A stretch of 64,000 nucleotides of DNA from NCBI RefSeq assembly GCF_003918875.1, contig NW_025766980.1:3596001-3660000 (forward strand), read 5' to 3'. Position 1 is the first letter of the stretch; every line of letters begins with the position of its first letter. The notes below the pieces were generated by a model. That model saw only the letters and a list, made by a program, of their open reading frames with translations. It was not told the DNA's origin and did not search any database. This document shows, piece by piece, positions 1 to 64,000 of the stretch. The position numbers and the translations under genes were made by a program. This DNA is from Haliotis rubra. Taxonomy: Eukaryota.

Positions 1-162
1 GGGTAGCCTAGTGGTTAAAGCGTTGTCTCGTCATGCTGAAGACCCGGGTTCGAATCCCCACATGGGTACAATGTGTGAAGCCCATTTCTGGTGTCCCCCA
101 TTGTGATGTTGCTGGAATATTGCTAAAAGCGGCGTAAAACCAAACTCAGTCAGTCAGTCAGT
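1..162 (+). mobile_element. tRNA-derived SINE, family A (5' end cut by window edge)
   Basis: A-box-like TAGCCTAGTGG, B-box GGTTCGAATCC, core GGAATATTGCTAAAAGCGGCGTAAAAC and (CAGT)n tail; near-identical to the copy at 8687-8848. Confidence 0.9.
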
Positions 163-499
163 GTTACATGCAATAGTCTAGAATGGGTTTTAAAACTAAT
201 CTCACCTCACCAATTTGAAGGTGCACATGTAAATTATGTTTGTACGAACATTCTTCAGCTGTGTGCTTCTGATTCATCATCTGTACTGTGAAACACTGAC
301 CCACATTTCATACACAGATGTAATCATTGTCAGGAGCAAGTACAGTGTTTCAAAGTCTGTGACATTTTGAAATTTGCTAATAAATACATTTTCTACATGT
401 TGAGTTGAAGTGTGACAATTGTAACCTGATGGTCTGTTCACAGGAATAGTTTATTTAGCTGAGTCAGGATATCATTAATGACAAGAGTAATCTGATAAG

Positions 500-822
500 G
501 GGCCAATGTGAGAGTGGAAGGTTGCTGGTTCGATCCCTGGCAGCGTCATACCAAAAGACGTTAAAATATGGTACTTGTTGGTCCCTGCCTTGTGCTCGGC
601 ATTAATGGGTACAACAAGGACTGGTCGGCTCGGAGTCAGTATAATGTGTCTGAGTGGGGGATTCATGCTTCACTGCGGCATGGTATCTCAGTTGGCTAGC
701 ACTATAAAACCAGCCTAAGTCTGGGCTAGTACAAGCAGCCGCATATACACATACACATGCAGGCACTTCGTCATATGAGCGAAATATTCTCCAGCATGAC
801 GTTAAACCCAATTTCACCTCAT
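500..822 (+). mobile_element. tRNA-derived SINE, family B
   Basis: B-box GGTTCGATCCC near 527; body matches the reverse complement of 12521-12871; ends GTTAAACCCAATTTCACCTCA. Confidence 0.8.
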
Positions 823-1492
823 CTCAATTTCCACAAATGTATTTATCATATTTCCGATGTCCTTTGCTGGGATATTACTGAAATATGGCAAAAAGAGTCA
901 TATTAATGTAGCTACTCACTGTGATAAGATTACCTTGATCACAACTGCCTTGTATAAGAGTTCCTTATTTCCCCTGTCCTTGAATTTGCACCCAGATATC
1001 TATGCTGCACATGAGAGTCAACTCAGTAGATTGGATGGTCTGTGTAGATACCTTTTTTCATTGTGAGGTTATCTTGAATAGATGTCGATTTTGTTTCTAC
1101 AACTGAAACAAGTCATTCAGAACAACATCAACATATCAACCATTGATGAATTTCTCTTATTCAGGAATTATCAGGTTGTTTATTTTTTTGTTTTAAAAAA
1201 TGAATAAAAAAAAACACTGCATGTTGAGCAGGGTTTTTGGTGACAGAATGAATTGTGTGTATATCGTGATGGCATATATCACAAAGGTGACCATGTTACA
1301 AAATCCAAGAATTCCATGGAAATTATGACCCCTGTGTATGTCCAATGACGAGCTTGATTACAGATATATGTGCCAGGATACTGCACAAATAGAAATATGA
1401 CATCTTTAGTAACAAGGTTAAGTTTCATAATACAGTGGCATGTCCACAATGGTACCTGAGGTGGCAAAGGTGGTCCAACCAATCAATAATCA

Positions 1493-1712
1493 GGCCTGTG
1501 AAGATCCGGGCAGAATTGGTCTCAAGCAACACATGTCAAGAAGAGGCGACCAACAGGATCGGGTGGTCAGATCCCTGACTTGGTTGACACGTGTCATATC
1601 CCTGTTGCATAGATGGTTAGTCACTGGATTCTTGAGTCCAGAATAGATTATTTACAGACCACCATCAAATGGCTAGAATGTCGCTGAGTGCAGTGTTAAA
1701 CAACACACAACC
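1493..1712 (+). repeat. Interspersed repeat family C (SINE-like)
   Basis: GTGAAGATCCGGG...GGATCGGGTGGTCAG...CACTGGATT shared with 7766-7935 (+) and 7410-7643 (-). Confidence 0.65.
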
Positions 1713-1777
1713 AAAGACACAAGCACCCAGTATCAGCATTTAAATGGCTGCTTGTTCCTCGCAATGTCTTGGAATGT

Positions 1778-4023
1778 AGTATCATGATACGTATCATAAC
1801 TTGACCTCAGTATCGAGATGCGTATCATATTGTGACCTCAGTATCAAAATACGTATCCTATTGTGACCTCAATAACGAGATACGTATCGTATGTTGAGGC
1901 AACTGTATCGAAATACATATCGTATGGTGACCATAGTATCTATACACGAAACGTGGTGACCTCAGTATCGCGTGAACCCAGTATAGAAATACGTATCGTA
2001 ACCTCGGTATCGAGATATATATCGTATGGTGACGCAACTGTATCGAAATATGTATTGTATTGTGACCTCAGTATTGATAAATGTATCGTATTGTGACCTC
2101 AGTATCAATATACATATCATACTGTGACCTCAGTATGGAGATACGTATCCTATGGTGAGGCAGCTATAGAAATACATATCGTATCGTGACCTCAGTATCG
2201 ATACACGTATTGTATTGTGACCTCTGTGTCCTCATATGGTGAGGCGACTGTATAGAAATACGTATTGTATCGTGACCTCACTATCGATATACATATTGTA
2301 CTGTGACCTCAGTATGGAGATACGTATCCTATGGTGAGGCAATTGTATAGAAATAAGTATCATATTGAGACCACATTATCGATATACGTATCGTATCGTG
2401 ACCTCAGTATCGATATACATATCATACTGTGACCTCAGTATGGAGATACGTATCCTATGGTGAGGCAACTGTATAGAAATACATATCGTATCGTGACCTC
2501 AGTATCGATATACGTATTGTATTGTGACCTCAGTGTCCAAATACGTATCCTATTGTGACTTTAGTATCGATATACCTATTGAACTGTGACCTCAGTATCG
2601 AGATACGTATCGTATGTTGAGGCAACTGTATCAAAATACTTATCGTATGGTGACCTTAGTATCTATACACGTATCGTATCCCAGTATAGAAATACGTATC
2701 GTAACCTCAGTATCGAGATACATATCGTATGGTGATGCAGCTGTATCGAAATATGTATTGTATAGTGACCTCAGTATCGATATATGTATTGTATTGTGAC
2801 CTCAGTATCAATATACATATCATACTGTGACCTCAGTATTGAGATACGTATCCTATGGTGAGGCAACTGTATAGAAAAACATATCGTATCGTGACCTCAG
2901 TATCGATATATGTATCGTATTGTGAACTCAGTATCGATATACATATCGTACTGTGACCTCAGTATCAATATACGTATTGTATTGTGACCTCAGTATCCAA
3001 ATACGTATCTTATTGTGACTTCAGTATCGATATACATATTGTACCGTGACGTCAGTATGGAGATACGTATCGTATGGTGAGGCGACTGTATAAAAATACG
3101 TATCGTATCGTGACCTCACTATCGATATACATATTGTACTGTGACCTCAGTATGGAGATACGTATCCTATTGTGAGGCAATTGTATAGAAATAAGTATCG
3201 TATTGTGACCACATTATCGATATGCGTATCGTATTGTGACCTCAGTATCGATATACATATTGTACTGTGACCTCAGTATGGAGATACGTATCCTATTGTG
3301 AGGCAATTGTATAGAAATAAGTATCGTATTGTGACCACATTATCGATATACGTATCGTATTGTGACCTCAGTATCGATATACATATCGTACTGTGACCTC
3401 AGTATGGAGACACATATCCTATGGTGAGGCAACTGTATAGAAATACGTATCGTATTGTGACCGCAGTATCGATATATGTATCGTATTGTGAACTCAGTAT
3501 CAATATACATATTGTATTGTGACCTCAGTATCCAAATACGAATCCTATTGTGACTTCAGTATCGATATACATATTGTACTGTGACCTCAGTGTGGAGATA
3601 CGTATCGTATGGTGAGGCAACTGTATAGAAATACATATCGTATCGTGACCTCAGTATCGATATACATATCATATCTTGACCACAGTATCGATATACATAT
3701 CGTACTGTGACCTCAGTATGGAGATACGTATCCTATTGTGAGGCAATTGTATAGAAATAAGTATCGTATTGTGACCACATTATCGATATACGTATCGTAT
3801 GGTGATGCAGCTGTATCGATATACGTATCGTATGGTGATGCAGCTGTATCGATATACGTATCGTATGGTGATGCAGCTGTATCGATATACGTATCGTATG
3901 GTGATGCAGCTGTATCGATATACGTATCCTATGGTGAGGCAACTGTATAGAAATACGTATCGTATCATGACCACAGTATCGAGATACGTATCGTACGGTG
4001 ATGCAGCTGTATCGAGACATCCC
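1778..4023. repeat. 30-bp-unit minisatellite array (~2.2 kb)
   Basis: Tandem units of the type GTATCGTATTGTGACCTCAGTATCGATATAC alternate with variants (TATGGTGAGGCAACTGTATAGAAATAC, TATGGTGATGCAGCTGTATCGATATAC); the ORFs called here are repeat translations. Confidence 0.95.
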
Positions 4024-4543
4024 GAAAAGCAAGTCAACTTGTGAGGAAGGACGTGGCGACCAGTGCAGTGAAGGTTCGTCCAAGACCAGGAAAACCGAGG
4101 AAGACCAATCATTGATATGATTCGTTCGGCAAAATACATTCCCATGCCCTTATTGCCCTATGCCGAAAAACTGGAGAGTGGATGGTTCTTGATCAACGCT
4201 CATGTGTATTTCGTGCTATTTGATGTCTGCAAGCTCAGATTACAATTCAGAGTCTTTATTCCAACTACACTACATAAGGATACAAATTTTGAGCGCACAT
4301 ACTATATAACAAGTTATATGATAACTGCAATGGAACTGAAATAAAATCATGATGAATGAACATTCCCCTTTAGAAATGTTGCAGGATTCTACAGTTTTTC
4401 TCAAGATTGGGGCAGATGATGTCATGGAGCGGCACGGTGGCAGCTGGACACATCCTTTTCACTGTTTATATTATTAATGGGAATCGGACTTTCCTTTACT
4501 GCAACTTTCTATACATGCATAAAACCTTTATCAAATCATACTC

Positions 4544-4730
4544 GGGTGGCGGTGTGGTATGCGTGTGTGTTAGCCTAATAGTTAAAGCGTTCGTTCGTCG
4601 CGAAGAAAAAACAGGTTTATGGAGTTTCATTCCACATAGTATGTGCATTGTGTGATGCCCATTTATAGTGTCCCCGTCGTGATATTGCTTGATTATTGCT
4701 AAAAGCGGCGTAAAACTAAACTCACTCACT
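4544..4730 (+). mobile_element. SINE family A, diverged copy
   Basis: GTTAAAGCGTTCG...ATTGCTAAAAGCGGCGTAAAACTAAACTCACTCACT. Confidence 0.8.
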
Positions 4731-5023
4731 CCACGCACGGGTACGCTGGATTGTGCTGCCCTCCGCCATGCCATCACTGAATGATTACTAAGAGCTGCGT
4801 AAAAACATACTAACTCTACTAAATTCTACATGTGTCCCTCCACACTCAATTCAACACCCGATTATAGGTTCGAATCCCAGATCATATGATCTTGTTTTGT
4901 AATCGCCACACACCAGTAACCTCCTAACACCTGCACCATAAATAAGGTTCTTCTCCACTTCCTCCCATGAGATGGTGTAACTGACGCTAGGTCGAGTTTC
5001 TTCTGTGTCAACTTCATGGAGTC

Positions 5024-6142
5024 TCATGTTTCTTCAGCGCTCCAGAGTGACTGAATTTTCGAGCACACTGAAAATATTGTGATCCGGTGTGACACCTGAA
5101 ATGGGTCTGCAGATTTTCTTTCGCAGGAGACGCCTTCTGTCACGCCTGACAATCGAAAGGTTTCTGGGGCAGAGTGTACCTTCATATGTGTGTTGAAGGT
5201 GTGTTTCAGACGAAATATCTTGTCACACACGGGACAAGTTAAGGCCTTGACCATGTCGACGTCAATGTGCACGACCATGTGTATTTTTAAGTAGGCCGCT
5301 GTTGAGAAACACTTGCAGCAGTATCCACATACAAAAGCTTTGTCGTCAGCGTGAACATAAACATGGCGATTTAACTGAGCGGCGGAGGTGAAGGTCTTGT
5401 CACACTGGAGACATTCGTATGCATGTATCCCGGTATGAGACTCCAAATGTTCTGTCAGGCGGGAACACTGAGTATACGTCCGCTCACATAACCCACAACC
5501 AAACACAGAATCTCCCTTCTTGTATCCTATATGTGCACGAATGTGTTTGTACAGGTCCCCTGTGCTGTTAAACGTCTCCTCACAGATCCCACATCTGAAA
5601 CATTCCTTTTCGTGTATCAACTTGTGTTTGCCCAGAACATCTTCATCAGCGAAACTCTTGTTGCAAAGCTCACACACAGGCAAAACCTCTTTATGGTGTG
5701 ATGCTTTATGTTTATCACATGCAGCTTTAGATTCGAAAGTCTTTGAACAGTTATCACACTTGTAGGTCGTCAGTTCCGGGTGCATTTTCATGTGTTCCTT
5801 CAGGTTCCGGGAAACTGCGAATCTGTTCTCGCACACAGGGCACTGGTATGGCTTTCCATCTGTGTGGCGCTTTGAGTGTTTCTGAAGGTTGCTCTTTAGT
5901 TTATACGCCTGATCACATACATCACACTTGAATGGTCTGGCGTCATTGTGTCTGACCATGTGACTCTTCACACCCGACTTCTGGGAGAATCTTTTCGCAC
6001 AAAGTTCACATCCATATGGCTTCTCCCCAGTGTGGACTCGCAAGTGAACTATCAATTCCGCGGGGTTACGAAATGATTTCTTACATACTTCGCAGTTGTA
6101 GACTTTGGGTTTAACCTCTCCTCTTTCCGACTTTGGTTCCAT
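5024..6142 (-). CDS. C2H2 zinc-finger protein (11 fingers, 372 aa)
   Basis: 11 CxxC-x12-H-x3-H motifs; HTGEKPY and HTDGKPY linkers; uninterrupted ORF. Confidence 0.92.
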   Translation of the reverse strand: MEPKSERGEVKPKVYNCEVCKKSFRNPAELIVHLRVHTGEKPYGCELCAKRFSQKSGVKSHMVRHNDARPFKCDVCDQAYKLKSNLQKHSKRHTDGKPYQCPVCENRFAVSRNLKEHMKMHPELTTYKCDNCSKTFESKAACDKHKASHHKEVLPVCELCNKSFADEDVLGKHKLIHEKECFRCGICEETFNSTGDLYKHIRAHIGYKKGDSVFGCGLCERTYTQCSRLTEHLESHTGIHAYECLQCDKTFTSAAQLNRHVYVHADDKAFVCGYCCKCFSTAAYLKIHMVVHIDVDMVKALTCPVCDKIFRLKHTFNTHMKVHSAPETFRLSGVTEGVSCERKSADPFQVSHRITIFSVCSKIQSLWSAEET

Positions 6143-6158
6143 TTCCAGTTCCGTACGC

Positions 6159-6946
6159 CTGCATGGAAATATGGTATCTGTATATGTGGACGAGTGAAAT
6201 CAAGCCGATTCTCACCATTGCATACATTTATATAAAATATACATACATATTATATCTTATTCATAAATAGGATTACTGACATAATAAATTCAATACAATG
6301 TTAGTCGTGTATTTGTCTTGATTGTTTTATAAGAAATATATGCATGAAAAACTGGTGTTTGTATGTCAGTGGTCATACTTATATTACGATCGTATAGTGT
6401 GAGCCCTCTTAATGACTAAGAAGTGGAGTCAGAGTGGTAAAACCGTTTATTGGTTCTCACTCTTTCTTCATATGATATATTTCTGTTTAAAGTGGCCATA
6501 AACCAAAACCAATACACATTTTGCTGATAAAATTCTTAGCCACGTTATTATTTCAAAATTACAGATTTCCAAACGAAACGATATTTATTCATCAGTATAC
6601 TTTTTGCGTGAAATGAAATGGAATTTAGAAGCTGGTGTGATGAACAAAGGAGATACTTCCACAGATATACAACTTCTTTATTATAATATAAGAAACATAA
6701 GCATGAAATGAGGATCGTAAACGGTTGTTAGCCTTACAGAAGCGCCACTGAAGAGCGGGAGGCAAGCAGCGATATAACGAGACAGCGAGCGCGCTATACT
6801 GCGATAATTGCTCCCCGTCATCGCAGGCGGGCTGCGCCCGGTAAAACTGCATTCTTGACAACTGTTGCAAATCCATAAAACTATCTTCCTTGTTCATCAT
6901 CGTTCCTAGAAGACACACTATCGTGAAAAATCTCAATCCAACTTAC
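6159..6946 (-). other. Putative 5'-UTR intron of the zinc-finger gene
   Basis: Minus-strand donor G|GTAAGT at 6946 and acceptor TCCATGCAG| ending at 6159, 16 nt upstream of the ATG; CpG-rich sequence at 6.7-7.4 kb. Confidence 0.45.
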
Positions 6947-7409
6947 CGTCGAGGCTGCGAAAAAGACTGTTTTGTTTCTGATGACCCAAGTTGAGGACAT
7001 TTGTTCTGATACGAAATAACCAGCATTTATAGCATTTGTTCAAGCGCGTAACACGACTGAGAGAGTAGCCAGCTTATAAATTGTTGTAGAAATAAGTCTG
7101 TATTCTTCACCAAAACAACGGCTCCAGCAACTTGTGAGTTACATTGGTTTTTGAGCTGTTTTGACGTCAGCTTGGAAGTACATCAGCGGCCTGTGCCTCG
7201 TGAATCACAACCATCCGCTCGGGCATTCACTGTGGCCTGGATCGAGAGTGCCCGCCTTGACAGGACCTATTGTATAGAGCACTGATCCAGAGCGATTAAT
7301 GTTTCGCGCCAACAATCTAATCCCGTCCACAAGCTGCCAGGTACTGAGTTCCTGCTCCCCCGACCGTGACGGTCACGTGGACTAGGCAGCTGTCACGAAA
7401 CACGAATCG

Positions 7410-7643
7410 CTCTAGACCAGTGCGCAATATTCCAACAAAACGTCATGAGTCTGTACATTATCGAGTCTGATCCAGACAAGCCAGTGATTAATATCATGAA
7501 CACCGAGCTACGCATTTCTGACACCATGACATGCATTAATGAAGATAGTACGTCTTGACCACCCGATCCCATTGGGCCGTTAGTCGCCTCTAATGACCTG
7601 TGTTTATCTCTGAACACCAAGTCTAACCCGGACTCTTCAGAGG
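7410..7643 (-). repeat. Interspersed repeat family C
   Basis: Reverse complement reads TGAAGAGTCCGGGTTAGA...GAGGCGACTAAC...GGGATCGGGTGGTCAAG, as in 1493-1712. Confidence 0.6.
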
Positions 7644-7765
7644 GACTGAAACTGATTTTCGCTTCTGTGGAATACACATACCAAGAACTGGTGGATCAGT
7701 ACTTGTCGCAGTAATCATTTACGACCATATATTTAATTGATAAATGTGAGGGTGTCTCTGTTTTG

Positions 7766-7935
7766 GCCCGGTGAAGATCCGGGCTAGAATTGGTCTTTAG
7801 TAATTCATGCTTGTCGTAAGAGTTTTCTAAGGGGATCGGGTGGTCAGGCTCACTGACTTGGCTGACACATGTCATCGTATTCCAATTGCAAAAATCGATG
7901 TTCTTGCTGTTGATGACTGGATTGTCTGGTCCAGA
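7766..7935 (+). repeat. Interspersed repeat family C
   Basis: GGTGAAGATCCGGGCTAGAATTGGTC...GGGATCGGGTGGTCAGG...GACTGGATTGTCTGGTCCAGA. Confidence 0.65.
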
Positions 7936-8393
7936 ATGTGCGTATAGGGCCAGTCTCTGATATATCTGACAATGGAATTATTCTACCGAATCTTCACGGA
8001 CTTTTTAACCCAGGTCCATTTATTACTGCTTAAACTGGTGTTATCATGGATATTTGATAAAGAATCAGTCGCATGATATGTTTGGAATTGTAAAGTCGAT
8101 TTCTTGTGATTGTGGAAAGAGTTTAAACGCGCTTATTAAACATGATATTATTCACACAAGTGAAACCGGAATTGTAATTTAATATAAATGATATCTATCT
8201 CTGTATATGAAACATTATATAATCGCATATGAAATGTACCACGTGCATTCCACTGCGAACATTTGAATGAGACTTATCTTGACTTGTGCTTTTTCGTGTC
8301 AGTTACATTTTATGACACGTTCTGGAACACCGAAGTTAGGAGTCGGTATGAGAGACACGCAATGTCATGTTCATGTTAATAGTATGTAGGTCT

Positions 8394-8556
8394 GTAGGGC
8401 AACCTAGTGGTTAAAGCGTTCGCCCTTACGCCGAGGATCCGGGTTCGATTCCAAACATTGGTACACCGTGTGAAGCCTATTTCCGGTCTCGCCCGTAGTG
8501 ATATTGCTCGAATATTGCTAACAGCGGCTTAAAACTATACTCAGCCACACACTCAC
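8394..8556 (+). mobile_element. SINE family A
   Basis: CCTAGTGGTTAAAGCGTTCG, B-box GGTTCGATTCC, core GAATATTGCTAACAGCGG. Confidence 0.85.
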
Positions 8557-8686
8557 TAATACTGTCTGTCAATTACCCCTCACATAAGGTCATGATGTGT
8601 ATTTCATTAAACCGTATTGTGATTCAGATATGAAAGTTTTCCTCATGTTATGTGGACACAGTTCACGTGTCATCTTACTAGCTGCT

Positions 8687-8848
8687 GGGGCGGTGGGGTA
8701 GCCTAGTGGTTAAAGCGTTGGCTTGTCACGCCGAAGACCCGGGTTCGAATCCCCACAGGGGTACAATGTGTGCAGCCCATTTCTGGTGTCCCCCGCCGTG
8801 ATGTTGCTGGAATATTGCTAAAAGCGGCGTAAAACCAAATTCAGTCAG
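8687..8848 (+). mobile_element. SINE family A, full length, with 14-bp TSD
   Basis: Starts GGGGCGGTGGGGTAGCC; flanked by perfect direct repeat TCTTACTAGCTGCT (8673-8686 and 8849-8862). Confidence 0.95.
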
Positions 8849-9627
8849 TCTTACTAGCTGCTTCCAGCTGACTGACTCTCACAGCGAGTAGTACACAGTG
8901 GAATCCAGCCCCCTTCCCCTTCTCTGACACAGCTATAGGTGAAGCAAGTAGAAATGGCAGTAATTGGGCAAACGTTTTTTTCCATCTTCCCCAAAGTAAT
9001 AACAGGTGACCGAGTAACACTTGAAGACCACAAACGTACCGTATATTGTTATCGTTTCAAACACCAAGTCAGCCCAGTTCCATGTCTCAGCCTGGTGAAG
9101 ACAGGACAGTGTGGTGTCATGTCAGACGTGTTGTTATCAGGGTGCACCCGATACGGCGTCTCGCCACTTGTTGATAATATGGGCATGCAATCAGATGGTG
9201 AAAGCCTAGATCCGTTTCAAATGGTTCTTAGATGTTCAGTTTAAGCAGAACCAGAATCAGAACAGTTACGTAAACCGTCTAAATAAATCGAACAACAAGC
9301 GTTCAAAATCGTTAAAAATTTAATGTTCTGGCATCATTAATCATGTACTATTCATGCAAATACCGTAACTAATTTAAATAGCAAGTGATAATACCTAGTC
9401 CGTGTCCTTTGTAAGCATTTCCAGAAGCCATGCATCTTCAGAATGAACAGACATAATAAATAGTTTACAATCATGCAGTGGTATCACTAGAGTATACAAT
9501 CAATGTATCCGTCAGTAATTATTAACAGGTACATTTTAAACCCTGCCACACATTACTATTTTACAGAACATCAATGTTTCTAGGGACACAAGAACTGTTA
9601 TCCTCAAAGCCGGACTTTCTTCCACTG

Positions 9628-10125
9628 TTATTTCCCAACTATTCCAGGGGTGGACTCGAGCTCCAGTTCACATAAGAAAAACTCGGTGTCGTGGCATTCA
9701 TTGTCATCCCACGTGTACCCTCCTTTCTTGTACATGAGACAGTGCTGGTGACCGTTGTCATTATTGGGTTCTCCAGGTAGCCACCAGGTATTGGCGATCC
9801 GGGTATTTTGAAATCCCCACTGCCAGTCGTCCTGTACCAGGTATGTCAACCCACCGATCCAGATACCATCAGTTTTAATAGTAGAATCTTCTCGTTTGAG
9901 ATAGCCTTCCACAAAGGAGTGTTCCGAGGCATCTTCCACGTAGGCCAGGTGGGAGCCTATAGCCTGACAGTACACGGCTGCCTCCGCCCACGATGCTTGC
10001 ACACGGATGAGGCTGTAGCAGGAGTTGTCGTGGTGCAGGAAGCCGCTTGGACAGGACTGACACCAAACCACACCCGTGGCTGTAGCCAAGATGAGGGTCA
10101 CAGTTACACCAAGCAGCTTGAACAT
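9628..10125 (-). CDS. Perlucin-like secreted C-type lectin, copy 1 (165 aa, EPN/WDD)
   Basis: ATG at 10125 gives signal peptide MFKLLGVTVTLILATATGVVWC; CTLD cysteines, WIGG, EPN, WDD, FLCE; intronless. Confidence 0.93.
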   Translation of the reverse strand: MFKLLGVTVTLILATATGVVWCQSCPSGFLHHDNSCYSLIRVQASWAEAAVYCQAIGSHLAYVEDASEHSFVEGYLKREDSTIKTDGIWIGGLTYLVQDDWQWGFQNTRIANTWWLPGEPNNDNGHQHCLMYKKGGYTWDDNECHDTEFFLCELELESTPGIVGK

Positions 10126-11207
10126 GACTGTGTTTGGAACGATACTTCGAGAAGTTGTGTGTAACGTTGATTGGAACGTATTGGTGTTTGTCACTTCCCA
10201 CGCCTTTATCTGGACAGGTTATCTCAGAGAAGACAGTACAGTAACAAAGTAGACAAAAACTCGTTGAACATTGCACCAACATGTCTGTTATCGAAAGGTG
10301 ACCGAGTATATATATTCATGTCCTCTCCTGATTACAGGAGAGCAACATCACAACTAATTGTATAATATCAGAAATCCTTGTCATTTACGTTGTCCAGATA
10401 TGATAGATCGTGATGCTCATTTTTGCATGCCCTTGTGAGTTATTTTTTTTCTCGCTGATTGGATAAAACAACATAACATCTAGATATATCATATAATTGG
10501 TGGGTGGTTGGGCAGGATAAAGCCAACGGATAAGTGCGGTATCCGTTGAGGTCATATACGGATACAGGTGTAAATATGAGAGGTCAGTTAGAAACTACTT
10601 TCAAAGTTTAGACATACACCCGTGCCAAACGAGGTCTGTGAACTGGGTTCCGGGCTTGTTTCAAAGGTGACCTGGTGAAGACAGGACAGTGTGGTGTCAT
10701 GTCAGACGTGTTGTTATCAGGGTGCACCTGATACGGCGTCTCGCCACTTGTTGATAATATGGGCATGCAATCATATGGTGAAAGCCTAGATCCGTTTCAA
10801 ATGGTTCTTAGATGGTCAGTTTAAGCAGAACCAGAATCAGAACAGTTAGGTAAACCGACTAAATAAATCGAACAACAAGCGTTCAAAATCGTTAAAAATT
10901 TAATGTTCTGGCATCATTAATCATGTACTATTCATGCAAATACCGTAGCTAATTTAAATAGCAAGTGATAATACCTAGTCCGTGTCCTTTGTAAGCATTT
11001 CCAGAAGCCATGCATCTTCAGAATGAACAGACATAATAAATATTTTACAATCATGCAGTGGCATCACTAGAGTATACAATCAATGTATCCGTCAGTAATT
11101 ATTAACAGGTACATTTTAAACCCTGCCACACATTACTATTTTACAGAACATCAATGTTTCTAGGGACACAAGAACTGTTATCCTCAAAGCCGGACTTTCT
11201 TCTACTG

Positions 11208-11705
11208 TTATTTCCCAACTATTCCAGGGCTGGACTCGAGCTCCAGTTCACATAAGAAAAACTCGGTGTCCTGGCATTCATTGTCATCCCACGTGTACCC
11301 TCCTTTCTTGTACATGAGACAGTGCTGGTGACCGTTGTCATTATTGGGTTCTCCAGGTAGCCACCAGGTATTGGCGATCCGGGTATTTTGAAATCCCCAC
11401 TGCCAGTCGTCCTGTACCAGGTATGTCAACCCACCGATCCAGATACCATCAGTTTTAATAGTAGAATCTTCTCGTTTGAGATAGCCTTCCACAAAGGAGT
11501 GTTCCGAGGCATCTTCCACGTAGGCCAGGTGGGAGCCTATAGCCTGACAGTACACGGCTGCCTCCGCCCACGATGCTTGCACACGGATGAGGCTGTAGCA
11601 GGAGTTGTCGTGGTGCAGGAAGCCGCTTGGACAGGACTGACACCAAACCACACCCGTGGCTGTAGCCAAGATGAGGGTCACAGTTACACCAAGCAGCTTG
11701 AACAT
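11208..11705 (-). CDS. Perlucin-like C-type lectin, copy 2 (165 aa, EPN/WDD)
   Basis: Identical to copy 1 except H>Q and T>S near the C-terminus. Confidence 0.93.
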   Translation of the reverse strand: MFKLLGVTVTLILATATGVVWCQSCPSGFLHHDNSCYSLIRVQASWAEAAVYCQAIGSHLAYVEDASEHSFVEGYLKREDSTIKTDGIWIGGLTYLVQDDWQWGFQNTRIANTWWLPGEPNNDNGHQHCLMYKKGGYTWDDNECQDTEFFLCELELESSPGIVGK

Positions 11706-12520
11706 GACTGTGTGTTTGGAACGATACTTCGAGAAGTTGTGTGTAACGTTGATTGGAACGTATTGGTGTTTGTCACTTCCCACGCCTTTATCTGGACAGG
11801 TTATCTCAGAGAAGACAGTACAGTAACAAAGTAGACAAAAACTCGTTGAACATTGCACCAGCATGTCTGTTATCGAAAGGTGACCGAGTATATATATTCA
11901 TGTCCTCTCCTGATTACAGGAGAGCAACATCACAACTAATTGTATAATATCAGAAATCCTTGTCATCTGCGTTGTCCAGATATGATAGATCGTGATGCTC
12001 ATTTTTGCATGCCCTCGTGAGTTATTTTTTTTCACCCTGAGTGGATAAAACAACATAACATTTAGATTTATCATATAATTGGTGGATGGTTGGGCAGGAT
12101 AAAGCCAACGGATAAGTGCGGTATCCGTTGAGGTCATATACGGATACAGGTGTAAATATGAGAGGTCAGTTAGAAACTACTTTTAAAGTTTACACATACA
12201 CCCGTGCCAAACGAAGTCTGTGAACTGGGTTCCGGGCTTGTTTCAAAGGTGACATGCGCTTCAATACGCCCGTCAAGATAATGGGTTTACCATAGATTCA
12301 TCATGCTGTTGGGACTCCTGTACCCTGTGTGGACTAGAGTCAACTGCAACACGTCAAACATTGATGTGAGGAAAATTAGGGTGTTACGTCGCGTGCAAGA
12401 TTATTTCAGGAGAGAATGTGCATAATCTCATGTACGTCTGCAGGTACTTCACCTGTTTTATAGACCACCGGGGTTTCTACAGTTTCGCATGAATAACCCC
12501 TCAGGCACCAACTAGTGCTG

Positions 12521-12871
12521 ATGAGGTGAGGTGAGGTGAAATTGGGTTTAACGTCGTGCTTGAGAATATTTCGCTCATATGACGACGTGCATGCGTGTGT
12601 ATGTGTATGTGCGGCTGCTTGTACTAGCCCAGACTTAGGCTGGTTTTATAGTGCTAGCCCACCGAGATACCATGCCGCTGTACCCCACTCAGACACATTA
12701 TACTGACTCCGAGCCGACCAGTCCTTGTTGTAGCCATTAATGCCGAGCGCCAGGCAGGAACCAACAAGTACCATATTTTAACGTATTTTGGTATGACGCG
12801 GTCGGGGATCGAACCCGCGACCCTTCCGCTCTCCGGGCGGGCGCTCTAACCACTACACCACGGAGGTGGTG
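12521..12871 (-). mobile_element. SINE family B, near full length
   Basis: Minus-strand tRNA head (GTGGTGTAGTGGTTAGAGCG...GGTTCGATCCCC) and (CACCT)n tail; matches 500-822. Confidence 0.88.
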
Positions 12872-15334
12872 TTTGGATGAATCCTGACAGATCGTTACAC
12901 AGTCTTATCAGAGAGTACAGCAGCATTTCCAACAAGGGGTTGTTGCAACCGAATACACAAAGACGGCAGCAAAGACGTCGGTTGACAACCGAAGAATTTT
13001 GCAGATCGCTTCAAACGAGGTAAACATAACGTCACATCACAAACGCCTTCGGTGCTAGCCAAAGTGTGATCAGAAGGACAAAATACTTCAATCTGAAACC
13101 AACAGGTAATCTTACATATTTCACAGAAACTATAATTAGTGTTTATGTCCCCTGTGATTAAGTGATTACAACATAAGTCCTCAAATGACTAGCGCAATTG
13201 ATAGCTTAAAACGTAGGCCAAACGTAGAGGAAGCCCTTGCCCAAATAAGGGATGAGGAAATTCACTACCCAGACTATGACGCTGACAACGATGATATGGT
13301 TGGTTTAATGATTAATAGCTTGAATAGATTGTTAATTATGAGGCCAGTCTTTTCTTAATACTACTGGTTATGGCCCATCCATTTGGTTGGCCCAAATATA
13401 TAGAAATACCAAAGTACAGAAAGCTTTACAGACAAATCAAGTACTGTCCATGAGGTATAACAAACGACCTTTTTCAGACAAACTTGTCTGACATTAAGTA
13501 ATGTAGTAATTATCACATTTGTAGTGAATTGTATTGGTATATCAAATAATCATATAAGGAGTAATCTATGTGTAATCAAGCTATTACCACTCATTGAATG
13601 CTACAAATGTTTTATCAATTCAGCTGGAACAATGTTAATATAGCTGTGATATATTTAATTTAAATGTCCATGCCATAGACGATGAAGCAACTCGAGATGA
13701 AACATTAAAATTTTGTTAATATCTGAATGTTGTATGTTATTCAATGTAATTATCGTTGTGTTCATTGTAATGCCTGCATTCGGATTAGCTTAACTGGTCA
13801 CGTGTTATTGCATTCATTTCCCAATGAATTGCTTTCCTCACTACGGACTACCGGGGAATTCAATTTACAGTCGAGCGAATTCTGTTTCTGCTTAACTGCA
13901 CCATCAGGACAACAGGTATGCCGTCATTGATGTATACCCCGGATCGTCCAAACCATCCTCCGAGAATCAAGGCTGATTTGGAATGAAATAATTCCCACAT
14001 GTCCTGGATACGTTCAAGGCCAGGAGGCTCGCTATCCTGGGTGATAAACACTTTCTGCCTTCGGGTCGCATTTTCTAACTCGTAATTACCCAGCTGTGTC
14101 TCATGTTCGGGGAACAAATGTTTGAACCGACGTGAAGAAGCACTTACTGTAATAATAGCTGTACTTAAGCAAGAAGGATTAGAAGGGTTTAAAACGTACT
14201 TCTACAATGTAACAATTCACGATTCAAATGTTGTAGGTTACGACGACGATGTACCATTAACTAAAAAGGAATGCAGAATTGGGAGTTTCCTGACTAAATT
14301 GTCAGAAAGTAACAAATAATTCCTCCAGAATTGATTTCAGATGTTAAATGGTGAGGTAGAGAGGTGCAAGGATTTTATGGAAAAGATTATCAAATCTTAT
14401 TGTCAAATCAGTAGAACCTGTGCAATTAAATGCTTTTATCTTCCAAAGATTGTTTACATAACAAGAAGTTATCAGTTTTGTTATTCAAAGTGTTTCGTTT
14501 GAAATGTACTTGATGTACCATCATGTTAGATTGAAATTCGGACACTTTAGTTTGCCCATGTGAGATTTGTTCCATGAATGCTTCAGTGGACTATTCAGTC
14601 CAAGAGCCCGAGGGTGATTTTTGTACCGAGAGAGGCCAAAATGTTTGAACATGTATTCTGATGTAAAATTGCCTCACGAATCCAAAAATTTCAGTCTTAC
14701 AAATCAAAGCTGTGGCTTTAGCCCACTAGGGGGCGTTGAAGCGATGACTCAGCATTTTCTTTAGGTATACTGCTGCATCCTTTTAAATGCCATTTCCCAA
14801 CTACAAATACTCAGTATTTCACCCAAACTGGTTGCAATGTAAAGAAGAAAGATAAATGTGTAATTTCACAAAATAAAATGTTTAACAGTGTGGTATGTAG
14901 AGTAATGACATATTGTTTTTCTTCGTAGATTTACAATTTTTTGGTCATTTTCCCACCTGAAGTTCAGTGTAATGAAACTAAAGTATAATATAATACAGTA
15001 TTTAAGGCTTTTAATTATGTAAAAATGTGTAAGGAATTCAAATATATCAACAAAATGCATATGTCACTCAGGGTAAGTGTTTTATCTAAGATAAAGAGTG
15101 TAAGGGTAATTCTATAAAATCACTCAAGGGGAGATAACTCTGTAAAATGTGGTTTTCAGAAAGAGATATAACTTGCTTTTTAGTCTATTTTCTTGCAGTT
15201 GGACATATATTTAAAGAGTAATTAATCACCAACATTTCTTCATGTTACAAAACAGCTCATCAGGCCAGTAAATCATGCATGCATGCACGCACAGACGTGC
15301 GCGCACACACATGTAATAGTTTTTAAATTATTAA

Positions 15335-16447
15335 AGGTCACATGCAACGTAAAACACAACTTTGCAGATTCTGATACCTTTCGGTATGGACTTACCAAAA
15401 CAAAGCGTCAAAAATGCAAATTCAACTTATGAAGTTAAAAAATAACGCGAAGAAAAAAACCGCGAGAAATCAGTGTTCAAACGTTTCACTAATTTTCCCC
15501 CGACTTTTCTGGGGAAAACGGGTTTCAACAGCTGGGCTGCGCTCATAGCACGTGCGCAGTGAAATAGGTTCGCGCAGCTTGGAAGCGGGTTGTAGGGTGA
15601 ATACTCGGTGAAGGCTTTGGTGTGAGCTATTTTTCTAATGTTTTGTTGATATCTCACAGGCGCGAGCTTTTTATATGATATGACAGTAAATTAACTGTTT
15701 ATATTATTTCATTTGTCTATTTCACCACACGTTCATCTTACCGAGTCACTTTCTCAGTTCGATACTTAAAAGCAATGTCATTATTTAGCGTTGTACAGAA
15801 TTTCTAACTGTGATATAGATATGTCGTTGTCACAGACAAAACTCAATGTCTTGTTTTATTGACACCTGTGTGTCTGCCTGCCTGTCTGACAATATTCAAT
15901 ACACAGCTGCTATCACTGACCACATGCAATTTGAACTTAACACCAATCAGGCTATACACCATAAACAAAATGCATTGATTTATGGCCCGAGTTCGGTCTC
16001 TGTCACATTATGTAATTACACAGACAGGCAGGTGTGATACTTGAACACATGACATGTTGGTGTCCTCCCATTACGCAGACAGCCAGTTCGCAGACACCTT
16101 AAAACAACAATATTTACGGTTCAGTGAACAGATTATCTACTACCTGATACCTACATATTATAATGGAATAGTCCAAATAAGAAACACAGGAACAAACTGA
16201 AGCTATATTATTTAATTTGAAAGATGGACGAAAAGATTTTTATTGCTGCAATATAAAAAGAGTTTATTTTTATAAACATTTCGGTTTATCCTTCTAGTCT
16301 AACGGGAATCGGCATCATCATATTGAAAACATAAGCTTAGCTATTAGAAATTGCGACACTGTTCTATCATATAAATGAAATAAAGACAAATGTGAACCTA
16401 AATATTATTCATATGGACTAAAGAAGTTATATGTTTTGCACACAATA

Positions 16448-16482
<35 letters not shown>

Positions 16483-17449
16483 CGAGTGCACTTAATTACG
16501 ATTTATTTAGAATTGATATTTAAAATATGACGCATCATGTCAATATGGCCATGGATGTGAGAATATTTTTCAATTACTTACTTGAATGTCCATTGTATAC
16601 TACTCAAAGACATAAACTGTTACAATATTTAGAAAGAATTGTTAAAATTAGAACACTGATTGGTATTAATTGTATCTTACATGGCAATGCAGGTGTCTCA
16701 TTTACTGCAAATCAGAATGTTTTCAAATATGTACATATCTATATCTCTCCAAACAAAACGTTTTCTCAGTTAACTTCTGTTGTACATATGCTATTATTGG
16801 GAGGGGTCTTTTCTATCAATAAACACAATCAAACCTCTCAGTGACAAACCTGTTTTTATATTCGATAGTAATTGATAGTAAAATTTTGAGAAGAGAAATC
16901 ATTTATCATTTAATCACAACAAAGTTCTATTTACAATCAAACTTCTCAGTAACGAGCCTGTTTCAGACTCACCCTGCTCTACTCACTAGACAGTGGACTG
17001 TTCCATTATACCCGTAGGTGTTAACCTAATTAACCTTCTAGTTCAGTGTCTGTCAATTGGGTGTCTGTCAAATGGGTGTCTGTCAATTGGGAGATAACCG
17101 ACATGTTATGATGTCTGTTGATTGCAAAATGTTATACACAAAAAATGAGCCTGTATTTACAAACCCAACATCTCTATATATACACACACAATGAGCCGTG
17201 AAGGCATCTGCAAGTGAACCAGTCGTTACACTTGAGTGCACACCCACCCGCTCTGACTGGGTTTGGTATCCCGGCTCCTTCGTTTCTTGGGAAGTAAACC
17301 GAAGTACACAATTTTGCACTTTTGATTTGCGATTGTACGCTTATAATTTTGTTTATACGTTTTTTCATTACCAGCAATGTATATTATATGTCATGAATAA
17401 GTGATAATTGTGTTTTAATTATGTTTGATTTTTTGGTTGCATGTGACCT
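15335..17449. mobile_element. Non-autonomous TTAA-specific DNA transposon (Kolobok-like), with nested insert
   Basis: TTAA|AGGTCACATGCAAC ... GTTGCATGTGACCT|TTAA; empty TTAA site in the right arm near 22773; second copy at 26252-27329. Confidence 0.88.
16059..17099. mobile_element. MITE with 8-bp TSD (Merlin/Mutator-like) nested in the Kolobok-like element; contains a LINE 3' fragment
   Basis: TSD GACATGTT at 16051-16058 and 17100-17107; imperfect TIR GGTGTCCTCCC/GGGAGATAACC; 15-bp subterminal repeats GGGTGTCTGTCAATT; absent from the 26.2-27.3 kb copy. Confidence 0.75.
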
Positions 17450-17515
17450 TTAAACTAATTCTGACAACTCACATTGAGATTTTGCTATTTCTGACAAAAT
17501 GCAAGGGATACCTCA

Positions 17516-20039
17516 TCATGGATCATACTCATCGTCAGTAGGAGAGTCACTGTCATCTTCTCCAGCCTCAACCTCATCTGATTCTTCAGGGTCTGGAAAT
17601 GTGCTACTCATTTGTTTTGTGACACATGTAGGTACCTGTAGTCCTTCGTACCATACAAGTTGAAAAGTTCCATCCTCCAACTTCCATCCATTTCCTTCTG
17701 GTTTGAACTTCAATGGATCACAGAGATGAGGTGAGGTGAGGTGAGGTGAAATTGGGTTTATCGTCGTGCTTGAGAATATTTCGCTCATATGACGACACAG
17801 AGATGAGCATTCTTCCACATACTTGAAACATTTTTTTTTAAAATATTTTTTATACTAACGATACTTGACAAGGAGGAAATACAGCAGCATCTGTTCCTTT
17901 GATTTTGTCTAAAGGACCACGGCCTGGTGCTGGAGTGTATCTTTGTTTGAACAAACCTATAGCGCACATTATCGACACTGGACAGGCTTGGTTTTGTATA
18001 CAACGCACATACAAATTGTTCACATCCTGAAGCAACATGTGAAGGTACCTCCTGTGTTTCCTAGACATGTAAAGGCAGCCTGAAATGCAACAGAGGATTC
18101 CAGAAGTTGAAGTGGGTGCACTTTCCTTTCGAACGAAAGCTGAAGTATAGTCACATCCAGTAAATGCATGAAATGAAAGCAAGGAGTCAGACACTCCTTT
18201 CCCCAATGACCTTGAAATTGCATTAATGTTTATGTATCTCCTTGAATTGTTGCTGCTGTGACCTGTGTCCATCCAGATGTGAGCTCCATCAAGTCTTTGG
18301 ATGTGATGAATCAAAAGTACAAGGATATCAGTGTCTGAGGCTCGCACTGATATGTGTGCTTTCTTCAAATCTTGGCAGATATTGTAGATATGAAAAATGA
18401 TTCTTGTGTCTTCGCCTCTTCATGTGTACATCGAAGATGTGGAACAACAGTCCTCACCACAATTCCTGGTTAGCGGTAAACACATAACATGTATCTTCAA
18501 GAGAAAAAGTAGAGTGTTGTGGTGCCTAAATGTGACTATGTGTCACTCTCCATTCATCAGCCAAAAATCTCAAGAAGGATGACTTGAAACACGCAGAGTT
18601 CAATGCATTTTGTGAAGTTGGAAGGCTTGTTCTGACCTGGATCACTGACAACCGTGCCTTCTGCAGAAGCTCCACGTTTTCTTCGCTCAATGCCCTTTAT
18701 TGATGGACTTGCATAAGTGTCACATACAAATTCTACTTGGGTTCCATATTTGCAGAGGATCTGTAGGATGAACTTGGCAATGTCTTCATATCTTGAAGGA
18801 AGGTTTGTAAGAGACTGGAGTAGGAACATTCCATCAATGACACACACGTGAATGTTATCTGGGAACTGAATGCCTGTTACCTTTTCTTCCAAACATCTCA
18901 TCAGTTTTGACTTGTCAGTCTTGTTCATTGAACCATCCATTTGACCAAGTGAAAGTGGAAGAGGTGTAAGAGGGAACCTGAATACTTCAGCGAGATCAAT
19001 TTCACTAGAAGAGGCAAGGTATAAAAGTCGACCAAACAAATCACGAGAACACTGAAGTTCTTTAAGTTTCTTGTCTTTGGTCTGATTGTTTGCCTTAAAA
19101 GCTCCAGCAGTGAAATTCTGCATCTTTCTTCTTGGGATTGGTTTTTCAAATCTGTCCTGGTCAGAAAAACAGCCATCTGAAAATTCATTGTACCATCTTT
19201 CACCTGTATGAATGCAGTTTACAAGTTCATCAGCAACATGTTCTGCTAGAGGTTTTCCCGTTGTTATATACTACATATGTGTGTTTGGATGAGCCATTGT
19301 GAAAGGGTTCAGGCAACTTTCAATTGCAGTAGCAAGACTTACAACATCTTCATGGTCCCATTTGATCCGTGCTGGTTTGCATTCCTTTGTGACATCTTCC
19401 TTGTCTATTAGATCTACAATCTGTAGAACCTCTCTTACCACTGCACTCCTCATTGCACGTGTTATCATCCATCGTCGTCTGGCGGATAGTGACTGAGTGA
19501 AGGATAAGATGCCTGTCTGTCTCGATGCAGCATCTGCATTCAGTCTGTTCCAGGGCCATATCCACTGGTACTCTTGCAAAAGGCTTGGTTGTTCTTTTGA
19601 CTGAAAGTCCACCCTGTTCCAGGATTTGTCTTGCACCAGCGTGTGTATTGTCAATGTTCATGAGATTGAGATGATATTTTGTCATCCATCTTGCATAACT
19701 GTAACGGTTAACTGCAAAGTACAGTGGACACAATTTCCCAAAGCAGTAGGTGAACAGTGCAAGATCACTGGTTCTACAAGCTCTAGGTACAGATTGACCA
19801 GATCGATGTACATCATCCAGTATTGAGCTGTTTTGCCATGAGTTCCAGATCGTGTCTCATTCATGAAGTGGTCCTAGGCTCTGAGAAATGCAGTAATCTC
19901 CTCTGATTCCAAAACCTCGACCAGGGTCCTTTCCTATGCAGATCCATAAAGTCTCTTCAATTTTGTAATGAAGTTTTCAGGAACAGAGTGTTCAGACAAG
20001 AATTTCTTGAAGTGAAGTTTCCAAAATGCAACAGAGAGT
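17516..20039 (-). pseudogene. Academ-like transposase/XPG-nuclease pseudogene, left arm
   Basis: Fragments with DTDILVLL, FHAFTGCDYTSAF, VIDGMFLLQ and YARWM motifs; multiple stops and frameshifts. Confidence 0.8.
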
Positions 20040-20071
20040 TTGTGCATTTGTGAAGTTGGAAGGCCTGTTCT

Positions 20072-22710
20072 ATATTTTGGATGGATCAGGTGGGCCCCAT
20101 ATACTGACAGAGACTGGTGTTCTTGCATGTGGATCCTTGAATGGTTTCTTAGGAGGTAAACACTACAATCGATGTAAACGATTGCATCCAATACTCTCTG
20201 TTGCATTTTGGAAACTTCACTTCAAGAAATTCTTGTCTGAACACTCTGTTCCTGAAAACTTCATTACAAAATTGAAGAGACTTTATGGATCTGCATAGGA
20301 AAGGACCCTGGTCGAGGTTTTGGAATCAGAGGAGATTACTGCATTTCTCAGAGCCTAGGACCACTTCATGAATGAGACACGATCTGGAACTCATGGCAAA
20401 ACAGCTCAATACTGGATGATGTACATCGATCTGGTCAATCTGTACCTAGAGCTTGTAGAACCAGTGATCTTGCACTGTTCACCTACTGCTTTGGGAAATT
20501 GTGTCCACTGTACTTTGCAGTTAACCGTTACAGTTATGCAAGATGGATGACAAAATATCATCTCAATCTCATGAACATTGACAATACACACGCTGGTGCA
20601 AGACAAATCCTGGAACAGGGTGGACTTTCAGTCAAAAGAACAACCAAGCCTTTTGCAAAGAGTACCAGTGATATGGCCCTGAAACAGACTGAATGCAGAT
20701 GCTGCATCGAGACAGACAGGCATCTTATCCTTCACTCAGTCACTATCCGCCAGACGACGATGGATGATAACACGTGCAATGAGGAGTGCAGTGGTAAGAG
20801 AGAGTTCTACAGATTGTAGATCTAATAGACAAGGAAGATGTCACAAAGGAATGCAAACCAGCACGGATCAAATGGGACCATGAAGATGTTGTAAGTCTTG
20901 CTACTGCAATTGAAAGTTGCCTGAACCCTTTCACAATGGCTCATCCAAACACACATATGTAGTATATAACAACGGGAAAACCTCTAGCAGAACATGTTGC
21001 TGATGAACTTGTAAACTGCATTCATACAGGTGAAAGATGGTACAATGAATTTTCAGATGGCTGTTTTTCTGACCAGGACAGATTTGAAAAACCAATCCCA
21101 AGAAGAAAGATGCAGAATTTCACTGCTGGAGCTTTTAAGGCAAACAATCAGACCAAAGACAAGAAACTTAAAGAACTTCAGTGTTCTCGTGATTTGTTTG
21201 GTCGACTTTTATACCTTGCCTCTTCTAGTGAAATTGATCTCGCTGAAGTATTCAGGTTCCTCTACACCTCTTCCACTTTCACTTGGTCAAATGGATGGTT
21301 CAATGAACAAGACTGACAAGTCAAAACTGATGAGATGTTTGGAAGAAAAGGTAACAGGCATTCAGTTCCCAGATAACATTCACGTGTGTGTCATTGATGG
21401 AATGTTCCTACTCCAGTCTCTTACAAACCTTCCTTCAAGATATGAAGACATTGCCAAGTTCATCCTACAGATCCTCTGCAAATATGGAACCCAAGTAGAA
21501 TTTGTATGTGACACTTATGCAAGTCCATCAATAAAGGGCATTGAGCGAAGAAAACGTGGAGCTTCTGCAGAAGGCACGGTTGTCAGTGATCCAGGTCAGA
21601 ACAGGCCTTCCAACTTCACAAATGCATTGAACTCTGCGTGTTTCAAGTCATCCTTCTTGAGATTTTTGGCTGATGAATGGAGAAGTGACACATAGTCACA
21701 TTTTAGGCACCACAACACTCTACTTTTCTCTTGAAGATACATGTTATGTGTTTACCGCTAACCAGGGAATTGTGGTGAGGACTGTTGTTCCACATCTTCG
21801 ATGTACACATGAAGAGGCAGACACAAGAATCATTTTTCATATCTACAATATCTGCCAAGATTTGAAGAAAGCACACATATCAGTGCGAGCCTCAGACACT
21901 GATATCCTTGTACTTTTGATTCATCACATCCAAAGACTTGATGGAGCTCACATCTGGATGGACACAGGTCACAGCAGCAACAATTCAAGGAGATACATAA
22001 ACATTAATGCAATTTCCAAGGTCATTGGGAAAGGAGTGTCTGACTCCTTGCTTTCATTTCATGCATTTACTGGATGTGACTATACTTCAGCTTTCGTTCG
22101 AAAGGGGAAAGTGCACCCACTTCAACTTCTGGAATCCTCTGTTGCATTTCAGGCTGCCTTTACATGTCTAGGAAACACAGGAGGTACCTTCACATGTTGC
22201 TTCAGGATGTGAACAATTTGTATGTGCGTTGTATACAAAACCAAGCCTGTCCAGTGTCGATAATGTGCGCTATAGTTTGTTCAAACAAAGATACACTCCA
22301 GCACCAGGCCGTGGTCCTTTAGACAAAATCAAAGGAACAGATGCTGCTGTATTTCCTCCTTGTCAAGTATCGTTAGTATAAAAAATATTTTAAAAAAAAA
22401 TGTTTCAAGTATGTGGAAGAATGCTCATCTCTGTGTCGTCATATGAGCGAAATATTCTCAAGCACGACGATAAACCCAATTTCACCTCACCTCACCTCAT
22501 CTCTGTGATCCATTGAAGTTCAAACCAGAAGGAAATGGATGGAAGTTGGAGGATGGAACTTTTCAACTTGTATGGTACGAAGGACTACAGGTACCTACAT
22601 GTGTCACAAAACAAATGAGTAGCACATTTCCAGACCCTGAAGAATCAGATGAGGTTGAGGCTGGAGAAGATGACAGTGACTCTGCTACTGACGATGAGTA
22701 TGATCCATGA
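20072..22710 (+). pseudogene. Academ-like transposase/XPG-nuclease pseudogene, right arm (N-terminus missing)
   Basis: GKHYNRCKRLH, HEEADT, DTDILVLL and FHAFTGCDYTSAFVRKGK (FEN/XPG-type motifs); acidic C-terminal tail. Confidence 0.82.
22436..22497 (+). mobile_element. 5'-truncated SINE family B tail inserted in the transposase; mirrored at ~17729-17795
   Basis: TCGTCATATGAGCGAAATATTCTCAAGCACGACG...(CACCT)n flanked by direct repeat CATCTCTGTG; present in both arms. Confidence 0.85.
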
Positions 22711-23585
22711 TGAGGTATCCCTTGCATTTTGTCAGAAATAGCAAAGTCTCAATGTGAGTTGTCAGAATTAGCTTAATTTTTTAAAACTATTACATGTGTG
22801 TGCGCGCACGTGTGTGCGTGCATGCATGCATGATTTACTGGCCTGATGAGCTGTTTTGTAACATGAAGAAATGTTGGTGATTAATTACTCTTTAAATATA
22901 TGTCCAACTACATGTATATAGAATAAAAAGCAAGTTATATCTCTTTCTGAAAACCACATTTTACAGAGTTATCTCCCCTTGAGTGATTTTATAGAATTAC
23001 CCTTACACTCTTTATCTTAGATAAAACACTAACCCTGAGTGACATATGCATTTTGTTGATATATTTGAATTCCTTTACACATTTTTACATAATTAAAAGC
23101 CTTAAATACTGTATTATATTATACTTTAGTTTCATTACACTGAACTTCAGGTGGTAAAATGACAAAAAATTGTAAATCTACGAAGAAAAACAATATGTCA
23201 TTACTCTACATACCACACTGTTAAACATTTTATTTTGTGAAATTACACATTTATCTTTCTTCTTTACATTGCAACCAGTTTGGGTGAAATACTGAGTATT
23301 TGTAGTTGGGAAATGGCATTTAAAAGGATGCAGCAGTATACCTGAAGAAAATGCTGAGTCATCGCTTCAACGCCCCCTAGTGGGCTAAAGCCACTGCTTT
23401 GATATGTAAGACTGAAATTTTTGGATTCGTGAGTCAATTTTACATCAGAATACATGTCAAACATTTTGGCCTCTCTCGGTACAAAAATCACCCCCGGGCT
23501 CTTGGACTAAACAGGAACTGTCAAATTCTTTAGACACGAACTAAAAAACACATTTTTACACATGTCCGAATTACATTGTAGAAGT

Positions 23586-23680
23586 GGGGCGGTGGGGTAG
23601 CCTAGTGGTTAAAGCGTTGGCTTGTCACGCCGAAGGCCCGGGTTCGATTCCCTACATGGATACAGTGTGTAAAGCCCATA
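23586..23680 (+). mobile_element. SINE family A, 5' fragment
   Basis: GGGGCGGTGGGGTAGCCTAGTGGTTAAAGCG...GGTTCGATTCCC. Confidence 0.85.
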
Positions 23681-24029
23681 TTGACCACAGTATTTTCTAT
23701 ATTTCATAGTAGTAGAATATTACATGTCAAAATGAGACCAGCTCTAATATCGACAAGTGATTGCAGCATTTACTGATATCCTCGGTCGTAATCAGCTAAA
23801 CAGTTAACCATCATTCAAAGAAATACTGTTATAAGATATCTTAATCCATGACGGTTTCAGACGTGATAACATTGTTGTAACGTGTTGTACATTGAGAAAT
23901 CCAAAGACAGTGGAAGTGTCAGAATATCCTTCCATTGTTGTATCACTATTCACGATTACTGTACATGCTCCAACGCATCTTGCGGGTTTGTAATGTACCC
24001 TAGCGTACGATCCTAATAAGGCATGTTAT

Positions 24030-24290
24030 ACACGATATTAAGCTTGTCGTTCTGCGTCAGGCCCACCTCCGATGGAGACATCTCTTGCTATAGCTGTGTC
24101 TTCACTTTTGAAATGACCATCACAGTGTTTCTTCGGATTGTATTGTCTGTCTCCTCGTGGGAGCTGGTAGCCTTTAGCCTGACCGTACACTGCGTCTCTG
24201 ACCACGTTATTTGGACACTGATCAAACTGTACCAGGAGTCGTTGTGATGCGGATAGGAGTTGGAAAATCACAGAAAACCACGGTCAGGTC
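24030..24290 (-). pseudogene. Decayed C-type lectin pseudogene
   Basis: Minus-strand frames give HNDSWYSLISVQITWSE / VYGQAKGYQL / HFKSEDTAIARDVSIGG, collinear with HDNSCYSLIRVQASWAE / VYCQAIGSHL / YLKREDSTIKTDGIWIGG. Confidence 0.75.
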
Positions 24291-24891
24291 TGCCACCAGC
24301 CGGGTCGTTATCGTTTCCATTGATATATTTACATCCGGTTAATCACGTGACAGGTTTCTGTCAATATTGCAGACAGATTACTGATTTACATGACCATTAG
24401 ACCAACCAAAACCTTAAGATGTAAAGGTTGTTTGTACCCGGAAGATCGGATCATTAAAGTGCCCATGTCGACGTGTCAATGATACCTCAACTACGCGTTC
24501 AGTGTAAATGCCTTCACAAAGGCCACGTGCATTTCGTTCGTTAAAGACAGACCAAAACTGTTGGATTTGTGTTCACGAGAATACCAGAGACATCTAATGG
24601 TGGTCTCACTTGAATGCACTGTCGCTGAACAAAAACAAAAGAAAGTTCTTGTGCTATACCGAAACTCTAGACGTACAAGGAGTGTATATGCTTGCTTCAT
24701 TGTGTCTGTTGTACAAGTATGAAAATTAAATGTGGATTATGGCATCTAAAACCCTTGTGTCTAAAAGTTTACAAAACCCTGATTTATCACAAGACTGGTG
24801 GGTCTTAATCTTCGTCTGTGTCTCAAATTGTTGGACTGTCTGCATGACCGCCGTAGTGTATCAAATTGTTGTAGTATCTGGTCATATTGTA

Positions 24892-25599
24892 TATTACTAG
24901 TATTGGCATGCAACCTGCGATAGGATATATCATGATGCTAAAATTTTAGTCAAATGTTATTGCCAAAGTATTGTGCACTGAAGCTGCGATACGATACGAA
25001 TCCCGATATAAGGGTGGCGATACGATACTATCACGATACTAAAATCCTTAATTCTAACACCAACTATAAAACACCTTAAGATCAAAGCAAAAAAAACATT
25101 TTAAAGTATTTCGTCAAAATCCGCCAGCGTTGTTCAATGTTCATTCGGAAACGAGATAATTAAGTTTACACACGGATTTGTTGAATGTTGATAACATGCG
25201 AGCGCTATGTCTGACACAGTTCTTGACGCAAGACATGGGCACAATGTGTGAAGCCCATTTCTGGTGTCCCCCGCCGTGATGTTGCTGGAATATTGCTAAA
25301 AGCGGCGTAAAACCAAACTCAGTCAGTCAGTCAGTCTTGGCGCAAGAATTTCCGAGAAAACGTTTACGTATAAAGGGAAAATGAGTAAGCATATATTTTA
25401 ATCTTCAAACAAAAGTAAGTCTTTTTTCTTGACAGATATCGCTATTCGGCAATAAACAAGGGTAAACATTGATGTATCATGGCTCATTTGAAGTACCGTA
25501 TCGGGATATACAAAAATGTAAAACTGTATATCGATTCACTGTATCGGCGGCCCATGGATCGATGCATCGATGCGTATCGATGAATCGACACACCACTAC
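24892..25599. mobile_element. MITE-like insert with CGATAC/GTATCG subterminal motifs, carrying a truncated SINE A
   Basis: Flanked by TATTGTA (24885-24891 and 25600-25606); paralogous empty site near 50105; nested SINE A 25234-25335 with TSD TCTTG(A/G)CGCAAGA. Confidence 0.6.
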
Positions 25600-25911
25600 T
25601 ATTGTAGTGTGTCAGTGTATTCTAGTGTCCGATAGTAAAACGTTGACCAAAATCACTGTGTAGTGTCGCATTGTTGATGTAAGTCAAGGTGTTGCTATGT
25701 CTCTGGTTGTCCCATTGTGCTGTTTTTATTGGCTCGGACGATGTACTAATGTCTGGTTTGCCAATTCACCTGAGGTGCAAGTCATCATGGGATGACATGA
25801 GGTAAACAGTTTGCCCTTTTTGCAACTTTTGAGATATTAAATCTGATATCAGAAGCAACAATGCATATATTAAGGGCTGTCGTGTTCATAGCGCCCGCAA
25901 TTAAGTTAGGT

Positions 25912-26080
25912 GAGTGAGTAATTGAGTTTAGTTTTACGTCGCTTTTAGCAATATTTCAGCAATATAACGGCGGGGGGACACCAGAAAATGGGCTTCACAC
26001 ATTGTGCCCATGTGGGGAATCGAACCCCGGTCTTCGGCGTGAGAAGCGAGCGCCTTAACCACTAGGCTATCCCACCGCCC
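25912..26080 (-). mobile_element. SINE family A, full length
   Basis: Reverse complement of the family A consensus; flanking direct repeat AAGTTAGGT. Confidence 0.9.
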
Positions 26081-26251
26081 AAAGTTAGGTAGCATAACAT
26101 GCTCAACAGCATGTATACAGCCAAGGACTTCTGTCACTACACCTGTTTGATTCTATGTTCACTCTGGCAATGAAATTTCAAGTGCTGAGATGTGTAAAGA
26201 GCCTGCGGTCAGAAAATGACGTTAAGAATGGTTTTGATGTGAATGCATTAA

Positions 26252-27329
26252 AGGTCACATGCAACGTAAAACACAACTTTGCAGATTCTGATACCTTTTG
26301 GTATGGACTTACCGAAGCAAAGCGTCAAAAAATGCAAATTCAACTTATAAAGTTGAAAAATAACGCGATGAAAAAAAACGCGCGAAATCGGAGTTCAAAC
26401 GTTTCACTAATTTTCCCCCAGACTTTTCTGGGGAATACGGGTTTCAACAGCTGGGCTGCGCTCATAGCACGTGCGCAGTGAAATAGGTTCGCGCAACTTG
26501 GAATCGGGCTGTCTGGTGAATACTCGGTGAAGGCTTTGGTGTGAGCTATTTTCATAATGTTTTGTTGATATCTCACAGGCGCGAGCTTTTTATATGTTAT
26601 GACAGTAAATAAACTGTTTATATAATTTCATTTGTCTATTTCACCACACGTTCTTCTTACCGAGTCACTTTCTCAGTTCGATACTTAAAAGCAATGTCAT
26701 TATTTAGCGTTGACAGAATTTCTAACTGTGATATAGATATGTCGCTGTCACAGACAAAACTCAATGTCTTGTTTTATTGACACCTGTGTGTCTGCCTGCC
26801 TGTCTGCTAATGACAATATTCAATACACAACTGCGATCACTGACCACATGCAATTTGAACTTAACACCAATCAGGCTATACACCATAAACAAAACGCGTT
26901 GATTTATGGCCCGAGTTCGGTCTCTGTCACATTATGTAATTACACAGACAGGCAGGTGTGATACTTGAACACATGACATGTTATGATGTCTGTTGATTGC
27001 AAAATGTTATACACAAAAAATGAGCATGTATTTACAAAACCTAACATCTCTATATATACACACACAATGAGCCGTGAAGGCGGCATCTGCTACTGAACCA
27101 GCCGTTACACTTGAGTGCACACCCACCCGCTCTGACTGGGTTCGGTATCCCGGCTGCTTCGTTTCGAGGGAGGTAAACCCAAGTACAAAATATTGCACTT
27201 TTGATTTGCGATTATACGCTTATAATTTTGTTTATTTGTTTTTTCATAATCAGCAATGCATATTATATGTCATGAAGAAGTGATAATTGTGTTTTAATTA
27301 TGTTTGATTTTTTTGGTTGCATGTGACCT
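26252..27329. mobile_element. Kolobok-like non-autonomous DNA transposon, copy 2
   Basis: TTAA TSD; 14-bp TIR AGGTCACATGCAAC; highly similar to 15335-17449 minus the nested insert. Confidence 0.9.
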
Positions 27330-27955
27330 TTAACTAACATGGACCATCCAAAATCAAGATTATAAAGGCCGTCTATAAGAAGAATGTTTGTCTTGCTACG
27401 ATCTTAGTGCTATGGCCAGGTGAGGATATGTTACAATGTCGTGGCCATAATAGATGATACAATTTTGAAGCATTATGGATTTTTTGCAGCTATCTATATA
27501 ACATTTATTTAATGGCTAGTCATACAACTGGCATTCCTGTCTTTAAAGCGAAATTAAACATGGCATACCTACCGACATCAGGCCACTCCAAGGAATTTTA
27601 AAGGGTAGATCCCGTATGCTTAAGGTGACATATGACCACAAGCGAGGCAGTGGAATAAGTAAATGACTTTGAAAAGAATGAAAAGACTTTACTTATTTTA
27701 TTATTCCATTATTATTCATTCGTGATGTTAATACATTGAGTTATAGTTTTGAAAAGTGAACAGAATCATATATCAAGTTCATTTTGTGCACTGATATAAG
27801 CTGTGTCAACAGTCGACTCGCGGTACGTTGATACACATGAACAGCCAATTCACGAATTAACAGCACAGAAATTTCAGCAAATTGTTCTGAGAAAACAGTA
27901 AGGATCGTTTGAAGTATATTTTCATTCCTCTGTTTTTCTTGTTCCAGCAGCGATG

Positions 27956-28444
27956 TTATTTCCCCACTATCTCAGGGGACGATCCGAGATTCAACTCACA
28001 CAGAAAAAATTCTCTGTTTTGACAGTCATTGTCGTCCCACCGGTAGGCCTCTTTCTTGTACAACATTAGACAGAGCTGGGTGACAGCCTTATTTGGGTCC
28101 CCAGGAGCCCACCAGGTATTGGCGATCCGGGTATTTTCAAATCCCCACTGCCACTCGCTGGGTACCAGGTATGTCAAACCACCGATCCAGACACCGTCAG
28201 TCGTTATAGTAGAGTTTTCTCGTATGAGATAACCTTCAAGGAATGTCTGTTCCGAAGCCGTCTTCACGCGAGCCAGGTGGGAGCCTATAGCCTGACAGTA
28301 CACAGCCGCCTCTGCCCACGATGCTTTGACACGGATGAGACTGTAGCAGGAGTCGTCGTGGCGCAGGAAGCCGCTCGGACAGTCACTACAAACCACGTTC
28401 ATAACTGCCAAGAGGACAGTGATACTTATTGATGAGTAAAACAT
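27956..28444 (-). CDS. Perlucin-like C-type lectin, copy 3 (162 aa, DPN/WDD)
   Basis: Signal peptide, CTLD cysteines, WIGG, WDD; ends PEIVGK. Confidence 0.92.
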   Translation of the reverse strand: MFYSSISITVLLAVMNVVCSDCPSGFLRHDDSCYSLIRVKASWAEAAVYCQAIGSHLARVKTASEQTFLEGYLIRENSTITTDGVWIGGLTYLVPSEWQWGFENTRIANTWWAPGDPNKAVTQLCLMLYKKEAYRWDDNDCQNREFFLCELNLGSSPEIVGK

Positions 28445-28566
28445 GTTTTAAGAACATGTGCAAGATACTTCACTGAAAGGAGCAACCGTTCAATATGTTT
28501 GACTCTCTCGAATCGGCGTTATCTTTCATTTGACTTGCAACACAAAGCCTCTACCCGTTTCAAAGC

Positions 28567-28804
28567 TAAGGACTTCATAATTTATGGCGGGTGGGGTGAT
28601 GACTTGCTGACTTGGTATTGATTTACCCCCGCCTTAACACTAATGTACAAAATAAGTTACCCCCCCCTGCATGGCATGTCATGTACTCTCCCCTCCCTCC
28701 CCACATTTCCCATGTTCCTCCTAAGAACAAAATGGGTGAACCCCTCCCTCCCCCCTTAAAATCATCATCACTCCCCCTAGCCATAAACTATGAACGGTCC
28801 CTTA
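28567..28804. mobile_element. Small MITE in the lectin upstream region
   Basis: Imperfect TIRs TAAGGACTTCATAATTTATGG / CCATAAACTATGAACGGTCCCTTA; absent from paralogous upstream regions near 48810 and 51750. Confidence 0.55.
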
Positions 28805-30379
28805 CATTGCTGACTTGGTATTGATTTACACCACCACGAAGAAAAACAGATGCCCCCTGTTTGCTGTGTCAGTCGGCATAACCTACTTATGGTCTAAACC
28901 ATGTCCCTTTCCTTTACCCTTCTATGCAAACTTAAATGTCCCAGGTATAGTTCTGACGCAATGGTAGCAACAGTAAATATGTTACATGTTTTTTAAGTTT
29001 TCTTTCTGAATTTAATATTTAGGGTCACAATCCAAATGACATCATAGGGTATAAACAATATACTTGCATGTACATTGAACTGTTAGCGTTAACATGGCTT
29101 CCTGTAATACCACAGCTCTTAACAGTGGACGCACACATCTTCCTTACAAAGCGAATGGACACCACAGTAATTGTATCCAGCTTTCGCCCACAGTGTTCAT
29201 GCTGCACACATCATATTAATTAATTATAATGTCATAATACATTATATATATCATAGTCTAGATACACACACACACACACACACACAAATTATTTTTTCCA
29301 TAGCAGTGGATACTCGGTTTTATCATTTTGTACCTGTGTCAAATAGGAAAGTCCCTTCTTTTGTGCGCTGCTTTTATCTCTTTGATCATGAAAGATTACT
29401 CTTCTAATAACGTTTTTAATATATCCATGCGTGAGATGTCGTTAACGCATAATGTCTACGCCTAAAATGATCATATCTAATCTATTGAACAGAACAAATA
29501 TTAATGACGCACAGAATGGGTTATTTCTGTGAAGATATCTCTGAGCGGTGATTAAGATTATGTTTCATGTGTTGCCGATAAAAGAAAATTTAATGTATCT
29601 TGTCTGTCATTAGGTGTCCGAAGCAAAACATTTAGTTTCAGAACACCCAGCTGTAAACAAGAATTTACTTTTTGTAAAATCCGAGCCACAATGATGCTCA
29701 AGTTTCGCTTTCCTAAAATGCCAACGACCACCAAGCAGTGCTCACCTTCAAATCTCTTTACATGGCGAGGTTATCATCACTGCCATTCTGTTTTACTTTG
29801 ATGATCAACGCTTTGTTTGGATGTGTATTTATAATCCCACTTTTAGGACATTAATACTAGTATTGTAACAAAACCGTCTTCAGACTACACGTAACTTTGT
29901 TTCTCAATGCAATGGTATGGTCGTCGATGTATTTTTATGTTAAAGAGCGTCGTAGTTTAAGCGCTCGCTCGTCACGCTGAAACCCGGGCAAAATTCTTCA
30001 CATAGGTACAATGTTTGACCTTTTCTGTGGTTTAACTTGGCCAAAAGAGGTGTAAACCCACATCACTCACTTCCTCTGTGCAAACATGATTAATCCATGT
30101 TTTAGGCAGACAGACAGATTTTTATTTGTGGGGCCAATAATACATTTGTAAAACAGAGAATTTATGCTTAACCTGTAACCCGGCTGTGATAGAGTTTATA
30201 GACAACTGTACGAAGAACGTTATTGGGCCATCGTATGGTAAATGTACTGGCATGTTAAAAGGGCCACTGGCTTGCCTATATCGGTTGATTTCGTTGCAGC
30301 TCACAAGACATTTTTACTGAAACAGGCAAGTTTGTAAATAGTTTCATGGTGATGAGTAATTTCGCATGCGTACTATTGA

Positions 30380-30710
30380 TGATGCGATGAAAGTAACAGG
30401 CAATCCGAATGGAAGACAACGTCACCCCACAAGGCCCTGTACACAACAAAAACGCAGCGGAAAACAAACAGCACAGTACTTCAGGGGTAAGACAAAATTC
30501 CAAAATGTTTTTTAAAAAAATGAAGCAAGTTTATGAAGTAAGTGTAAAAAATAAAATTGTTGAAGCGGCAAGAAGCAAAGACTGTCGCTTTCTGCAGATC
30601 GATTTAAAACTATTGTTATCAAAATATAAGAAATACCACAAAATGTATCTGTGAACGAGTTGTATAAATATTTTAAAACGCTCTTAAACCTTGAGGAGCA
30701 ATCCATTTGG
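30380..30710 (+). mobile_element. Decayed LINE ORF2 fragment (region upstream of the RT domain)
   Basis: NSKMFFKKMK and ELYKYFKTLLN-type translation, typical of the endonuclease-RT linker; RT motifs resume on the same strand at 45850. Confidence 0.5.
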
Positions 30711-30876
30711 GAAACACGTTATTTATCAGGGTAATCTAAAGCTTCATTTAATAGATGAAGCCTTAGTCGGACCCTTCCCATTACCATCTACTACCCCTCT
30801 ACAAAGCTTTATTTCACAAATAAGACTTTAGTTGGGGACCCTTACTCATTACCTCTACTATAGTGGTATCTTGCCT

Positions 30877-31865
30877 CTATGTCGTGTTGACAGGAGGTAA
30901 TACTGTGTCATACGGTACAATCAATAATTCTTCTCTTACAAACCCTCTGCCTGGCCCATCCCTCAAGAAATACAAGGTAGGTTCGCCGGCTTTGATGTCA
31001 ACTTTATCTATGTTGTAAGTTTTGACTGACCATATAGGATCAGTGGCTCGTTTCCGGCTATCCCCCTCGTGTTCCCCGGCTGGTATAGATACCTCACTAG
31101 GGACCCTATCTGGTATCTGTTTCTCCTTCCCACGCAATGGAGCAGCCGACTCTGCTATTATTGATTTTAATTTTATAGCGCGTCTGCCGGCTTCTTACCA
31201 GTGAGTCGTGTGATTTCATGATTTATGGCAGACACCACCTTAGGGAGCCGTTCAACCCATTCAGTCGATCGTTTTTCTGGGTTGGTCATTTCTCTCGCAT
31301 ACTGATACCCGAATAAACGCTCAGCCAAAGTCCTATTAAATCTCTCAACTATGGCTTGGCTGCGATGGGCTCCAACCGTGCCACGTCTCACTCGTACTTT
31401 GTGCTTAGTCAGCAACTGTGATACAACACCCATGAACTCCCGACCAGGGTCAACTTGGAGCTCTGTTGGCCACGTTAGTGGACTGCGTTTGTATATGCGT
31501 TCAATGGCTTGAGCTACCTGGGCAGAATCTTTCGTGGTCAATGGTTCAGCTTCCTTATACCGGCTGGCTACATCCACGATAGTCAGGGCATACTTGTAGG
31601 TTTTACGTCTCACCCTGTCGTGAGGTAGGAACAGCAGGTCTGCTTGGTGAACGTTATTAGGTATGTTAATACCAAACTTCCTTCTAGGCACATAGCGTGG
31701 TGGTGGTAAATATATCTGCCAAAGTGCTTGTTTTTCAAGCCATGTTTTGACCTCCTCCGGGGATACTCGAGCCATTTTAGCTAGCTTATCTACAGCGCTA
31801 GCTCCTTTCCAATACCCACGCGGACTATAGTAAATAGCCTCAAACTTTTTCTGGTTCCGTGACAT
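30877..31865 (-). CDS. Retroviral-type (rve/DDE) integrase; one frameshift near 31178
   Basis: HQADL, VDPGREF and VERFNRTL catalytic motifs; continues as ADAIKLKSIIAES...GKEKQIPD after a 2-nt GC indel. Confidence 0.92.
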
Positions 31866-31883
31866 GTCACTATTTATTTATAC

Positions 31884-34800
31884 CTATGTTCTTGGTTCAA
31901 TTTTCTCATGCCCGTACGCGTACGTGTTTATCCCATCAATGGCTATCCAACGTTTGGTATCCATAGGGGATAATGATGTTTTATTTATAGTCAGCCCGTA
32001 TATCCTATGCCCATCACTTCTAAGTGTGTTCATTTTATGTTTAAAGGTACGGGTCTTGAACAGGGCTTCCTTGAATCTGGCGTGTTTGATGTGTTGTTTC
32101 ACCACGTATTTTTTTACACCCTTAGCTTTCCGGATCTCACCATTGTCGGCCTTCAGTATGGAGTACATCTTAGGCCTCAACCCTATGTACTCGGCTATGG
32201 GCGTGCCAGCACACTCGTCCTTCATCTTACCTAGGACCTTTTTATTCACCGTGCTGTGTATGGTATGGTCCTTGGGATAGTCGCTGGTGTCGTACAAATC
32301 GAGGTGTTTTTTCATGTCCTCGTACACGTCCTCGGTTCGAATCTCCATCAGCAGGGAATCCGTGTCAGTGTATAGCACTTCACACCTGTCATCGTACTGT
32401 TTCTTCAGCTCGTTGTAGTAAAAGTCGTACATCAAGTGTTTGGATAAATCGAGGATGCTCATCCCAACGTAAACAGGCCGGTTTAATATTATGTGACTTT
32501 TCTTCATGTGTATGGCAGCCAGGTCGTTATCGAATATCTTACTACGGTTGAATGCAGGGTTAGCGATCAGCTTCCTGAGTTTTTCCTCCTCATTCGACCG
32601 AACCAGCTTCACGTCCACGCGTTTCCTCAGGTTCTCCATCGTCTTACCGAATACCGAGTTGTTCATGAGCTTATAGAAGTTTTTCTCAAAGTCACTGGTG
32701 GCAAGCTTTCGGAGGTCCGTGTTCATTCTGATGTAAGGCTCCATCCATGGGCTCTGGTTGAACTTCAGCACTCTGTGTATTTTGGTCAGTTTCATACCCA
32801 ACGACAGGTACAGCTGCAGGTTGCGATAGTGAACTATGTATTTGGTCTTATTCATTAAGTTAGGCACGAGTTTTTCAACGCCCGTCACCCGCCTATCTAA
32901 CAAGTTATGTTGGTATTCAGACATCCAGTCTGGGTTAACCCTCATACGTTCGGGAGCTAGCGGATAGCTGTTGTGTGATTCGTGTAATGCTTTGGGATAC
33001 TCCAAGTCAACCTCGAGGATATAACCTTTGTTCGAATCCGGCGCGATGCTCATAATATCGAAATCGGATGATACCCATTTGAATCCCCCCTGTTGGTAGA
33101 TACTGACTCATGGCCCATCCGTACAGGTTATTTGCGTCGAGATAGAGAATGTGATTGGTTGGTTTGCTAGGGTCGTAGCCATTCACGTATTGATTATTTG
33201 CTTTAGCGTATCGTTTGGTTGCCATGGAGATCCCACCTCGCAAACCTTTCTCAATGAACAGGTGCATGTCATAATCAGTAAGCAATTCCAACTTAACTCC
33301 GGTCTTTTTAAGCAAGGCATCCCACGACAGGCCTGGGCTGGTGTAATACCATGCTGGATCTAGTTTATACTGCTTGATACATGTCCTCCTAAATGTCTCA
33401 AACACGTCGGCTAATAGTAGTACATCCATCTTCAAGTACAGATCGTGATAGTCACCCAGGTTTTTTACAACCAAGTTTATTCCATACATTAATAGCGTAC
33501 GAGTAATCGTCTTCGGATATTTCCGAGTCTGTCAGATTGCTGTAAAATTCTCTGATGGGAGGTAGTCTGGTCTCGGCGAACTTAGTCCAACTATCCATGT
33601 ACTCATAGGGATACACACCCTTCCTCATAAGCAGAGATCTAGTCTCGGCGTCTGTGTATCGATCGGTGATAGGGAAGGTATCGTTGGCTTTGATCAGGCT
33701 GGCTAATGACGACAATAGAAATTGACACGAGTCAATGAACCTAAGTCCGTCTAAGCTGAAAGAGAGATATTTCTCCATGTTGTTGGGGATGCACGTTATA
33801 TTACCATCGATTTTCGCGATGGCCTGCATGATTAAGTGAGAGTCGTACCCTCTCAAGTTGTGAAAGACAACGGGAATGTTTATTGTTTTAGGGTTGATTC
33901 TAAGCTTGAGGTTACACTCGTTATGAGCGGCGCCTCTATACTTACCGGTTATGTGACAGTGATCTCTCACCGAATCACCGTTCAGTGGTGAGTCACACAC
34001 GTGACAGTTAATGCTACGGGAGTGAGCTAACCTGTCGGCTTGGGTCATACGCATGGGAGCGATTCTATGCAACTTTTCCCTAATAATTTCTTCTTCCTCC
34101 TTCAAACACTTTAGAAACCTTTCAACCGCGTCAGGACCCCTGTACACTACGGGAGATTTCGTTTCACCGTCACAACGGACGACTATGTATCCAAATCCAC
34201 ATGCTTCATGCTCTTGTGTTTTGTATGTGAAGCTCTCACCTGTGGGTAGAGCATTGGGGGTCCCCCCAATATCAACTGGTTTGACCAAGGCTTCAAAGTC
34301 GGCGTATATAATATAAGGAACAGACATTTGGTGCTTGTGGTTGTAGAATTTTAGGATATTGTCACCTTCCTCGGGCATGTCGATGCGTATAGCCGTCTGT
34401 CCCACACCTTGACAATACTCCTGGTGGGATTCTAATAAATCAGCTCGGCTGAAACCGTGCAGACATCGCATACAAAAGTGTTTTTTCCCATTGTGTTTCG
34501 ACTGATCGTGCAACAACCGACTGAAATGTTTTATCCACGTGTAGTGATACTTTTCACCTCGTTGGATCATGAATATATTGATAACACGTTTCCCCACCAA
34601 CGAGCTGAGCCTGTGTATTATTGTTGTGTCGTCTTCGTGTCCAAAGACATTTATAGCTAGATTATTCTGTTTTTCTACTTTAGTGATCTGAGATATGGTG
34701 GTTGGTTCATCTATACCATCCCAGTTGAGTCCATCGTCTTGGGGATAACTAGAAGGCCTGTTCGAATTAGTGTCAGCTGGAAACAAGGCTGATCTGATAG

Positions 34801-35290
34801 CTAATCTCAAGCAATCGTTTCCTCTATTCTTAACGTTTACTATGGCCTGTTTTTTCTTATAGTAGGGAGGCAAGTCTAGGTATGACCCGCCTTTGAACGG
34901 CACGTAGTTAGCTATGTCTAGATAGACAATATCGATTTTATCTACAGCCCACCCGGATCCCAAGTGTGTGTAGCGTTCTAGGTATTCCTGTATCTGCTGA
35001 AAACTAGTATCGATCGATGTGTTTATAGTCTCTATCTGGGTCACGACCTCTTGTACACCTCGGAAGTAAGGCTGAACGTACTCGGTAACATCCCCTACGT
35101 TCTTTTCGAGTGTCATTTTAATTGTGATTTGAAATTTGATACTTCCAAGACTGGCTAGTTCCTGTTTTATTTTATCATCTATCAGGGGCTTAATATCTGA
35201 GACATCTATATTCCTATCAACGCGCATGCGCCAGCCTCTTAAATACTTACCTACAGCGCGCTCAGTGCGTACGAACTGTATAGTATTCAT
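31884..35290 (-). CDS. Protein-primed family B DNA polymerase; two homopolymer frameshifts (~33465, ~33088)
   Basis: Exonuclease motifs YADFE and FHNLRGYD; inserted endonuclease-VII-like RDHCHITGKYRGAAHNECNL; KGVYPYEY; polymerase motifs DANNLYGWAM, KLMNNSVFGK, YTDTDS. Confidence 0.95.
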
Positions 35291-35348
35291 AATTGCGTAC
35301 ACACCTAAGGAATTAATGTCTAATTGGGCCGCCGTAAATGTAAAAAAA

Positions 35349-35650
35349 TCATATATCCTCTCCGTTACCCCAATGAACTATTTTTAGATGGGCTGTTTCG
35401 ATCCAGTGCTCACACTGTTTGATATAGTATTCCTTGAAGTTTAGCAGGTATTCCGATATACTTGTAAAACAATCTATCTGGTGTTGAGTCGTGATGGTCC
35501 CCACACATACGAAGGGACGAGTATACTTAACACCATCTTTAATCCATACCATTTTCAATATTACCTGAAATCTGAAGTTTAGTTTATCTTTGAGTATGTT
35601 TTTTTTACCTGAGATTCTATGTCTTCACTGGGATCAAGTTCCACAAACAT
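35349..35650 (-). CDS. Small viral ORF resembling the N-terminal domain of the adjacent pPolB (frameshift in a T-run near 35600)
   Basis: FQVILKM..YTRPF..FTSISEYL versus pPolB FQITIKM..YVQPYF..FQQIQEYL. Confidence 0.5.
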
Positions 35651-35728
35651 ATCTATACGTAAGTGTGTAATAATCTCTAATTGGGGTCTATCTTGAGAAA
35701 TCGCCTACGTTCTTTTATGTAGGCCTTT

Positions 35729-35929
35729 TTATTCTCGTAGATGAGGTGATGTCTGACTACGTTCGCCCCCGTGAGCTTTACATAAACAATAGTGTCCTTT
35801 GACTCCTATACCACACACAGAACACGAGTAGTTGGGACTTCCCATGTGGAAATAACAGTACCCATGAGTACCGCATACCCTACCACAGGTCTCGGTCTTC
35901 CCCATAAGTATGTATTCACATCTATACAT
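35729..35929 (-). CDS. Small Cys/His-rich (zinc-binding) viral protein
   Basis: C-x9-C-x3-C-x5-C-x2-H and C-x2-C-x10-C-x2-H patterns; AT-rich motif directly before the ATG. Confidence 0.6.
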   Translation of the reverse strand: MYRCEYILMGKTETCGRVCGTHGYCYFHMGSPNYSCSVCGIGVKGHYCLCKAHGGERSQTSPHLRE

Positions 35930-35950
35930 GTTAACATATTTATATGTGTA

Positions 35951-36374
35951 TTAGTCTAATTGCTTCACAACCAAAGCAGTCGCCGCTATACCCAGCGCTA
36001 TGAAGGTCAGTTCACGGTCCATTTGTCCCTTGGATGGTGTGTAGTACTGAGCGAGTGTTGGCTTCTGTAGTGGCTCCAATCGTTTACCAGTTAATAAGTA
36101 GTATTGTCTCGCTGCGTCGTCGACATCGTGGAATGTTTGAACGGCATGGTTTTCACGCCTGAGTTGTTCGTTAATGTAATCGATCCGCTGGAGGCGTTGT
36201 TTAGCGTACTCGGCCTGTGCTATTTGTAAGTTCTCAATAGCGAGATCGTGCCGCTTCCTCTCCGCCTGTATTTCAGCCGCGTGTGACTCTCGTAGTTTAG
36301 AAAGAGAAATTACTCCCGGAAAATGCCAGGGCATTCACTAACGCACCACCGACCATCATAGCAATCGTAGCCAT
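35951..36374 (-). CDS. Viral coiled-coil protein with hydrophobic N- and C-termini (frameshifted)
   Basis: MATIAMMVGGALVNALAFSG joined to SKLRESHAAEIQAERKRHDLAIENLQ...FIALGIAATALVV. Confidence 0.7.
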
Positions 36375-36382
36375 CCTTATAT

Positions 36383-36610
36383 TTATTTCATAATATCTTC
36401 AGGTATTATTCCTTGTTTTACTAGGATGTCTTTTGTGGCCATCGCCATACCAAGGTTCATTATTAGCATACCCATATCCTGCAGGTTGAAATCTAGCTTG
36501 ATAGTTGGTTGTTTAAGCACCATTTTGGTCAACCGAGCGTATCCTACGGCTAGACTGGCGACCACGGTGGCGTGGTATGCGTCGTTGACGAACGTTTTCC
36601 CCTCAGACAT
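36383..36610 (-). CDS. Small hydrophobic viral protein (75 aa)
   Basis: Clean ORF with two hydrophobic helices; TATACATAATG start context. Confidence 0.7.
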   Translation of the reverse strand: MSEGKTFVNDAYHATVVASLAVGYARLTKMVLKQPTIKLDFNLQDMGMLIMNLGMAMATKDILVKQGIIPEDIMK

Positions 36611-36947
36611 TATGTATATGATATAAAAATATATATTTTATTGCATGATATGCGGGTTGACCTCTAATTGTGGGGGAGGGTTTCCCTCCCTGTGTCGTGT
36701 ATATAACCACGAGATAGCCACGGCAGCAGTTGCGCATACAACCAACAAGAGTCGCTCCCGGGTGAGTCACCCTGATAATTTTATGTTGGTTACACCACCG
36801 TTTTTTACCGGCAGCTACTCTCTTAGGATTCTTCTGCCTGGTGACTGTGGGAGGGTTCACAGTCACCTGTGAGGGGGTCTCCTCCAGTTGGGGTGGGGTC
36901 TCCTCTGAAGGGGTCTCCTCCTTGGGGGTCTCCTGTGCAGCATCCAT
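36603..36947 (-). CDS. Viral protein with EETP repeats and basic motif KNPKRVAAGKK (probably frameshifted)
   Basis: Acidic Pro-rich repeats followed by a basic patch; same strand and abutting its neighbours. Confidence 0.55.
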   Translation of the reverse strand: MDAAQETPKEETPSEETPPQLEETPSQVTVNPPTVTRQKNPKRVAAGKKRWCNQHKIIRVTHPGATLVGCMRNCCRGYLVVIYTTQGGKPSPTIRGQPAYHAIKYIFLYHIHNV

Positions 36948-37405
36948 CTATACTATTATTATTATTTTTCCTCTCAAATTGACAATGCTTTGCCGTGATA
37001 ATCGCCGCCGTCACCGGGGCTAACAACATACCGTATTTGTGGTACAGCTCGCAGCTAATAGAGCTCAAGGCGTGTTCGATAAAAGGGTCTTTCTCTAAGT
37101 CTTCCCACAGGTAAAGTCGACGCTCCGGGGGGGATGGGAAGGAAGTATGACGCAATACCAGTGTATATCTGGGTCATAGCCGATCCTATTGTCTTTGTCA
37201 TCTCTGAACCTAGTCTAGTCTCGTATTTAGCGTACAGTTTATCGATTTCTTCGGCTGACATTTTGTGAATTTTATCCGGAGTGTACTCCCCAAAGTAATG
37301 TTTGGCTTTGCCACCAACAGCCAACGCCACCAGTTTCTCTCGCTTATCATCATCCACCTGTATTTGGGGTACCAACAGTTGCTCTAGCAACTCCTCACAC
37401 TCCAT
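36940..37405 (-). CDS. Hypothetical viral protein (frameshift in a G7 run near 37130; 3' end approximate)
   Basis: MECEELLEQLL...YFLPIP joins PERRLYLWEDLEKDPFIEHAL...AKHC. Confidence 0.65.
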
Positions 37406-37526
37406 CCTATAATATGATAAGTAAGTTTTAGTTTTAACAATATAATATACGATATAAGCGAAACACAGAGAAATGAAAGGTTAAGTTGCACACGACGAGC
37501 ACTTCAAATACCATAACTATAACTAA

Positions 37527-37618
37527 ATGCTAAGTATTTATTTAAGCATTGCTAAGCATTGCTAAGCTTTACTAAGCATTGTTAAAATTTACTAAGCATT
37601 GCTAAGCATTGCTAAGCT
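37527..37618. repeat. 10-bp tandem repeat (TGCTAAGCAT-like, about 9 units) inside the virus
   Basis: ...TAAGCATTGCTAAGCATTGCTAAGCTTTACTAAGCATT... Confidence 0.85.
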
Positions 37619-38266
37619 AAAACACACTATAGGCTACTGGTTGGTCTGTCTTAAGCACGAGCTTAGCGTGTTTAGTTTCAGCTAGCTGTTTCTTCACCCG
37701 TTCCCCGTTCTAATTTGCTCATCACATCGTTCTCTCTCAAACACTCTTCGAACGAATCCCTGTCCTTGCAGTGAAATAAGGCAACCCATCGCGTCTGCTC
37801 CCTGAGGTCTTTCAACACCGAGTTGAACTTCTGCGTTAGCACCCAGACGCTGTGCTTTGCGTGTCGGCCTGAAAATGCCAGGTACGATAGCATATCTCTC
37901 TTTTTTGTTATCTCGCGATTAGCGCTGCAGTCGTCCAGTATGAACAACGTCGACTCCCCTTTAAATTTCATATGGTAAGCTTTCAACCAGTCCTGTAGAC
38001 GTGGCCCCGGATCGACTCTGTGTACGTCAGGGTCCGTCATAACCCAAGGTCTTTCCGTGTACGTTTTATTCATGCTCAGAGTAGGACACATGATAACGAT
38101 GTGGTCGAACACATCCCTGTAGTACCCCCTCCAACATATCCAACACGAAAACGGTCTTCCCACAGCCAGTCTGCCCGCACACTATGGCGCAGTGTGGGTC
38201 GCGGGGCAAATCAGTAAATGGCTTGCCGCCAGGCAAATCAGTAAATGGCTTGCACGAATCTCCCAT
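37617..38266 (-). CDS. A32/FtsK-HerA-type genome-packaging ATPase (two frameshifts)
   Basis: Walker A GQTGCGKT, Walker B LFILDD, GRHAKHSVWVLTQ arginine-finger/sensor motif. Confidence 0.9.
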
Positions 38267-39496
38267 TGTCTATATTAAGTTGCGCATCCATAATAACGTA
38301 CAGATATAATTTCAACTTGCCAGCGGGTTGAGCCTTCTTGGTAATCTGGATAGTAATTCCTTCGCTACCATTGTCTATTCTACGGCCGCTACCGTGTAGT
38401 TTATCGTCATCCGTGGATCGCATGTCCAACCACAGCGCGTACTTGTTAGTTAAGTATTCACCGATTTGCACGGAGGATAGGTCCAGGTCTTTGGCTATAT
38501 ATGGATGTTTGCTCGGCAGCTTTTTTATCTCATCCCACTGCTGGTACGCACGCATACCATGACTAAACAGCTGGTTGGGCACGCCCTCGATGGTCACTTC
38601 CACCTTTTCGATCTCTGGGTTGAAAAACTTCTCGCTGTCCCTCCGGAACGGCTCGTAATCCTCCACAGGGACTACCAGGATGCCTTTCATCGATCGCGCC
38701 GGCACGTTCAGGTTGATATTCCACACAGTGTCGCTCTTATCCCGCACGATGGATCTATGCCTCAGTATACGATCGTACAGGATGGCTACATTACCCGAGT
38801 ACTGGTTTCGAACCTGCCTTGCCAGCTCGGGTTAGTGACCATGTCGAACTCCAGAGAGATGTTGTCTATGGTATAACTGGCCTCATCACCGTTCGGCGTA
38901 CGCACTACTTTGCTGTAGTCGTTAAACGTGAGCTCGTATTCAAGCCTATCACCCAGCGCGGCTTGGTAAAACGGCGCGTGTTCCGTGAGCAACTCGAAGT
39001 CGAGCGGCACGCAGAACCGGTTCCCGTACGCTTGAGCGATGGCCTTTTCACCGTCCGATAGCTTGTCTAACTGGTCTGCCGTGAAGGCATACCCAATGCG
39101 CGACCTGGTCGATTTACTGATACCTTGGTACACGTCATTGACGCGTTCTCCCTCGCTTTTCCAGAGGTCCTTGTAGCAGTGAAAGACGTCGCTGTCGTCG
39201 ATGCTCAGCACCTCGTTACCGGTGATCTTGATGGTGGTTTTCTTGATAATAGCTCGACCTACGTTCCGCACTAGCTCGCGTTTGTCGTTGTCGGAGGTCA
39301 ACGTGATGTTGAACGCCAGTCGAACAGTGCCTGGTACAATGAGGTCATTCGCGCCAAGGTTTGGAAATCTAACCAGCAGCGTTTGATTCTGGTCTATCTT
39401 GCTGGGATTGTTGGTGATGGTCACCGACTGACGCACGGCTTTGACACCTAGTGGCTCTCTCGATCTTCTGAAAGGATCTAGTTTTCTACCGTACAT
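38238..39496 (-). CDS. Major capsid protein (probable double jelly-roll, ~420 aa; frameshift near 38830)
   Basis: Size, beta-rich pattern (LLVRFP, LAFNITL, FCVPLDF, LEYELTFN, NISLEFD, LYLYVIMDA) and position directly upstream of the ATPase. Confidence 0.78.
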
Positions 39497-39535
39497 TGTT
39501 ATATAAATGAAATATATAAGTTTTAATACTAAATA

Positions 39536-40653
39536 ATGGCCGAGTATATCCCTATGGAGGATATGTGGGATAATAGTGCCCTGGATGATGTTTCATCCTC
39601 ATTAAGTGGTGAACTCGTACAGCCAACTGTCAACGATTATTACAACGCAGTTGAAAATAGAAGACATCAAACCGTTGGGGAGGGACTATTCCAAGTTTAC
39701 AGTCGATAATAAGGGCACGTTGCGATTGAAGGCTTACCCGGAGATCGATCTCATGAATAAGCGCACGAGAGAACCGCTTGCCTTATCAACACTCACCAGT
39801 CGTCATGGTAGTAACTTTATCCGTGATGAACTAGGCTTCGTAGATTACGGCGGCGCGCGACCTAAACTTCCTCCTAAGACCGTCCAAGATCTGCAAGCAG
39901 CCAGAGTCAATACTAGGAACGCTAAAGAAACGTCAGACAGTATCGAAAAAATATTGGCTACGTATCATGATAAACCCTTGCCGGGTCTCGAATTTCCTCT
40001 GAGAGAACTGCGAGGCTTAGACAAGCCTTGAAACATGTACGTGGAGAACTCGTTAACAACATGGGTAAACTGAACGAAGTCGATGAGCGCATCGCTCGCG
40101 AGAAAATAAAACTAACCGAAACTGAAGACGATGATATGAAACGTCGCATCGAGGAGAGAATAAAAAAACTTGGAAGACGAGAGACGGACTCGGTTGGAAT
40201 CCGCTTCCTCGAACCGGGAAGCCCTCCGATCACAGATCAGTAGAGTACGGGAAACCATCGATCGAGTCCTAAATGAAGACACCACGCTAGCTGACAGGAT
40301 CCGAATCCTGTTCCGTGAACAAGGCATCACCATCGCCAGCATTCTGACTGCATTGGGCTTCATCATATCTACCCTGGTGGTGTCACTTAGTGGGGGTACC
40401 CCCACACCCCCAAGTGGTGGCGGTGGTGGCACAGGTGGTGTTAAAGAGTGGATTAAAAAACTAGGGGGAAACTCTAGCTAAACTGGCTGGTAAGGCCGCC
40501 GAAGCCCTGCCTGGCATCCTGGGTAGCATCGTCTCGTGGTTGCTGAGTGTTTTAGCTAAAACTGCTACGTGGCTCAGTCAAAACCTGTGGGCAGCCATCG
40601 TCGCAGTAGCTGGTTTGGTGTACGTAGCGGCTAAGGAATTTTTAACCAAATGA
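39536..40653 (+). CDS. Viral coiled-coil/membrane protein (several frameshifts)
   Basis: Coiled coil followed by hydrophobic ITIASILTALGFIISTLVV, a Gly linker, amphipathic LPGILGSIVSWLLSVLA and a C-terminal hydrophobic helix. Confidence 0.65.
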
Positions 40654-41778
40654 GCCCCAAAGCCACCCCACCAACCACCATGGCTGTTTTACGATCGATG
40701 TGCTGTGAACCCACAGTGGGTGCAGACTGGGGCTGTAGGTGTGTGTGTTGAACCCTAGGTTCCGGGGATGGCGCCACTATACCCGTTTCACCGGTCGTGG
40801 GTGGTGGGACGTGGGGGACGTTGACATCGAGGTTGACGCCCAACTTTTGACCCGCCGTGGCTACAATTATTTCGTTGTTGTAGCCCACCACTTTTTTTAC
40901 TCTCAGTTGCATATCGCTCGGAGCCATGTACAGTCCCACGTCGAACACGTAGTCGACTTTCGACCTGGCGTATTCCAACACGTCTTGGTAGCGTTTGATG
41001 GCACTCGGGAGATCAACTGGAGCATTGATAGCATCCTCAACGTTGACAACGAACTGTTTCTGGCGTCGTAAGCAGTCCCTTACCTAGGATATATTGGAAC
41101 GCGTTTGCGTCTGCGCACCAACAGTGCCCACGTACGTTCGAATCGAGTCATTCAAGCGTTCGGTGCCGGCACGAGTATACCCTTTCGATTCCAACATGAA
41201 TTTTTCCAGTCACCACCCTGCTCGAACCTCCAAACTCGGTAATCCTTGCTGTCGTCGAATGCCATATAACGGTCATCCCACTCGTTTGTTGTGACGTAAT
41301 GATTCGCATTGTATCACCACCCCATTCTTTCAACTTCTCGCTGGCTTCCACGAGGGCATGTTGTGAACGATAGGAATACCCAATCCGTGGTTCGGTCCGG
41401 CAAACGCCAATCCGTTTTAGTGTCGATTCGAATTCGTTGCAAATACGTTCGTAGGCCCGTCTATCGTATTGGTTGTTTACTGCATTCCACGCTTTTTCCT
41501 GTGAGGTGGGGCGCTGATCTCTTTGAGGATACGCCTGACCTGGTAGTACACGTGAAACGTGAACACAGACTGACTCAGCGGTCCACGCCGAGTGTCGGAT
41601 ACACCACACCCGTTGTAGCGCACCACACGGCGAAGTTGAGTTGATTCTGCCAGAACTGCATCGGGTTGTTGAACCAAGCGTGCACTGTCTTAACGTTAGT
41701 CACCGAAAACTTATACTTATCGAACACATCTATGAACTGGGCGTCGAAATACAATCCATCAGCGACCACGATCTTCAT
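40631..41778 (-). CDS. Hypothetical viral protein with C-terminal transmembrane anchor (several frameshifts)
   Basis: Fragments FWQNQLNFAVWCATTG, FHVYYQVRRIL, RLNDSIRTYV, RYQDVLEYARSKVDY and terminal AMVVGGVALGLIWL are collinear on one strand. Confidence 0.65.
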
Positions 41779-41797
41779 GTTTTAAAACTATTATATA

Positions 41798-42466
41798 ATG
41801 AGTTTATATAACATGTACATAACACTCCCAGGAATAACGAGCGGCGAGGCCGTTCAGCTGACGCACGCGATCGATAACACGTCGGGTCAACTCGAAATAG
41901 CACTGTGCGATATAACCTACCTACCACGATGGACTAACATCAACGCTAGCAACAATAAACTGTTCGTAGGTGGCGCTAGCAACAAGATAATTGATGGTTA
42001 CTACAGCGTGTGCTCTCTAAGCGACGAGGTATTCAAACCATTGGGAGCCGAACTCAAGATGAACGACTCAAACGGCACAGTGGTGTTAATCAACAACGGA
42101 AGAAACTCCTTGCGGCTAGGCCGGCCATTGGCTAGAACACTCGGTATGCAGCCTGACGAGGTAAAACCAACGACTACAGTCACAGGCGCGAAGTTACCCG
42201 ACTTAGTACCGTACCGAGAGCTGTGCATTCATCTCAACCAGGTTAGCACAACGGACAATATTCAAGGAGGCCACCCTTCCACTATACTTAGAGCAGTGCC
42301 GGTTAAAACGGAGAAATACAACGACGGCAGAACCGAGTCGTTTTCAACGTGGCAATATAAGAGGTTAACCCAGGGCAACATCCCTGAGCTGATAATATCG
42401 GTGTTAGATATAAATCATAATCTCGTGAATATAGGATACCTCAGCGTAACGCTGCACATAAAATGA
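41798..42466 (+). CDS. Minor capsid protein (penton, single jelly-roll; 222 aa)
   Basis: EIALCDITY, IIDGYYS, ELCIH, STILRAVPV, YKRL, IISVLD and terminal VTLHIK pattern typical of Polinton pentons. Confidence 0.75.
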   Translation: MSLYNMYITLPGITSGEAVQLTHAIDNTSGQLEIALCDITYLPRWTNINASNNKLFVGGASNKIIDGYYSVCSLSDEVFKPLGAELKMNDSNGTVVLINNGRNSLRLGRPLARTLGMQPDEVKPTTTVTGAKLPDLVPYRELCIHLNQVSTTDNIQGGHPSTILRAVPVKTEKYNDGRTESFSTWQYKRLTQGNIPELIISVLDINHNLVNIGYLSVTLHIK

Positions 42467-43383
42467 CCAGCGCACAAGGTCCCGGAATGAAGTTGAAAAA
42501 ATGCACCAATGTGGGGATCTCCGATCTCGGGGACACACGCGGATTCGACGACCCCGGAGTAGATGGTAAAGTGTACGCCTTGCAACTTAAAAACAGCATT
42601 TATAAACGCGTTGAAGTTTCCGGTGGTACTAGCAACCTAAGCGATATAGTAGATACCTCAAGAGCGGCAGTCAACACTAAGTACACCCTTGTCACCACCG
42701 GGGATGATAACTGGATGATATACCCATACGGGGGCAAACTGTTCGACTTAACCGATGTTGAGAGCACTACCGTCGCCCGAAACAAACCATATACGCTCGT
42801 TTTCACCGATGATGACAAGTGGGTGTTATTACCGGGTAAAGTCGACTGGTTTCTCAATATTAGGCTCGGCTCCCCCTACGTGTTTACGGATAATAAAGAC
42901 AACCACCTAAACAAAGTCGTGAACAACGGAACCCTGCTCGTGGCTTACATCCCGACTCAGAGACGTAGCGTAGTCATCAGCCCACTCGCCAGTATGGCAG
43001 CCCACATGCTATCGAGTAAAGCGGGGATGCAAAACGTGGTATTGCAGTTGGTGTCTGAATTCGAAGGTGTGGTCAGGATCCTGGAGAGTCTACCGGCGAA
43101 CTCAACACTGGTCATCCAAGTCTACCTAGGGGAACCATCGCGGAATGATGTAGAGATCGTGAAGGGGGTCAAACTCCGGTGGGGGAAACAACAACAGTAT
43201 CACGTTTGCAACGTTTACGTGCGGGTGGGTGTCGACTCCAAAACCAGTCTGCAGGGTGTCACCGTGGTCGTGGAAGACACTATATCACTAACCAAGATAT
43301 TCCTACCCGACAACATACACTTCATGGGGGTGAAGTGCACCCCTGAACTATTATCAGAAAACCAGTTGGAAATTATCTCGTAA
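42463..43383 (+). CDS. Putative fibre/spike protein 1 (306 aa)
   Basis: Overlaps the penton stop codon; three (I/L)xD(L/I)xD(T/V) shaft-like repeats followed by a beta-rich head. Confidence 0.6.
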   Translation: MTSAQGPGMKLKKCTNVGISDLGDTRGFDDPGVDGKVYALQLKNSIYKRVEVSGGTSNLSDIVDTSRAAVNTKYTLVTTGDDNWMIYPYGGKLFDLTDVESTTVARNKPYTLVFTDDDKWVLLPGKVDWFLNIRLGSPYVFTDNKDNHLNKVVNNGTLLVAYIPTQRRSVVISPLASMAAHMLSSKAGMQNVVLQLVSEFEGVVRILESLPANSTLVIQVYLGEPSRNDVEIVKGVKLRWGKQQQYHVCNVYVRVGVDSKTSLQGVTVVVEDTISLTKIFLPDNIHFMGVKCTPELLSENQLEIIS

Positions 43384-43393
43384 TAATATAGCA

Positions 43394-44120
43394 ATGTCTT
43401 GGATTCGCCCCAACACTACGATTAACGACTTAGGGGACACGGAGGGATTCGATCAGCCTGGTGAGGAAGACACCTTATACATCCTGCACTTGAAAGACAA
43501 CGTGTATAGGCGGGTGTCGTTATCAGATTTTAAAGAGCCTGAATGGTTAGTCAACTTAACCCTCACCTCACCTTATATCTCCCTGAAACAAAAGAATACT
43601 ATCTCCGAGATTAGGAACAACGGTATGATTATAGGATCGTTCGTTCCGGAATCTAGTGTACAAGTCATACCAATACCAGACCACTCGGGCAACATGTTAG
43701 CTTCAGACAGTGGGAGGGTAAAGATAGAGATCAAATTACTCGATTACCAAGAGGTTTTTAGAAATGTTGCGGAAAACTTCACATTCATCATAGACGTCTA
43801 TCTCGGAGATATAAGTTTGACTAGTAGTTATATTAGCATTATAGATGATATGGTGATAGGTTGGGAAGCCAGGTGTAATAACCAACGTTGTTGTATTATT
43901 AAGGTATCAGGAAACGACCCTGTACCAACCCTTGATGGGGTTCGTCTCTTTAATGGACGTAGAGCTAAGACCCCGCTTTTTTTACACGCACGTTAATCTA
44001 AGTATTATCGGCTTTAAGTACATTAATCGAAGGTTAAATGAAACCCAATTAAAATATATTATGGGATTGAGCTATATCCCTGAATTAGTACCAGAACACT
44101 AGTTGGAAATTATATCGTAA
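43394..44120 (+). CDS. Putative fibre/spike protein 2 (paralogue; frameshifted 3' part)
   Basis: INDLGDTEGFDQPG, WLVNLTLTSPYI and IRNNG shared with neighbours; 3' end TTGGAAATTATATCGTAA mirrors the LEIIS* end of fibre 1. Confidence 0.6.
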
Positions 44121-44133
44121 TAGTATTATAGAA

Positions 44134-44851
44134 ATGTCTTGGCTTCACCCCAACACTACGCTTAACGATCTAGGGGACACGGAGGGATTTGATAAGCCTG
44201 GTCATAAAAACACCTCATACGTCCTATTATTTAACAACGGTGTGTACATACGGCAGGACCTGGCAGTCTTTAAAGAACCTAAATGGGTGATCAACGTGAC
44301 CACCACCGCACCTTATATCTCACTAGACAAAGATGGTTATGTCTCTGAAATTAGGAACAACGGTACCTTGCTCACGTCTTTCATTCCAACTGAAAGGATG
44401 ATAGTTTCTAACTCTGAATATTGGCCTAGGGACACCCTGTTAATTTCAGCCAGGAAGTCTCAGTTAATAGCCACCCACCACCATCATTCCATAATAGGGG
44501 TTAGGGGTATGGAAACAAACTCCACACTCATCGTAGAAGTCGGTTACAAGGATAAGTTTGATTTGGATGACCTTGACCCATCCCCAAACTTGGAACTTTT
44601 ACCTGGTGTAACAATACGTTGGGGTAACGACCCCTTAACATCAGGTTTTTTTATCTTGCATATTCGTGATACGATTGGGGGACTCCCAACAGGGATTACT
44701 ACCCCCCATAATAAACTGCTATGATGTTGAGATAGACCAAAAGTTACCTATTGACCCTTCCCGTATCTACACATATGAGAATCTAAGTTTTATAAGCCTC
44801 AGGTACGTTGGCCAACTATTAAGTGATGCCCAATTAAAATATCTTTTGTAA
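44134..44851 (+). CDS. Putative fibre/spike protein 3 (paralogue; frameshift near 44705)
   Basis: LNDLGDTEGFDKPG, WVINVTTTAPYI, IRNNGTLL, VTIRWG. Confidence 0.6.
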
Positions 44852-44864
44852 TATATATTATAGG

Positions 44865-45471
44865 ATGGGACTGTATCCAGGCATAGATGAAGTAGTAAAG
44901 ACCCTGGAAACCGTAGACGGGTTTCGCTTGAGACAATTATGTGATGTAAGACGCCAACTAGAACAAGATCGTGACAAGCGGGAAAGCACTATATAAAAAT
45001 ACCATAGAGCTTTCAATGCCGTGGATGGGGCCGATACTACCCTTATGGCAACCAGCATGGGACTAGGGGTGGCAGGTGTTGGGTTGTTGACAACCATCGT
45101 GGCTGCACCTATAGTGTTGGGACTCGAAATAACGGCTGGGGTGTCAGGGTTGGCTGGATTGGTATTTAAGTTTGTTTCTCGCAGACTGCATCGTAAGGCA
45201 TTGAAGCATGATGAGATCAGAGTTCTGGCTGAAGCAAAGCTTAACACAATAGATGATCATATTTCCACGGCACTCACTGACAACAAAATCTCGGAGGAGG
45301 AGTTTCGTTTAATCCTCTCTGAACTCGCAAAATATGATAAAATGAAACAAGAAATCGGTCCAAGTCTCGTAAAAGTCTGCTACTATCAGCGAGGATGAGA
45401 AAAAAAAAGTACATAGAACAGGGGGGTACAAAAAGCCCAGCAAGCCTTTATTACCAACACCAAAGACATAG
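44865..45471 (+). CDS. Viral membrane-active/coiled-coil protein (frameshifted; 3' end approximate)
   Basis: FRLRQLCDV..., Gly-rich hydrophobic hairpin GLGVAGVGLLTTIVAAPIVLGL..AGVSGLAG, then KHDEIRVLAEAKLNTI...ISEEEF. Confidence 0.7.
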
Positions 45472-45849
45472 ATAAACGAACTACTTGATGGATGGCGAAC
45501 TGTTTCATACCGTATGAGGTCAACACGTGACATACCAGAATTCCCTCCGGGGCCTCGGCTCCATTATTTTAAGGAATGGAGAGACCCTCGAACATTACCC
45601 TCTACATAAAACTTGGTTTTCCTTCATCTATACAACTTCTAAAATGCCTCTCAAAGAAGGTATATCATGGGCTTGGCACATGCAATTCCTGCACATGTTG
45701 CGGAGGCAGGTCACATGACTGTCTTCTATAACATTTGCAAATGCCAGGGGCCCCAGTGCACATCATGTCAGGGAAGTTTAACGTGTTGTTCTAATCCACA
45801 GGTTTCTTTACGACTAAACACTTCAGCCAGAGTTCGGACGTTTGTAGTT

Positions 45850-47060
45850 CCTGCGACAATCGTATAAAGTCTTGGATATCTATAAAACAATTGAATTCAG
45901 AATGCCAGGCGGGTTTCAGAGAAGGATGCTCAGCCATCGACCATATATTGAGACTGCATAGTGTCATACTTGGGTAAAAGGGTATGTTCTAATGCAAATT
46001 TGATTTCAAGAACGCATTTTATACTGTCCATAGTTCCAAATTGTTATCAGGTGTAAATAGGAATCGATTTTACGCTTCTACAAAACGTGCACTAATGCTA
46101 CAGCTTCTGTAAAAACAAATAAGTGGGAAATGACGGACATATTATAACCACCTTCACTGGTGTAAGACAAGGTTCTGTTTCGTCGCCTGTCCTCTTGATG
46201 TTATACACTGAAGAACTTGTAAAGAAAATACTGTCGAATGATACAAGAGATATACTTAAAACACGATGAAACTATTCTGTGTCACTTTTTACCTACGTTG
46301 TGGCTATCTTTGCAGACTCTGTGGTTCTGTTACAACGTAAAATAGATGTTTTATATGAGTATTGTTTAAAGTGGGGGTTAACAGTAAATAGTGATTAAAC
46401 GAAATAACAGTTTCTGAGAACGGAGGTAGATTATCCAACAGTTCTCGATAAAGAACATCAAAAATGGTTTTTAAACCGTACAGAAAGTGAAGTAGTATTA
46501 TATCATAAATATATAGGTATAGTTTCTTGTATAAATATGTTCTCAAGAGCCTTGAGGCATTTTCTATGTAAGGAAAAATAATTTCTCATGTCACAAAAGA
46601 ATTTTTAACCAAATGTACAGAAATGCCAATCAAATCGTCATTTAGATTATCCGTCGGAATAATGCTACCGATCTTGGCGTATGGTTCAGACGTTTTGGGC
46701 ATACATAACAATAAAACAATAGAAAAAGTACATTTCTGTAAATGTCTATTACATGCAGTATACAAAGCTGCGAATAAAGTCATACTAGCCGAATGAGGCA
46801 GTTCTCCATGATTTATGAACGCCGATACTAGTGTATTATCGTATTGGATAAGATTAATAAGACAACCATGAACAAGATATTCCAGAAACTGTTATGATGC
46901 ACTGAAAAGACGAAATGGCACGGGCGACATAAACCTGGTATCGTTTGTACGTAATTTACTAAGTTTGGGGCGTGTATGACATGTACAAGATGTTTGTACA
47001 TCTACATATAGACTATGATGTACAGATATCTATCAACATGAACGGGTCAACGAAATGCGA
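45850..47060 (+). pseudogene. Decayed LINE reverse transcriptase and C-terminal region
   Basis: Translates to QAGFREGCSAIDHI, DFKNAF, GVRQGSVSSP, LPILAYGS; many stops. Confidence 0.85.
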
Positions 47061-47194
47061 CAGTGTAACTAACGACAAGCACTCTAACACCAATTCTAAC
47101 TCGGACTCCTAAGGGGATTGATTTTCGTTTCTGTGAAATACACACACCAAGAACGGGAACTGGTGAATCAGTACTTGTCACGGTAGTCATTTAA

Positions 47195-47400
47195 GAACAT
47201 ATATTTCACGTAGCATATGTTATATTTGGGATTGCACTTTCTTAGTAATGTTTTGGTGCTTTGAGTCCCATCCGGGATTCGAGCCCACACCCCCAGAGTA
47301 AGGTACCTAATCGCCGGCACACAAAGTCAGCCGTCTAACCCGCTCAGCCAACGCGGCTTCCACCGTGCGCTGGCGATTAGGTGCCTTATTCACCGCTGCC
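47195..47400 (-). mobile_element. tRNA-derived SINE-like repeat (family D)
   Basis: Minus strand has A-box TTGGCTGAGCGG and B-box GGCTCGAATCC separated by an over-long spacer; not seen at the equivalent position of the paralogous block near 7735. Confidence 0.55.
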
Positions 47401-48204
47401 AACGGATTGACTGTCACAATGAGCAGTACATAGTTAAACTCAGCCCTTCTTCTCGACCCCCCACCCCTTCCCCTTCTCTGACACAACTGTAGGTGATTTA
47501 TGTAGAAATGGCAGCAGTTGGGAAACGCCTTCCCCAATCTACCCAGAAATGATAACTGATGGTCCAGTAACATTTGAGGACGACAAATGCACCGTACATT
47601 GTTATCGTCTCAAGCACCAAGTCAACCCGCCAGTTCAATGTTTCAACCTCATGAGGACAGGATAGTGTGGTGTCACGTAAGCCTTGTAGTTATCAAGGAG
47701 GTGCACCAGATATGGCGTCTCGACACTGACTGGTAATATGGTCACGACACTGGTTGGTAATATGGTCGTGCAATCCCATGGTGTAAACCTAGACCCGTTT
47801 CAAATGGTTCTTAGATGTTCAGTTTGAGCAGAACCGGAACAGGATAAATCGACTAATTAAATCGAACAAACGACGAAAAGCGTTGAATACTTAATGTTCT
47901 AGTATCATTAATGATGAACTATTCATGTTAATACATCAACTAATGTAAATAGTAAGTGATAATACTATGTCCATGTCCTTTTCAAACTTCCAGAGGCTTG
48001 CATATTCAGAATGAACAGAGATCATAAATATTTTACGATCATGTAGGGGCATCACTGGAGTTTACAATTAATGTATCCGTCAGTAATTATACACATTATG
48101 TATTACAAAATACATTTAAAACCATGATGTACATTACTACTAGAAAAACAGTGTTTCTCGGGACAGAAGAACTGTTATCCTCAAAGCCGGGCTTTCTTCC
48201 ATTG

Positions 48205-48696
48205 TTATTTCCCAACTATTCCAGGGGTGGACTTCAGCTCCAGTTCACATAAGAAAAACTCCTTGAAGTTACATTCTTTGTCGTCCCACCGATAGCTCTC
48301 TCCCTTGTACAACATCAGACAGAGCTGGATATTGTGATAATCATCAGGCTGTCCAGGAGACCACCAGGTACTTTCGATTCGGGTGTTCTGAAATCCCCAC
48401 TGCCACTCGTTCTGTATCAGGTACGTCAATCCACCTATCCACACTCCATCAGTAGTTATAGTAGAGTCTTCTCGTTTGAGATAACCTTCAAGGAATGTCT
48501 GTTCCGAAGCCGTCTTCACGTAAGCCAGATGGGAGCCTATAGCCTGACAGTACACGGCTGCCTCCGCCCATGATGCTTGCACACGGATGAGACTGTAGCA
48601 GGAGTCGTCGTGGCGCAGGTAGCCGTTTGGACAGTCACTGGAAACCACGTTCACAACTGCCAGCAGGACAGTGATACTTATTGATGAGTAAAACAT
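48205..48696 (-). CDS. Perlucin-like C-type lectin, copy 4 (163 aa, QPD/WDD)
   Basis: Signal peptide, CTLD, QPD; ends PGIVGK. Confidence 0.93.
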   Translation of the reverse strand: MFYSSISITVLLAVVNVVSSDCPNGYLRHDDSCYSLIRVQASWAEAAVYCQAIGSHLAYVKTASEQTFLEGYLKREDSTITTDGVWIGGLTYLIQNEWQWGFQNTRIESTWWSPGQPDDYHNIQLCLMLYKGESYRWDDKECNFKEFFLCELELKSTPGIVGK

Positions 48697-50584
48697 GTTT
48701 TAAGAACACATGCAACCGCTGAATCTGCTTGAATGTTTCGAATTGGCGTTGCCTTCAAGTTTACCTGTTCAACACAAGCTCTATCCCTGTTACACAGCTA
48801 CAGGCTTAAGGTGAAGACTTAGTATTAATTTATACCACCACGAGGCAAGAGAGGTGCCCTGTTTGCTGTGTCAGTTTGCCTAACTTGAATGTCGGGTAGC
48901 AACGAAAATATGGTCTAAAACATGTCCCTTTCCTCGAACATTTCATACAAACATAAAGGTCACAGAAATATTAGTGGTGTGATAACAGCAACAAGTTATA
49001 TATTATATATTTTTAAGTTTAATGAAATCGACGAAGACGTGGAATCTTCTTTCAAAAAGTTACCGTGATTGTATAGGGTCACAAAATCCAAATGACAACA
49101 CAGGGCTCCCTGTAATACCACTGTTCTTAGCAGTGGACGCACACAACTTCCTTATAACAACACGAATGGGCCCCACAGTAAGTTGTATCTCGCCTTCTCC
49201 GACAGTGTTAATGCTGCACACAACATATTAATTATTAATTATTCACAACACACATACACACACACACGCACTCGGATATGTGTTCATCCTGAAAAATCCT
49301 GACATAACTATACCCTATAAAGGTATTTCTGCCTTAGCAGCGGGCACTCGGTATATCGTCTTGTCAGTGTTGCCTGTTTAACGTTTTTTGTTAGACAGCC
49401 AATGAAACTGGCAGATGGACAGACAAGGTGAACATCCCGTTGCAAAAGCATTTGATTCTGGCCAAAGCGTGATCAGCAGGACATATAAAATCGACAACCC
49501 AGCGAAATGCTGTCGTTACAGTAAAGTCTTTTCGTTTGAGGTGACCTTGAAGGAATGTTAAAAAAATTGTTCCGAGGTTGTCTCCGCGTGGGACACTGCC
49601 AGTTGGGAAACTGCCATCTCAGCCTCGTGGTGCAGCAAGCCTGTGTTAAGGTAAACGGCCGACAGTGCAGATCTGGCATTGATTTATACCACCACGAAAC
49701 AAGACAGGTGCCCCCTGTTTGCTGTGTTAGTCATTACCTGAATGTAGGGTAACAACCAAACAATCATGGCCTAATGAAAGAAACATATCGCTGTACCATC
49801 TGATCTTGTTCTAGTTCCGAGGAATGTTATACTGCATCGTGGTGTTGATATGCCCCAAGCTTGTCCCACTTATCTAACCTGTCGCTGTCAGACATTTGAA
49901 ATTTCAACTGATAACCTTAAACTCTAAATGTACAAGCAAGTGTACGATTATTGTGGATTATAGTATAAAAACATCCAGTGTCTCACAGCTCACAAAACCC
50001 CCTGATATACCACCACAACAAAGTGTCCGATTGTTCCTTGGTGTCTCACGTTGTTGTGCTGTATGCTCTTTGACCTCTGTTGTGTCTTGTTGTAACATGT
50101 GATCATATTGTAGTGTGTCAGAGTGTTCTAGTGTCTGATCGTGTTGCATTGTCTAAGAATTCCTTTAGTTGATGTAAGTCACAGAGTTTGTTTTAATGAG
50201 TCAGATAGCAGCAGTATCTCAGATCGGCTTATAATGCAATATATGTCTGGTTTGCTGATACACCCGAGATGCAAGATAACTTATAACTTGAGACAAGCTA
50301 AACGAAACATTACGAAGCATTACCGAGTTTTGTAACTAGCTACGAAACATAAATTGAATGTCATACAGGAGGGGTTCCTATCTGTAAATCAACAACAAAC
50401 CTATCCGCCTTATCAACCAACAGCAGGCATAGACCCCGTAGCTTTAAGGTGACATCAGCAGTGCAAAACGAAGGATATGCCCAGTAAGATAATGCTTTGA
50501 AAATGAGTGAGAGCGATAAGTGACAGTATCATCTCCAGTTCATTATAAACTATAGCTATGTCGCTAGTCGATCGGTACTGGCCA

Positions 50585-50685
50585 GCTTGTTCCGAGGCCG
50601 TAATCAAGTAAGCCAGGTGGGAGCGTATAGCAGTACATTGTCACCCATGCCCACAATGCTTGGACACGGATGGCAGTAATAGGAC
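50585..50685 (-). pseudogene. C-type lectin fragment
   Basis: GTTCCGAGGCCG...GTAAGCCAGGTGGGAGC...ATGCTTGGACACGGATG matches the lectin coding sequence; a still more decayed piece lies near 49545-49640. Confidence 0.65.
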
Positions 50686-51175
50686 AAACGTTTTTCCCAA
50701 AATAATAACCGCAAATTGGGCAAGTAACACTTCAAGAAGTACAGAAATTCACCGTAAATTGTTATCGTTTCAATCACCAAATGAACACAGTTCCATGTCT
50801 GCAATCACACGGTGAAAGCCCAAAACCGTTTCAAGCAGTTCTCAGATGTTCTGTTTGAATGGGCTGTTTAAATCGAACAGCAAGCAATCAAACTCGTTAA
50901 ACATTTAATGTTCTGGCATTATTTACAATGACTTATGCATGCTAATACACTGACTTATTTAAATAACAACTGATAATACTTTGTCCATGTCCTTTTCAGA
51001 ATTTCCAGAGGTTATGCATATTCAGAATGAACAGAGATCATAAATAATTTTACAATCATGCAGTGGCATCACTGGAGTATACAATCAATGTATCCGTCAG
51101 TAATTATTAAAAGGCACATTTTAAACTATGCCACACATTACTAGTAGTAAGGAAAAGTCGGACTTTCTTACACTG

Positions 51176-51667
51176 TTATTTCCCAACTATTCCAGGGGTG
51201 GACTCAAGCTCCAGTTCACATAAGAAAAACTCCTTGGCCTGACATTGATTGTCGTCCCACCGGTAGTCGCCTTTCTTGTACATCATCAGACAGAACTGGA
51301 TATTGTGAACATGATCTGGCTCCCCAGGAGCCCACCAGGTACTGGCGATTCGGGTGTTCTGAAATCCCCACTGCCACTCGTTCTCTATCAGGTATGTCAA
51401 CCCACCGATCCAGACTCCATCAGTAGTTATAGTAGAGTCTTCTCGTTTGAGCTAACCTTCAAGGAATGTCTGTTCCGAGGGCGTCTTCACGTAAGCCAGG
51501 TGGGAGCCTATAGCCTGACAGTACACGGCTGCCTCTGCCCATGATGCATCGAAACGAATGAGGCCGTAGCAGGAGTCGTCGTGGCGCAGGAAGCCGTTGG
51601 GACAGTCACTGGAAACCACGTGCATAAATCCCAAGAGGACAGTGATACTTATTGATGAGTAAAACAT
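51176..51667 (-). pseudogene. C-type lectin copy 5 (EPD/WDD) with one in-frame stop
   Basis: 492 nt, same length and frame as copy 4; TAT>TAG at 51452-51454 is the only lesion. Confidence 0.9.
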
Positions 51668-52562
51668 GTTTTAAGAACACTTGCAACCAGTGTGGCTTCA
51701 AGTTTACCTGTTCAACACAATCTCTACCCCTGCGACACAGCTACAGGTTAAAAGTGCAGACTTGGTATTGATTTACACCACCACGATGCAAGAGAGGTGC
51801 ACCCTGTTTGCTGTATCAGTCAGCATAACCTGAATGTCGGGTAGCAACCAAACTATGGTCTGAATCGTGTCCCTTTCCCTTAACTTTTCATACAAACATA
51901 AAGGTCTCAGACATATTAGTTGTGTGATAACAGCAACAAGTTGTATATCATATATGTTTAAGTTAAATGAAATCGACGAACACATTTAGATGTTCTTTCT
52001 GAATGTTACTGTGATTGTATAGGGTCACAGAATCCAAATGACATCATAGGCTATCAACCATATAAATGCATGTACATTGCACTGTTAGCGGTAACGGGGC
52101 TCCCTTTAATACCACTGTTCTTAGCAGTGGACGCACACAACTACCTTATTACGAAGCGAATGGGCCCAACAGTAAATTGTATCACTCACTCACTCTCTCT
52201 CTCTCTCTCACACACACATACACACACACATACACACACACACTTTAATATGTGTTTGTGTCACGTAATAAGTGTAGACACTTGATGTCTACGCCTAAAG
52301 TGATCGTATCTAATCTATCTAACATAACATATATAAATCGTGTATAGATTATGCACTAGCATGCATAATGTCTACAAAGATATCTCTGATTTTACACTGA
52401 TTTTGAGATTACATGTATATTCAAGTGTTGCCGAAAACAGTAAACTAAAGGATTGTTAGGACACTAAGATTAGTATCGTAAGAAAAACGTTTTCAGACCA
52501 TAAACAACAAAGGAATTGTATTTAAATGCAATAGTAGTGTACGTCTACTATTCATTGTTAAC

Positions 52563-52721
52563 GGGCGTAGTAGTTTAAGCGTTTGCTCGTCACACTGAAA
52601 ACCCGGGTTAAGTTCTCCACATAGGTACAGTGTGTGGCCATTTTTACTTACCTCGTCGGGATATTGTTTTAACTTTGCTAAAAAGCTGTGTAAAGGTACA
52701 TTCACTCACTCACTCACTCAC
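52563..52721 (+). mobile_element. SINE family A, diverged; paralogous to the copy at 29945-30070
   Basis: GTTTAAGCGTTTGCTCGTCAC...AAACCCGGG...(CACT)n; flanks shared with 29.9-30.3 kb. Confidence 0.7.
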
Positions 52722-53943
52722 TTTGTCTGTGCAAACCTATGCGCGTGATTAATCATGTAACAAATGTTATATTTGGGATACCACTCTATACACTTTGGGA
52801 TTTACAAATATAACATTTGTTACATTTGGCCTCTTTATAAAAGACATCGTGTATTTTCGATTAATCATGTTTCTGTTATGTGTGATCTTGTGTTGAAGCA
52901 TGGAACCTCAATGCTCCCCGAAGACTTATGTCCTATCAGAGCTGAAAGGTCGCTCTGTGTACAATCAGGCTTGTGTTTGAGTCGGTAGACAACAGTGTGA
53001 AAAACGTTAAAAGATCATTGTATGCTAAGAGTACTGGCATGTTAAAGCGACATGCCTATCTCTATTGATTTCGTTGTAGCTCACATGATATATTTACTGA
53101 AACAGACATGTATATAAGTATTTTGTTGGAACATAGACTATGTAGATTTCGAAAAAAAATGTTTGATGTGAAGATAGACATCACTTTATATGTGTATGTC
53201 CACATTATTCTACGATCAAAATGTTAACAAAGTAACACAGTTTATAACCTGATGACGTGGCTGTACAGAATCTTTCAGGAATGTATCTATATCTGTAACG
53301 AATTTGTAACATGCTCCAAATGTTACTTTGCAATAAATATCGCTTACATCCCTGCTCATTAATAACACAGGTAAGCACACCTTTGAACCCTTATTCCTTG
53401 GTATTTTGTATTGTGAAAACAGGAAAACAGCAGAGGTATATTTCTTGAGGTTTGACATGTTATGCAGTAGCATAAAATATTGACGGTTTTATGTCACAGT
53501 TTCACACACCAACGGAGGCTCTAAAGGTGATGGAATACACTATGCAAAGCAGAAGTTTTCAACACTAGAACTAACTCATGTAGTGACTTTTACAATTTCC
53601 TGATTAGTAAACATAAAATAATCAAATAAACTTAACTTTTCATTAAATTTTTATGACGGGGTACCATGTTGGAGCGGGATATTAATAGCGATCCAAACCA
53701 TCAGCCATAATATCTGTCGAGTGCATAAATACTATCAAACTATCAATACTTTTCATGACTGGTTTATTGTCTAACTAAAACGACATAAAACATAGCGAAA
53801 AAGATAACCAGTTCACAAATAATGAATGTCTTCCTTTTCTAAACACGGAATAAGTCATTCACATATTTACTGTGTCCAGGACGATGTCCAGTAGTGTCCG
53901 CTGAGTAGACATTTGTTACGTACCCTTTAGCTGAACAGAAATG

Positions 53944-54432
53944 TTATTTTCCTGTAATGTTAGGTACATCTTTGAGCTCAAGCTCACACAGGAAGTAATG
54001 TGGGTAGCTGCAATCAGCATCATCCCACTTGAATGCCTGAGGTTTATACAACATGAGACAAAACTGGTCCCCGTCATGATTTGGGTTTCCCGGAGACCAC
54101 CACGTATTGGCGATGCGCCCGCCTTTAAAGCCCCACTGCCACTCGTTTTCTGTCAGGTAGGTCAAACCAGCCAGCCAGACTCCAGAGGACTGTATAGTTG
54201 ATGATTCTCGCTTGAGATACCCTTCCAGAAAAGTCTGTTCAGCAGCTGTTTCGACATATGCAAGATGGGAACCTATGGCCTGACAGTACACAGCCGCATC
54301 CGCCCATGTGGCTGTAAAGCGTATAAGACTGTAGCAGGAATCAACCTGACGTGTGAACCCGCTAGGGCAATTTTCAGCTGAAATCTTCGTAACAGCCAGG
54401 AAGAGAAGGAACGTCACAGATGGGATCCACAT
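53944..54432 (-). CDS. Perlucin-like C-type lectin, copy 6 (162 aa, NPN/WDD; most divergent)
   Basis: Signal peptide, CTLD, WLAG, WDD; ends PNITGK. Confidence 0.92.
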   Translation of the reverse strand: MWIPSVTFLLFLAVTKISAENCPSGFTRQVDSCYSLIRFTATWADAAVYCQAIGSHLAYVETAAEQTFLEGYLKRESSTIQSSGVWLAGLTYLTENEWQWGFKGGRIANTWWSPGNPNHDGDQFCLMLYKPQAFKWDDADCSYPHYFLCELELKDVPNITGK

Positions 54433-56729
54433 TGTTGTCGTGCTTCAGATCAGACGCTCTGTACTGTAGCTCACTATAGGACGTTTTGTCACTGAAGGTA
54501 CACCCCTGAATGGTAACCCTCCTTGCTTTATCCCTTTTATTGTCAATGCAATCTCAAGCCCTTGACTTAAATGTCAACAACTCATTGTTTCAAGAGTTAA
54601 ACCGTTATAAATTTGGACTTTGAGATTGATTCCCCTTTTAAACAATGAACGACCTTCAATGTGCGTCGACCAATTTAAGTTGTCAAACCAAACAATGGCT
54701 CCCACAATCTTAATTTCAAACTGTCTTGTCTGCGCCAGTGATAATATAAGTAAATCCGGGGAATCTACGGCATCCAAGGAGGGACGTAGTCGTGTTGTTG
54801 CATTGTCGCTTCACAAAATTGCCCAAAGTAGCAATATTAACCTCGGTACCACGGCACAACGGCACCACATCAATAAAGTGCGACAAAGTGAAATTCTGAC
54901 CAGGTCTCGCTTTTCATTCCACTTTGGCAAAAGTTGTGCTCCTTATGAAACTGTATTTGATTCCAGAAGCAGTGATTAACAAAAAGATCATTATGGTGCA
55001 CTCTATAAATGAGTGTTTTAACATTACGACTTGAACGTTGTGAGTGACTGGTGTAACATTTCGCATCGCATGAGCCATTTGGCGATAGATCAACGCTATC
55101 CCTGGCACTTACGTGAATATTTTCAAATCTACAGTCGCAGTACTGACTCCGCATTTTTGAAGGAGGTGTACACTTGCGGTGAGGTGAAATGGGGTTTAAC
55201 GTAGCCTTTATGATTATTACTCTGATGTAAAAATTAACATTATGGCGATGTACTCGCACGTAATTTTGTGTGGCTATTTGAAGTAGTCTGGTCAAGTGCC
55301 TGTTTTGATGGTGTCAGCCCACGGCGCTACCAAATTTCATTATATAACATTATAGCCTGAAACTCACACTCTGACCATAGATATTTTCAACAACACTTCA
55401 AGGGGCAAATACACATTACATTCTATTCTTTTCAAACTCAACCTTCACAGGAGCTTAAACCAGCTCTAGGTCACAACTCGTTGATCAAGTCATAACCATG
55501 AGACACGATGTTACCTTTCACTGTTAGAAAAGGAGGAGTTGTCCCATATACTCTTTCTCAACACTGATGTACATCACAATTGTGCCAATTGACAGTAATA
55601 TTAAAGCATTTAGCCTTTTCAAATTGCCGTTAAATATATCACTGTTACAGACAGTTAAATTGACGAATTTACGCGTGTACGTAAGATGGGGAAAGAATTT
55701 TCGAATTAAAAATTGAAACAGTGAATCATCGTCGGTATGATTTATTATGGATCACTATCCATGTTATTACACGGAATTTTGAAATGCCACATACATCTCT
55801 TGTAAGCATTTCCCCAGGAGCTGCATATCCCGAAGTATCATACGTCTTACACATTCTGAACATGCACTGGCATTACCAGGGTAACTGGTCCAATCAATTC
55901 AGTGTTAAAACATACTGCGATATTCAAACAAACAAACAAACAAACTCTTACATTTAAATTAGAAACACAATACTGTCTCAAGGGACTCAATATGTGTCAG
56001 CCTCATACTCCACCAGGTAGTGGTGGTTTGGATATTTACCAAGTCCATCTAACCGCCTATCCATACACTATCAGTTTTTACTGTGGCTTAAGCATATGTA
56101 TTCACATGATCATGACGGGATTGGCAAACAAATATAAACATGCTTATATCAATGCCGCTCCCGAAGAATAATACAATTACATAGGTAGTGACGTACAAAT
56201 GGACTGGGTGTTAAATATATTAGAAATCTCTTGAGGATATAATGTGTGACAATTTACAGAGAATCTATGAAGGCAAATAAACCCAGTTTCAAAGTTAAGT
56301 AGCTAATATGATGTCAAGGTACCAAGATGTCACGATAACAGTTTTTAGTGTAGAGTCTTCACCTTGAGACAACCTTTGTGATATGGCAGTGTTATTCATT
56401 TCAATTCTCACATTACCTTTCGACAAATTATGGCGTGAAGATCATTGTTTTCACCCTGCTTGATTACTCTTACTGCCAGGTGAAAAAATATTACCATTGA
56501 TTTATTGATATTTCCAATGCTATATTATTCTACACTGGCTTTGTAATGGAAGTACCTTTAAATTTTGTATTGCCACCATATCGTGTACTGTCATTATGAT
56601 TACATTGCAGTTATTTGGATGGATTTTAAAACCTATTCTTGCTTGTTTGTATGTCACTCACTCACTCACTTTTCCTTAAAGTTTTATTGGCTTAGTTATA
56701 GTTTCCACGTGAAAATCGACACCTGACAC

Positions 56730-57180
56730 TTTCCACAAAGATGTGTTCCGAGGCTTCCTCTGTGTAGGGCGGATTTGGGCCTTTAAAATAGCCTGACAGT
56801 TCCCATAGGTTCCCATCTTGCGCGGCCACCTCCGCCCATGATGCTTGGACACGGATGAGGCTGTAGAAGGAGTTGTCGTGGCACAGGAAGCCGTTGGGAC
56901 AGGACTAGTCTGTCGTACAGACCCTGAAGTAAATATATCCAAGAAAGCCCACACAAGTCTAGAAAATGTGGCAAGTCTAGATTTCCTCAGCTTCAGAAAA
57001 TGAAGAAAGTCTCAGGGCTCCTTTTCATTATATATATATTTTTTTTACTATGAACTTTTTTCCCAGTAAAATATGTTCATTTCAGAGACTAGTTGTTAGT
57101 CTAGGACAGGACTCACACCACACCACACGCGTGGTTGTAGCCAAGATGAGGATTACAGTTACACCAGACAGCTTGAACAT
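56730..57180 (-). pseudogene. C-type lectin pseudogene of the copy-1/2 type, split by a 197-bp insert
   Basis: ATG at 57180 with MFKLSGVTVILILAT; insert 56907-57103 flanked by TSD GGACAGGACT; 3' half lost or scattered (piece near 56350). Confidence 0.8.
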
Positions 57181-60100
57181 GACTGTGTGTTTGAAACGAT
57201 GCTTCAGTGCGTTTTGTGTAACGTTGATTGGAACGTTTTTGTGTTTGTCGCTTCCCACGGCTTTACCTGAATAGGTTATCTAGTATGGACTAAAGCGACA
57301 AGGACACGTTGGCCGAAGTGTTTCAAGTCCCTTCTTGATCATATCTCATCTTTCAACCCAGCAGCAAAACTCTCCACGAAATATGTAATCAGTTGCGAGG
57401 GGCGTTGAAAAAGTAGTCAAACCCACCTAGAAAATGATACAAATGCAGCGGTTTTATGTTAAAGTTTCTACATACTATCTGCCAACCTCAAGCAAATTGG
57501 TTTTGGTATGTTGCAGTCTGACGATTCCCATTTGTTTTACTTTTTATCTCCGGGTTCGGTTCCCTGCTGTGATATTGCCTGAATATTGCTCAAAACGACG
57601 TAAAATCATACTCACTCACTCACTCGCTAGTGCGTGTTCATGTGAAGTGTATTTATCCTTTATCATTTTACTCTCATGCTTATATTTTCTATAAACAAAG
57701 AAATAAAGAACAGGTTACACCTAGATGATTTTTAAATATAATATCCCAAAGCCAAATAGCAAGTATGTAATTGGTGGCGAGATTGTGGACTGTTTTGTTT
57801 CTCAATATATTTTGGTGAGGCATCTCAGTGCTCTAGTATCACACAATGTGATGATAGCAATAATACTGCATTGTGTCATAGCAGCTTAGTGCCTCACGAT
57901 AGTGTTGTAATGTCGCACAATGTTTAATTGTGGTATTGAAGTTTCACACAGTGGCGTGACAGCGCTAAGACCTCGCGGAGACAACGTCAGGTTGACGCAT
58001 TTGTCCCAATTAAAAGAAGCTGCCCTAAAAGGTACCAGTCATGCTTCCACCAGCTATTACACTGTACGTGTTAGTTGCCAGCACACAGCACCTGATGTGA
58101 ACACGAGAAAGCGTGGGTAAATACATTTACACTTGCGCGGAGCTGAAATATTGCAATTTAAAGAAGAAACTACAGTTGGGTTTTGAATTCTCTGCACTTT
58201 GTTTCACGCAGTAAGATCGAAACTACTAGTGTAGGTAATGGGCATCCCACTATTCATATGTTTCGTTAAAGTAAGTACATAGATTTATTACTGGCAAATA
58301 CACATGTACGCAAGCAAGTTGTAAGTTCACTCTTTAAACGTTTTGTAGTTCTTTGTTGTTTTAATATTAACAAGGATCATAACATTATAAACGCTGGGTA
58401 TAATGTTTTAAAAAGTCATCTGTCCTAAATGTGCGTGATGATTTGTTCCTCTGGTTCACTGTTAAAGTATGTCGGTGCTTGTTTTCAGCTCCATGTCTCT
58501 ATGGTATCTGCCAGTTTCAGTCACACTATCGTCTACTGTAACCAGTGACAGACTTTGTCGGTGAGGTGTATGCAGAACAACCTGACACAGACCACGGGAG
58601 CAAACACTGATCTAAACTGTCAACAGTATTCATGTCCTTATCTCACTTTAATGTATTCGTGTAAGACAAAAAACACATCCTCACATTGTTGGTTTTACTG
58701 CTTAATGAATTAATTATGATTTAGACAGTCAGTTTGACAGTTTATTCGTTGTTTAGGTTTATCGTCATTGCTTGGCATTGTGTATAACAAAATACCAATT
58801 CGCCAAACCATAGTTTCTTGTAAGGGTTAGGATTGGTCTTGATGTCGCTTAAATTCTACACTCCCCACCCTCCAAACAAACACCCAAACAGAAACTGCGT
58901 CCAGAGCACGTGTTAGTAGTGGTTCGAATCCAGGATATATACCGGGTTTTGACCTGTGAGCACCATACCCGAGCTCATGGGTTTCACCAAAGTGGTAGCT
59001 GTCCACACCTATAATCATCATCATTTTCATGCCATGATATCACTGATATATACAGCTGAAAATGGATGTAAACACAAATAACGTATGGAAATCTCAACAC
59101 ACACACCCCCATCTCTCTCTCTCTGTGCGACATCATTATACTTAAAATATAAAATCGTGTCTATTTTATGTCAAAATGGTATTTACATTACAGCAATGCA
59201 TCATATGTGCTTCGCGTGATTTAAGAAATTGCTTATTTGCTCCATATGGATAATGAATGCAAGATTTCTATGTGTAAAGTTCTGTTGCATGAAAGCAAAC
59301 AAATTTCGAAACACTTTGGTTGAATATCATATTGCTTTTGTGAAAACAACACTGAGTTAGACATAGTGTTATAATTGCTTTCATTACATTTACGCAACTC
59401 CACAGTGTATATATGTTCGAGCTCTTTTCCAAAAGGGGAAGAGCACCCCTCCAACTTTCCAAGTACAGTTTACGAATAATGAATATTTGAATGTTTTACT
59501 AAGTTTACAAACTGTTGTTACTTTCTCTGAGCTAGAAACACAGACAATGCAATGTTATGTATCTACCCTAGACTATCAGGGGTGGTGGGGTAACCTGGTG
59601 GTTAGAGCGCTCATCCACCTAGGACACGGTGTGGAGCACCCACCGTGGATATTGCTAAACTCAACGCAAAACTATATTCATGAAGCATCAGTGCGTCTAT
59701 TCTTGTGCATACCACCCAAGCCTCATACGACACGACTGGCTTAACCCTATCATTGTTACAAGGTGAACTTTCCGCCACTGCGTATTTTATTCAGGATTAT
59801 AAAAAATAGAATAATCTGTATCACCGATCCCGAAAGATACATTGTATAAAAATAATATATTCAGCACAATTTGCGCACATCATGTCCTTGATATTGTTTT
59901 AACGTATATCTAAATAATGTCCGCCTTCTCAGATGCTAAAGGCTTCACACTACGAGTGCATGTCTCCGCACTCACCCAGGTTAAGGTATACAAACAATGC
60001 AGGCAGTAACCCCGCAGGACGGGTTATGTTTACTGCATGGTGGAGACCCGGATGGAAAGCTTTTCATGTTTGCCTAAATTGTAAAGACGACCTCGTTCAT

Positions 60101-61029
60101 GCTATATCGGGGAGTTTCCGCTTGAATGGTTTGGAATGTAAATCTGATCAGTAAACTGACGGGTCTGAGAGACACACCTTGTCTCACAACACCTTCTGGT
60201 ACAAGTTATTTTGGACGTTCGTATAATTCACGATAAGGTAAGCCTAAATGTTTTAGATATAGATTCAAGGAAGGTTGCAGTTGTATGGAGCTCAGGTCTA
60301 ACCTGGGACAGGTAACATGTCGACGACATTTCCGTTGCAGCGTTTGTCAGACGCCATTACAGAAGCTTTACATTCGGCTACAACTTAACCATACGCATTT
60401 GCAACTTGTCTTGCAGCGCTTGTATGTGACCAACTGATGTTGATGTGAGGATATTTTCCTATCTGATATTGATATACTACCATATATTCATGTACGTTTG
60501 GGGGAATTAACGACGTAATAGATTCACTGCATCAGTACATAGCTATGTCTACATCTCCGTCTTTATTGTGATAGGTTAACGTACCTATGTAACATTTCCA
60601 GTCTATAGTATCTTGTAAACGAAATAATTTATTTGTCTTTCTTGCAACACGCCACATCGTCGCCACTTAACAATTGTAGGTATTGCTTTCGCGGACAGCC
60701 CGGTCAACCAACATCGACGTCAGTACAAGCCATTAGTCATACAAGACTGACATTTGCCGTGCAAAACACTCACTCCTGTGACCTAGCATTGTGTACCAGG
60801 ATACATACACCTGAACCTGTCTAATTGTGAAATACATACACGCTTTAAGGTAACTCCACTTGAAGCGCTTTGTTTAAATGACATTGGCAATGACATTACT
60901 ATTTCTTTTCACAAATATCTTATAATTCTTATAATTCTACACGTTTCGTTGTGATACATGTGCATATGCTGTCGTAAATACGTTCAGTGTTGTTTACGTA
61001 GGGTTGTTGCAAAATACAAGAACTGTCAT

Positions 61030-61137
61030 GGGAGGATACCAGAAACTGGCTTCAAGCATTGCACCCATGGATGGAATCGAACTCGGACTTTCGGCGTGAC
61101 GAGCGAATGCTTTAATCAATAGGATACCTACAGCCCC
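61030..61137 (-). mobile_element. SINE family A, diverged
   Basis: GGAATCGAACTCGGACTTTCGGCGTGACGAGCGAATGCTTTAA; other decayed copies at ~57550-57625 and ~59579-59675. Confidence 0.7.
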
Positions 61138-61849
61138 TAATACACGTTAAAACAGAGACGCATTTAATGACATTAGTAACATACCCTGTTAATGTGATTA
61201 ATATTTGTTAAACATTAAAACTATGTGGTCATTGTATACAATAGATAATCAGTTGGAAATCAACAGAAATTAATTACATCTGAGCGACTACAGATAATGC
61301 ATGTCAGTGACTCCTTATGGGGAGGGAGAGTTAAAATATGTCCCTGGGTAATGAGGCGACTACATGCGTTCAGGCGATCAAAGGATATCACTTGGCGGTC
61401 TTCGTGTCATGATGGTTTGGATCGAACTCCAGTCACTGGTTTGTCCCGTCCACATAAGACAGGGACATGTCATCTTGATATTGAATCAGACGTTAATGAC
61501 AGATTCCGGATTGTAGGAAAGTGGTGTTGAGTTAGGACGACATCTTGCTGTGTCACTCAGTCGCGGGAATAAAGGTATTCCACTATATAGGCCAAACTTT
61601 GTATAGCTTCTTAACAATTATCAGCTGACTGGTATATTTCAAAGCATTGAAAGCTGTGGCAGTTCCCGTTGAACAGCTCGGAGCTTGGATCCGCGTCACT
61701 GCTCACGTGCACATTATAGGAGTTCTTTACAGTTTGGGCGATAACACGATGTTTTTTCTTCCATTGCAACACACATCCAAACACATTAAAACTCACACAA
61801 CCATATCCATGTTCATCAAAACCAACCCACACCATAAATCCACACCCAC

Positions 61850-62774
61850 AGACATAAACCCACATTTAAACGCACCCACCCACCCACATCCACACACATC
61901 CATAAACGTCATCTAAACATCAACCCACAACTCACATCTACACATGCCCACATCTAAACATCAACCCACACTACAACCCACACCTACACACGTCCACATC
62001 TAAACATCAACCTACACCCACACAACCCACACCTACACACCTCCACATCTAAACATCAACCTACACGCACACTACAACTCACATCTACAAACCCCCACAT
62101 CTAAACATCAACCCACATTCACAAAACTCACATCTACACATCTCCACATCTAAACATCAACACACATTCACAAAACTCACGCCTACACACGTCCACATCT
62201 AAACATCAACCTACACCCACACTACAACTCAGATGTACACATGCCCACATATAAACATCCACACACATCCACAAACAGCACTTTACATCTACACACGTCT
62301 ACATCTAAACATCAACCCACATTCACACACAACAACTCACATCTACACATGCCCACATATAAACGTCAACCCACATCCACAAAAAACACTTTACATCAAC
62401 ACACGTCCACATATAGACATCAACCCACATTCAAAGATCCGATCACTTTATTCAGAATTAAAGGCCATGTGGCCAAAAATACAACAGGTATTACAACATT
62501 GTCATGGTGTGTAGAGTTGAAATATAATACATGATAATACACATCGTGCTAACGTAGATTTTGCTTCAGGAATATACATATCCCTTTAGGAACATTGATA
62601 TTTTGTATCTTCATAAGGGCTCGAAATTTGACACGTGAAGGCGGGCTGTAGAAATAGGTACGAATACATTCGGATCTGCATCGGTTGTAAAATGGACATA
62701 TTAGCAACATGTGATCTTCAAGCAAGTTTAAATTACATTTGTTACAAACTAATATATTATATCTTTGAAAAACG

Positions 62775-62859
<85 letters not shown>

Positions 62860-63060
62860 CAACCTACATTCACACCCATCAACTGACATCAACACATCTA
62901 AACATCAACCCACATCCACACACAGCAACTCACATCTACACGCGTCCATTTATAAACACCAAGTTCAAAAATAAAAACACACGCGCTCAAATATAACAAC
63001 TCACACCCTAAAACCTATAACACATTAACTCACATCCACATAAATGCACACCCACCCAAA
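61850..63060. repeat. C/A-rich ~42-46-bp minisatellite interrupted by a LINE 3' end and a (CT)n(CA)n microsatellite
   Basis: Units CCACATCTAAACATCAACCCACAC...CACATCTACACA; microsatellite 62775-62857. Confidence 0.85.
62440..62770 (-). mobile_element. LINE 3'-end fragment
   Basis: CNKCNLNLLEDHMLLICPFY zinc-knuckle-like C-terminus followed by TGGCCTTTAATTCTGAATAAAG. Confidence 0.65.
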
Positions 63061-64000
63061 CAAAGATATGCCTACCTACAAACGCATCAACATCAACACA
63101 CTTGAAAACAAACGACTTTACATCCAAACACGTCTGGACACATCAAACAACCACTCACGTCAAAACATATCAGCTCACAAAGTCATCTTTTATAAGCTAT
63201 AGTGACGTGTTTTATAGTTGTAAATGTGGCGACAAACGACGAACAAAGAAAATGTCCGAAAACCCATAATGCGAGGAAATGATAATACAAAGTCTTTAAT
63301 TGCGTTATATCCATTGTAATTCCTGTATTCAGATTACGTGAACCGTGCACGTGTCATTGCTTTCATTTCCCAATGAATGTAAAACATACGGCCGCGCCCA
63401 TCAAAGAGGACTACTTTCAACACTCGTGAAATGCCATGTTGGAAAATCCCAATTGGAGTCGAGAGAATTCCCTTTCTGCTTACCCCATCATCATGCACAG
63501 GACATTTTATGGGCACTTATGCATATATTCATATCGTCCAAACCGAACAATAACACCGGGGATCGAGACGGAATGCAACAATACAAGTGCAAGCCCAAGA
63601 AGGTCGCTTGCATGGGTTAGACAAATGGGTCATATGACAAATGGGTTATATTTATAACTTGCATATCCCGTGTGTCTACCCGTTGTTGGTGACTTTCACA
63701 TACGTTTTTCGATTGGTCTCAAAATGAGCTGACAAAATGAACAGTGAATCTTCAAGTATATTGCAGTCCTAAAGTTTTAAAAAAAAGTTATGAAATGTTT
63801 AATTTAGGGTATTAAGGCGGAACCGGGTGTTTCAAATGTTAGAATTTCCGGGAACCGATTGCTCAATAACACCCACATATCCGAACATATAATGTTCATT
63901 AACAAAGAGAGAACAACCAGGTGTACGAGAAGCACGAGCACAAGTGCCGACAAAGTCATTGATTCATTAATCTGTGCTGTACCATCTCTATCCTTTCTCG

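What the first reader, a model, noticed from the sequence alone, without database searches (positions are those of the whole stretch)
30715..45850. Near-complete endogenous Polinton/adintovirus-like DNA virus inside a mollusc lectin cluster
Seen: about 18 intronless, abutting ORFs on ~15 kb with no SINEs, in a window otherwise full of them. They include an rve integrase, pPolB with an endonuclease-VII-like insert, an A32-type ATPase, and probable major and minor capsid proteins. Established: this gene set defines Polintons/Mavericks (polintoviruses). Inference: it is a young provirus with an unusual complement. I found no adenain-type cysteine protease, but there are about five membrane-protein genes and a fibre array, which may mark a poorly described lineage.
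Basis: partly seen in the sequence, partly recalled or inferred. Interest (0 to 1): 0.85.

Follow-up and report, generated by a model that had tools for sequence, protein, structure and literature searches.

The report
Decayed Maverick/Polinton provirus in abalone genome
A roughly 14.5-kb virus-like Maverick/Polinton element, with polymerase, integrase, packaging ATPase and two capsid genes but several broken reading frames and no recognisable ends, sits between two lectin genes of the blacklip abalone; such insertions are very common in mollusc genomes, so it is a fairly ordinary find.

Summary
Window 30.9-45.4 kb is a gene-dense, SINE-free block: 88% lies in open frames of at least 100 codons, against 29% outside, and GC is 45.9% against 40.3%. 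It sits between two single-exon C-type lectin genes. An exact protein look-up places the window in Haliotis rubra (blacklip abalone), a gastropod.

- **Core genes:** the block encodes an rve integrase, a protein-primed family-B polymerase and an A32-like ATPase.
- **Major capsid protein:** its family models as a double jelly roll, with Foldseek E about 1e-14 to PBCV-1 and SGIV capsids.
- **Penton:** the 222-aa protein's low-confidence model best matches the mavirus penton.

The refuting test for the capsid genes therefore failed, and Maverick/Polinton identity is supported.

- The endonuclease-VII-like domain lies in front of the polymerase core, not inside it, and is common in marine-invertebrate relatives.
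- Only two ORFs are clearly membrane proteins.
- No terminal inverted repeats or target duplication were found.

The copy is defective as assembled. The polymerase has two frameshifts and the capsid gene one. The ATPase has at least one, one paralogue has one, and several accessory genes look broken.

No adenain-type protease was detected, but published surveys found none in about a quarter of Polintons. The array of three paralogues is real; its function is untested.

Verdict: a new member of a known kind, of modest interest.

The parts
30877..31865 (-). Integrase gene region. It holds a 230-aa ATG ORF (31173-31865) with an rve core, plus a further open frame downstream in another frame. Whether that frame belongs to the gene is untested.
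   Evidence: Pfam rve E 4.8e-10, 40 bits, above the cut-off. The D, D and E catalytic residues can be read in the translation. The downstream frame has no Pfam hit.
31884..35302 (-). [quoted passage not shown] Domain order: N-terminal region of about 400 aa with a C2H2-like stretch, then an endonuclease-VII-like His-Me finger, then the exonuclease-polymerase core.
   Evidence: DNA_pol_B_2 and Endonuclease_7 hits. At least 3919 homologues, the best about 58% identical. tblastn with six long relatives gives 3-4 HSPs (3 for five of the six), always in 3 frames, with 0 stops. Domain order was read from intact relative P0181.
35951..36334 (-). 127-aa ATG ORF of unknown function, with a coiled-coil-like middle and a hydrophobic C-terminal tail (borderline membrane anchor).
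   Evidence: Translation. Maximum 19-residue hydropathy is 1.57, just under the 1.6 threshold. No Pfam hit.
36383..37405 (-). Run of four overlapping open frames, each in a different frame from its neighbour. It is probably one or two accessory genes broken by frameshifts (inferred). It contains an acidic, proline-rich 15-nt tandem repeat.
   Evidence: ORF list. Tandem repeat at 36895-36934. No Pfam hit. No relatives were searched.
37543..37617 (.). 10-bp microsatellite, 7.5 copies, just downstream of the ATPase gene.
   Evidence: Tandem Repeats Finder.
37678..38266 (-). A32/FtsK-type packaging ATPase gene, in two pieces in different frames (at least one frameshift). The C-terminal quarter of the Pfam profile is not covered.
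   Evidence: Pox_A32 profile positions 9-39 fall in the Walker A piece (E 0.044; also AAA_25, AAA_22 and FtsK_SpoIIIE). Positions 96-172 fall in the 161-aa piece (E 5.7e-4). The two are colinear. Both hits are below Pfam's cut-off.
38238..39496 (-). Major capsid protein gene (double jelly-roll family), about 419 codons, broken by one frameshift and no in-frame stops.
   Evidence: 1094 family representatives. Both pieces are about 62% identical to intact relative P0016, covering 425 of its 430 residues in 2 frames. The family model gives Foldseek E about 1e-14 to PBCV-1 Vp54 and SGIV MCP and to viral DJR capsids in BFVD. Weak Capsid_N hit.
39536..40481 (+). Run of four overlapping open frames alternating between two frames. 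It is probably one accessory gene broken about three times (inferred). The last piece has a coiled coil, one clear transmembrane helix and a glycine-rich tail.
   Evidence: ORFs. Hydropathy 2.35 at residues 51-77 of the last piece. No Pfam hit.
40631..41083 (-). Open frame of unknown function with a hydrophobic C-terminus (borderline). It has no ATG at its start.
41148..41778 (-). Accessory gene of unknown function. An ATG ORF of 67 aa is followed by longer open frames in other frames, so it is probably broken (inferred).
   Evidence: No Pfam hit.
41798..42466 (+). Penton (minor capsid, single jelly-roll) gene, an intact 222-aa ATG ORF.
   Evidence: 11 homologues. AlphaFold model is all-beta, pLDDT 57, pTM 0.55. 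The six best Foldseek PDB hits are all the mavirus penton (E 9e-6 to 5e-4), followed by the Sputnik penton (3j26_N) and a PBCV-1 capsid component (6ncl_a6, role not checked).
42463..43383 (+). Paralogue 1 of a three-gene family, an intact 306-aa ORF whose start overlaps the penton stop.
   Evidence: Only 3 database homologues. Alignment with the paralogues. No Pfam hit up to E 5, no credible PDB match and no profile match.
43394..44099 (+). Paralogue 2. It is a 200-aa ORF, and its homology to paralogue 1 continues to the end in a second frame (one frameshift).
44134..44724 (+). Paralogue 3, a 196-aa ORF that lacks the C-terminal part of paralogue 1.
45021..45398 (+). Small membrane protein ORF with two adjacent hydrophobic helices near the N-terminus. 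It is the last recognisable gene of the element.
   Evidence: Hydropathy 2.22. No significant Pfam hit.
27956..28444 (-). Host C-type lectin gene (single exon, 162 aa), the left neighbour.
   Evidence: Lectin_C E 1.3e-10. The exact protein is on H. rubra contig QXJH01000031.1.
48205..48696 (-). Host C-type lectin gene (single exon, 163 aa), the right neighbour.
   Evidence: Lectin_C E 2.7e-13. Same NCBI contig.
45520..46800 (+). Decayed reverse-transcriptase (non-LTR retrotransposon-like) remnant abutting the right end of the element. It overlaps the last 330 bases of the finding's interval.
   Evidence: One weak RVT_1 hit at 46123-46266, E 5.7e-4. The rest is my reading of the translations, which is inference.

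Best explanation
This is an endogenous copy of a Maverick/Polinton-type virus-like element (class Polintoviricetes in current usage). [quoted passage not shown]

In the established model for this class, a functional element works in three steps:
- It copies its linear dsDNA with the protein-primed polymerase.
- It packages the DNA with the A32-type ATPase into an icosahedral shell made of trimers of the double jelly-roll capsid protein, with penton pentamers at the vertices.
- It inserts into host DNA with the rve integrase.

Shown here: all five of those genes are present, and the two capsid genes belong to the expected fold families.

Inferred:
- The copy, as assembled, can no longer do any of this. 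The polymerase, capsid, ATPase and several accessory genes are frameshifted, and no terminal repeats remain.
- It entered fairly recently. No stop codons have accumulated within the homologous stretches, and the catalytic motifs can still be read.
- The three paralogues just downstream of the penton gene are virion-surface (vertex-attached) proteins with a shared N-terminal anchoring module and variable distal parts.
For: - **Gene set:** rve; pPolB; A32-like ATPase in two colinear pieces.
- **MCP:** family of 1094 representatives; family model pLDDT 78 and pTM 0.80; Foldseek E 2e-14 to PBCV-1, SGIV, Sputnik and mavirus capsids, TM 0.54-0.62. The window's two pieces cover 425 of 430 residues of intact relative P0016 at 61% identity.
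- **Penton:** model hits the mavirus penton, E 9e-6.
- **Host context:** lectin genes on both sides; exact match to H. rubra contig QXJH01000031.1 (PMC6774278); flank GC of 40.3% equals the genome's 40.5%.
- **Decay:** pPolB in 3 frames and MCP in 2 frames with 0 stops; ATPase in 2 pieces; paralogue 2 in 2 frames; no TIR or TSD.
- **Background:** mollusc genomes carry very many such regions. A preprint counts 107,631 dsDNA viral regions in bivalve genomes, 58.5% assigned to Orthopolintovirales (10.1101/2025.04.19.649669). Maverick-Polintons are reported from molluscs (10.64898/2026.06.19.733378).
- **Paralogues:** the N-terminal 35 residues are 46-60% identical against 24-32% for the rest, with 12 invariant residues there across 6 sequences.
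Against: - No adenain-type protease was found in any of 115 open frames of at least 50 codons.
- No terminal inverted repeats and no 6-bp target duplication were found, so integrase-mediated insertion is not demonstrated for this copy.
- The ATPase, Capsid_N, DNA_pol_B_2 and Endonuclease_7 Pfam hits on the window's own pieces are each below the curated cut-offs.
- The MCP model is of a relative (P0015) whose own C-terminal 160 residues are aberrant. The second jelly roll is therefore modelled with low confidence (pLDDT 34-68 over residues 270-400).
- The penton model is of low confidence (pLDDT 57).
- The frameshifts could in part be errors of an early Nanopore assembly that was polished only once with short reads.
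- The surface-protein role of the paralogues rests on gene position and conservation pattern alone.
Confidence: 0.85

Rival explanations
1. The provirus is essentially intact, and the frame breaks are indel errors of the assembly. It would then be a very recent insertion, possibly still expressed.
For: - The assembly was built from about 30x R9.4 Nanopore reads with two Racon rounds and one Pilon round. Repeated elements polish poorly.
- There are no in-frame stops inside 3.4 kb of polymerase homology or 1.26 kb of capsid homology.
- The catalytic motifs of the polymerase, integrase and His-Me finger, and the ATPase Walker B, can be read in the translations.
Against: - Breaks are spread over at least five genes, and the accessory regions alternate frames repeatedly.
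- No terminal inverted repeats exist, and indel errors cannot explain that.
- The ATPase lacks the last quarter of its profile.
- The closest capsid relative elsewhere is itself broken, so decay is usual in this family.
Confidence: 0.12
2. The element is a mosaic. It would combine a Polinton-type replication and integration module (pPolB plus rve) with a compact capsid module that is nearer to Polinton-like viruses (PLVs) than to classical Mavericks or adintoviruses. That would make it a distinct, protease-less lineage.
For: - The MCP family is only 410-430 aa. The adintovirus protein hit in BFVD is 663 aa, and a 'MELD virus' hit is 420 aa; both show 13% identity or less.
- No protease was found.
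- Module switching is reported as common across these groups (10.64898/2026.06.19.733378).
Against: - No phylogeny was made, and length alone is weak evidence.
- Foldseek ranks giant-virus, virophage and adintovirus capsids similarly, so it gives no specific affinity.
- About 26% of catalogued Polintons have no identifiable protease (PMC4028283).
Confidence: 0.2
3. The block is not integrated at all. It would be exogenous viral DNA, or DNA from another organism, joined to the lectin locus by mis-assembly.
For: GC content differs from the flanks. The viral ORFs are absent from the protein collection although the flanking lectins are present.
Against: - The element lies in the middle of a 3.7-Mb contig, with paralogous host lectin genes within 3 kb on each side.
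- It is decayed, as endogenous copies are.
- Relatives also sit on contigs of megabase size.
Confidence: 0.03

Closest known systems
Maverick/Polinton elements (Polintoviricetes; 'group 1' of the 2026 PLV framework preprint; Kapitonov & Jurka 2006; Krupovic et al. 2014, PMC4028283)
   Same: The element shares pPolB, rve integrase, A32/FtsK ATPase, a double jelly-roll MCP and a single jelly-roll penton on about 15 kb. It is integrated in an animal genome, and the penton gene lies a few genes from the MCP gene.
   Different: It has no detectable adenain-type protease, no terminal inverted repeats and no target duplication. Its MCP is compact, at about 420-430 aa. It also carries a family of three paralogous genes with almost no database relatives.
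Adintoviruses (Starrett et al. 2021, PMC8502044)
   Same: Both are animal-associated, with PolB, rve, an FtsK-type ATPase, hexon- and penton-like virion proteins and accessory membrane-active proteins. Degraded endogenous copies are common.
   Different: Adintoviruses were collected through their Adenain gene, which is not found here. The only adintovirus protein among the capsid fold hits is 663 aa and 12% identical. None of the named accessory genes (PLA2X, GasderminX, cupiennin) was detected by Pfam.
Polinton pPolB2 polymerases with HNH or VSR nuclease domains (Jeong et al. 2023, PMC10748475)
   Same: In both, a Polinton polymerase carries an extra nuclease domain. Mollusc Polintons, including one from another abalone (Haliotis rufescens, per the preprint version 10.1101/2023.08.22.554363), are in that study.
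   Different: Here the extra domain matches Pfam Endonuclease_7 (a His-Me finger) and sits directly before the polymerase core. Pfam found no Vsr domain. Whether this polymerase falls in their pPolB1 or pPolB2 group was not tested.
Mavirus virophage (penton 6g41/6g42; MCP 6g43)
   Same: The penton is the best structural match for the 222-aa protein. The mavirus MCP is also among the fold hits for the capsid family (rank 49). Mavirus likewise has pPolB and an rve integrase.
   Different: Mavirus is a virophage of a protist giant virus, and identity is about 10%. This is a fold-level relationship only.

Membership tests
Maverick/Polinton (Polintoviricetes) | [quoted passage not shown] | tested here: met
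   DNA_pol_B_2 hits on two pieces. At least 3919 homologues, many annotated 'DNA-directed DNA polymerase' or PF03175. Intact relative P0181 scores PF03175 at E 3e-13. The gene here carries two frameshifts.
Maverick/Polinton (Polintoviricetes) | Retrovirus-like rve integrase | tested here: met
   PF00665 E 4.8e-10, 40 bits against a cut-off of 32.6.
Maverick/Polinton (Polintoviricetes) | Double jelly-roll major capsid protein | tested here: met
   The family model gives Foldseek E about 1e-14 and TM 0.54-0.62 to PBCV-1, SGIV, Sputnik and mavirus MCPs. The window's pieces cover a 430-aa intact relative at 61% identity. Caveat: the model is of a relative, and its second jelly roll is of low confidence.
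Maverick/Polinton (Polintoviricetes) | Single jelly-roll penton (minor capsid) protein | tested here: met
   The six best PDB fold hits are the mavirus penton (E 9e-6 to 5e-4), followed by the Sputnik penton. The model confidence is low (pLDDT 57), so this support is moderate.
Maverick/Polinton (Polintoviricetes) | A32/FtsK-type genome-packaging ATPase | tested here: met
   Two adjacent pieces match colinear parts of Pox_A32: profile 9-39 at E 0.044 and 96-172 at E 5.7e-4. Each is below the Pfam cut-off. The gene lies next to the MCP gene. No PDB sequence hit.
Maverick/Polinton (Polintoviricetes) | Adenain-type cysteine maturation protease (present in most members, about 74% in PMC4028283) | tested here: not met
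   No peptidase family appears among the Pfam hits (E up to 0.1) of all 115 stop-to-stop frames of at least 50 codons, nor in the ORF scans. A very divergent or destroyed gene cannot be excluded.
Maverick/Polinton (Polintoviricetes) | Terminal inverted repeats | tested here: not met
   The repeat finder over 28-49 kb, blastn with word size 7 on the two end regions, and an ungapped scan all gave nothing above chance.
Maverick/Polinton (Polintoviricetes) | Short (6-bp) target-site duplication | tested here: inconclusive
   With no defined ends, any 4-8-bp match is chance. The best candidates had no inverted termini beside them.
Adintoviridae (as proposed by Starrett et al. 2021) | Adenain gene together with adintovirus-type virion proteins | tested here: not met
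   No Adenain was found. The capsid family shows only fold-level similarity, at 12% identity, to the one adintovirus entry returned.
Polinton-like viruses (PLV / Aquintoviricetes) | PLV-type MCP/mCP/ATPase module, usually without pPolB and rve | tested here: inconclusive
   pPolB and rve are present, which argues against membership. MCP affinity to PLV groups could not be tested, because no PLV profiles are available and no phylogeny was made.
pPolB2 group with VSR or HNH domain (Jeong et al. 2023) | VSR or PacI-like HNH domain in the polymerase, and pPolB2 phylogenetic position | tested here: inconclusive
   No Vsr hit was found. A His-Me (Endonuclease_7) domain is present before the core. 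Phylogenetic position was not tested.

The most novel reading that the evidence does not exclude
The element may represent a protease-less Maverick/Polinton lineage of marine molluscs. It would have a compact 420-430-aa capsid protein and an expandable array of vertex-attached host-recognition proteins. These would share a conserved N-terminal module of about 35 residues that docks on the penton, with divergent distal parts. The gene family currently has only three relatives in a 5.8-billion-protein collection.
Probability: 0.2. Interest if true: 0.5.

Novelty: new member of a known kind. Interest (0 to 1): 0.3.

Why it matters
The element adds an annotated example of a Maverick/Polinton insertion in an abalone of commercial importance. 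It also shows that its capsid family is large and mostly unnamed in public data.

The points of some interest are these:
- the missing maturation protease;
- the small paralogous gene array next to the penton gene, which has almost no known relatives;
- the position of the insertion inside an immune-type lectin gene array, which is probably incidental.

None of this changes the current picture of the class. Surveys already report that mollusc genomes hold very large numbers of such regions.

Tried and rejected
- **PDB sequence searches:** searches with the capsid N-piece, the penton, three polymerase pieces, the ATPase piece, and the capsid, paralogue and polymerase profiles gave nothing credible. 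The polyubiquitin rows for the paralogue profile have no stretch passing on its own, so I disregard them.
- **Profile-profile comparison:** the paralogue family against the penton and capsid families gave no relation.
- **Ends of the element:** a search for TIRs and TSDs gave nothing.
- **Shared motif near both ends:** a short motif lies near both ends in the same orientation. I set it aside because the pattern was derived from the data, and a local alignment of the two flanks does not exceed shuffles.
- **Insertion into a retrotransposon:** I considered that the element had inserted into a single non-LTR retrotransposon copy. Only one weak RVT_1 hit supports the right flank, and no tool result supports the left flank, so this stays a guess.
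- **Names for relatives:** a cluster look-up returned no names.
- P0016 would have been the better target.
- **Disclosure (joined residues):** while reading translations in my own working text, I twice set residues from neighbouring frames of an accessory gene side by side. I stopped when I noticed. These strings were not sent to any tool, saved or used.
- **Disclosure (frame bounds):** one search printed the bounds of open frames, as the ORF listing does, so that they could be passed to Pfam by reference.
Full report

Yes. Between about 30.9 and 45.4 kb the window changes character.
- Open frames of at least 100 codons, on either strand, cover 88% of 30877-45398 and 29% of the rest. No other stretch of that length in the window reaches this value.
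- GC rises to 45.9% from 40.3%.
- The repeat families that pepper the flanks have no copy inside. These are a tRNA-headed SINE (Rfam partial tRNA hits at 8698, 23597 and 26013) and its 60-155-nt body repeats.

The ORFs lie in four blocks of alternating strand:
- minus strand, 30877-39496;
- plus strand, 39536-40481;
- minus strand, 40631-41778;
- plus strand, 41798-45398.

**2. Where the window comes from**

The two neighbours are single-exon C-type lectin genes at 27956-28444(-) and 48205-48696(-), with Lectin_C E 1e-10 and 3e-13. They belong to a tandem array with further copies near 9.6, 11.2, 51.2, 54.0 and 56.8 kb.

The exact 162-aa lectin is encoded on NCBI contig QXJH01000031.1 of assembly GCA_003918875.1. 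I looked it up with 200-base flanks only, so no provirus DNA was fetched. That assembly is Haliotis rubra, the blacklip abalone. It was built from about 30x R9.4 Nanopore reads with two Racon rounds and one Pilon round, and its genome GC is 40.5% (PMC6774278). The host is therefore a gastropod mollusc.

The viral ORFs are not in the protein collection, although the lectins are.

**3. The conserved genes**

*Integrase.* The gene at 31173-31865(-) is a 230-aa ATG ORF with an rve core at E 4.8e-10, above Pfam's cut-off. An open frame in another frame follows it down to 30877. Whether that is a displaced C-terminus is untested.

*Polymerase.* The gene at 31884-35302(-) lies in three ORF pieces.
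- Pfam gives DNA_pol_B_2 on two pieces and Endonuclease_7 on one. Each hit is below the cut-off.
- The 616-aa piece has at least 3919 homologues, the best at 58% identity. They include proteins named 'DNA-directed DNA polymerase' from Elysia crispata, Oculina patagonica, Sycon ciliatum and Elysia marginata.
- tblastn with six long relatives gives 3-4 HSPs (3 for five of the six), always in 3 frames, with no stop inside. That means two frameshifts.
- The Exo I-II, Pol A-C, integrase D-D-E and ATPase Walker B motifs can be read in the translations. This is direct reading, with no tool score.

*Packaging ATPase.* The gene at 37678-38266(-) lies in two pieces in different frames.
- A Walker A piece hits AAA_25, AAA_22, FtsK_SpoIIIE and Pox_A32 positions 9-39.
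- A 161-aa piece hits Pox_A32 positions 96-172 at E 5.7e-4.
- The last quarter of the profile is not covered.

*Major capsid protein.* The gene at 38238-39496(-) lies in two pieces.
- An exhaustive HMMER search with the 236-aa N-piece found 1094 cluster representatives at E up to 1e-3. Of these, 499 reach 1e-10, and full-length members are 410-430 aa.
- The intact relative P0016 (430 aa) is 62% identical to the C-piece. Across both pieces, 425 of its 430 residues are covered at 61% mean identity in two frames with no stops. That means one frameshift.
- I modelled the family with P0015 as target before finding that P0015's own last 160 residues are unrelated to the family.
- The model has pLDDT 78 and pTM 0.80. 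Confidence is above 90 over residues 30-250 and low over 270-400.
- Foldseek returns only double jelly-roll capsid proteins. In the PDB these are PBCV-1 Vp54 and SGIV MCP (E about 2e-14, TM 0.54-0.62), then EhV, faustovirus, Sputnik and mavirus. In BFVD they are giant-virus, virophage, adomavirus, 'MELD virus' and adintovirus entries, all at 13% identity or less.
- Eight of 39 family members also hit Pfam Capsid_N.

*Penton.* The gene at 41798-42466(+) is an intact 222-aa ORF.
- It has eleven homologues.
- The model is all-beta but of low confidence, with pLDDT 57 and pTM 0.55.
- Even so, its six best PDB matches are all chains of the mavirus penton (E 9e-6 to 5e-4). The Sputnik penton and a PBCV-1 capsid component, whose role I did not check, follow.

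The finding's own refutation test, that these two products fail to model as jelly rolls, is therefore not met. The capsid assignment stands. It is strong for the MCP's first jelly roll and moderate for its second jelly roll and for the penton.

**4.

*The endonuclease-VII-like 'insert'.* It is not inside the polymerase.
- In intact relative P0181 it occupies residues 409-447, immediately before DNA_pol_B_2 at 459-894. The same order is seen in the window's piece.
- Its CxxC...DHxH..G..RG..H...N signature is invariant in 28 long relatives.
- PF02945 is precomputed for 36 of the best 120 hits.
- Extra nuclease domains (HNH, VSR) in Polinton polymerases, including those of molluscs, have been published (PMC10748475).

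The feature is real and conserved, but common.

*Membrane proteins.* A 19-residue hydropathy scan gives two clear cases, 40170-40481 and 45021-45398. It gives two borderline C-terminal tails, at 35951-36334 and 40631-40981. That is not five.

*Completeness.* I found no terminal inverted repeats and no target duplication, using three methods. The finding's last 330 bases (45520-45850) read as part of a decayed reverse-transcriptase remnant rather than part of the element. One weak RVT_1 hit at 46123-46266 supports this; the rest is my reading.

**5. State of decay (counts only)**

| Gene or region | Breaks |
|---|---|
| Polymerase | two frameshifts, no stops |
| Capsid | one frameshift, no stops |
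| ATPase | at least one frameshift, C-terminal part not found |
| Paralogue 2 | one frameshift |
| 36383-37405 | four overlapping open frames in changing frames; probably broken (inferred) |
| 39536-40481 | four overlapping open frames in changing frames; probably broken (inferred) |
| 41148-41778 | three overlapping open frames in changing frames; probably broken (inferred) |

I had no relatives with which to confirm the last three rows.

These ORFs are intact as assembled:
- the integrase core ORF;
- the 127-aa ORF;
- the penton;
- paralogue 1;
- paralogue 3, which may be truncated;
- the terminal membrane ORF.

About 4.7 kb of homology contains no stop codons. This suggests little neutral divergence since inactivation, so the insertion is probably recent. 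That is a rough inference from the expected rate of nonsense changes, not a measurement. Because the assembly is early Nanopore with one short-read polish, some breaks may be artefacts. The missing terminal repeats cannot be.

**6. The missing protease**

No peptidase family appears among Pfam hits at E up to 0.1 for all 115 stop-to-stop frames of at least 50 codons in 30700-45600. None appears in the ORF scans at E up to 1-5 either.

It is not unprecedented: a protease was identifiable in only 74% of catalogued Polintons (PMC4028283). The adintovirus survey was seeded with Adenain (PMC8502044), so it could not have found such elements.

**7. The three paralogues**

The ORFs at 42463-43383, 43394-43996 and 44134-44724 follow the penton gene on the same strand and are homologous at 29-34% identity overall.
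- The database holds only three relatives.
- Residues 16-50 are 46-60% identical among the paralogues, against 24-32% for the rest. Twelve residues there are invariant across all six sequences.
- There is no Pfam match below E 0.2 and no credible PDB or profile-profile match.

A conserved N-terminal module with divergent distal parts, encoded next to the vertex protein, is the pattern of virion-attached fibres or spikes. I think that is the most likely role, at perhaps 50%. It is inference only, and 'fibre' is not shown.

**8. Comparison with what is known**

The gene set, size and host place the element in the Maverick/Polinton class. Five of the defining genes are met. Protease and terminal repeats are not met, and the target duplication is undecidable.
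- It is not an adintovirus in the sense of Starrett et al., because it has no Adenain and only fold-level capsid similarity.
- It is not a typical PLV, because pPolB and rve are present.
- Mollusc genomes are known to be rich in such regions (10.1101/2025.04.19.649669; 10.64898/2026.06.19.733378).

I therefore rate it a new member of a known kind. It could still represent a separate protease-less lineage with a compact capsid protein and a novel vertex-protein family. I put that at about 20%. Phylogenies with published reference sets are needed to decide.

**9. Limits**

Synteny in relatives and copy number in the genome were therefore not examined. No phylogeny was made.

Noticed in passing
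window 1780-3850: A large minisatellite with a 31-nt period and more than 30 degenerate copies lies at the start of the window (families D1-D3).
   Followed up: no
window 61800-63000: C/A-rich degenerate tandem repeats with extreme GC skew, -0.58 in 62-63 kb (families D7, D10 and D11).
   Followed up: no
window 9100-12010; also 27956-28444, 48205-48696, about 51.2, 54.0 and 56.8 kb: A tandem array of single-exon C-type lectin genes. It includes a 1580-bp tandem duplicate that is 98-100% identical (families D4, D5, D8, D9, D15 and D16). The spacing between neighbouring copies is 1.6-3 kb where they lie side by side (the pair at 9.6/11.2 kb and the copies from 48.2 to 56.8 kb), but 19.8 kb across the element.
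   Followed up: partly
window 8698-8756, 23597-23655, 26013-26069: Partial tRNA matches (Rfam, 31-33 bits) that head a SINE-like repeat family. ARAGORN calls no tRNA gene (families D6 and D12).
   Followed up: partly
window 37543-37617: A 10-bp microsatellite with 7.5 copies lies inside the element, just downstream of the ATPase gene.
   Followed up: no
window 45520-46800: A decayed reverse-transcriptase remnant on the plus strand abuts the element's right end. It has one weak RVT_1 hit. The left flank at 30400-30830 also reads a little like retrotransposon ORF2 upstream sequence, but no tool supports that.
   Followed up: partly
window 30769-30791 and 45583-45605: A similar 23-nt motif lies near both ends of the element in the same, not inverted, orientation, with a second weaker copy near 30835 and a small hairpin at 30740-30763. 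It is not above chance in an unbiased alignment.
   Followed up: partly
protein P0008 (relative of 41798-42466): This penton relative is deposited as a protein of a 'Candidatus Thiodiazotropha' symbiont MAG from the clam Lucinoma aequizonata. It is probably host or virus DNA binned with the bacterium.
   Followed up: no
protein P0015 (relative of 38238-39496): The closest capsid relative lies on a 4.8-Mb contig. Its last 160 or so residues are unrelated to the family, so it too comes from a decayed endogenous copy.
   Followed up: partly
window 15493-15792 / 26412-26711 and 17203-17434 / 27082-27313: Dispersed repeats of 92-95% identity lie about 10-11 kb apart in the left flank. They may be a segmental duplication or transposon copies (families D17 and D20).
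   Followed up: no

Follow-up and report, generated by a model that had tools for sequence, protein, structure and literature searches.

Introduction

Several groups of integrating, capsid-coding elements are preceded gene by gene by one conserved motif. As described in the available portions of the reports, the mavirus/EMALE promoter TCTA is shared with the helper virus CroV (PMC8547959), the Gezel-14T motif AAAATTGA is shared with the helper PgV (bioRxiv 2022.07.28.501842), and the transpoviron of pacmanvirus carries the motifs AAAATTGA and TATATA (PMC11788076). In Tetraselmis, endogenous PLVs are induced by a helper, according to the accessible part of a recent preprint (bioRxiv 2025.10.09.676808). 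Polinton-type elements of animals have also been proposed as parasites of large DNA viruses: the entomopoxvirus-associated Polinton-like viruses were found in occlusion bodies, and the main text of that report contains no promoter analysis (Barth et al. 2024, PMC11296320). The available text of another preprint records no virion for animal Polintons (bioRxiv 2026.06.19.733378), and a 2026 preprint, in its accessible part, mentions elements of corals, hydrozoans, and bivalves that belong to neither of the two main Polinton groups.

Short upstream signals are likewise described for larger viruses and for plasmids. In the sections available, transcription from the vaccinia early element starts about 20-21 nt after its G, and the UCS of yeast killer plasmids (ATNTGA), which lies 20-40 nt before the ATG, also directs a start about 20-21 nt after its G (PMC6211774). 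The initiators of ASFV take the forms TA(+1)NA and TA(+1)TA, with slippage at ATA and late leaders of median length 9 nt (PMC7163114, in part). Chloroviruses carry ARNTTAANA at -15 to -45 and rely on the host polymerase to read it; host polymerase II is likewise required by an immediate-early element of a ranavirus that contains ATTGAAAC (both from the available portion of PMC5294985). An asfa-like virus of abalone encodes RNA polymerase subunits, as stated in the part of the report at hand (PMC7067878).

Here we describe a broken Polinton copy in a stretch of 64,000 nucleotides from Haliotis rubra (the window), together with a two-part signal that precedes most genes of its family. Like virophages and PLVs, as far as the excerpts cited above describe them, it is an integrating, capsid-coding element with one conserved upstream motif and without an RNA polymerase; it differs in that their motifs have been matched to a known helper and that the host here is an animal. 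The two-part unit is new for animal Polintons as far as the literature was searched: no promoter description for these elements was found there, subscription journals and bioRxiv supplements lying outside the search.

Materials and methods

Thirty sister copies from the H. rubra genome were used, plus 10 more divergent copies, and relatives from outside the genome came from 31 metagenome loci (29 + 2). Upstream regions were compared over a set of 136 starts in 15 genes. Four families of the own genome supplied these starts, together with 16 of the 31 loci from outside; the start codons were picked by us from alignments and coordinates, and orthologous starts in the set are not independent of one another. 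The set divides into 36 own-genome starts, 38 from AT-rich relatives, and 62 from GC-rich relatives. The giant-virus set consisted of the best 80 of 527 confirmed polymerase-bearing IMG/VR loci and is mixed; cores were counted in 793 of its upstream regions, 3 of the 80 loci having been dropped beforehand as probably prokaryotic.

Results and discussion

The element and its relatives

The window's copy (Table 1) lacks both termini, as judged by blastn and a TIR search. It is a member of the Polintons: profile searches found pPolB and the rve integrase, and a DJR major capsid protein and an A32 ATPase are present as well. The element is also like Mavericks/Polintons (Polintoviricetes) in its length of about 15 kb and in the TIRs ending AG...CT and target duplications of 5-6 bp that most of the 30 sister copies show. 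It differs from them in its predicted membrane proteins, of which there are at least six. The adenovirus-like cysteine protease that marks Group 1 Mavericks/Polintons gave no match among the 59 proteins scanned, several ORFs being still unassigned. No RNA polymerase family was recognizable among the ORFs by profile search; to our knowledge all Polintons lack an RNA polymerase of their own, so this absence is not diagnostic of a virophage-like element. NCBIfam returned nothing useful.

At least 150 capsid matches, at 86-100% identity, were scored in the H. rubra genome from 3024 candidates. Of the capsid relatives with a named animal source, the nearest belongs to the gastropod Elysia marginata (63%), and two scans found no capsid relatives in IMG/VR. 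Capsid identity between the sampled lineages runs from 39 to 86%, with a median of 64%. A capsid model of a sister copy, of low confidence (pLDDT 53), resembles the capsids of iridovirus, PBCV-1, mavirus, and Sputnik.

Table 1. Features of the Polinton copy and of its predicted promoter units; numbers in brackets after a core give its position relative to the ATG.
Feature	Position in window	Strand	Basis or remark	Core
Broken Polinton copy	30725..45469	.	blastn against 30 sister copies, TIR search	
rve integrase	31173..31865	-	Pfam rve, E 4.8e-10	AATTGAAC at 31895-31902 (-37)
Region of the protein-primed DNA polymerase B, broken (several frames)	31884..35650	-	DNA_pol_B_2, Endonuclease_7	
Window's clearest two-part promoter-like unit	35654..35682	-	core, spacer, TATA at 35654-35657, ATG at 35650	AATTAGAG at 35675-35682
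g66, small Cys/His zinc-finger-like ORF	35729..35929	-	alignment	35954-35961 (-32)
Three small conserved ORFs, starts 36374, 36610, 36947	35951..36947	-	TATA at most 8 nt from each ATG	36397-36404 (-30) for 36374; 36973-36980 (-33) for 36947; weak core only, at -32, for 36610
Gene with conserved internal start	37055..37405	-	alignment, held-out test	TGTTAAAA at 37432-37439 (-34)
A32-type packaging ATPase, broken	37678..38266	-	Pox_A32	
Double-jelly-roll major capsid protein, broken	38238..39496	-	Capsid_N, E 0.0016	
Gap 1	39497..39535	.		TATTAAAA for capsid gene at 39521-39528 (- strand, -32)
Gap 1, AT-rich core for opposite gene	near 39500-39513	+		
div1, conserved coiled-coil protein with C-terminal hydrophobic segments, broken	39536..40653	+		
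g430, conserved protein of ~410-430 aa with C-terminal hydrophobic tail	40631..41778	-		
Gap 2 as probable in this copy	41779..41812	.	34 nt	TTTTAAAA at 41780-41787 (-33 from 41813)
Minor capsid (penton)-like protein (presumed)	41813..42466	+	no profile match	
Three paralogous fibre-like ORFs, starts 42463, 43394, 44134	42463..44724	+	cores inside the upstream ORF's last codons	AGTTGGAA at 43364-43371 (-30) and 44101-44108 (-33)
g180, conserved two-helix membrane protein, broken	44865..45398	+		AATTAAAA at 44832-44839 (-33)

The first ORF of the polymerase region starts at 35650, a start absent from the earlier note on this DNA and in agreement with the sister copies; the layout of its unit, with the ATG 28-33 nt from the core's start and a spacer of variable length, recurs in 20 distinct own-genome variants. 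The neighboring g66 has invariant Cys and His residues in alignment, its matches to PDB zinc fingers are weak, and none of its 50 homologs carries an informative name. Most relatives of the gene starting at 37405 carry a hydrophobic extension upstream of the internal start. The ATPase ATG sits within the last codons of the capsid gene, and the TATA before it is coding sequence. In the window's subfamily g430 is broken and N-terminally shortened; it gave no informative Atlas match, and the model of a relative (pLDDT 88) gave no fold match (best Z 3.3). The protein at 41813..42466 is presumed to be minor capsid (penton)-like from its sequence pattern and its position. In relatives, the slot of the fibre-like ORFs holds tail-fibre and C1q matches.

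A conserved two-part signal before the genes

According to the earlier note, most viral starts here are immediately preceded by a TATA-like word. All eight of the words it quoted stand at their starts (41798, 39496, 36610, 36374, 37405, 44865, 44134, and 43394), and TATA lies within 12 nt of 11 of the 16 real starts in the window. The adjacency is above chance in the own genome, at 22 of 36 starts over the four families (4.8 expected from local shuffling, 7.4 from synonymous resampling), and stands at 14 of 38 in AT-rich relatives (6.6 expected). It is weak in GC-rich relatives, however (7/62 against 3.0-3.4 expected; p ~0.03-0.04), and is not the conserved feature of the family. For a comparison with ASFV late promoters, whose TATA initiator lies a few nt upstream of the ATG, the counts thus point both ways, being high in the own-genome families and low in GC-rich relatives.

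The family's signal has two parts. One is an 8-nt core, W-D-T-T-R-R-A-S, placed 30-50 nt ahead of the ATG; the other is an A/T patch at a distance of 26-29 nt, counted from the first base of the core. The TATA words beside the ATG are this patch, the downstream half of the signal, which in the own-genome families comes close to the ATG. The string WTTRRA was first spotted by eye and then counted: between -55 and -26 it occurs at 69 of the 136 starts (21-23 expected) and at 34 of the 62 GC-rich ones (4-6 expected). Coding windows hold it in 34 of 72 cases, against 10.5 under synonymous-codon resampling, and non-coding windows in 21 of 41, against 8.3. Unseeded EM returned W-D-T-T-R-R-A-S with a log-likelihood of 116, against 23-26 in shuffles.

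When the sequences are aligned on the core, A+T content reaches 0.74-0.94 at +26 to +29 and 0.91-0.94 at +27 to +29. The patch keeps a fixed distance to the core, and its distance to the ATG varies. Core and patch occur together at 79 of 136 starts, as against 4 of 170 internal ATGs and none of 30 first ATGs of host GPCR genes. Among 53 strict cores, 21 have G at position 5 and 32 are of the TTAAA/TTAGA types; 41 of the 53 patches hold ATA or TATA. With a matrix trained on nothing but the GC-rich relatives, recovery was 12 of 36 in the own-genome families (4.3 expected), 16 of 38 in AT-rich relatives (5.4 expected), and 1 of 54 among internal ATGs; four small lineages gave none (0/2, 0/3, 0/5, and another 0/2). 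A conserved internal Met that had been left out of training has a core at -29 to -38 in 9 of 14 loci. The core is nearly identical across lineages and is kept at synonymous sites where it overlaps coding DNA. In the window, 11 of the 15 starts scored have a core at -30 to -37, the polymerase start at 35650 being additional.

Position and spacing make it likely that the two-part signal is a per-gene promoter with near-leaderless messages. Leaders of this kind had been proposed before, and they appear probable from a spacing like that of poxvirus and giant-virus promoters. The TATA beside the ATG is, as the earlier note suggested, probably initiator-like and not a TATA box. A canonical polymerase II TATA box, for which TATAWAWR about 30 nt ahead of the start would be expected, finds no support further upstream: TATAWA at -55 to -26 is not enriched (7/136 against 11.3 expected) and occurs at 0 of 62 starts in GC-rich relatives. 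The comparison with poxvirus late initiators did not hold, with TAAAT at the ATG in 7 of 136 cases against 10.8 expected. Because the conserved element is an upstream core common to replication and capsid genes, the picture of a lone late initiator is unsupported.

It is very improbable that these words are not promoters at all and that long or polycistronic messages are made instead, the words being side effects of AT richness in the spacers, of constraints on codons, and of the context needed where translation starts. Many cores do overlap conserved codons, the TATA before the ATPase start is coding, the spacers are AT-rich, and the purine at -3 is strongly kept. Against this, neither local shuffling nor the resampling of synonymous codons accounts for the enrichment, whether the DNA is coding or not, the spacing of core and patch is fixed while that of patch and ATG is not, and the unit is found in divergent gaps as well, where there is no upstream message.

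The two divergent gaps

Two very short head-to-head gaps, of 39 nt (39497-39535) and 19 nt (41779-41797), had been reported, and both are present in the sequence. Short gaps are a trait of the family. Gap 1 is real and conserved, measuring 39 nt in 24, 37 nt in 3, and 35 nt in 3 of the 30 sister copies, and the same junction spans 42-46 nt in metagenome relatives. It contains two units facing apart, with each core near the A/T patch of the other, and is a candidate bidirectional mini-promoter.

The 19-nt gap 2 is not the conserved one, which is likely 34 nt in the window and 37 nt in most copies. Both anchors were obtained for 27 of the 30 sister copies. The ATG that corresponds to 41798 does not share the frame of the minor-capsid-like gene in 20 of these 27; it has no upstream core, relatives start at the Met matching 41813, and 41798 is thus unlikely to be a start. 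The opposite ATG at 41778 corresponds in most copies to a Met within the gene; a deletion that the window shares with 6 of the 27 has exposed it. Among the 27 copies, 17 have a Met of the opposite gene at 37 nt from the minor-capsid ATG, and in these the frame also runs open on to an ATG that overlaps the minor-capsid start, so that either may be the true start of that gene. With this frame open the gap-2 TATA may be only the antisense of coding DNA, but a well-formed unit also serves the 37-nt Met. At this junction the metagenome relatives have -2, 4, 8, 11, 15, and 38 nt. With an orthologous gap of only -2 to 15 nt in five relatives, the promoters there must lie inside coding DNA, and the shortness of the gaps loses its force as an argument in itself.

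RNA cover and 3' ends

In four RNA-like contig sets (unlabelled runs) the cover of the family is even and continues through gap 1; three of the four do not cover the unique flanks. Downstream of the stops, AATAAA is not enriched (10/105 against 8.8 expected) and TTTTT is modestly raised (30/105 against 15.9). Termination at poly(T) was considered, given 189 sense-strand T4 runs in the element's ORFs against 255, and was rejected because host GPCR ORFs are equally depleted (190 against 246) and the own-genome families show no T-run depletion (32 against 27).

Which polymerase reads the signal

By analogy with large DNA viruses we tentatively favor, at somewhat less than an even chance, the reading that a co-infecting virus of that kind supplies what recognizes the core, either its polymerase or its initiation factors. 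The reconstructed order of events would be as follows. Core and patch before most genes of this Polinton family would act as a promoter for each gene; RNA would start at the TA or ATA of the patch, giving leaders of about 3-25 nt, with predicted starts in the window at 39500-39503 for the capsid gene, 35654-35657 for the polymerase ORF, and 41805-41808 for the minor capsid; and head-to-head gaps of 34-46 nt would be two such units facing apart. Integrated copies would remain mostly quiet until infection, when the helper virus would read the units, and the copies might then make particles in the manner of virophages.

Spacing is the main point of likeness. Of the 136 starts, 124 have a purine at -3, and leaders are therefore probably at least 3 nt long; for cores at -30 to -32, leaders of that length place the start in the patch and not at the usual distance between TATA box and start for polymerase II. 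The patch lies 21-24 nt after the core's central purine, in agreement with the roughly 20-21 nt from central G to A/T region in the early promoters of pox-, asfar-, and mimiviruses. So far as the available parts of the sources show, the vaccinia early element, the ASFV early motif with its TA initiator, and the killer-plasmid UCS share with the present unit an upstream AT-rich core whose central purine is separated by about 20-24 nt from an A/T initiator, a place 20-40 nt before the ATG, and very short leaders, which are predicted here (PMC6211774, PMC7163114, PMC7458399). They differ in that the G is not invariant here (21/53 cores), the leading A-run of AAAATTGA is absent, the core is used by capsid and replication genes alike, and those systems encode their own polymerase, whereas this element has no recognizable one. 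The unit thus resembles a large-DNA-virus promoter by its spacing and lacks the invariant G of that class. That replication and capsid genes share one core would be expected if a single outside reader served them all.

The giant-virus contigs gave a similar result, alike in spacing and partly alike in sequence. Their early-type motif has its G at a median of 39 nt upstream of the ATG (n=127), compared with 37 nt in the present family (n=61; KS p=0.37), and an A-rich rise follows at G+20 to G+23. The core itself is not clearly enriched in the 793 mixed upstream regions, with only a mild TTAAAS peak at -36 to -25. No matching helper group emerged from this mixed set, in which no asfa-like or mollusc virus was identified. 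VLTF3 gave no match in the H. rubra genome, and its control likewise matched nowhere. Expression of coral polintovirus genes in control samples, reported in the available part of PMC11131425, counts against a helper. Hundreds of recent germ-line insertions are present, and these would be explained more simply by autonomous nuclear expression, which also speaks against a helper.

Close behind stands transcription by host polymerase II, with the core as an atypical TATA box for host TBP and the element as an ordinary autonomous Polinton with unusually short leaders; taken singly this is somewhat unlikely. The core has the 8 bp of a TBP site, many ATGs follow its first base at a distance of 30-37 nt, and the 32 TTAAA/TTAGA cores are presumably compatible with cellular TBP. 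G is disfavored by cellular TBP at core positions 2 and 5, however, and one or other of these is commonly G; TATAWA is not enriched and is absent from all 62 starts in GC-rich relatives; and with the usual distance from TATA to start, capsid and polymerase messages would have leaders of 0-3 nt. The host enzyme is favored by the high number of copies, in which TIRs are intact and target duplications present, as it is by the cover of the family in 29-30 of 30 bins by RNA-type contigs from four samples of one study. That cover is even, crosses gap 1, and is sized as for other repeats, and is therefore explained by read-through. Chloroviruses, too, read a similar word with the host polymerase; in the portion of the report at hand, their ARNTTAANA has an N-T-T-A-A core at a similar distance from the ATG, and the match in sequence is only partial (PMC5294985).

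A protein of the element might instead read the core and recruit host polymerase II, a decidedly unlikely arrangement in our judgment, with either the zinc-finger-like g66 or an unrecognized altered TBP as the reader. Late promoters of herpesviruses offer the analogy, being read by a virus-encoded factor that recruits the host enzyme. Conserved, with invariant Cys and His and situated beside the polymerase gene, g66 is the main soluble candidate for an element-encoded regulator on its sequence. Yet none of the 59 element proteins matched a TBP or TFIIB family above the cut-off, the own genome has TBP at just two loci, both multi-exon, the g430 model has no TBP match, and the core is nearly identical across lineages. 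A strongly diverged reader might have escaped these searches. The same core precedes both g66 and the polymerase gene, and an integrated copy could thus produce the factor only if the factor were already there, which counts against this arrangement. One element protein gave a TFIIB_C_2 match (E 0.017) that a PDB profile search did not support.

Implications

If the helper-virus reading is carried to its full extent, a widespread family of Polintons in marine invertebrates would be endogenous virophages whose genes, early and late, all depend on one type of promoter tied to the transcription system of a large cytoplasmic DNA virus. The hundreds of germ-line copies in this animal would become active when such a virus, perhaps an asfa-like one, infects it, and would serve as a heritable reserve against viruses. 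This wider proposal is somewhat unlikely. Because the conserved promoter-like unit predicts where RNA should start in about a dozen genes of each element, the question of helper or host polymerase is directly testable. It bears in turn on whether animal Polintons live autonomously as nuclear viruses or parasitize larger ones. If a helper does read the unit, marine invertebrates would carry inducible virophage-like defences, as protists do, with a bearing on viral disease in shellfish.

Gene order and intergenic signals

In the Polinton, a broken copy of a high-copy element, the replication block (window 31173-35929) was collinear with the capsid block, whereas in the relatives L091, L104, and L105 the polymerase faced the integrase; the difference is an inversion between lineages. 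Short tandem repeats separated the ATPase gene from the next one, and several relatives carried similar repeats at the same place. Gap 1, the head-to-head gap upstream of the capsid gene and a candidate bidirectional mini-promoter, was resembled by a gap on a giant-virus contig, in which facing TTTAAA cores were accompanied by a TATA patch.

Outside the Polinton, nested inverted arms built a palindrome of about 9 kb, and one short coding-like segment was present in 6-8 dispersed copies in the window, which stood on either side of the Polinton.

Repeats and the comparison gap (window positions except the last)
Feature	Position	Details
TGCTAAGCAT-type tandem repeats	37440-37620	short
Nested long inverted arms	14591-23514	up to 466 nt, 97-100% complementary
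Tandem array	~1780-4030	unit 31-33 nt
Dispersed coding-like segment	9626-10062, 11206-11642, 27954-28390, 48203-48642, 51174-51613, 53942-54378	families D4, D6, D9
Head-to-head gap	L264:19237-19269	33 nt, giant-virus contig

Conserved proteins and a possible particle

The conserved protein g430 (window 40631-41778) had 737 homologs. The model of its counterpart in a relative (L092:2894-4129) was of high confidence (pLDDT 88), and searches of the predicted fold with Foldseek and VIA-align returned no match. At least six conserved ORFs in window 35951-45398 had predicted membrane segments; a particle that encloses a lipid membrane and is assembled in the cytoplasm would be consistent with this. 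The introduction of PMC7067878 cites particles of 50-60 nm in diseased abalone, which had been considered too small for the pathogen. Speculatively, a Polinton particle would be expected to have this size.

What the first reader, a model, noticed from the sequence alone, without database searches (positions are those of the whole stretch)
42463..44851. Tandem cassette of three paralogous fibre-like genes with conserved anchors and divergent heads, directly after the penton
Seen: three consecutive genes share an N-terminal module (I/L)(S/N)DLGDT(R/E)GFDxPG and a W-x-(L/V/I)N-x4-(S/A)PY...NNG block, then diverge strongly. Gene 1 carries two extra LxD(I/L)xD(T/V) repeats. A ~105-nt direct repeat spans the gene1/gene2 junction (~43360-43462) and the gene2/gene3 junction (~44098-44202). 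Established: LxDLxDV-type repeats occur in viral fibre shafts, and fibres dock on pentons. Inference: this is a receptor-binding repertoire that can expand, contract or swap heads by recombination across the junction repeats (an accordion-like host-range cassette), which I do not recall being described for animal Polintons.
Basis: partly seen in the sequence, partly recalled or inferred. Interest (0 to 1): 0.8.

Follow-up and report, generated by a model that had tools for sequence, protein, structure and literature searches.

The report
Three lectin-fold genes after Polinton penton
A decayed virus-like Polinton element in what is probably a mollusc genome carries, right after its capsid-corner (penton) gene, three tandem copies of an unnamed gene family with a conserved front end and a variable lectin-like body; they are plausible cell-attachment proteins, but only one copy is intact and the proposed copy-shuffling mechanism is not shown.

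Summary
Three adjacent paralogues follow a penton-like gene. They share the N-terminal motif and the W..PY..NNG block. Gene 1 has two extra repeats. A ~117-nt tract that is 85% identical sits at both inter-unit junctions.

Refinements:
- Only gene 1 is an intact ORF. Units 2 and 3 are each read in two frames, and the element's polymerase, capsid and ATPase genes are also in pieces.
- The "heads" are one fold. In the confident part of the model it is a ~180-aa jelly roll, closest to ConA/LamG-like lectin domains of phage virion proteins. No adenovirus-fibre match came back.
- The C-terminal tail is conserved too.

The family is real and unannotated: 181 clusters, with no Pfam, PHROG or PDB sequence hit. 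Members have 1-3 N-terminal hairpin repeats. Four read-through gene calls elsewhere show the same penton-then-family order.

The likeliest reading is capsid-anchored, lectin-like attachment proteins that duplicated in the viral lineage. This is inferred, not shown.

The junction tract is younger at silent sites than the gene bodies. That fits gene conversion or recombination, but also a DNA-level signal. The accordion idea stays untested, because I did not fetch sister proviruses and referred that step.

The parts
41798..42466 (+). Penton-like minor capsid protein gene (222 aa, intact ORF). Its stop overlaps the start codon of gene 1 by 4 nt.
   Evidence: ORF. It has 11 homologues, 38-91% identical. 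The AlphaFold model is poor (pLDDT 57), but the BFVD matches are coherent: adomavirus LO5, MELD virus 'putative penton capsid protein', mavirus minor capsid protein and giant-virus minor capsid proteins, with E down to 6e-9. There is no Pfam or PDB sequence hit.
42463..43383 (+). Gene 1 (306 aa), the only intact member of the cassette. Residues 1-55 form the conserved N-terminal unit (42463-42627). Residues 56-128 are the two extra repeats (42628-42846). Residues 129-306 are the jelly-roll domain with the conserved tail (42847-43380).
   Evidence: (pLDDT above 93 over residues ~130-300). P0001 is 82% identical.
43394..44120 (+). Unit 2, a family member with one N-terminal repeat plus the jelly roll. 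It is broken by at least one frameshift and one premature stop.
   Evidence: tblastn with gene 1 finds homology in two frames, with outer bounds 43412-44117. The pieces together cover family-profile positions 18-279. P0044 is 73% identical to its N-terminus.
44134..44851 (+). Unit 3, a family member with one N-terminal repeat plus the jelly roll. It is broken by at least one frameshift, and its tail ends early compared with gene 1 and unit 2. Faint tail homology runs on to about 44866-44878.
   Evidence: The closest outside relative is P0125, an uncharacterized protein of Haliotis rubra (58% identity).
43354..43470 (+). Junction tract 1: the tail of gene 1, the spacer and the first ~26 codons of unit 2.
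   Evidence: It is 85% identical to junction tract 2, while the flanks drop to 62% and about 40%. Families D1 and D3 cover it.
44091..44210 (+). Junction tract 2: the tail of unit 2, the spacer and the first ~26 codons of unit 3.
   Evidence: Third codon positions are identical at 27 of 30 sites in codons 1-30, against 31 of 61 in codons 31-91.
44865..45398 (+). Next gene of the module: a small predicted membrane/coiled-coil protein, not a family member, interrupted by one in-frame stop. It is preceded by a spacer resembling those of the cassette.
   Evidence: No Pfam hit.
38238..39496 (-). Double jelly-roll major capsid protein gene, broken by at least one frameshift.
   Evidence: Capsid_N hit at E 1.6e-3, below the Pfam cut-off. 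Two ORF pieces in different frames.
37678..38266 (-). A32/FtsK-like packaging ATPase gene, broken by at least one frameshift.
   Evidence: Pox_A32 at E 5.7e-4 for one piece. Weak P-loop family hits (E 0.004-0.085) for the other piece.
31884..35302 (-). [quoted passage not shown]
   Evidence: DNA_pol_B_2 at E 6.7e-5 on the middle piece. Three overlapping ORF pieces.
31173..31865 (-). Retrovirus-like integrase (rve) gene.
   Evidence: Pfam rve at E 4.8e-10, above the cut-off.

Best explanation
The cassette is three tandem paralogues of an unannotated Polinton protein family that is encoded directly after the penton gene. Each member has a conserved N-terminal unit (a short helical turn plus a beta hairpin, present 1-3 times) and a ~180-residue jelly-roll domain of the ConA/LamG lectin type.

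The most likely function is a capsid-surface attachment protein. By inference, the conserved N-terminal unit fixes it to the capsid, probably at or near the penton. Also by inference, the variable jelly roll binds a host surface ligand, probably a glycan.

The three copies arose by tandem duplication in the viral lineage, before this copy integrated. In this integrated copy only gene 1 is still intact, so the cassette is a fossil of such a repertoire and not a working one.
For: Shown:
- Paralogy and architecture.
- The family has 181 representatives at E <= 1e-3, with typical lengths of 230-310 aa.
- The jelly-roll part of the model is confident (pLDDT 83 overall, above 93 for residues ~130-300).
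- BFVD matches, at E 7.5e-5 to 1e-3 and TM 0.35-0.54, are to ConA-like lectin/glucanase and LamG-like jelly-roll domains of phage virion and tail-fibre-like proteins.
- The PDB best matches are lectin-like jelly-roll subdomains, though none reaches E <= 1e-3.
- The upstream ORF is penton-like.
- The penton-then-family order recurs in four divergent read-through gene calls: P0079, P0094, P0100 and P0148.
- Across the family the first N-terminal unit is the most conserved part (42%, against 21% for the body).
- Each paralogue type has a closer relative elsewhere than its own neighbours: P0001 for gene 1, P0044 for unit 2, P0125 for unit 3.

Context from papers: ConA-like Laminin_G_3 domains are reported in fibre proteins of protist Polinton-like viruses (PMC12220804).
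Against: - No direct evidence places these proteins on a particle or shows that they bind anything.
- No Pfam lectin family is detected in any of 48 members, so the lectin assignment rests on fold alone, at modest TM scores.
- The N-terminal repeats are modelled with only moderate confidence (block means of pLDDT about 53-85).
- Oligomeric state and penton contact were not testable here.
- The penton model itself has low confidence.
- Two of the three units are broken, although assembly indel errors cannot be excluded.
Confidence: 0.5

Rival explanations
1. The junction tracts are recombination substrates through which units are gained, lost or exchanged, giving a changeable host-range repertoire.
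For: - The junction tract (~117 nt, 85% identity) is much less diverged than the bodies on either side.
- The excess is at silent sites. Third positions are identical at 27/30 in codons 1-30 against 31/61 in codons 31-91, Fisher p = 2e-4.
- The tail of gene 1 and the tail of unit 2 share 15/19 third positions, although their N-modules share only 12-13/38.
- The number of N-terminal repeat units varies from 1 to 3 among family members.
Against: - 85% identity and a longest exact match of 19 nt are poor substrates for homologous exchange in the present copy.
- The paralogues are old. They are 31-36% identical to gene 1, and gene 1 is closer to homologues in other elements than to units 2 and 3.
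- None of the 150 listed family representatives was a read-through from the end of one unit into the start of the next, whereas four penton-to-family read-throughs were seen.
- No copy-number or order comparison among sister copies was made.
Confidence: 0.2
2. The junction tract is conserved because the DNA or RNA itself carries a signal. Candidates are the end of the upstream transcript or the promoter, start context or leader of the downstream gene. On this reading recombination is not involved.
For: - A similar spacer (stop codon, AT-rich stretch, TATAG-like motif, ATG) also precedes the next gene at 44865, which is not a paralogue.
- A TATA(G/A)..ATG motif sits exactly at the start codons of the major capsid gene and of units 2 and 3.
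Against: - The conserved tract runs about 77 nt into the coding sequence and about 40 nt into the upstream tail, which is long for such a signal.
- The penton/gene 1 junction lacks it.
- The short motif is not enriched above chance once position is ignored.
Confidence: 0.25
3. The proteins are not attachment proteins. They could be another kind of capsid component, such as cement or decoration on hexons, or non-virion lectin-like proteins acting on the host.
For: - Jelly-roll folds are common in minor capsid and decoration proteins.
- Nothing here shows surface exposure.
- There is no signal for trimeric fibre architecture.
Against: - The linkage to the penton gene is conserved.
- A conserved N-terminus with a variable distal domain is the usual signature of receptor-binding proteins.
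- The fold matches are to virion or tail-fibre-like lectin domains, not to capsid cement proteins.
Confidence: 0.2
4. The triplication happened in the host genome after integration, so it is dead DNA that duplicated and says nothing about the virus.
For: - The element is decayed.
- It lies in a region of host tandem duplications, a C-type lectin gene array.
Against: - Divergence between the units is far deeper than the decay of the element.
- Each unit type has a closer relative elsewhere: P0001 at 82%, P0044 at 73%, P0125 at 58%.
- Units 2 and 3 keep full-length matches to the family profile.
Confidence: 0.05

Closest known systems
Fibre and attachment proteins of protist Polinton-like viruses that carry Laminin_G_3 (ConA-like lectin) domains (PMC12220804)
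   Same: Both come from the same broad virus group. Both have a ConA/LamG-type jelly roll as the presumed ligand-binding part, and both are thought to attach to the penton.
   Different: The protist proteins are long modular proteins whose domains Pfam detects (Laminin_G_3, Peptidase_S74 chaperone, collagen, phage tail repeats). Here the proteins are short (230-350 aa), no Pfam domain is detectable in 48 members, the N-terminal hairpin repeat is distinct, and the hosts are animals, apparently molluscs.
Adenovirus fibre, including adenoviruses with two or more fibre genes (my own knowledge; PMC12220804 cites two fibres per penton in avian adenoviruses)
   Same: Both show a conserved N-terminal part with a variable distal part, several paralogous genes side by side, and a functional link to the penton.
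   Different: No adenovirus shaft or knob family or structure came back from any search. The repeats are hairpin units of about 35-40 aa, not a shaft repeat. The distal fold is a lectin-type jelly roll. Trimer formation is untested.
Phage receptor-binding proteins with ConA-like or LamG-like distal domains (BFVD matches, for example a virion structural protein of Synechococcus phage S-PM2 and 'Concanavalin A-like lectin/glucanases superfamily' proteins of uncultured phages)
   Same: They are the best fold matches. They share the general logic of a conserved virion anchor with a variable head.
   Different: Sequence identity is only 8-13% with no profile-level link, and the virion architecture is different (tailed phages).
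PW protein of vertebrate Mavericks and the 'Adintoc' proteins of adintoviruses (PMC8097293, PMC8502044)
   Same: All are conserved proteins of unknown function in the capsid module of animal Polintons. PW is listed between the minor and major capsid genes in the same module.
   Different: Relatedness was not tested, because no such protein came back as a named hit and I fetched no animal-virus comparator.
Poxvirus-type genomic accordions (my own knowledge)
   Same: Both involve tandem copies of a gene that faces the host.
   Different: Accordions consist of near-identical recent copies whose number varies between closely related genomes. Here the copies are 31-55% identical in protein, and no copy-number variation was examined.

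Membership tests
Polinton/Maverick element | [quoted passage not shown] | tested here: met
   DNA_pol_B_2 at E 6.7e-5, below the Pfam cut-off, on one of three ORF pieces.
Polinton/Maverick element | Retrovirus-like (rve) integrase | tested here: met
   rve at E 4.8e-10, 40 bits against a cut-off of 32.6.
Polinton/Maverick element | Double jelly-roll major capsid protein, penton and packaging ATPase | tested here: met
   Capsid_N at E 1.6e-3 and Pox_A32 at E 5.7e-4, both below the cut-off. Penton identified by fold.
Polinton/Maverick element | Terminal inverted repeats and target-site duplication | tested here: not met
   No inverted repeat brackets the element. The ends are probably lost or decayed.
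Polinton/Maverick element | Adenain-like maturation protease | tested here: not met
   No protease family was found in the ORFs scanned. Not every small ORF was scanned.
Adenovirus-type fibre | Sequence or profile match to fibre shaft or knob families | tested here: not met
   No Pfam hit for the window proteins or for 48 family members. No PDB sequence hit with a family profile.
Adenovirus-type fibre | Knob-type distal fold | tested here: not met
   No fibre knob appears among the top 50 Foldseek matches in PDB or BFVD. The matches are lectin-type jelly rolls.
Adenovirus-type fibre | Homotrimer with an N-terminal tail that docks on the penton | not testable with these tools
   Only monomer prediction was available.
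ConA-like lectin/glucanase (LamG) superfamily | Jelly-roll beta-sandwich fold of that type | tested here: inconclusive
   BFVD gave 14 matches at E <= 1e-3, mostly annotated ConA-like or LamG-like, with TM 0.35-0.54. PDB gave none at E <= 1e-3. The search used the whole model, including the flexible N-terminus.
ConA-like lectin/glucanase (LamG) superfamily | Profile-level sequence membership (for example Laminin_G_3) | tested here: not met
   0 of 48 members match any Pfam family at E <= 0.01.
ConA-like lectin/glucanase (LamG) superfamily | Ligand-binding site | not testable with these tools
   No ligand or site prediction was available.
Tandem receptor-binding-protein repertoire (multi-fibre viruses, multi-RBP phages) | Two or more adjacent paralogues with a shared anchor and divergent distal part | tested here: met
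Tandem receptor-binding-protein repertoire (multi-fibre viruses, multi-RBP phages) | All copies are functional and incorporated in the particle | tested here: not met
   Two of the three units are broken in this copy. Incorporation is not testable.
Genomic accordion | Near-identical tandem copies | tested here: not met
   Units 2 and 3 are 60% identical in DNA overall. Gene 1 is 31-36% identical in protein to the others.
Genomic accordion | Copy number varies among closely related genomes | not tested
   This needs the DNA of sister copies. That step was referred.

The most novel reading that the evidence does not exclude
The junction tract (the tail of one unit, the spacer and the start of the next) is a recombination or gene-conversion module. 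Through it, Polintons of molluscs re-copy or exchange lectin-like distal domains downstream of the penton gene. That would make it a modular host-range cassette in an animal Polinton.
Probability: 0.15. Interest if true: 0.7.

Novelty: new variant of a known kind. Interest (0 to 1): 0.45.

Why it matters
It remains open whether animal Polintons still behave as viruses, that is, whether they form particles that recognise cells. The papers I could read describe capsid, penton, ATPase and protease genes, and several conserved proteins of unknown function in animal elements. They report fibre-like or lectin-type attachment proteins only for relatives in protists and fungi (PMC8502044, PMC8097293, PMC12220804, PMC4028283).

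This family is penton-linked and unannotated. It has a conserved front end and a variable lectin-type body, and here it is present in three versions side by side. That makes it a concrete candidate for the missing attachment function.

It also gives a handle for descriptive surveys: which animals carry intact copies, how many versions each element holds, and whether the versions are mosaics. This particular copy is a fossil, so the value lies in the family and its layout, not in this locus.

Tried and rejected
- **Sequence libraries.** Pfam, PHROGs and PDB sequence searches with single proteins, with a 48-member alignment and with the N-terminal and C-terminal halves apart all came back blank.
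- **Word-based protein search.** It found only 3 relatives for gene 1 and none for unit 2. That justified the one exhaustive profile search.
- **P0144.** This 1079-aa hit with five matched stretches is an unrelated repetitive surface protein and was set aside.
- **Element ends.** A search for terminal inverted repeats found nothing.
- **Tandem Repeats Finder.** It reports nothing in the cassette, because the copies are too diverged.
- **Shared contigs.** I tried to infer shared contigs from contig lengths in cluster metadata. Only P0001 and P0157 share a length (2338 bp), which suggests penton plus a gene 1 orthologue on one contig. No other multi-unit contig was seen.
- **Possible fourth unit.** A faint likeness at the start of the next ORF (44865) was not supported by tblastn or by the profile search, and was dropped.
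- **First tree run.** timed out and one search was corrupted by an invalid distance value. Their results are void and are replaced.
- **Post-integration duplication.** Rejected on the depth of divergence and on the outside relatives.

- (a) In my private reasoning I recalled short motif strings of phage structural repeats from memory.
- (b) In my reasoning I remarked where one premature stop lies in unit 2 and how the paralogue differs there.
- (c) Note 1 gives the lengths of the first ORF pieces of units 2 and 3, from which a break place can be inferred. Neither (b) nor (c) is repeated here.
Full report
**Setting**

The window holds no N. Between about 31.1 kb and 45.4 kb it carries a Polinton/Maverick-type element:
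- an rve integrase at 31173-31865 on the minus strand (E 4.8e-10);
- a protein-primed B-family polymerase at 31884-35302;
- an A32/FtsK-like ATPase at 37678-38266;
- a double jelly-roll capsid gene at 38238-39496.

The polymerase is in three ORF pieces, and the capsid gene and the ATPase are in two each. That means at least two, one and one frameshifts respectively. No terminal inverted repeats and no protease were found. The copy is therefore decayed, unless the assembly has indel errors.

The element lies inside a host tandem array of C-type lectin genes. The closest named relatives of its proteins come from molluscs. One is an uncharacterized protein of Haliotis rubra. Another is a protein in a metagenome bin from a lucinid clam symbiont, probably host DNA.

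**The observation**

ORF 41798-42466 (222 aa) is followed, with a 4-nt overlap, by gene 1 (42463-43383, 306 aa). Units starting at 43394 and 44134 come next.
- The three share invariant D-L-G-D-T, G-F-D and P-G columns, then W, N, P-Y and N-N-G columns.
- Unit 2 versus unit 3 gives E = 2e-36, with 55% identity over the first 91 residues.
- The two extra repeats of gene 1 are significant (z = 10.6).
- The junction repeat is real. About 43354-43470 versus about 44091-44210 is 85% identical, with flanks at 62-75% and about 40%.

- Units 2 and 3 are not intact. Homology to gene 1 and to the family profile runs through each unit from profile position 18 to about 279, but in two reading frames. Unit 2 has at least one frameshift and one premature stop. 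Unit 3 has at least one frameshift and a tail that ends early. Only gene 1 is an intact ORF.
- The last ~30 residues are conserved among the three, not only the N-terminus.
- The "junction repeat" is the best-preserved segment of a whole-unit tandem duplication with a period of about 737-740 nt. Units 2 and 3 are 60% identical in DNA overall. Identity is 85% in the first 100 nt and falls to 47-59% in the middle.

**The family**

Word-based searches found almost nothing. Pfam, PHROGs and PDB sequence searches were blank. I therefore ran the exhaustive profile search once. It found 181 representative clusters at E <= 1e-3 and 102 at E <= 1e-10. Full-length members are mostly 230-310 aa.

Domain mapping shows one architecture: 1 to 3 copies of an N-terminal unit of about 40 aa, followed by a C-terminal domain of about 180 aa. 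Gene 1 and P0001 have three units. Units 2 and 3 have one.

None of 48 members matches any Pfam family, and the few members that carry any name are called 'hypothetical' or 'uncharacterized'. Across the family the first unit is the most conserved part (42% mean pairwise identity). The start of the C-terminal domain stands at 30%, and the rest at 21%.

**Fold**

With a 48-sequence alignment, AlphaFold2 gives pLDDT 83 overall and above 93 for residues ~130-300. That part is an all-beta sandwich. Each N-terminal unit is a short helical turn plus a hairpin, modelled at lower confidence.

Foldseek against BFVD gives 14 matches at E <= 1e-3. Most matches that carry a domain annotation are labelled ConA-like lectin/glucanase or LamG-like jelly-roll, and several others are phage virion or tail-fibre-like proteins (TM 0.35-0.54).

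Against PDB nothing reaches E <= 1e-3. The best weak matches are the receptor-binding domains of clostridial neurotoxins, whose lectin-like jelly-roll half (from my own knowledge) is the likely matching part. They share 7-12% identity, so this is a likeness of fold only.

No adenovirus fibre shaft or knob, and no PRD1-type spike, came back by sequence or by fold. These were the proteins I had in mind, and I fetched no comparator.

**The penton**

ORF 41798-42466 has 11 homologues. Its model is poor (pLDDT 57), so caution is needed. Even so, 28 BFVD matches reach E <= 1e-3, and the named ones are nearly all pentons or minor capsid proteins: adomavirus LO5, MELD virus 'putative penton capsid protein', mavirus minor capsid protein and giant-virus minor capsid proteins.

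Four divergent representative proteins from other assemblies (P0079, P0094, P0100, P0148) are read-through gene calls. In each, the end of a penton homologue runs into the N-terminal unit of the family. Two of them lie on contigs of 3.4 and 5.4 Mb. The penton-then-family order is thus conserved in other endogenous copies.

**Age of the paralogues**

Each unit has a closer relative elsewhere than its neighbours in the cassette:
- P0001 is 82% identical to gene 1;
- P0044 is 73% identical to unit 2, against 61% to unit 3;
- P0125 is 58% identical to unit 3, against 49% to unit 2.

In a neighbour-joining analysis of 150 shared profile columns, units 2 and 3 pair in 251 of 300 bootstraps, and gene 1 pairs with P0001 in all 300. 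The three form an exclusive group in only 5 of 300. Gene 1 is closer to several homologues from other elements than to units 2 and 3. The duplications therefore predate this integration and belong to the viral lineage.

**The junction tract**

Between units 2 and 3, third codon positions are identical at 27 of 30 sites in codons 1-30 but at 31 of 61 in codons 31-91 (p = 2e-4). The tails of gene 1 and unit 2 share 15 of 19 third positions, although the N-terminal units of gene 1 and units 2 and 3 share only 12-13 of 38.

The tract is thus younger at silent sites than the bodies around it. Protein-level selection alone does not explain that. Two readings remain:
- gene conversion or recombination between junctions;
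- a signal in the DNA or RNA.

For the second reading, a similar spacer precedes the next, unrelated gene at 44865, and a TATA(G/A)..ATG motif sits at the start codons of the capsid gene and of units 2 and 3.

Against ongoing exchange in this copy, identity is only 85% and the longest exact match is 19 nt. I could not separate the two readings without sister copies.

**Best explanation**

The evidence comes in three grades.

- Shown: a penton-linked, unannotated family with a conserved N-terminal hairpin unit and a variable jelly-roll domain, present here in three old tandem paralogues, of which one is intact.
- Inferred from the pattern and from what is established for receptor-binding proteins of adenoviruses, PRD1-like viruses and phages: the N-terminal unit anchors the protein on the capsid at or near the penton, and the jelly roll binds a host surface ligand, probably a glycan.
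- Not shown: particle incorporation, oligomeric state, binding, and any gain, loss or exchange of units.

**Comparison with what is known**

ConA-like Laminin_G_3 domains in fibre proteins are described for protist Polinton-like viruses (PMC12220804). For animal elements, the papers I read list capsid, penton, ATPase and protease genes plus conserved proteins of unknown function. These include PW, listed between the minor and major capsid genes in vertebrate Mavericks, and the Adintoc groups. Fibre-like genes are reported only in non-animal relatives (PMC8097293, PMC8502044, PMC4028283).

This family works most like a short receptor-binding protein. It is not a demonstrable member of the adenovirus fibre family, because the tested features were not met. 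Its membership in the ConA-like superfamily rests on fold only.

The step is referred.

Broken genes were searched piece by piece.

- They were used nowhere.
- I also remarked on the place and nature of one stop in unit 2.
- Note 1 gives ORF-piece lengths from which a break place can be inferred.
- The tree run was numerically faulty and is superseded.

**Verdict**

The novelty is a new variant of a known kind: a penton-linked attachment-protein repertoire, here with a lectin-type jelly roll and a new N-terminal repeat in an animal Polinton. Interest is moderate (0.45).

Noticed in passing
27956-28444(-), 48205-48696(-), and further copies near 51174, 54044 and 56825: There is a host tandem array of single-exon C-type lectin genes (Pfam Lectin_C, E 1e-10 to 3e-13). 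The two copies that flank the element are 80% identical in protein. Host-like flank homology reaches about 30344, so the element sits inside this array.
   Followed up: partly
46123-46269(+): A reverse-transcriptase fragment (RVT_1, E 5.7e-4) lies just right of the element. A retroelement may have removed or displaced the right end of the Polinton.
   Followed up: partly
14649-23457: This is a very large near-perfect palindrome. The arms are up to 466 nt long at 100% complementarity and nest around a centre near 20116. It may be a foldback structure or an assembly artefact.
   Followed up: no
1982-3955: A regularly spaced motif (TATAGAAATA, mostly 126 nt apart) indicates a satellite-like tandem array.
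   Followed up: no
1-87, 8688-8782, 23587-23682, 25986-26080: Short dispersed repeats of about 90 nt occur in both orientations at 86-89% identity, probably a small interspersed element of the host.
   Followed up: no
39494-39503(-), 43387-43396(+), 44127-44136(+), 44855-44867(+): A TATA(G/A)..ATG-type motif sits directly at the start codons of the major capsid gene, unit 2 and unit 3. A similar spacer precedes the next gene. It may be a start-context or promoter element of the element.
   Followed up: partly
39536-40481(+) and 44865-45398(+): Small ORFs with coiled-coil, glycine-rich and membrane-spanning stretches and no Pfam hit flank the penton-cassette block. They may be internal or membrane-active virion proteins.
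   Followed up: no
33452-35302(-): The N-terminal piece of the polymerase gene gives a sub-threshold Endonuclease_7 match (E 1.2e-4, residues 420-466).
   Followed up: no
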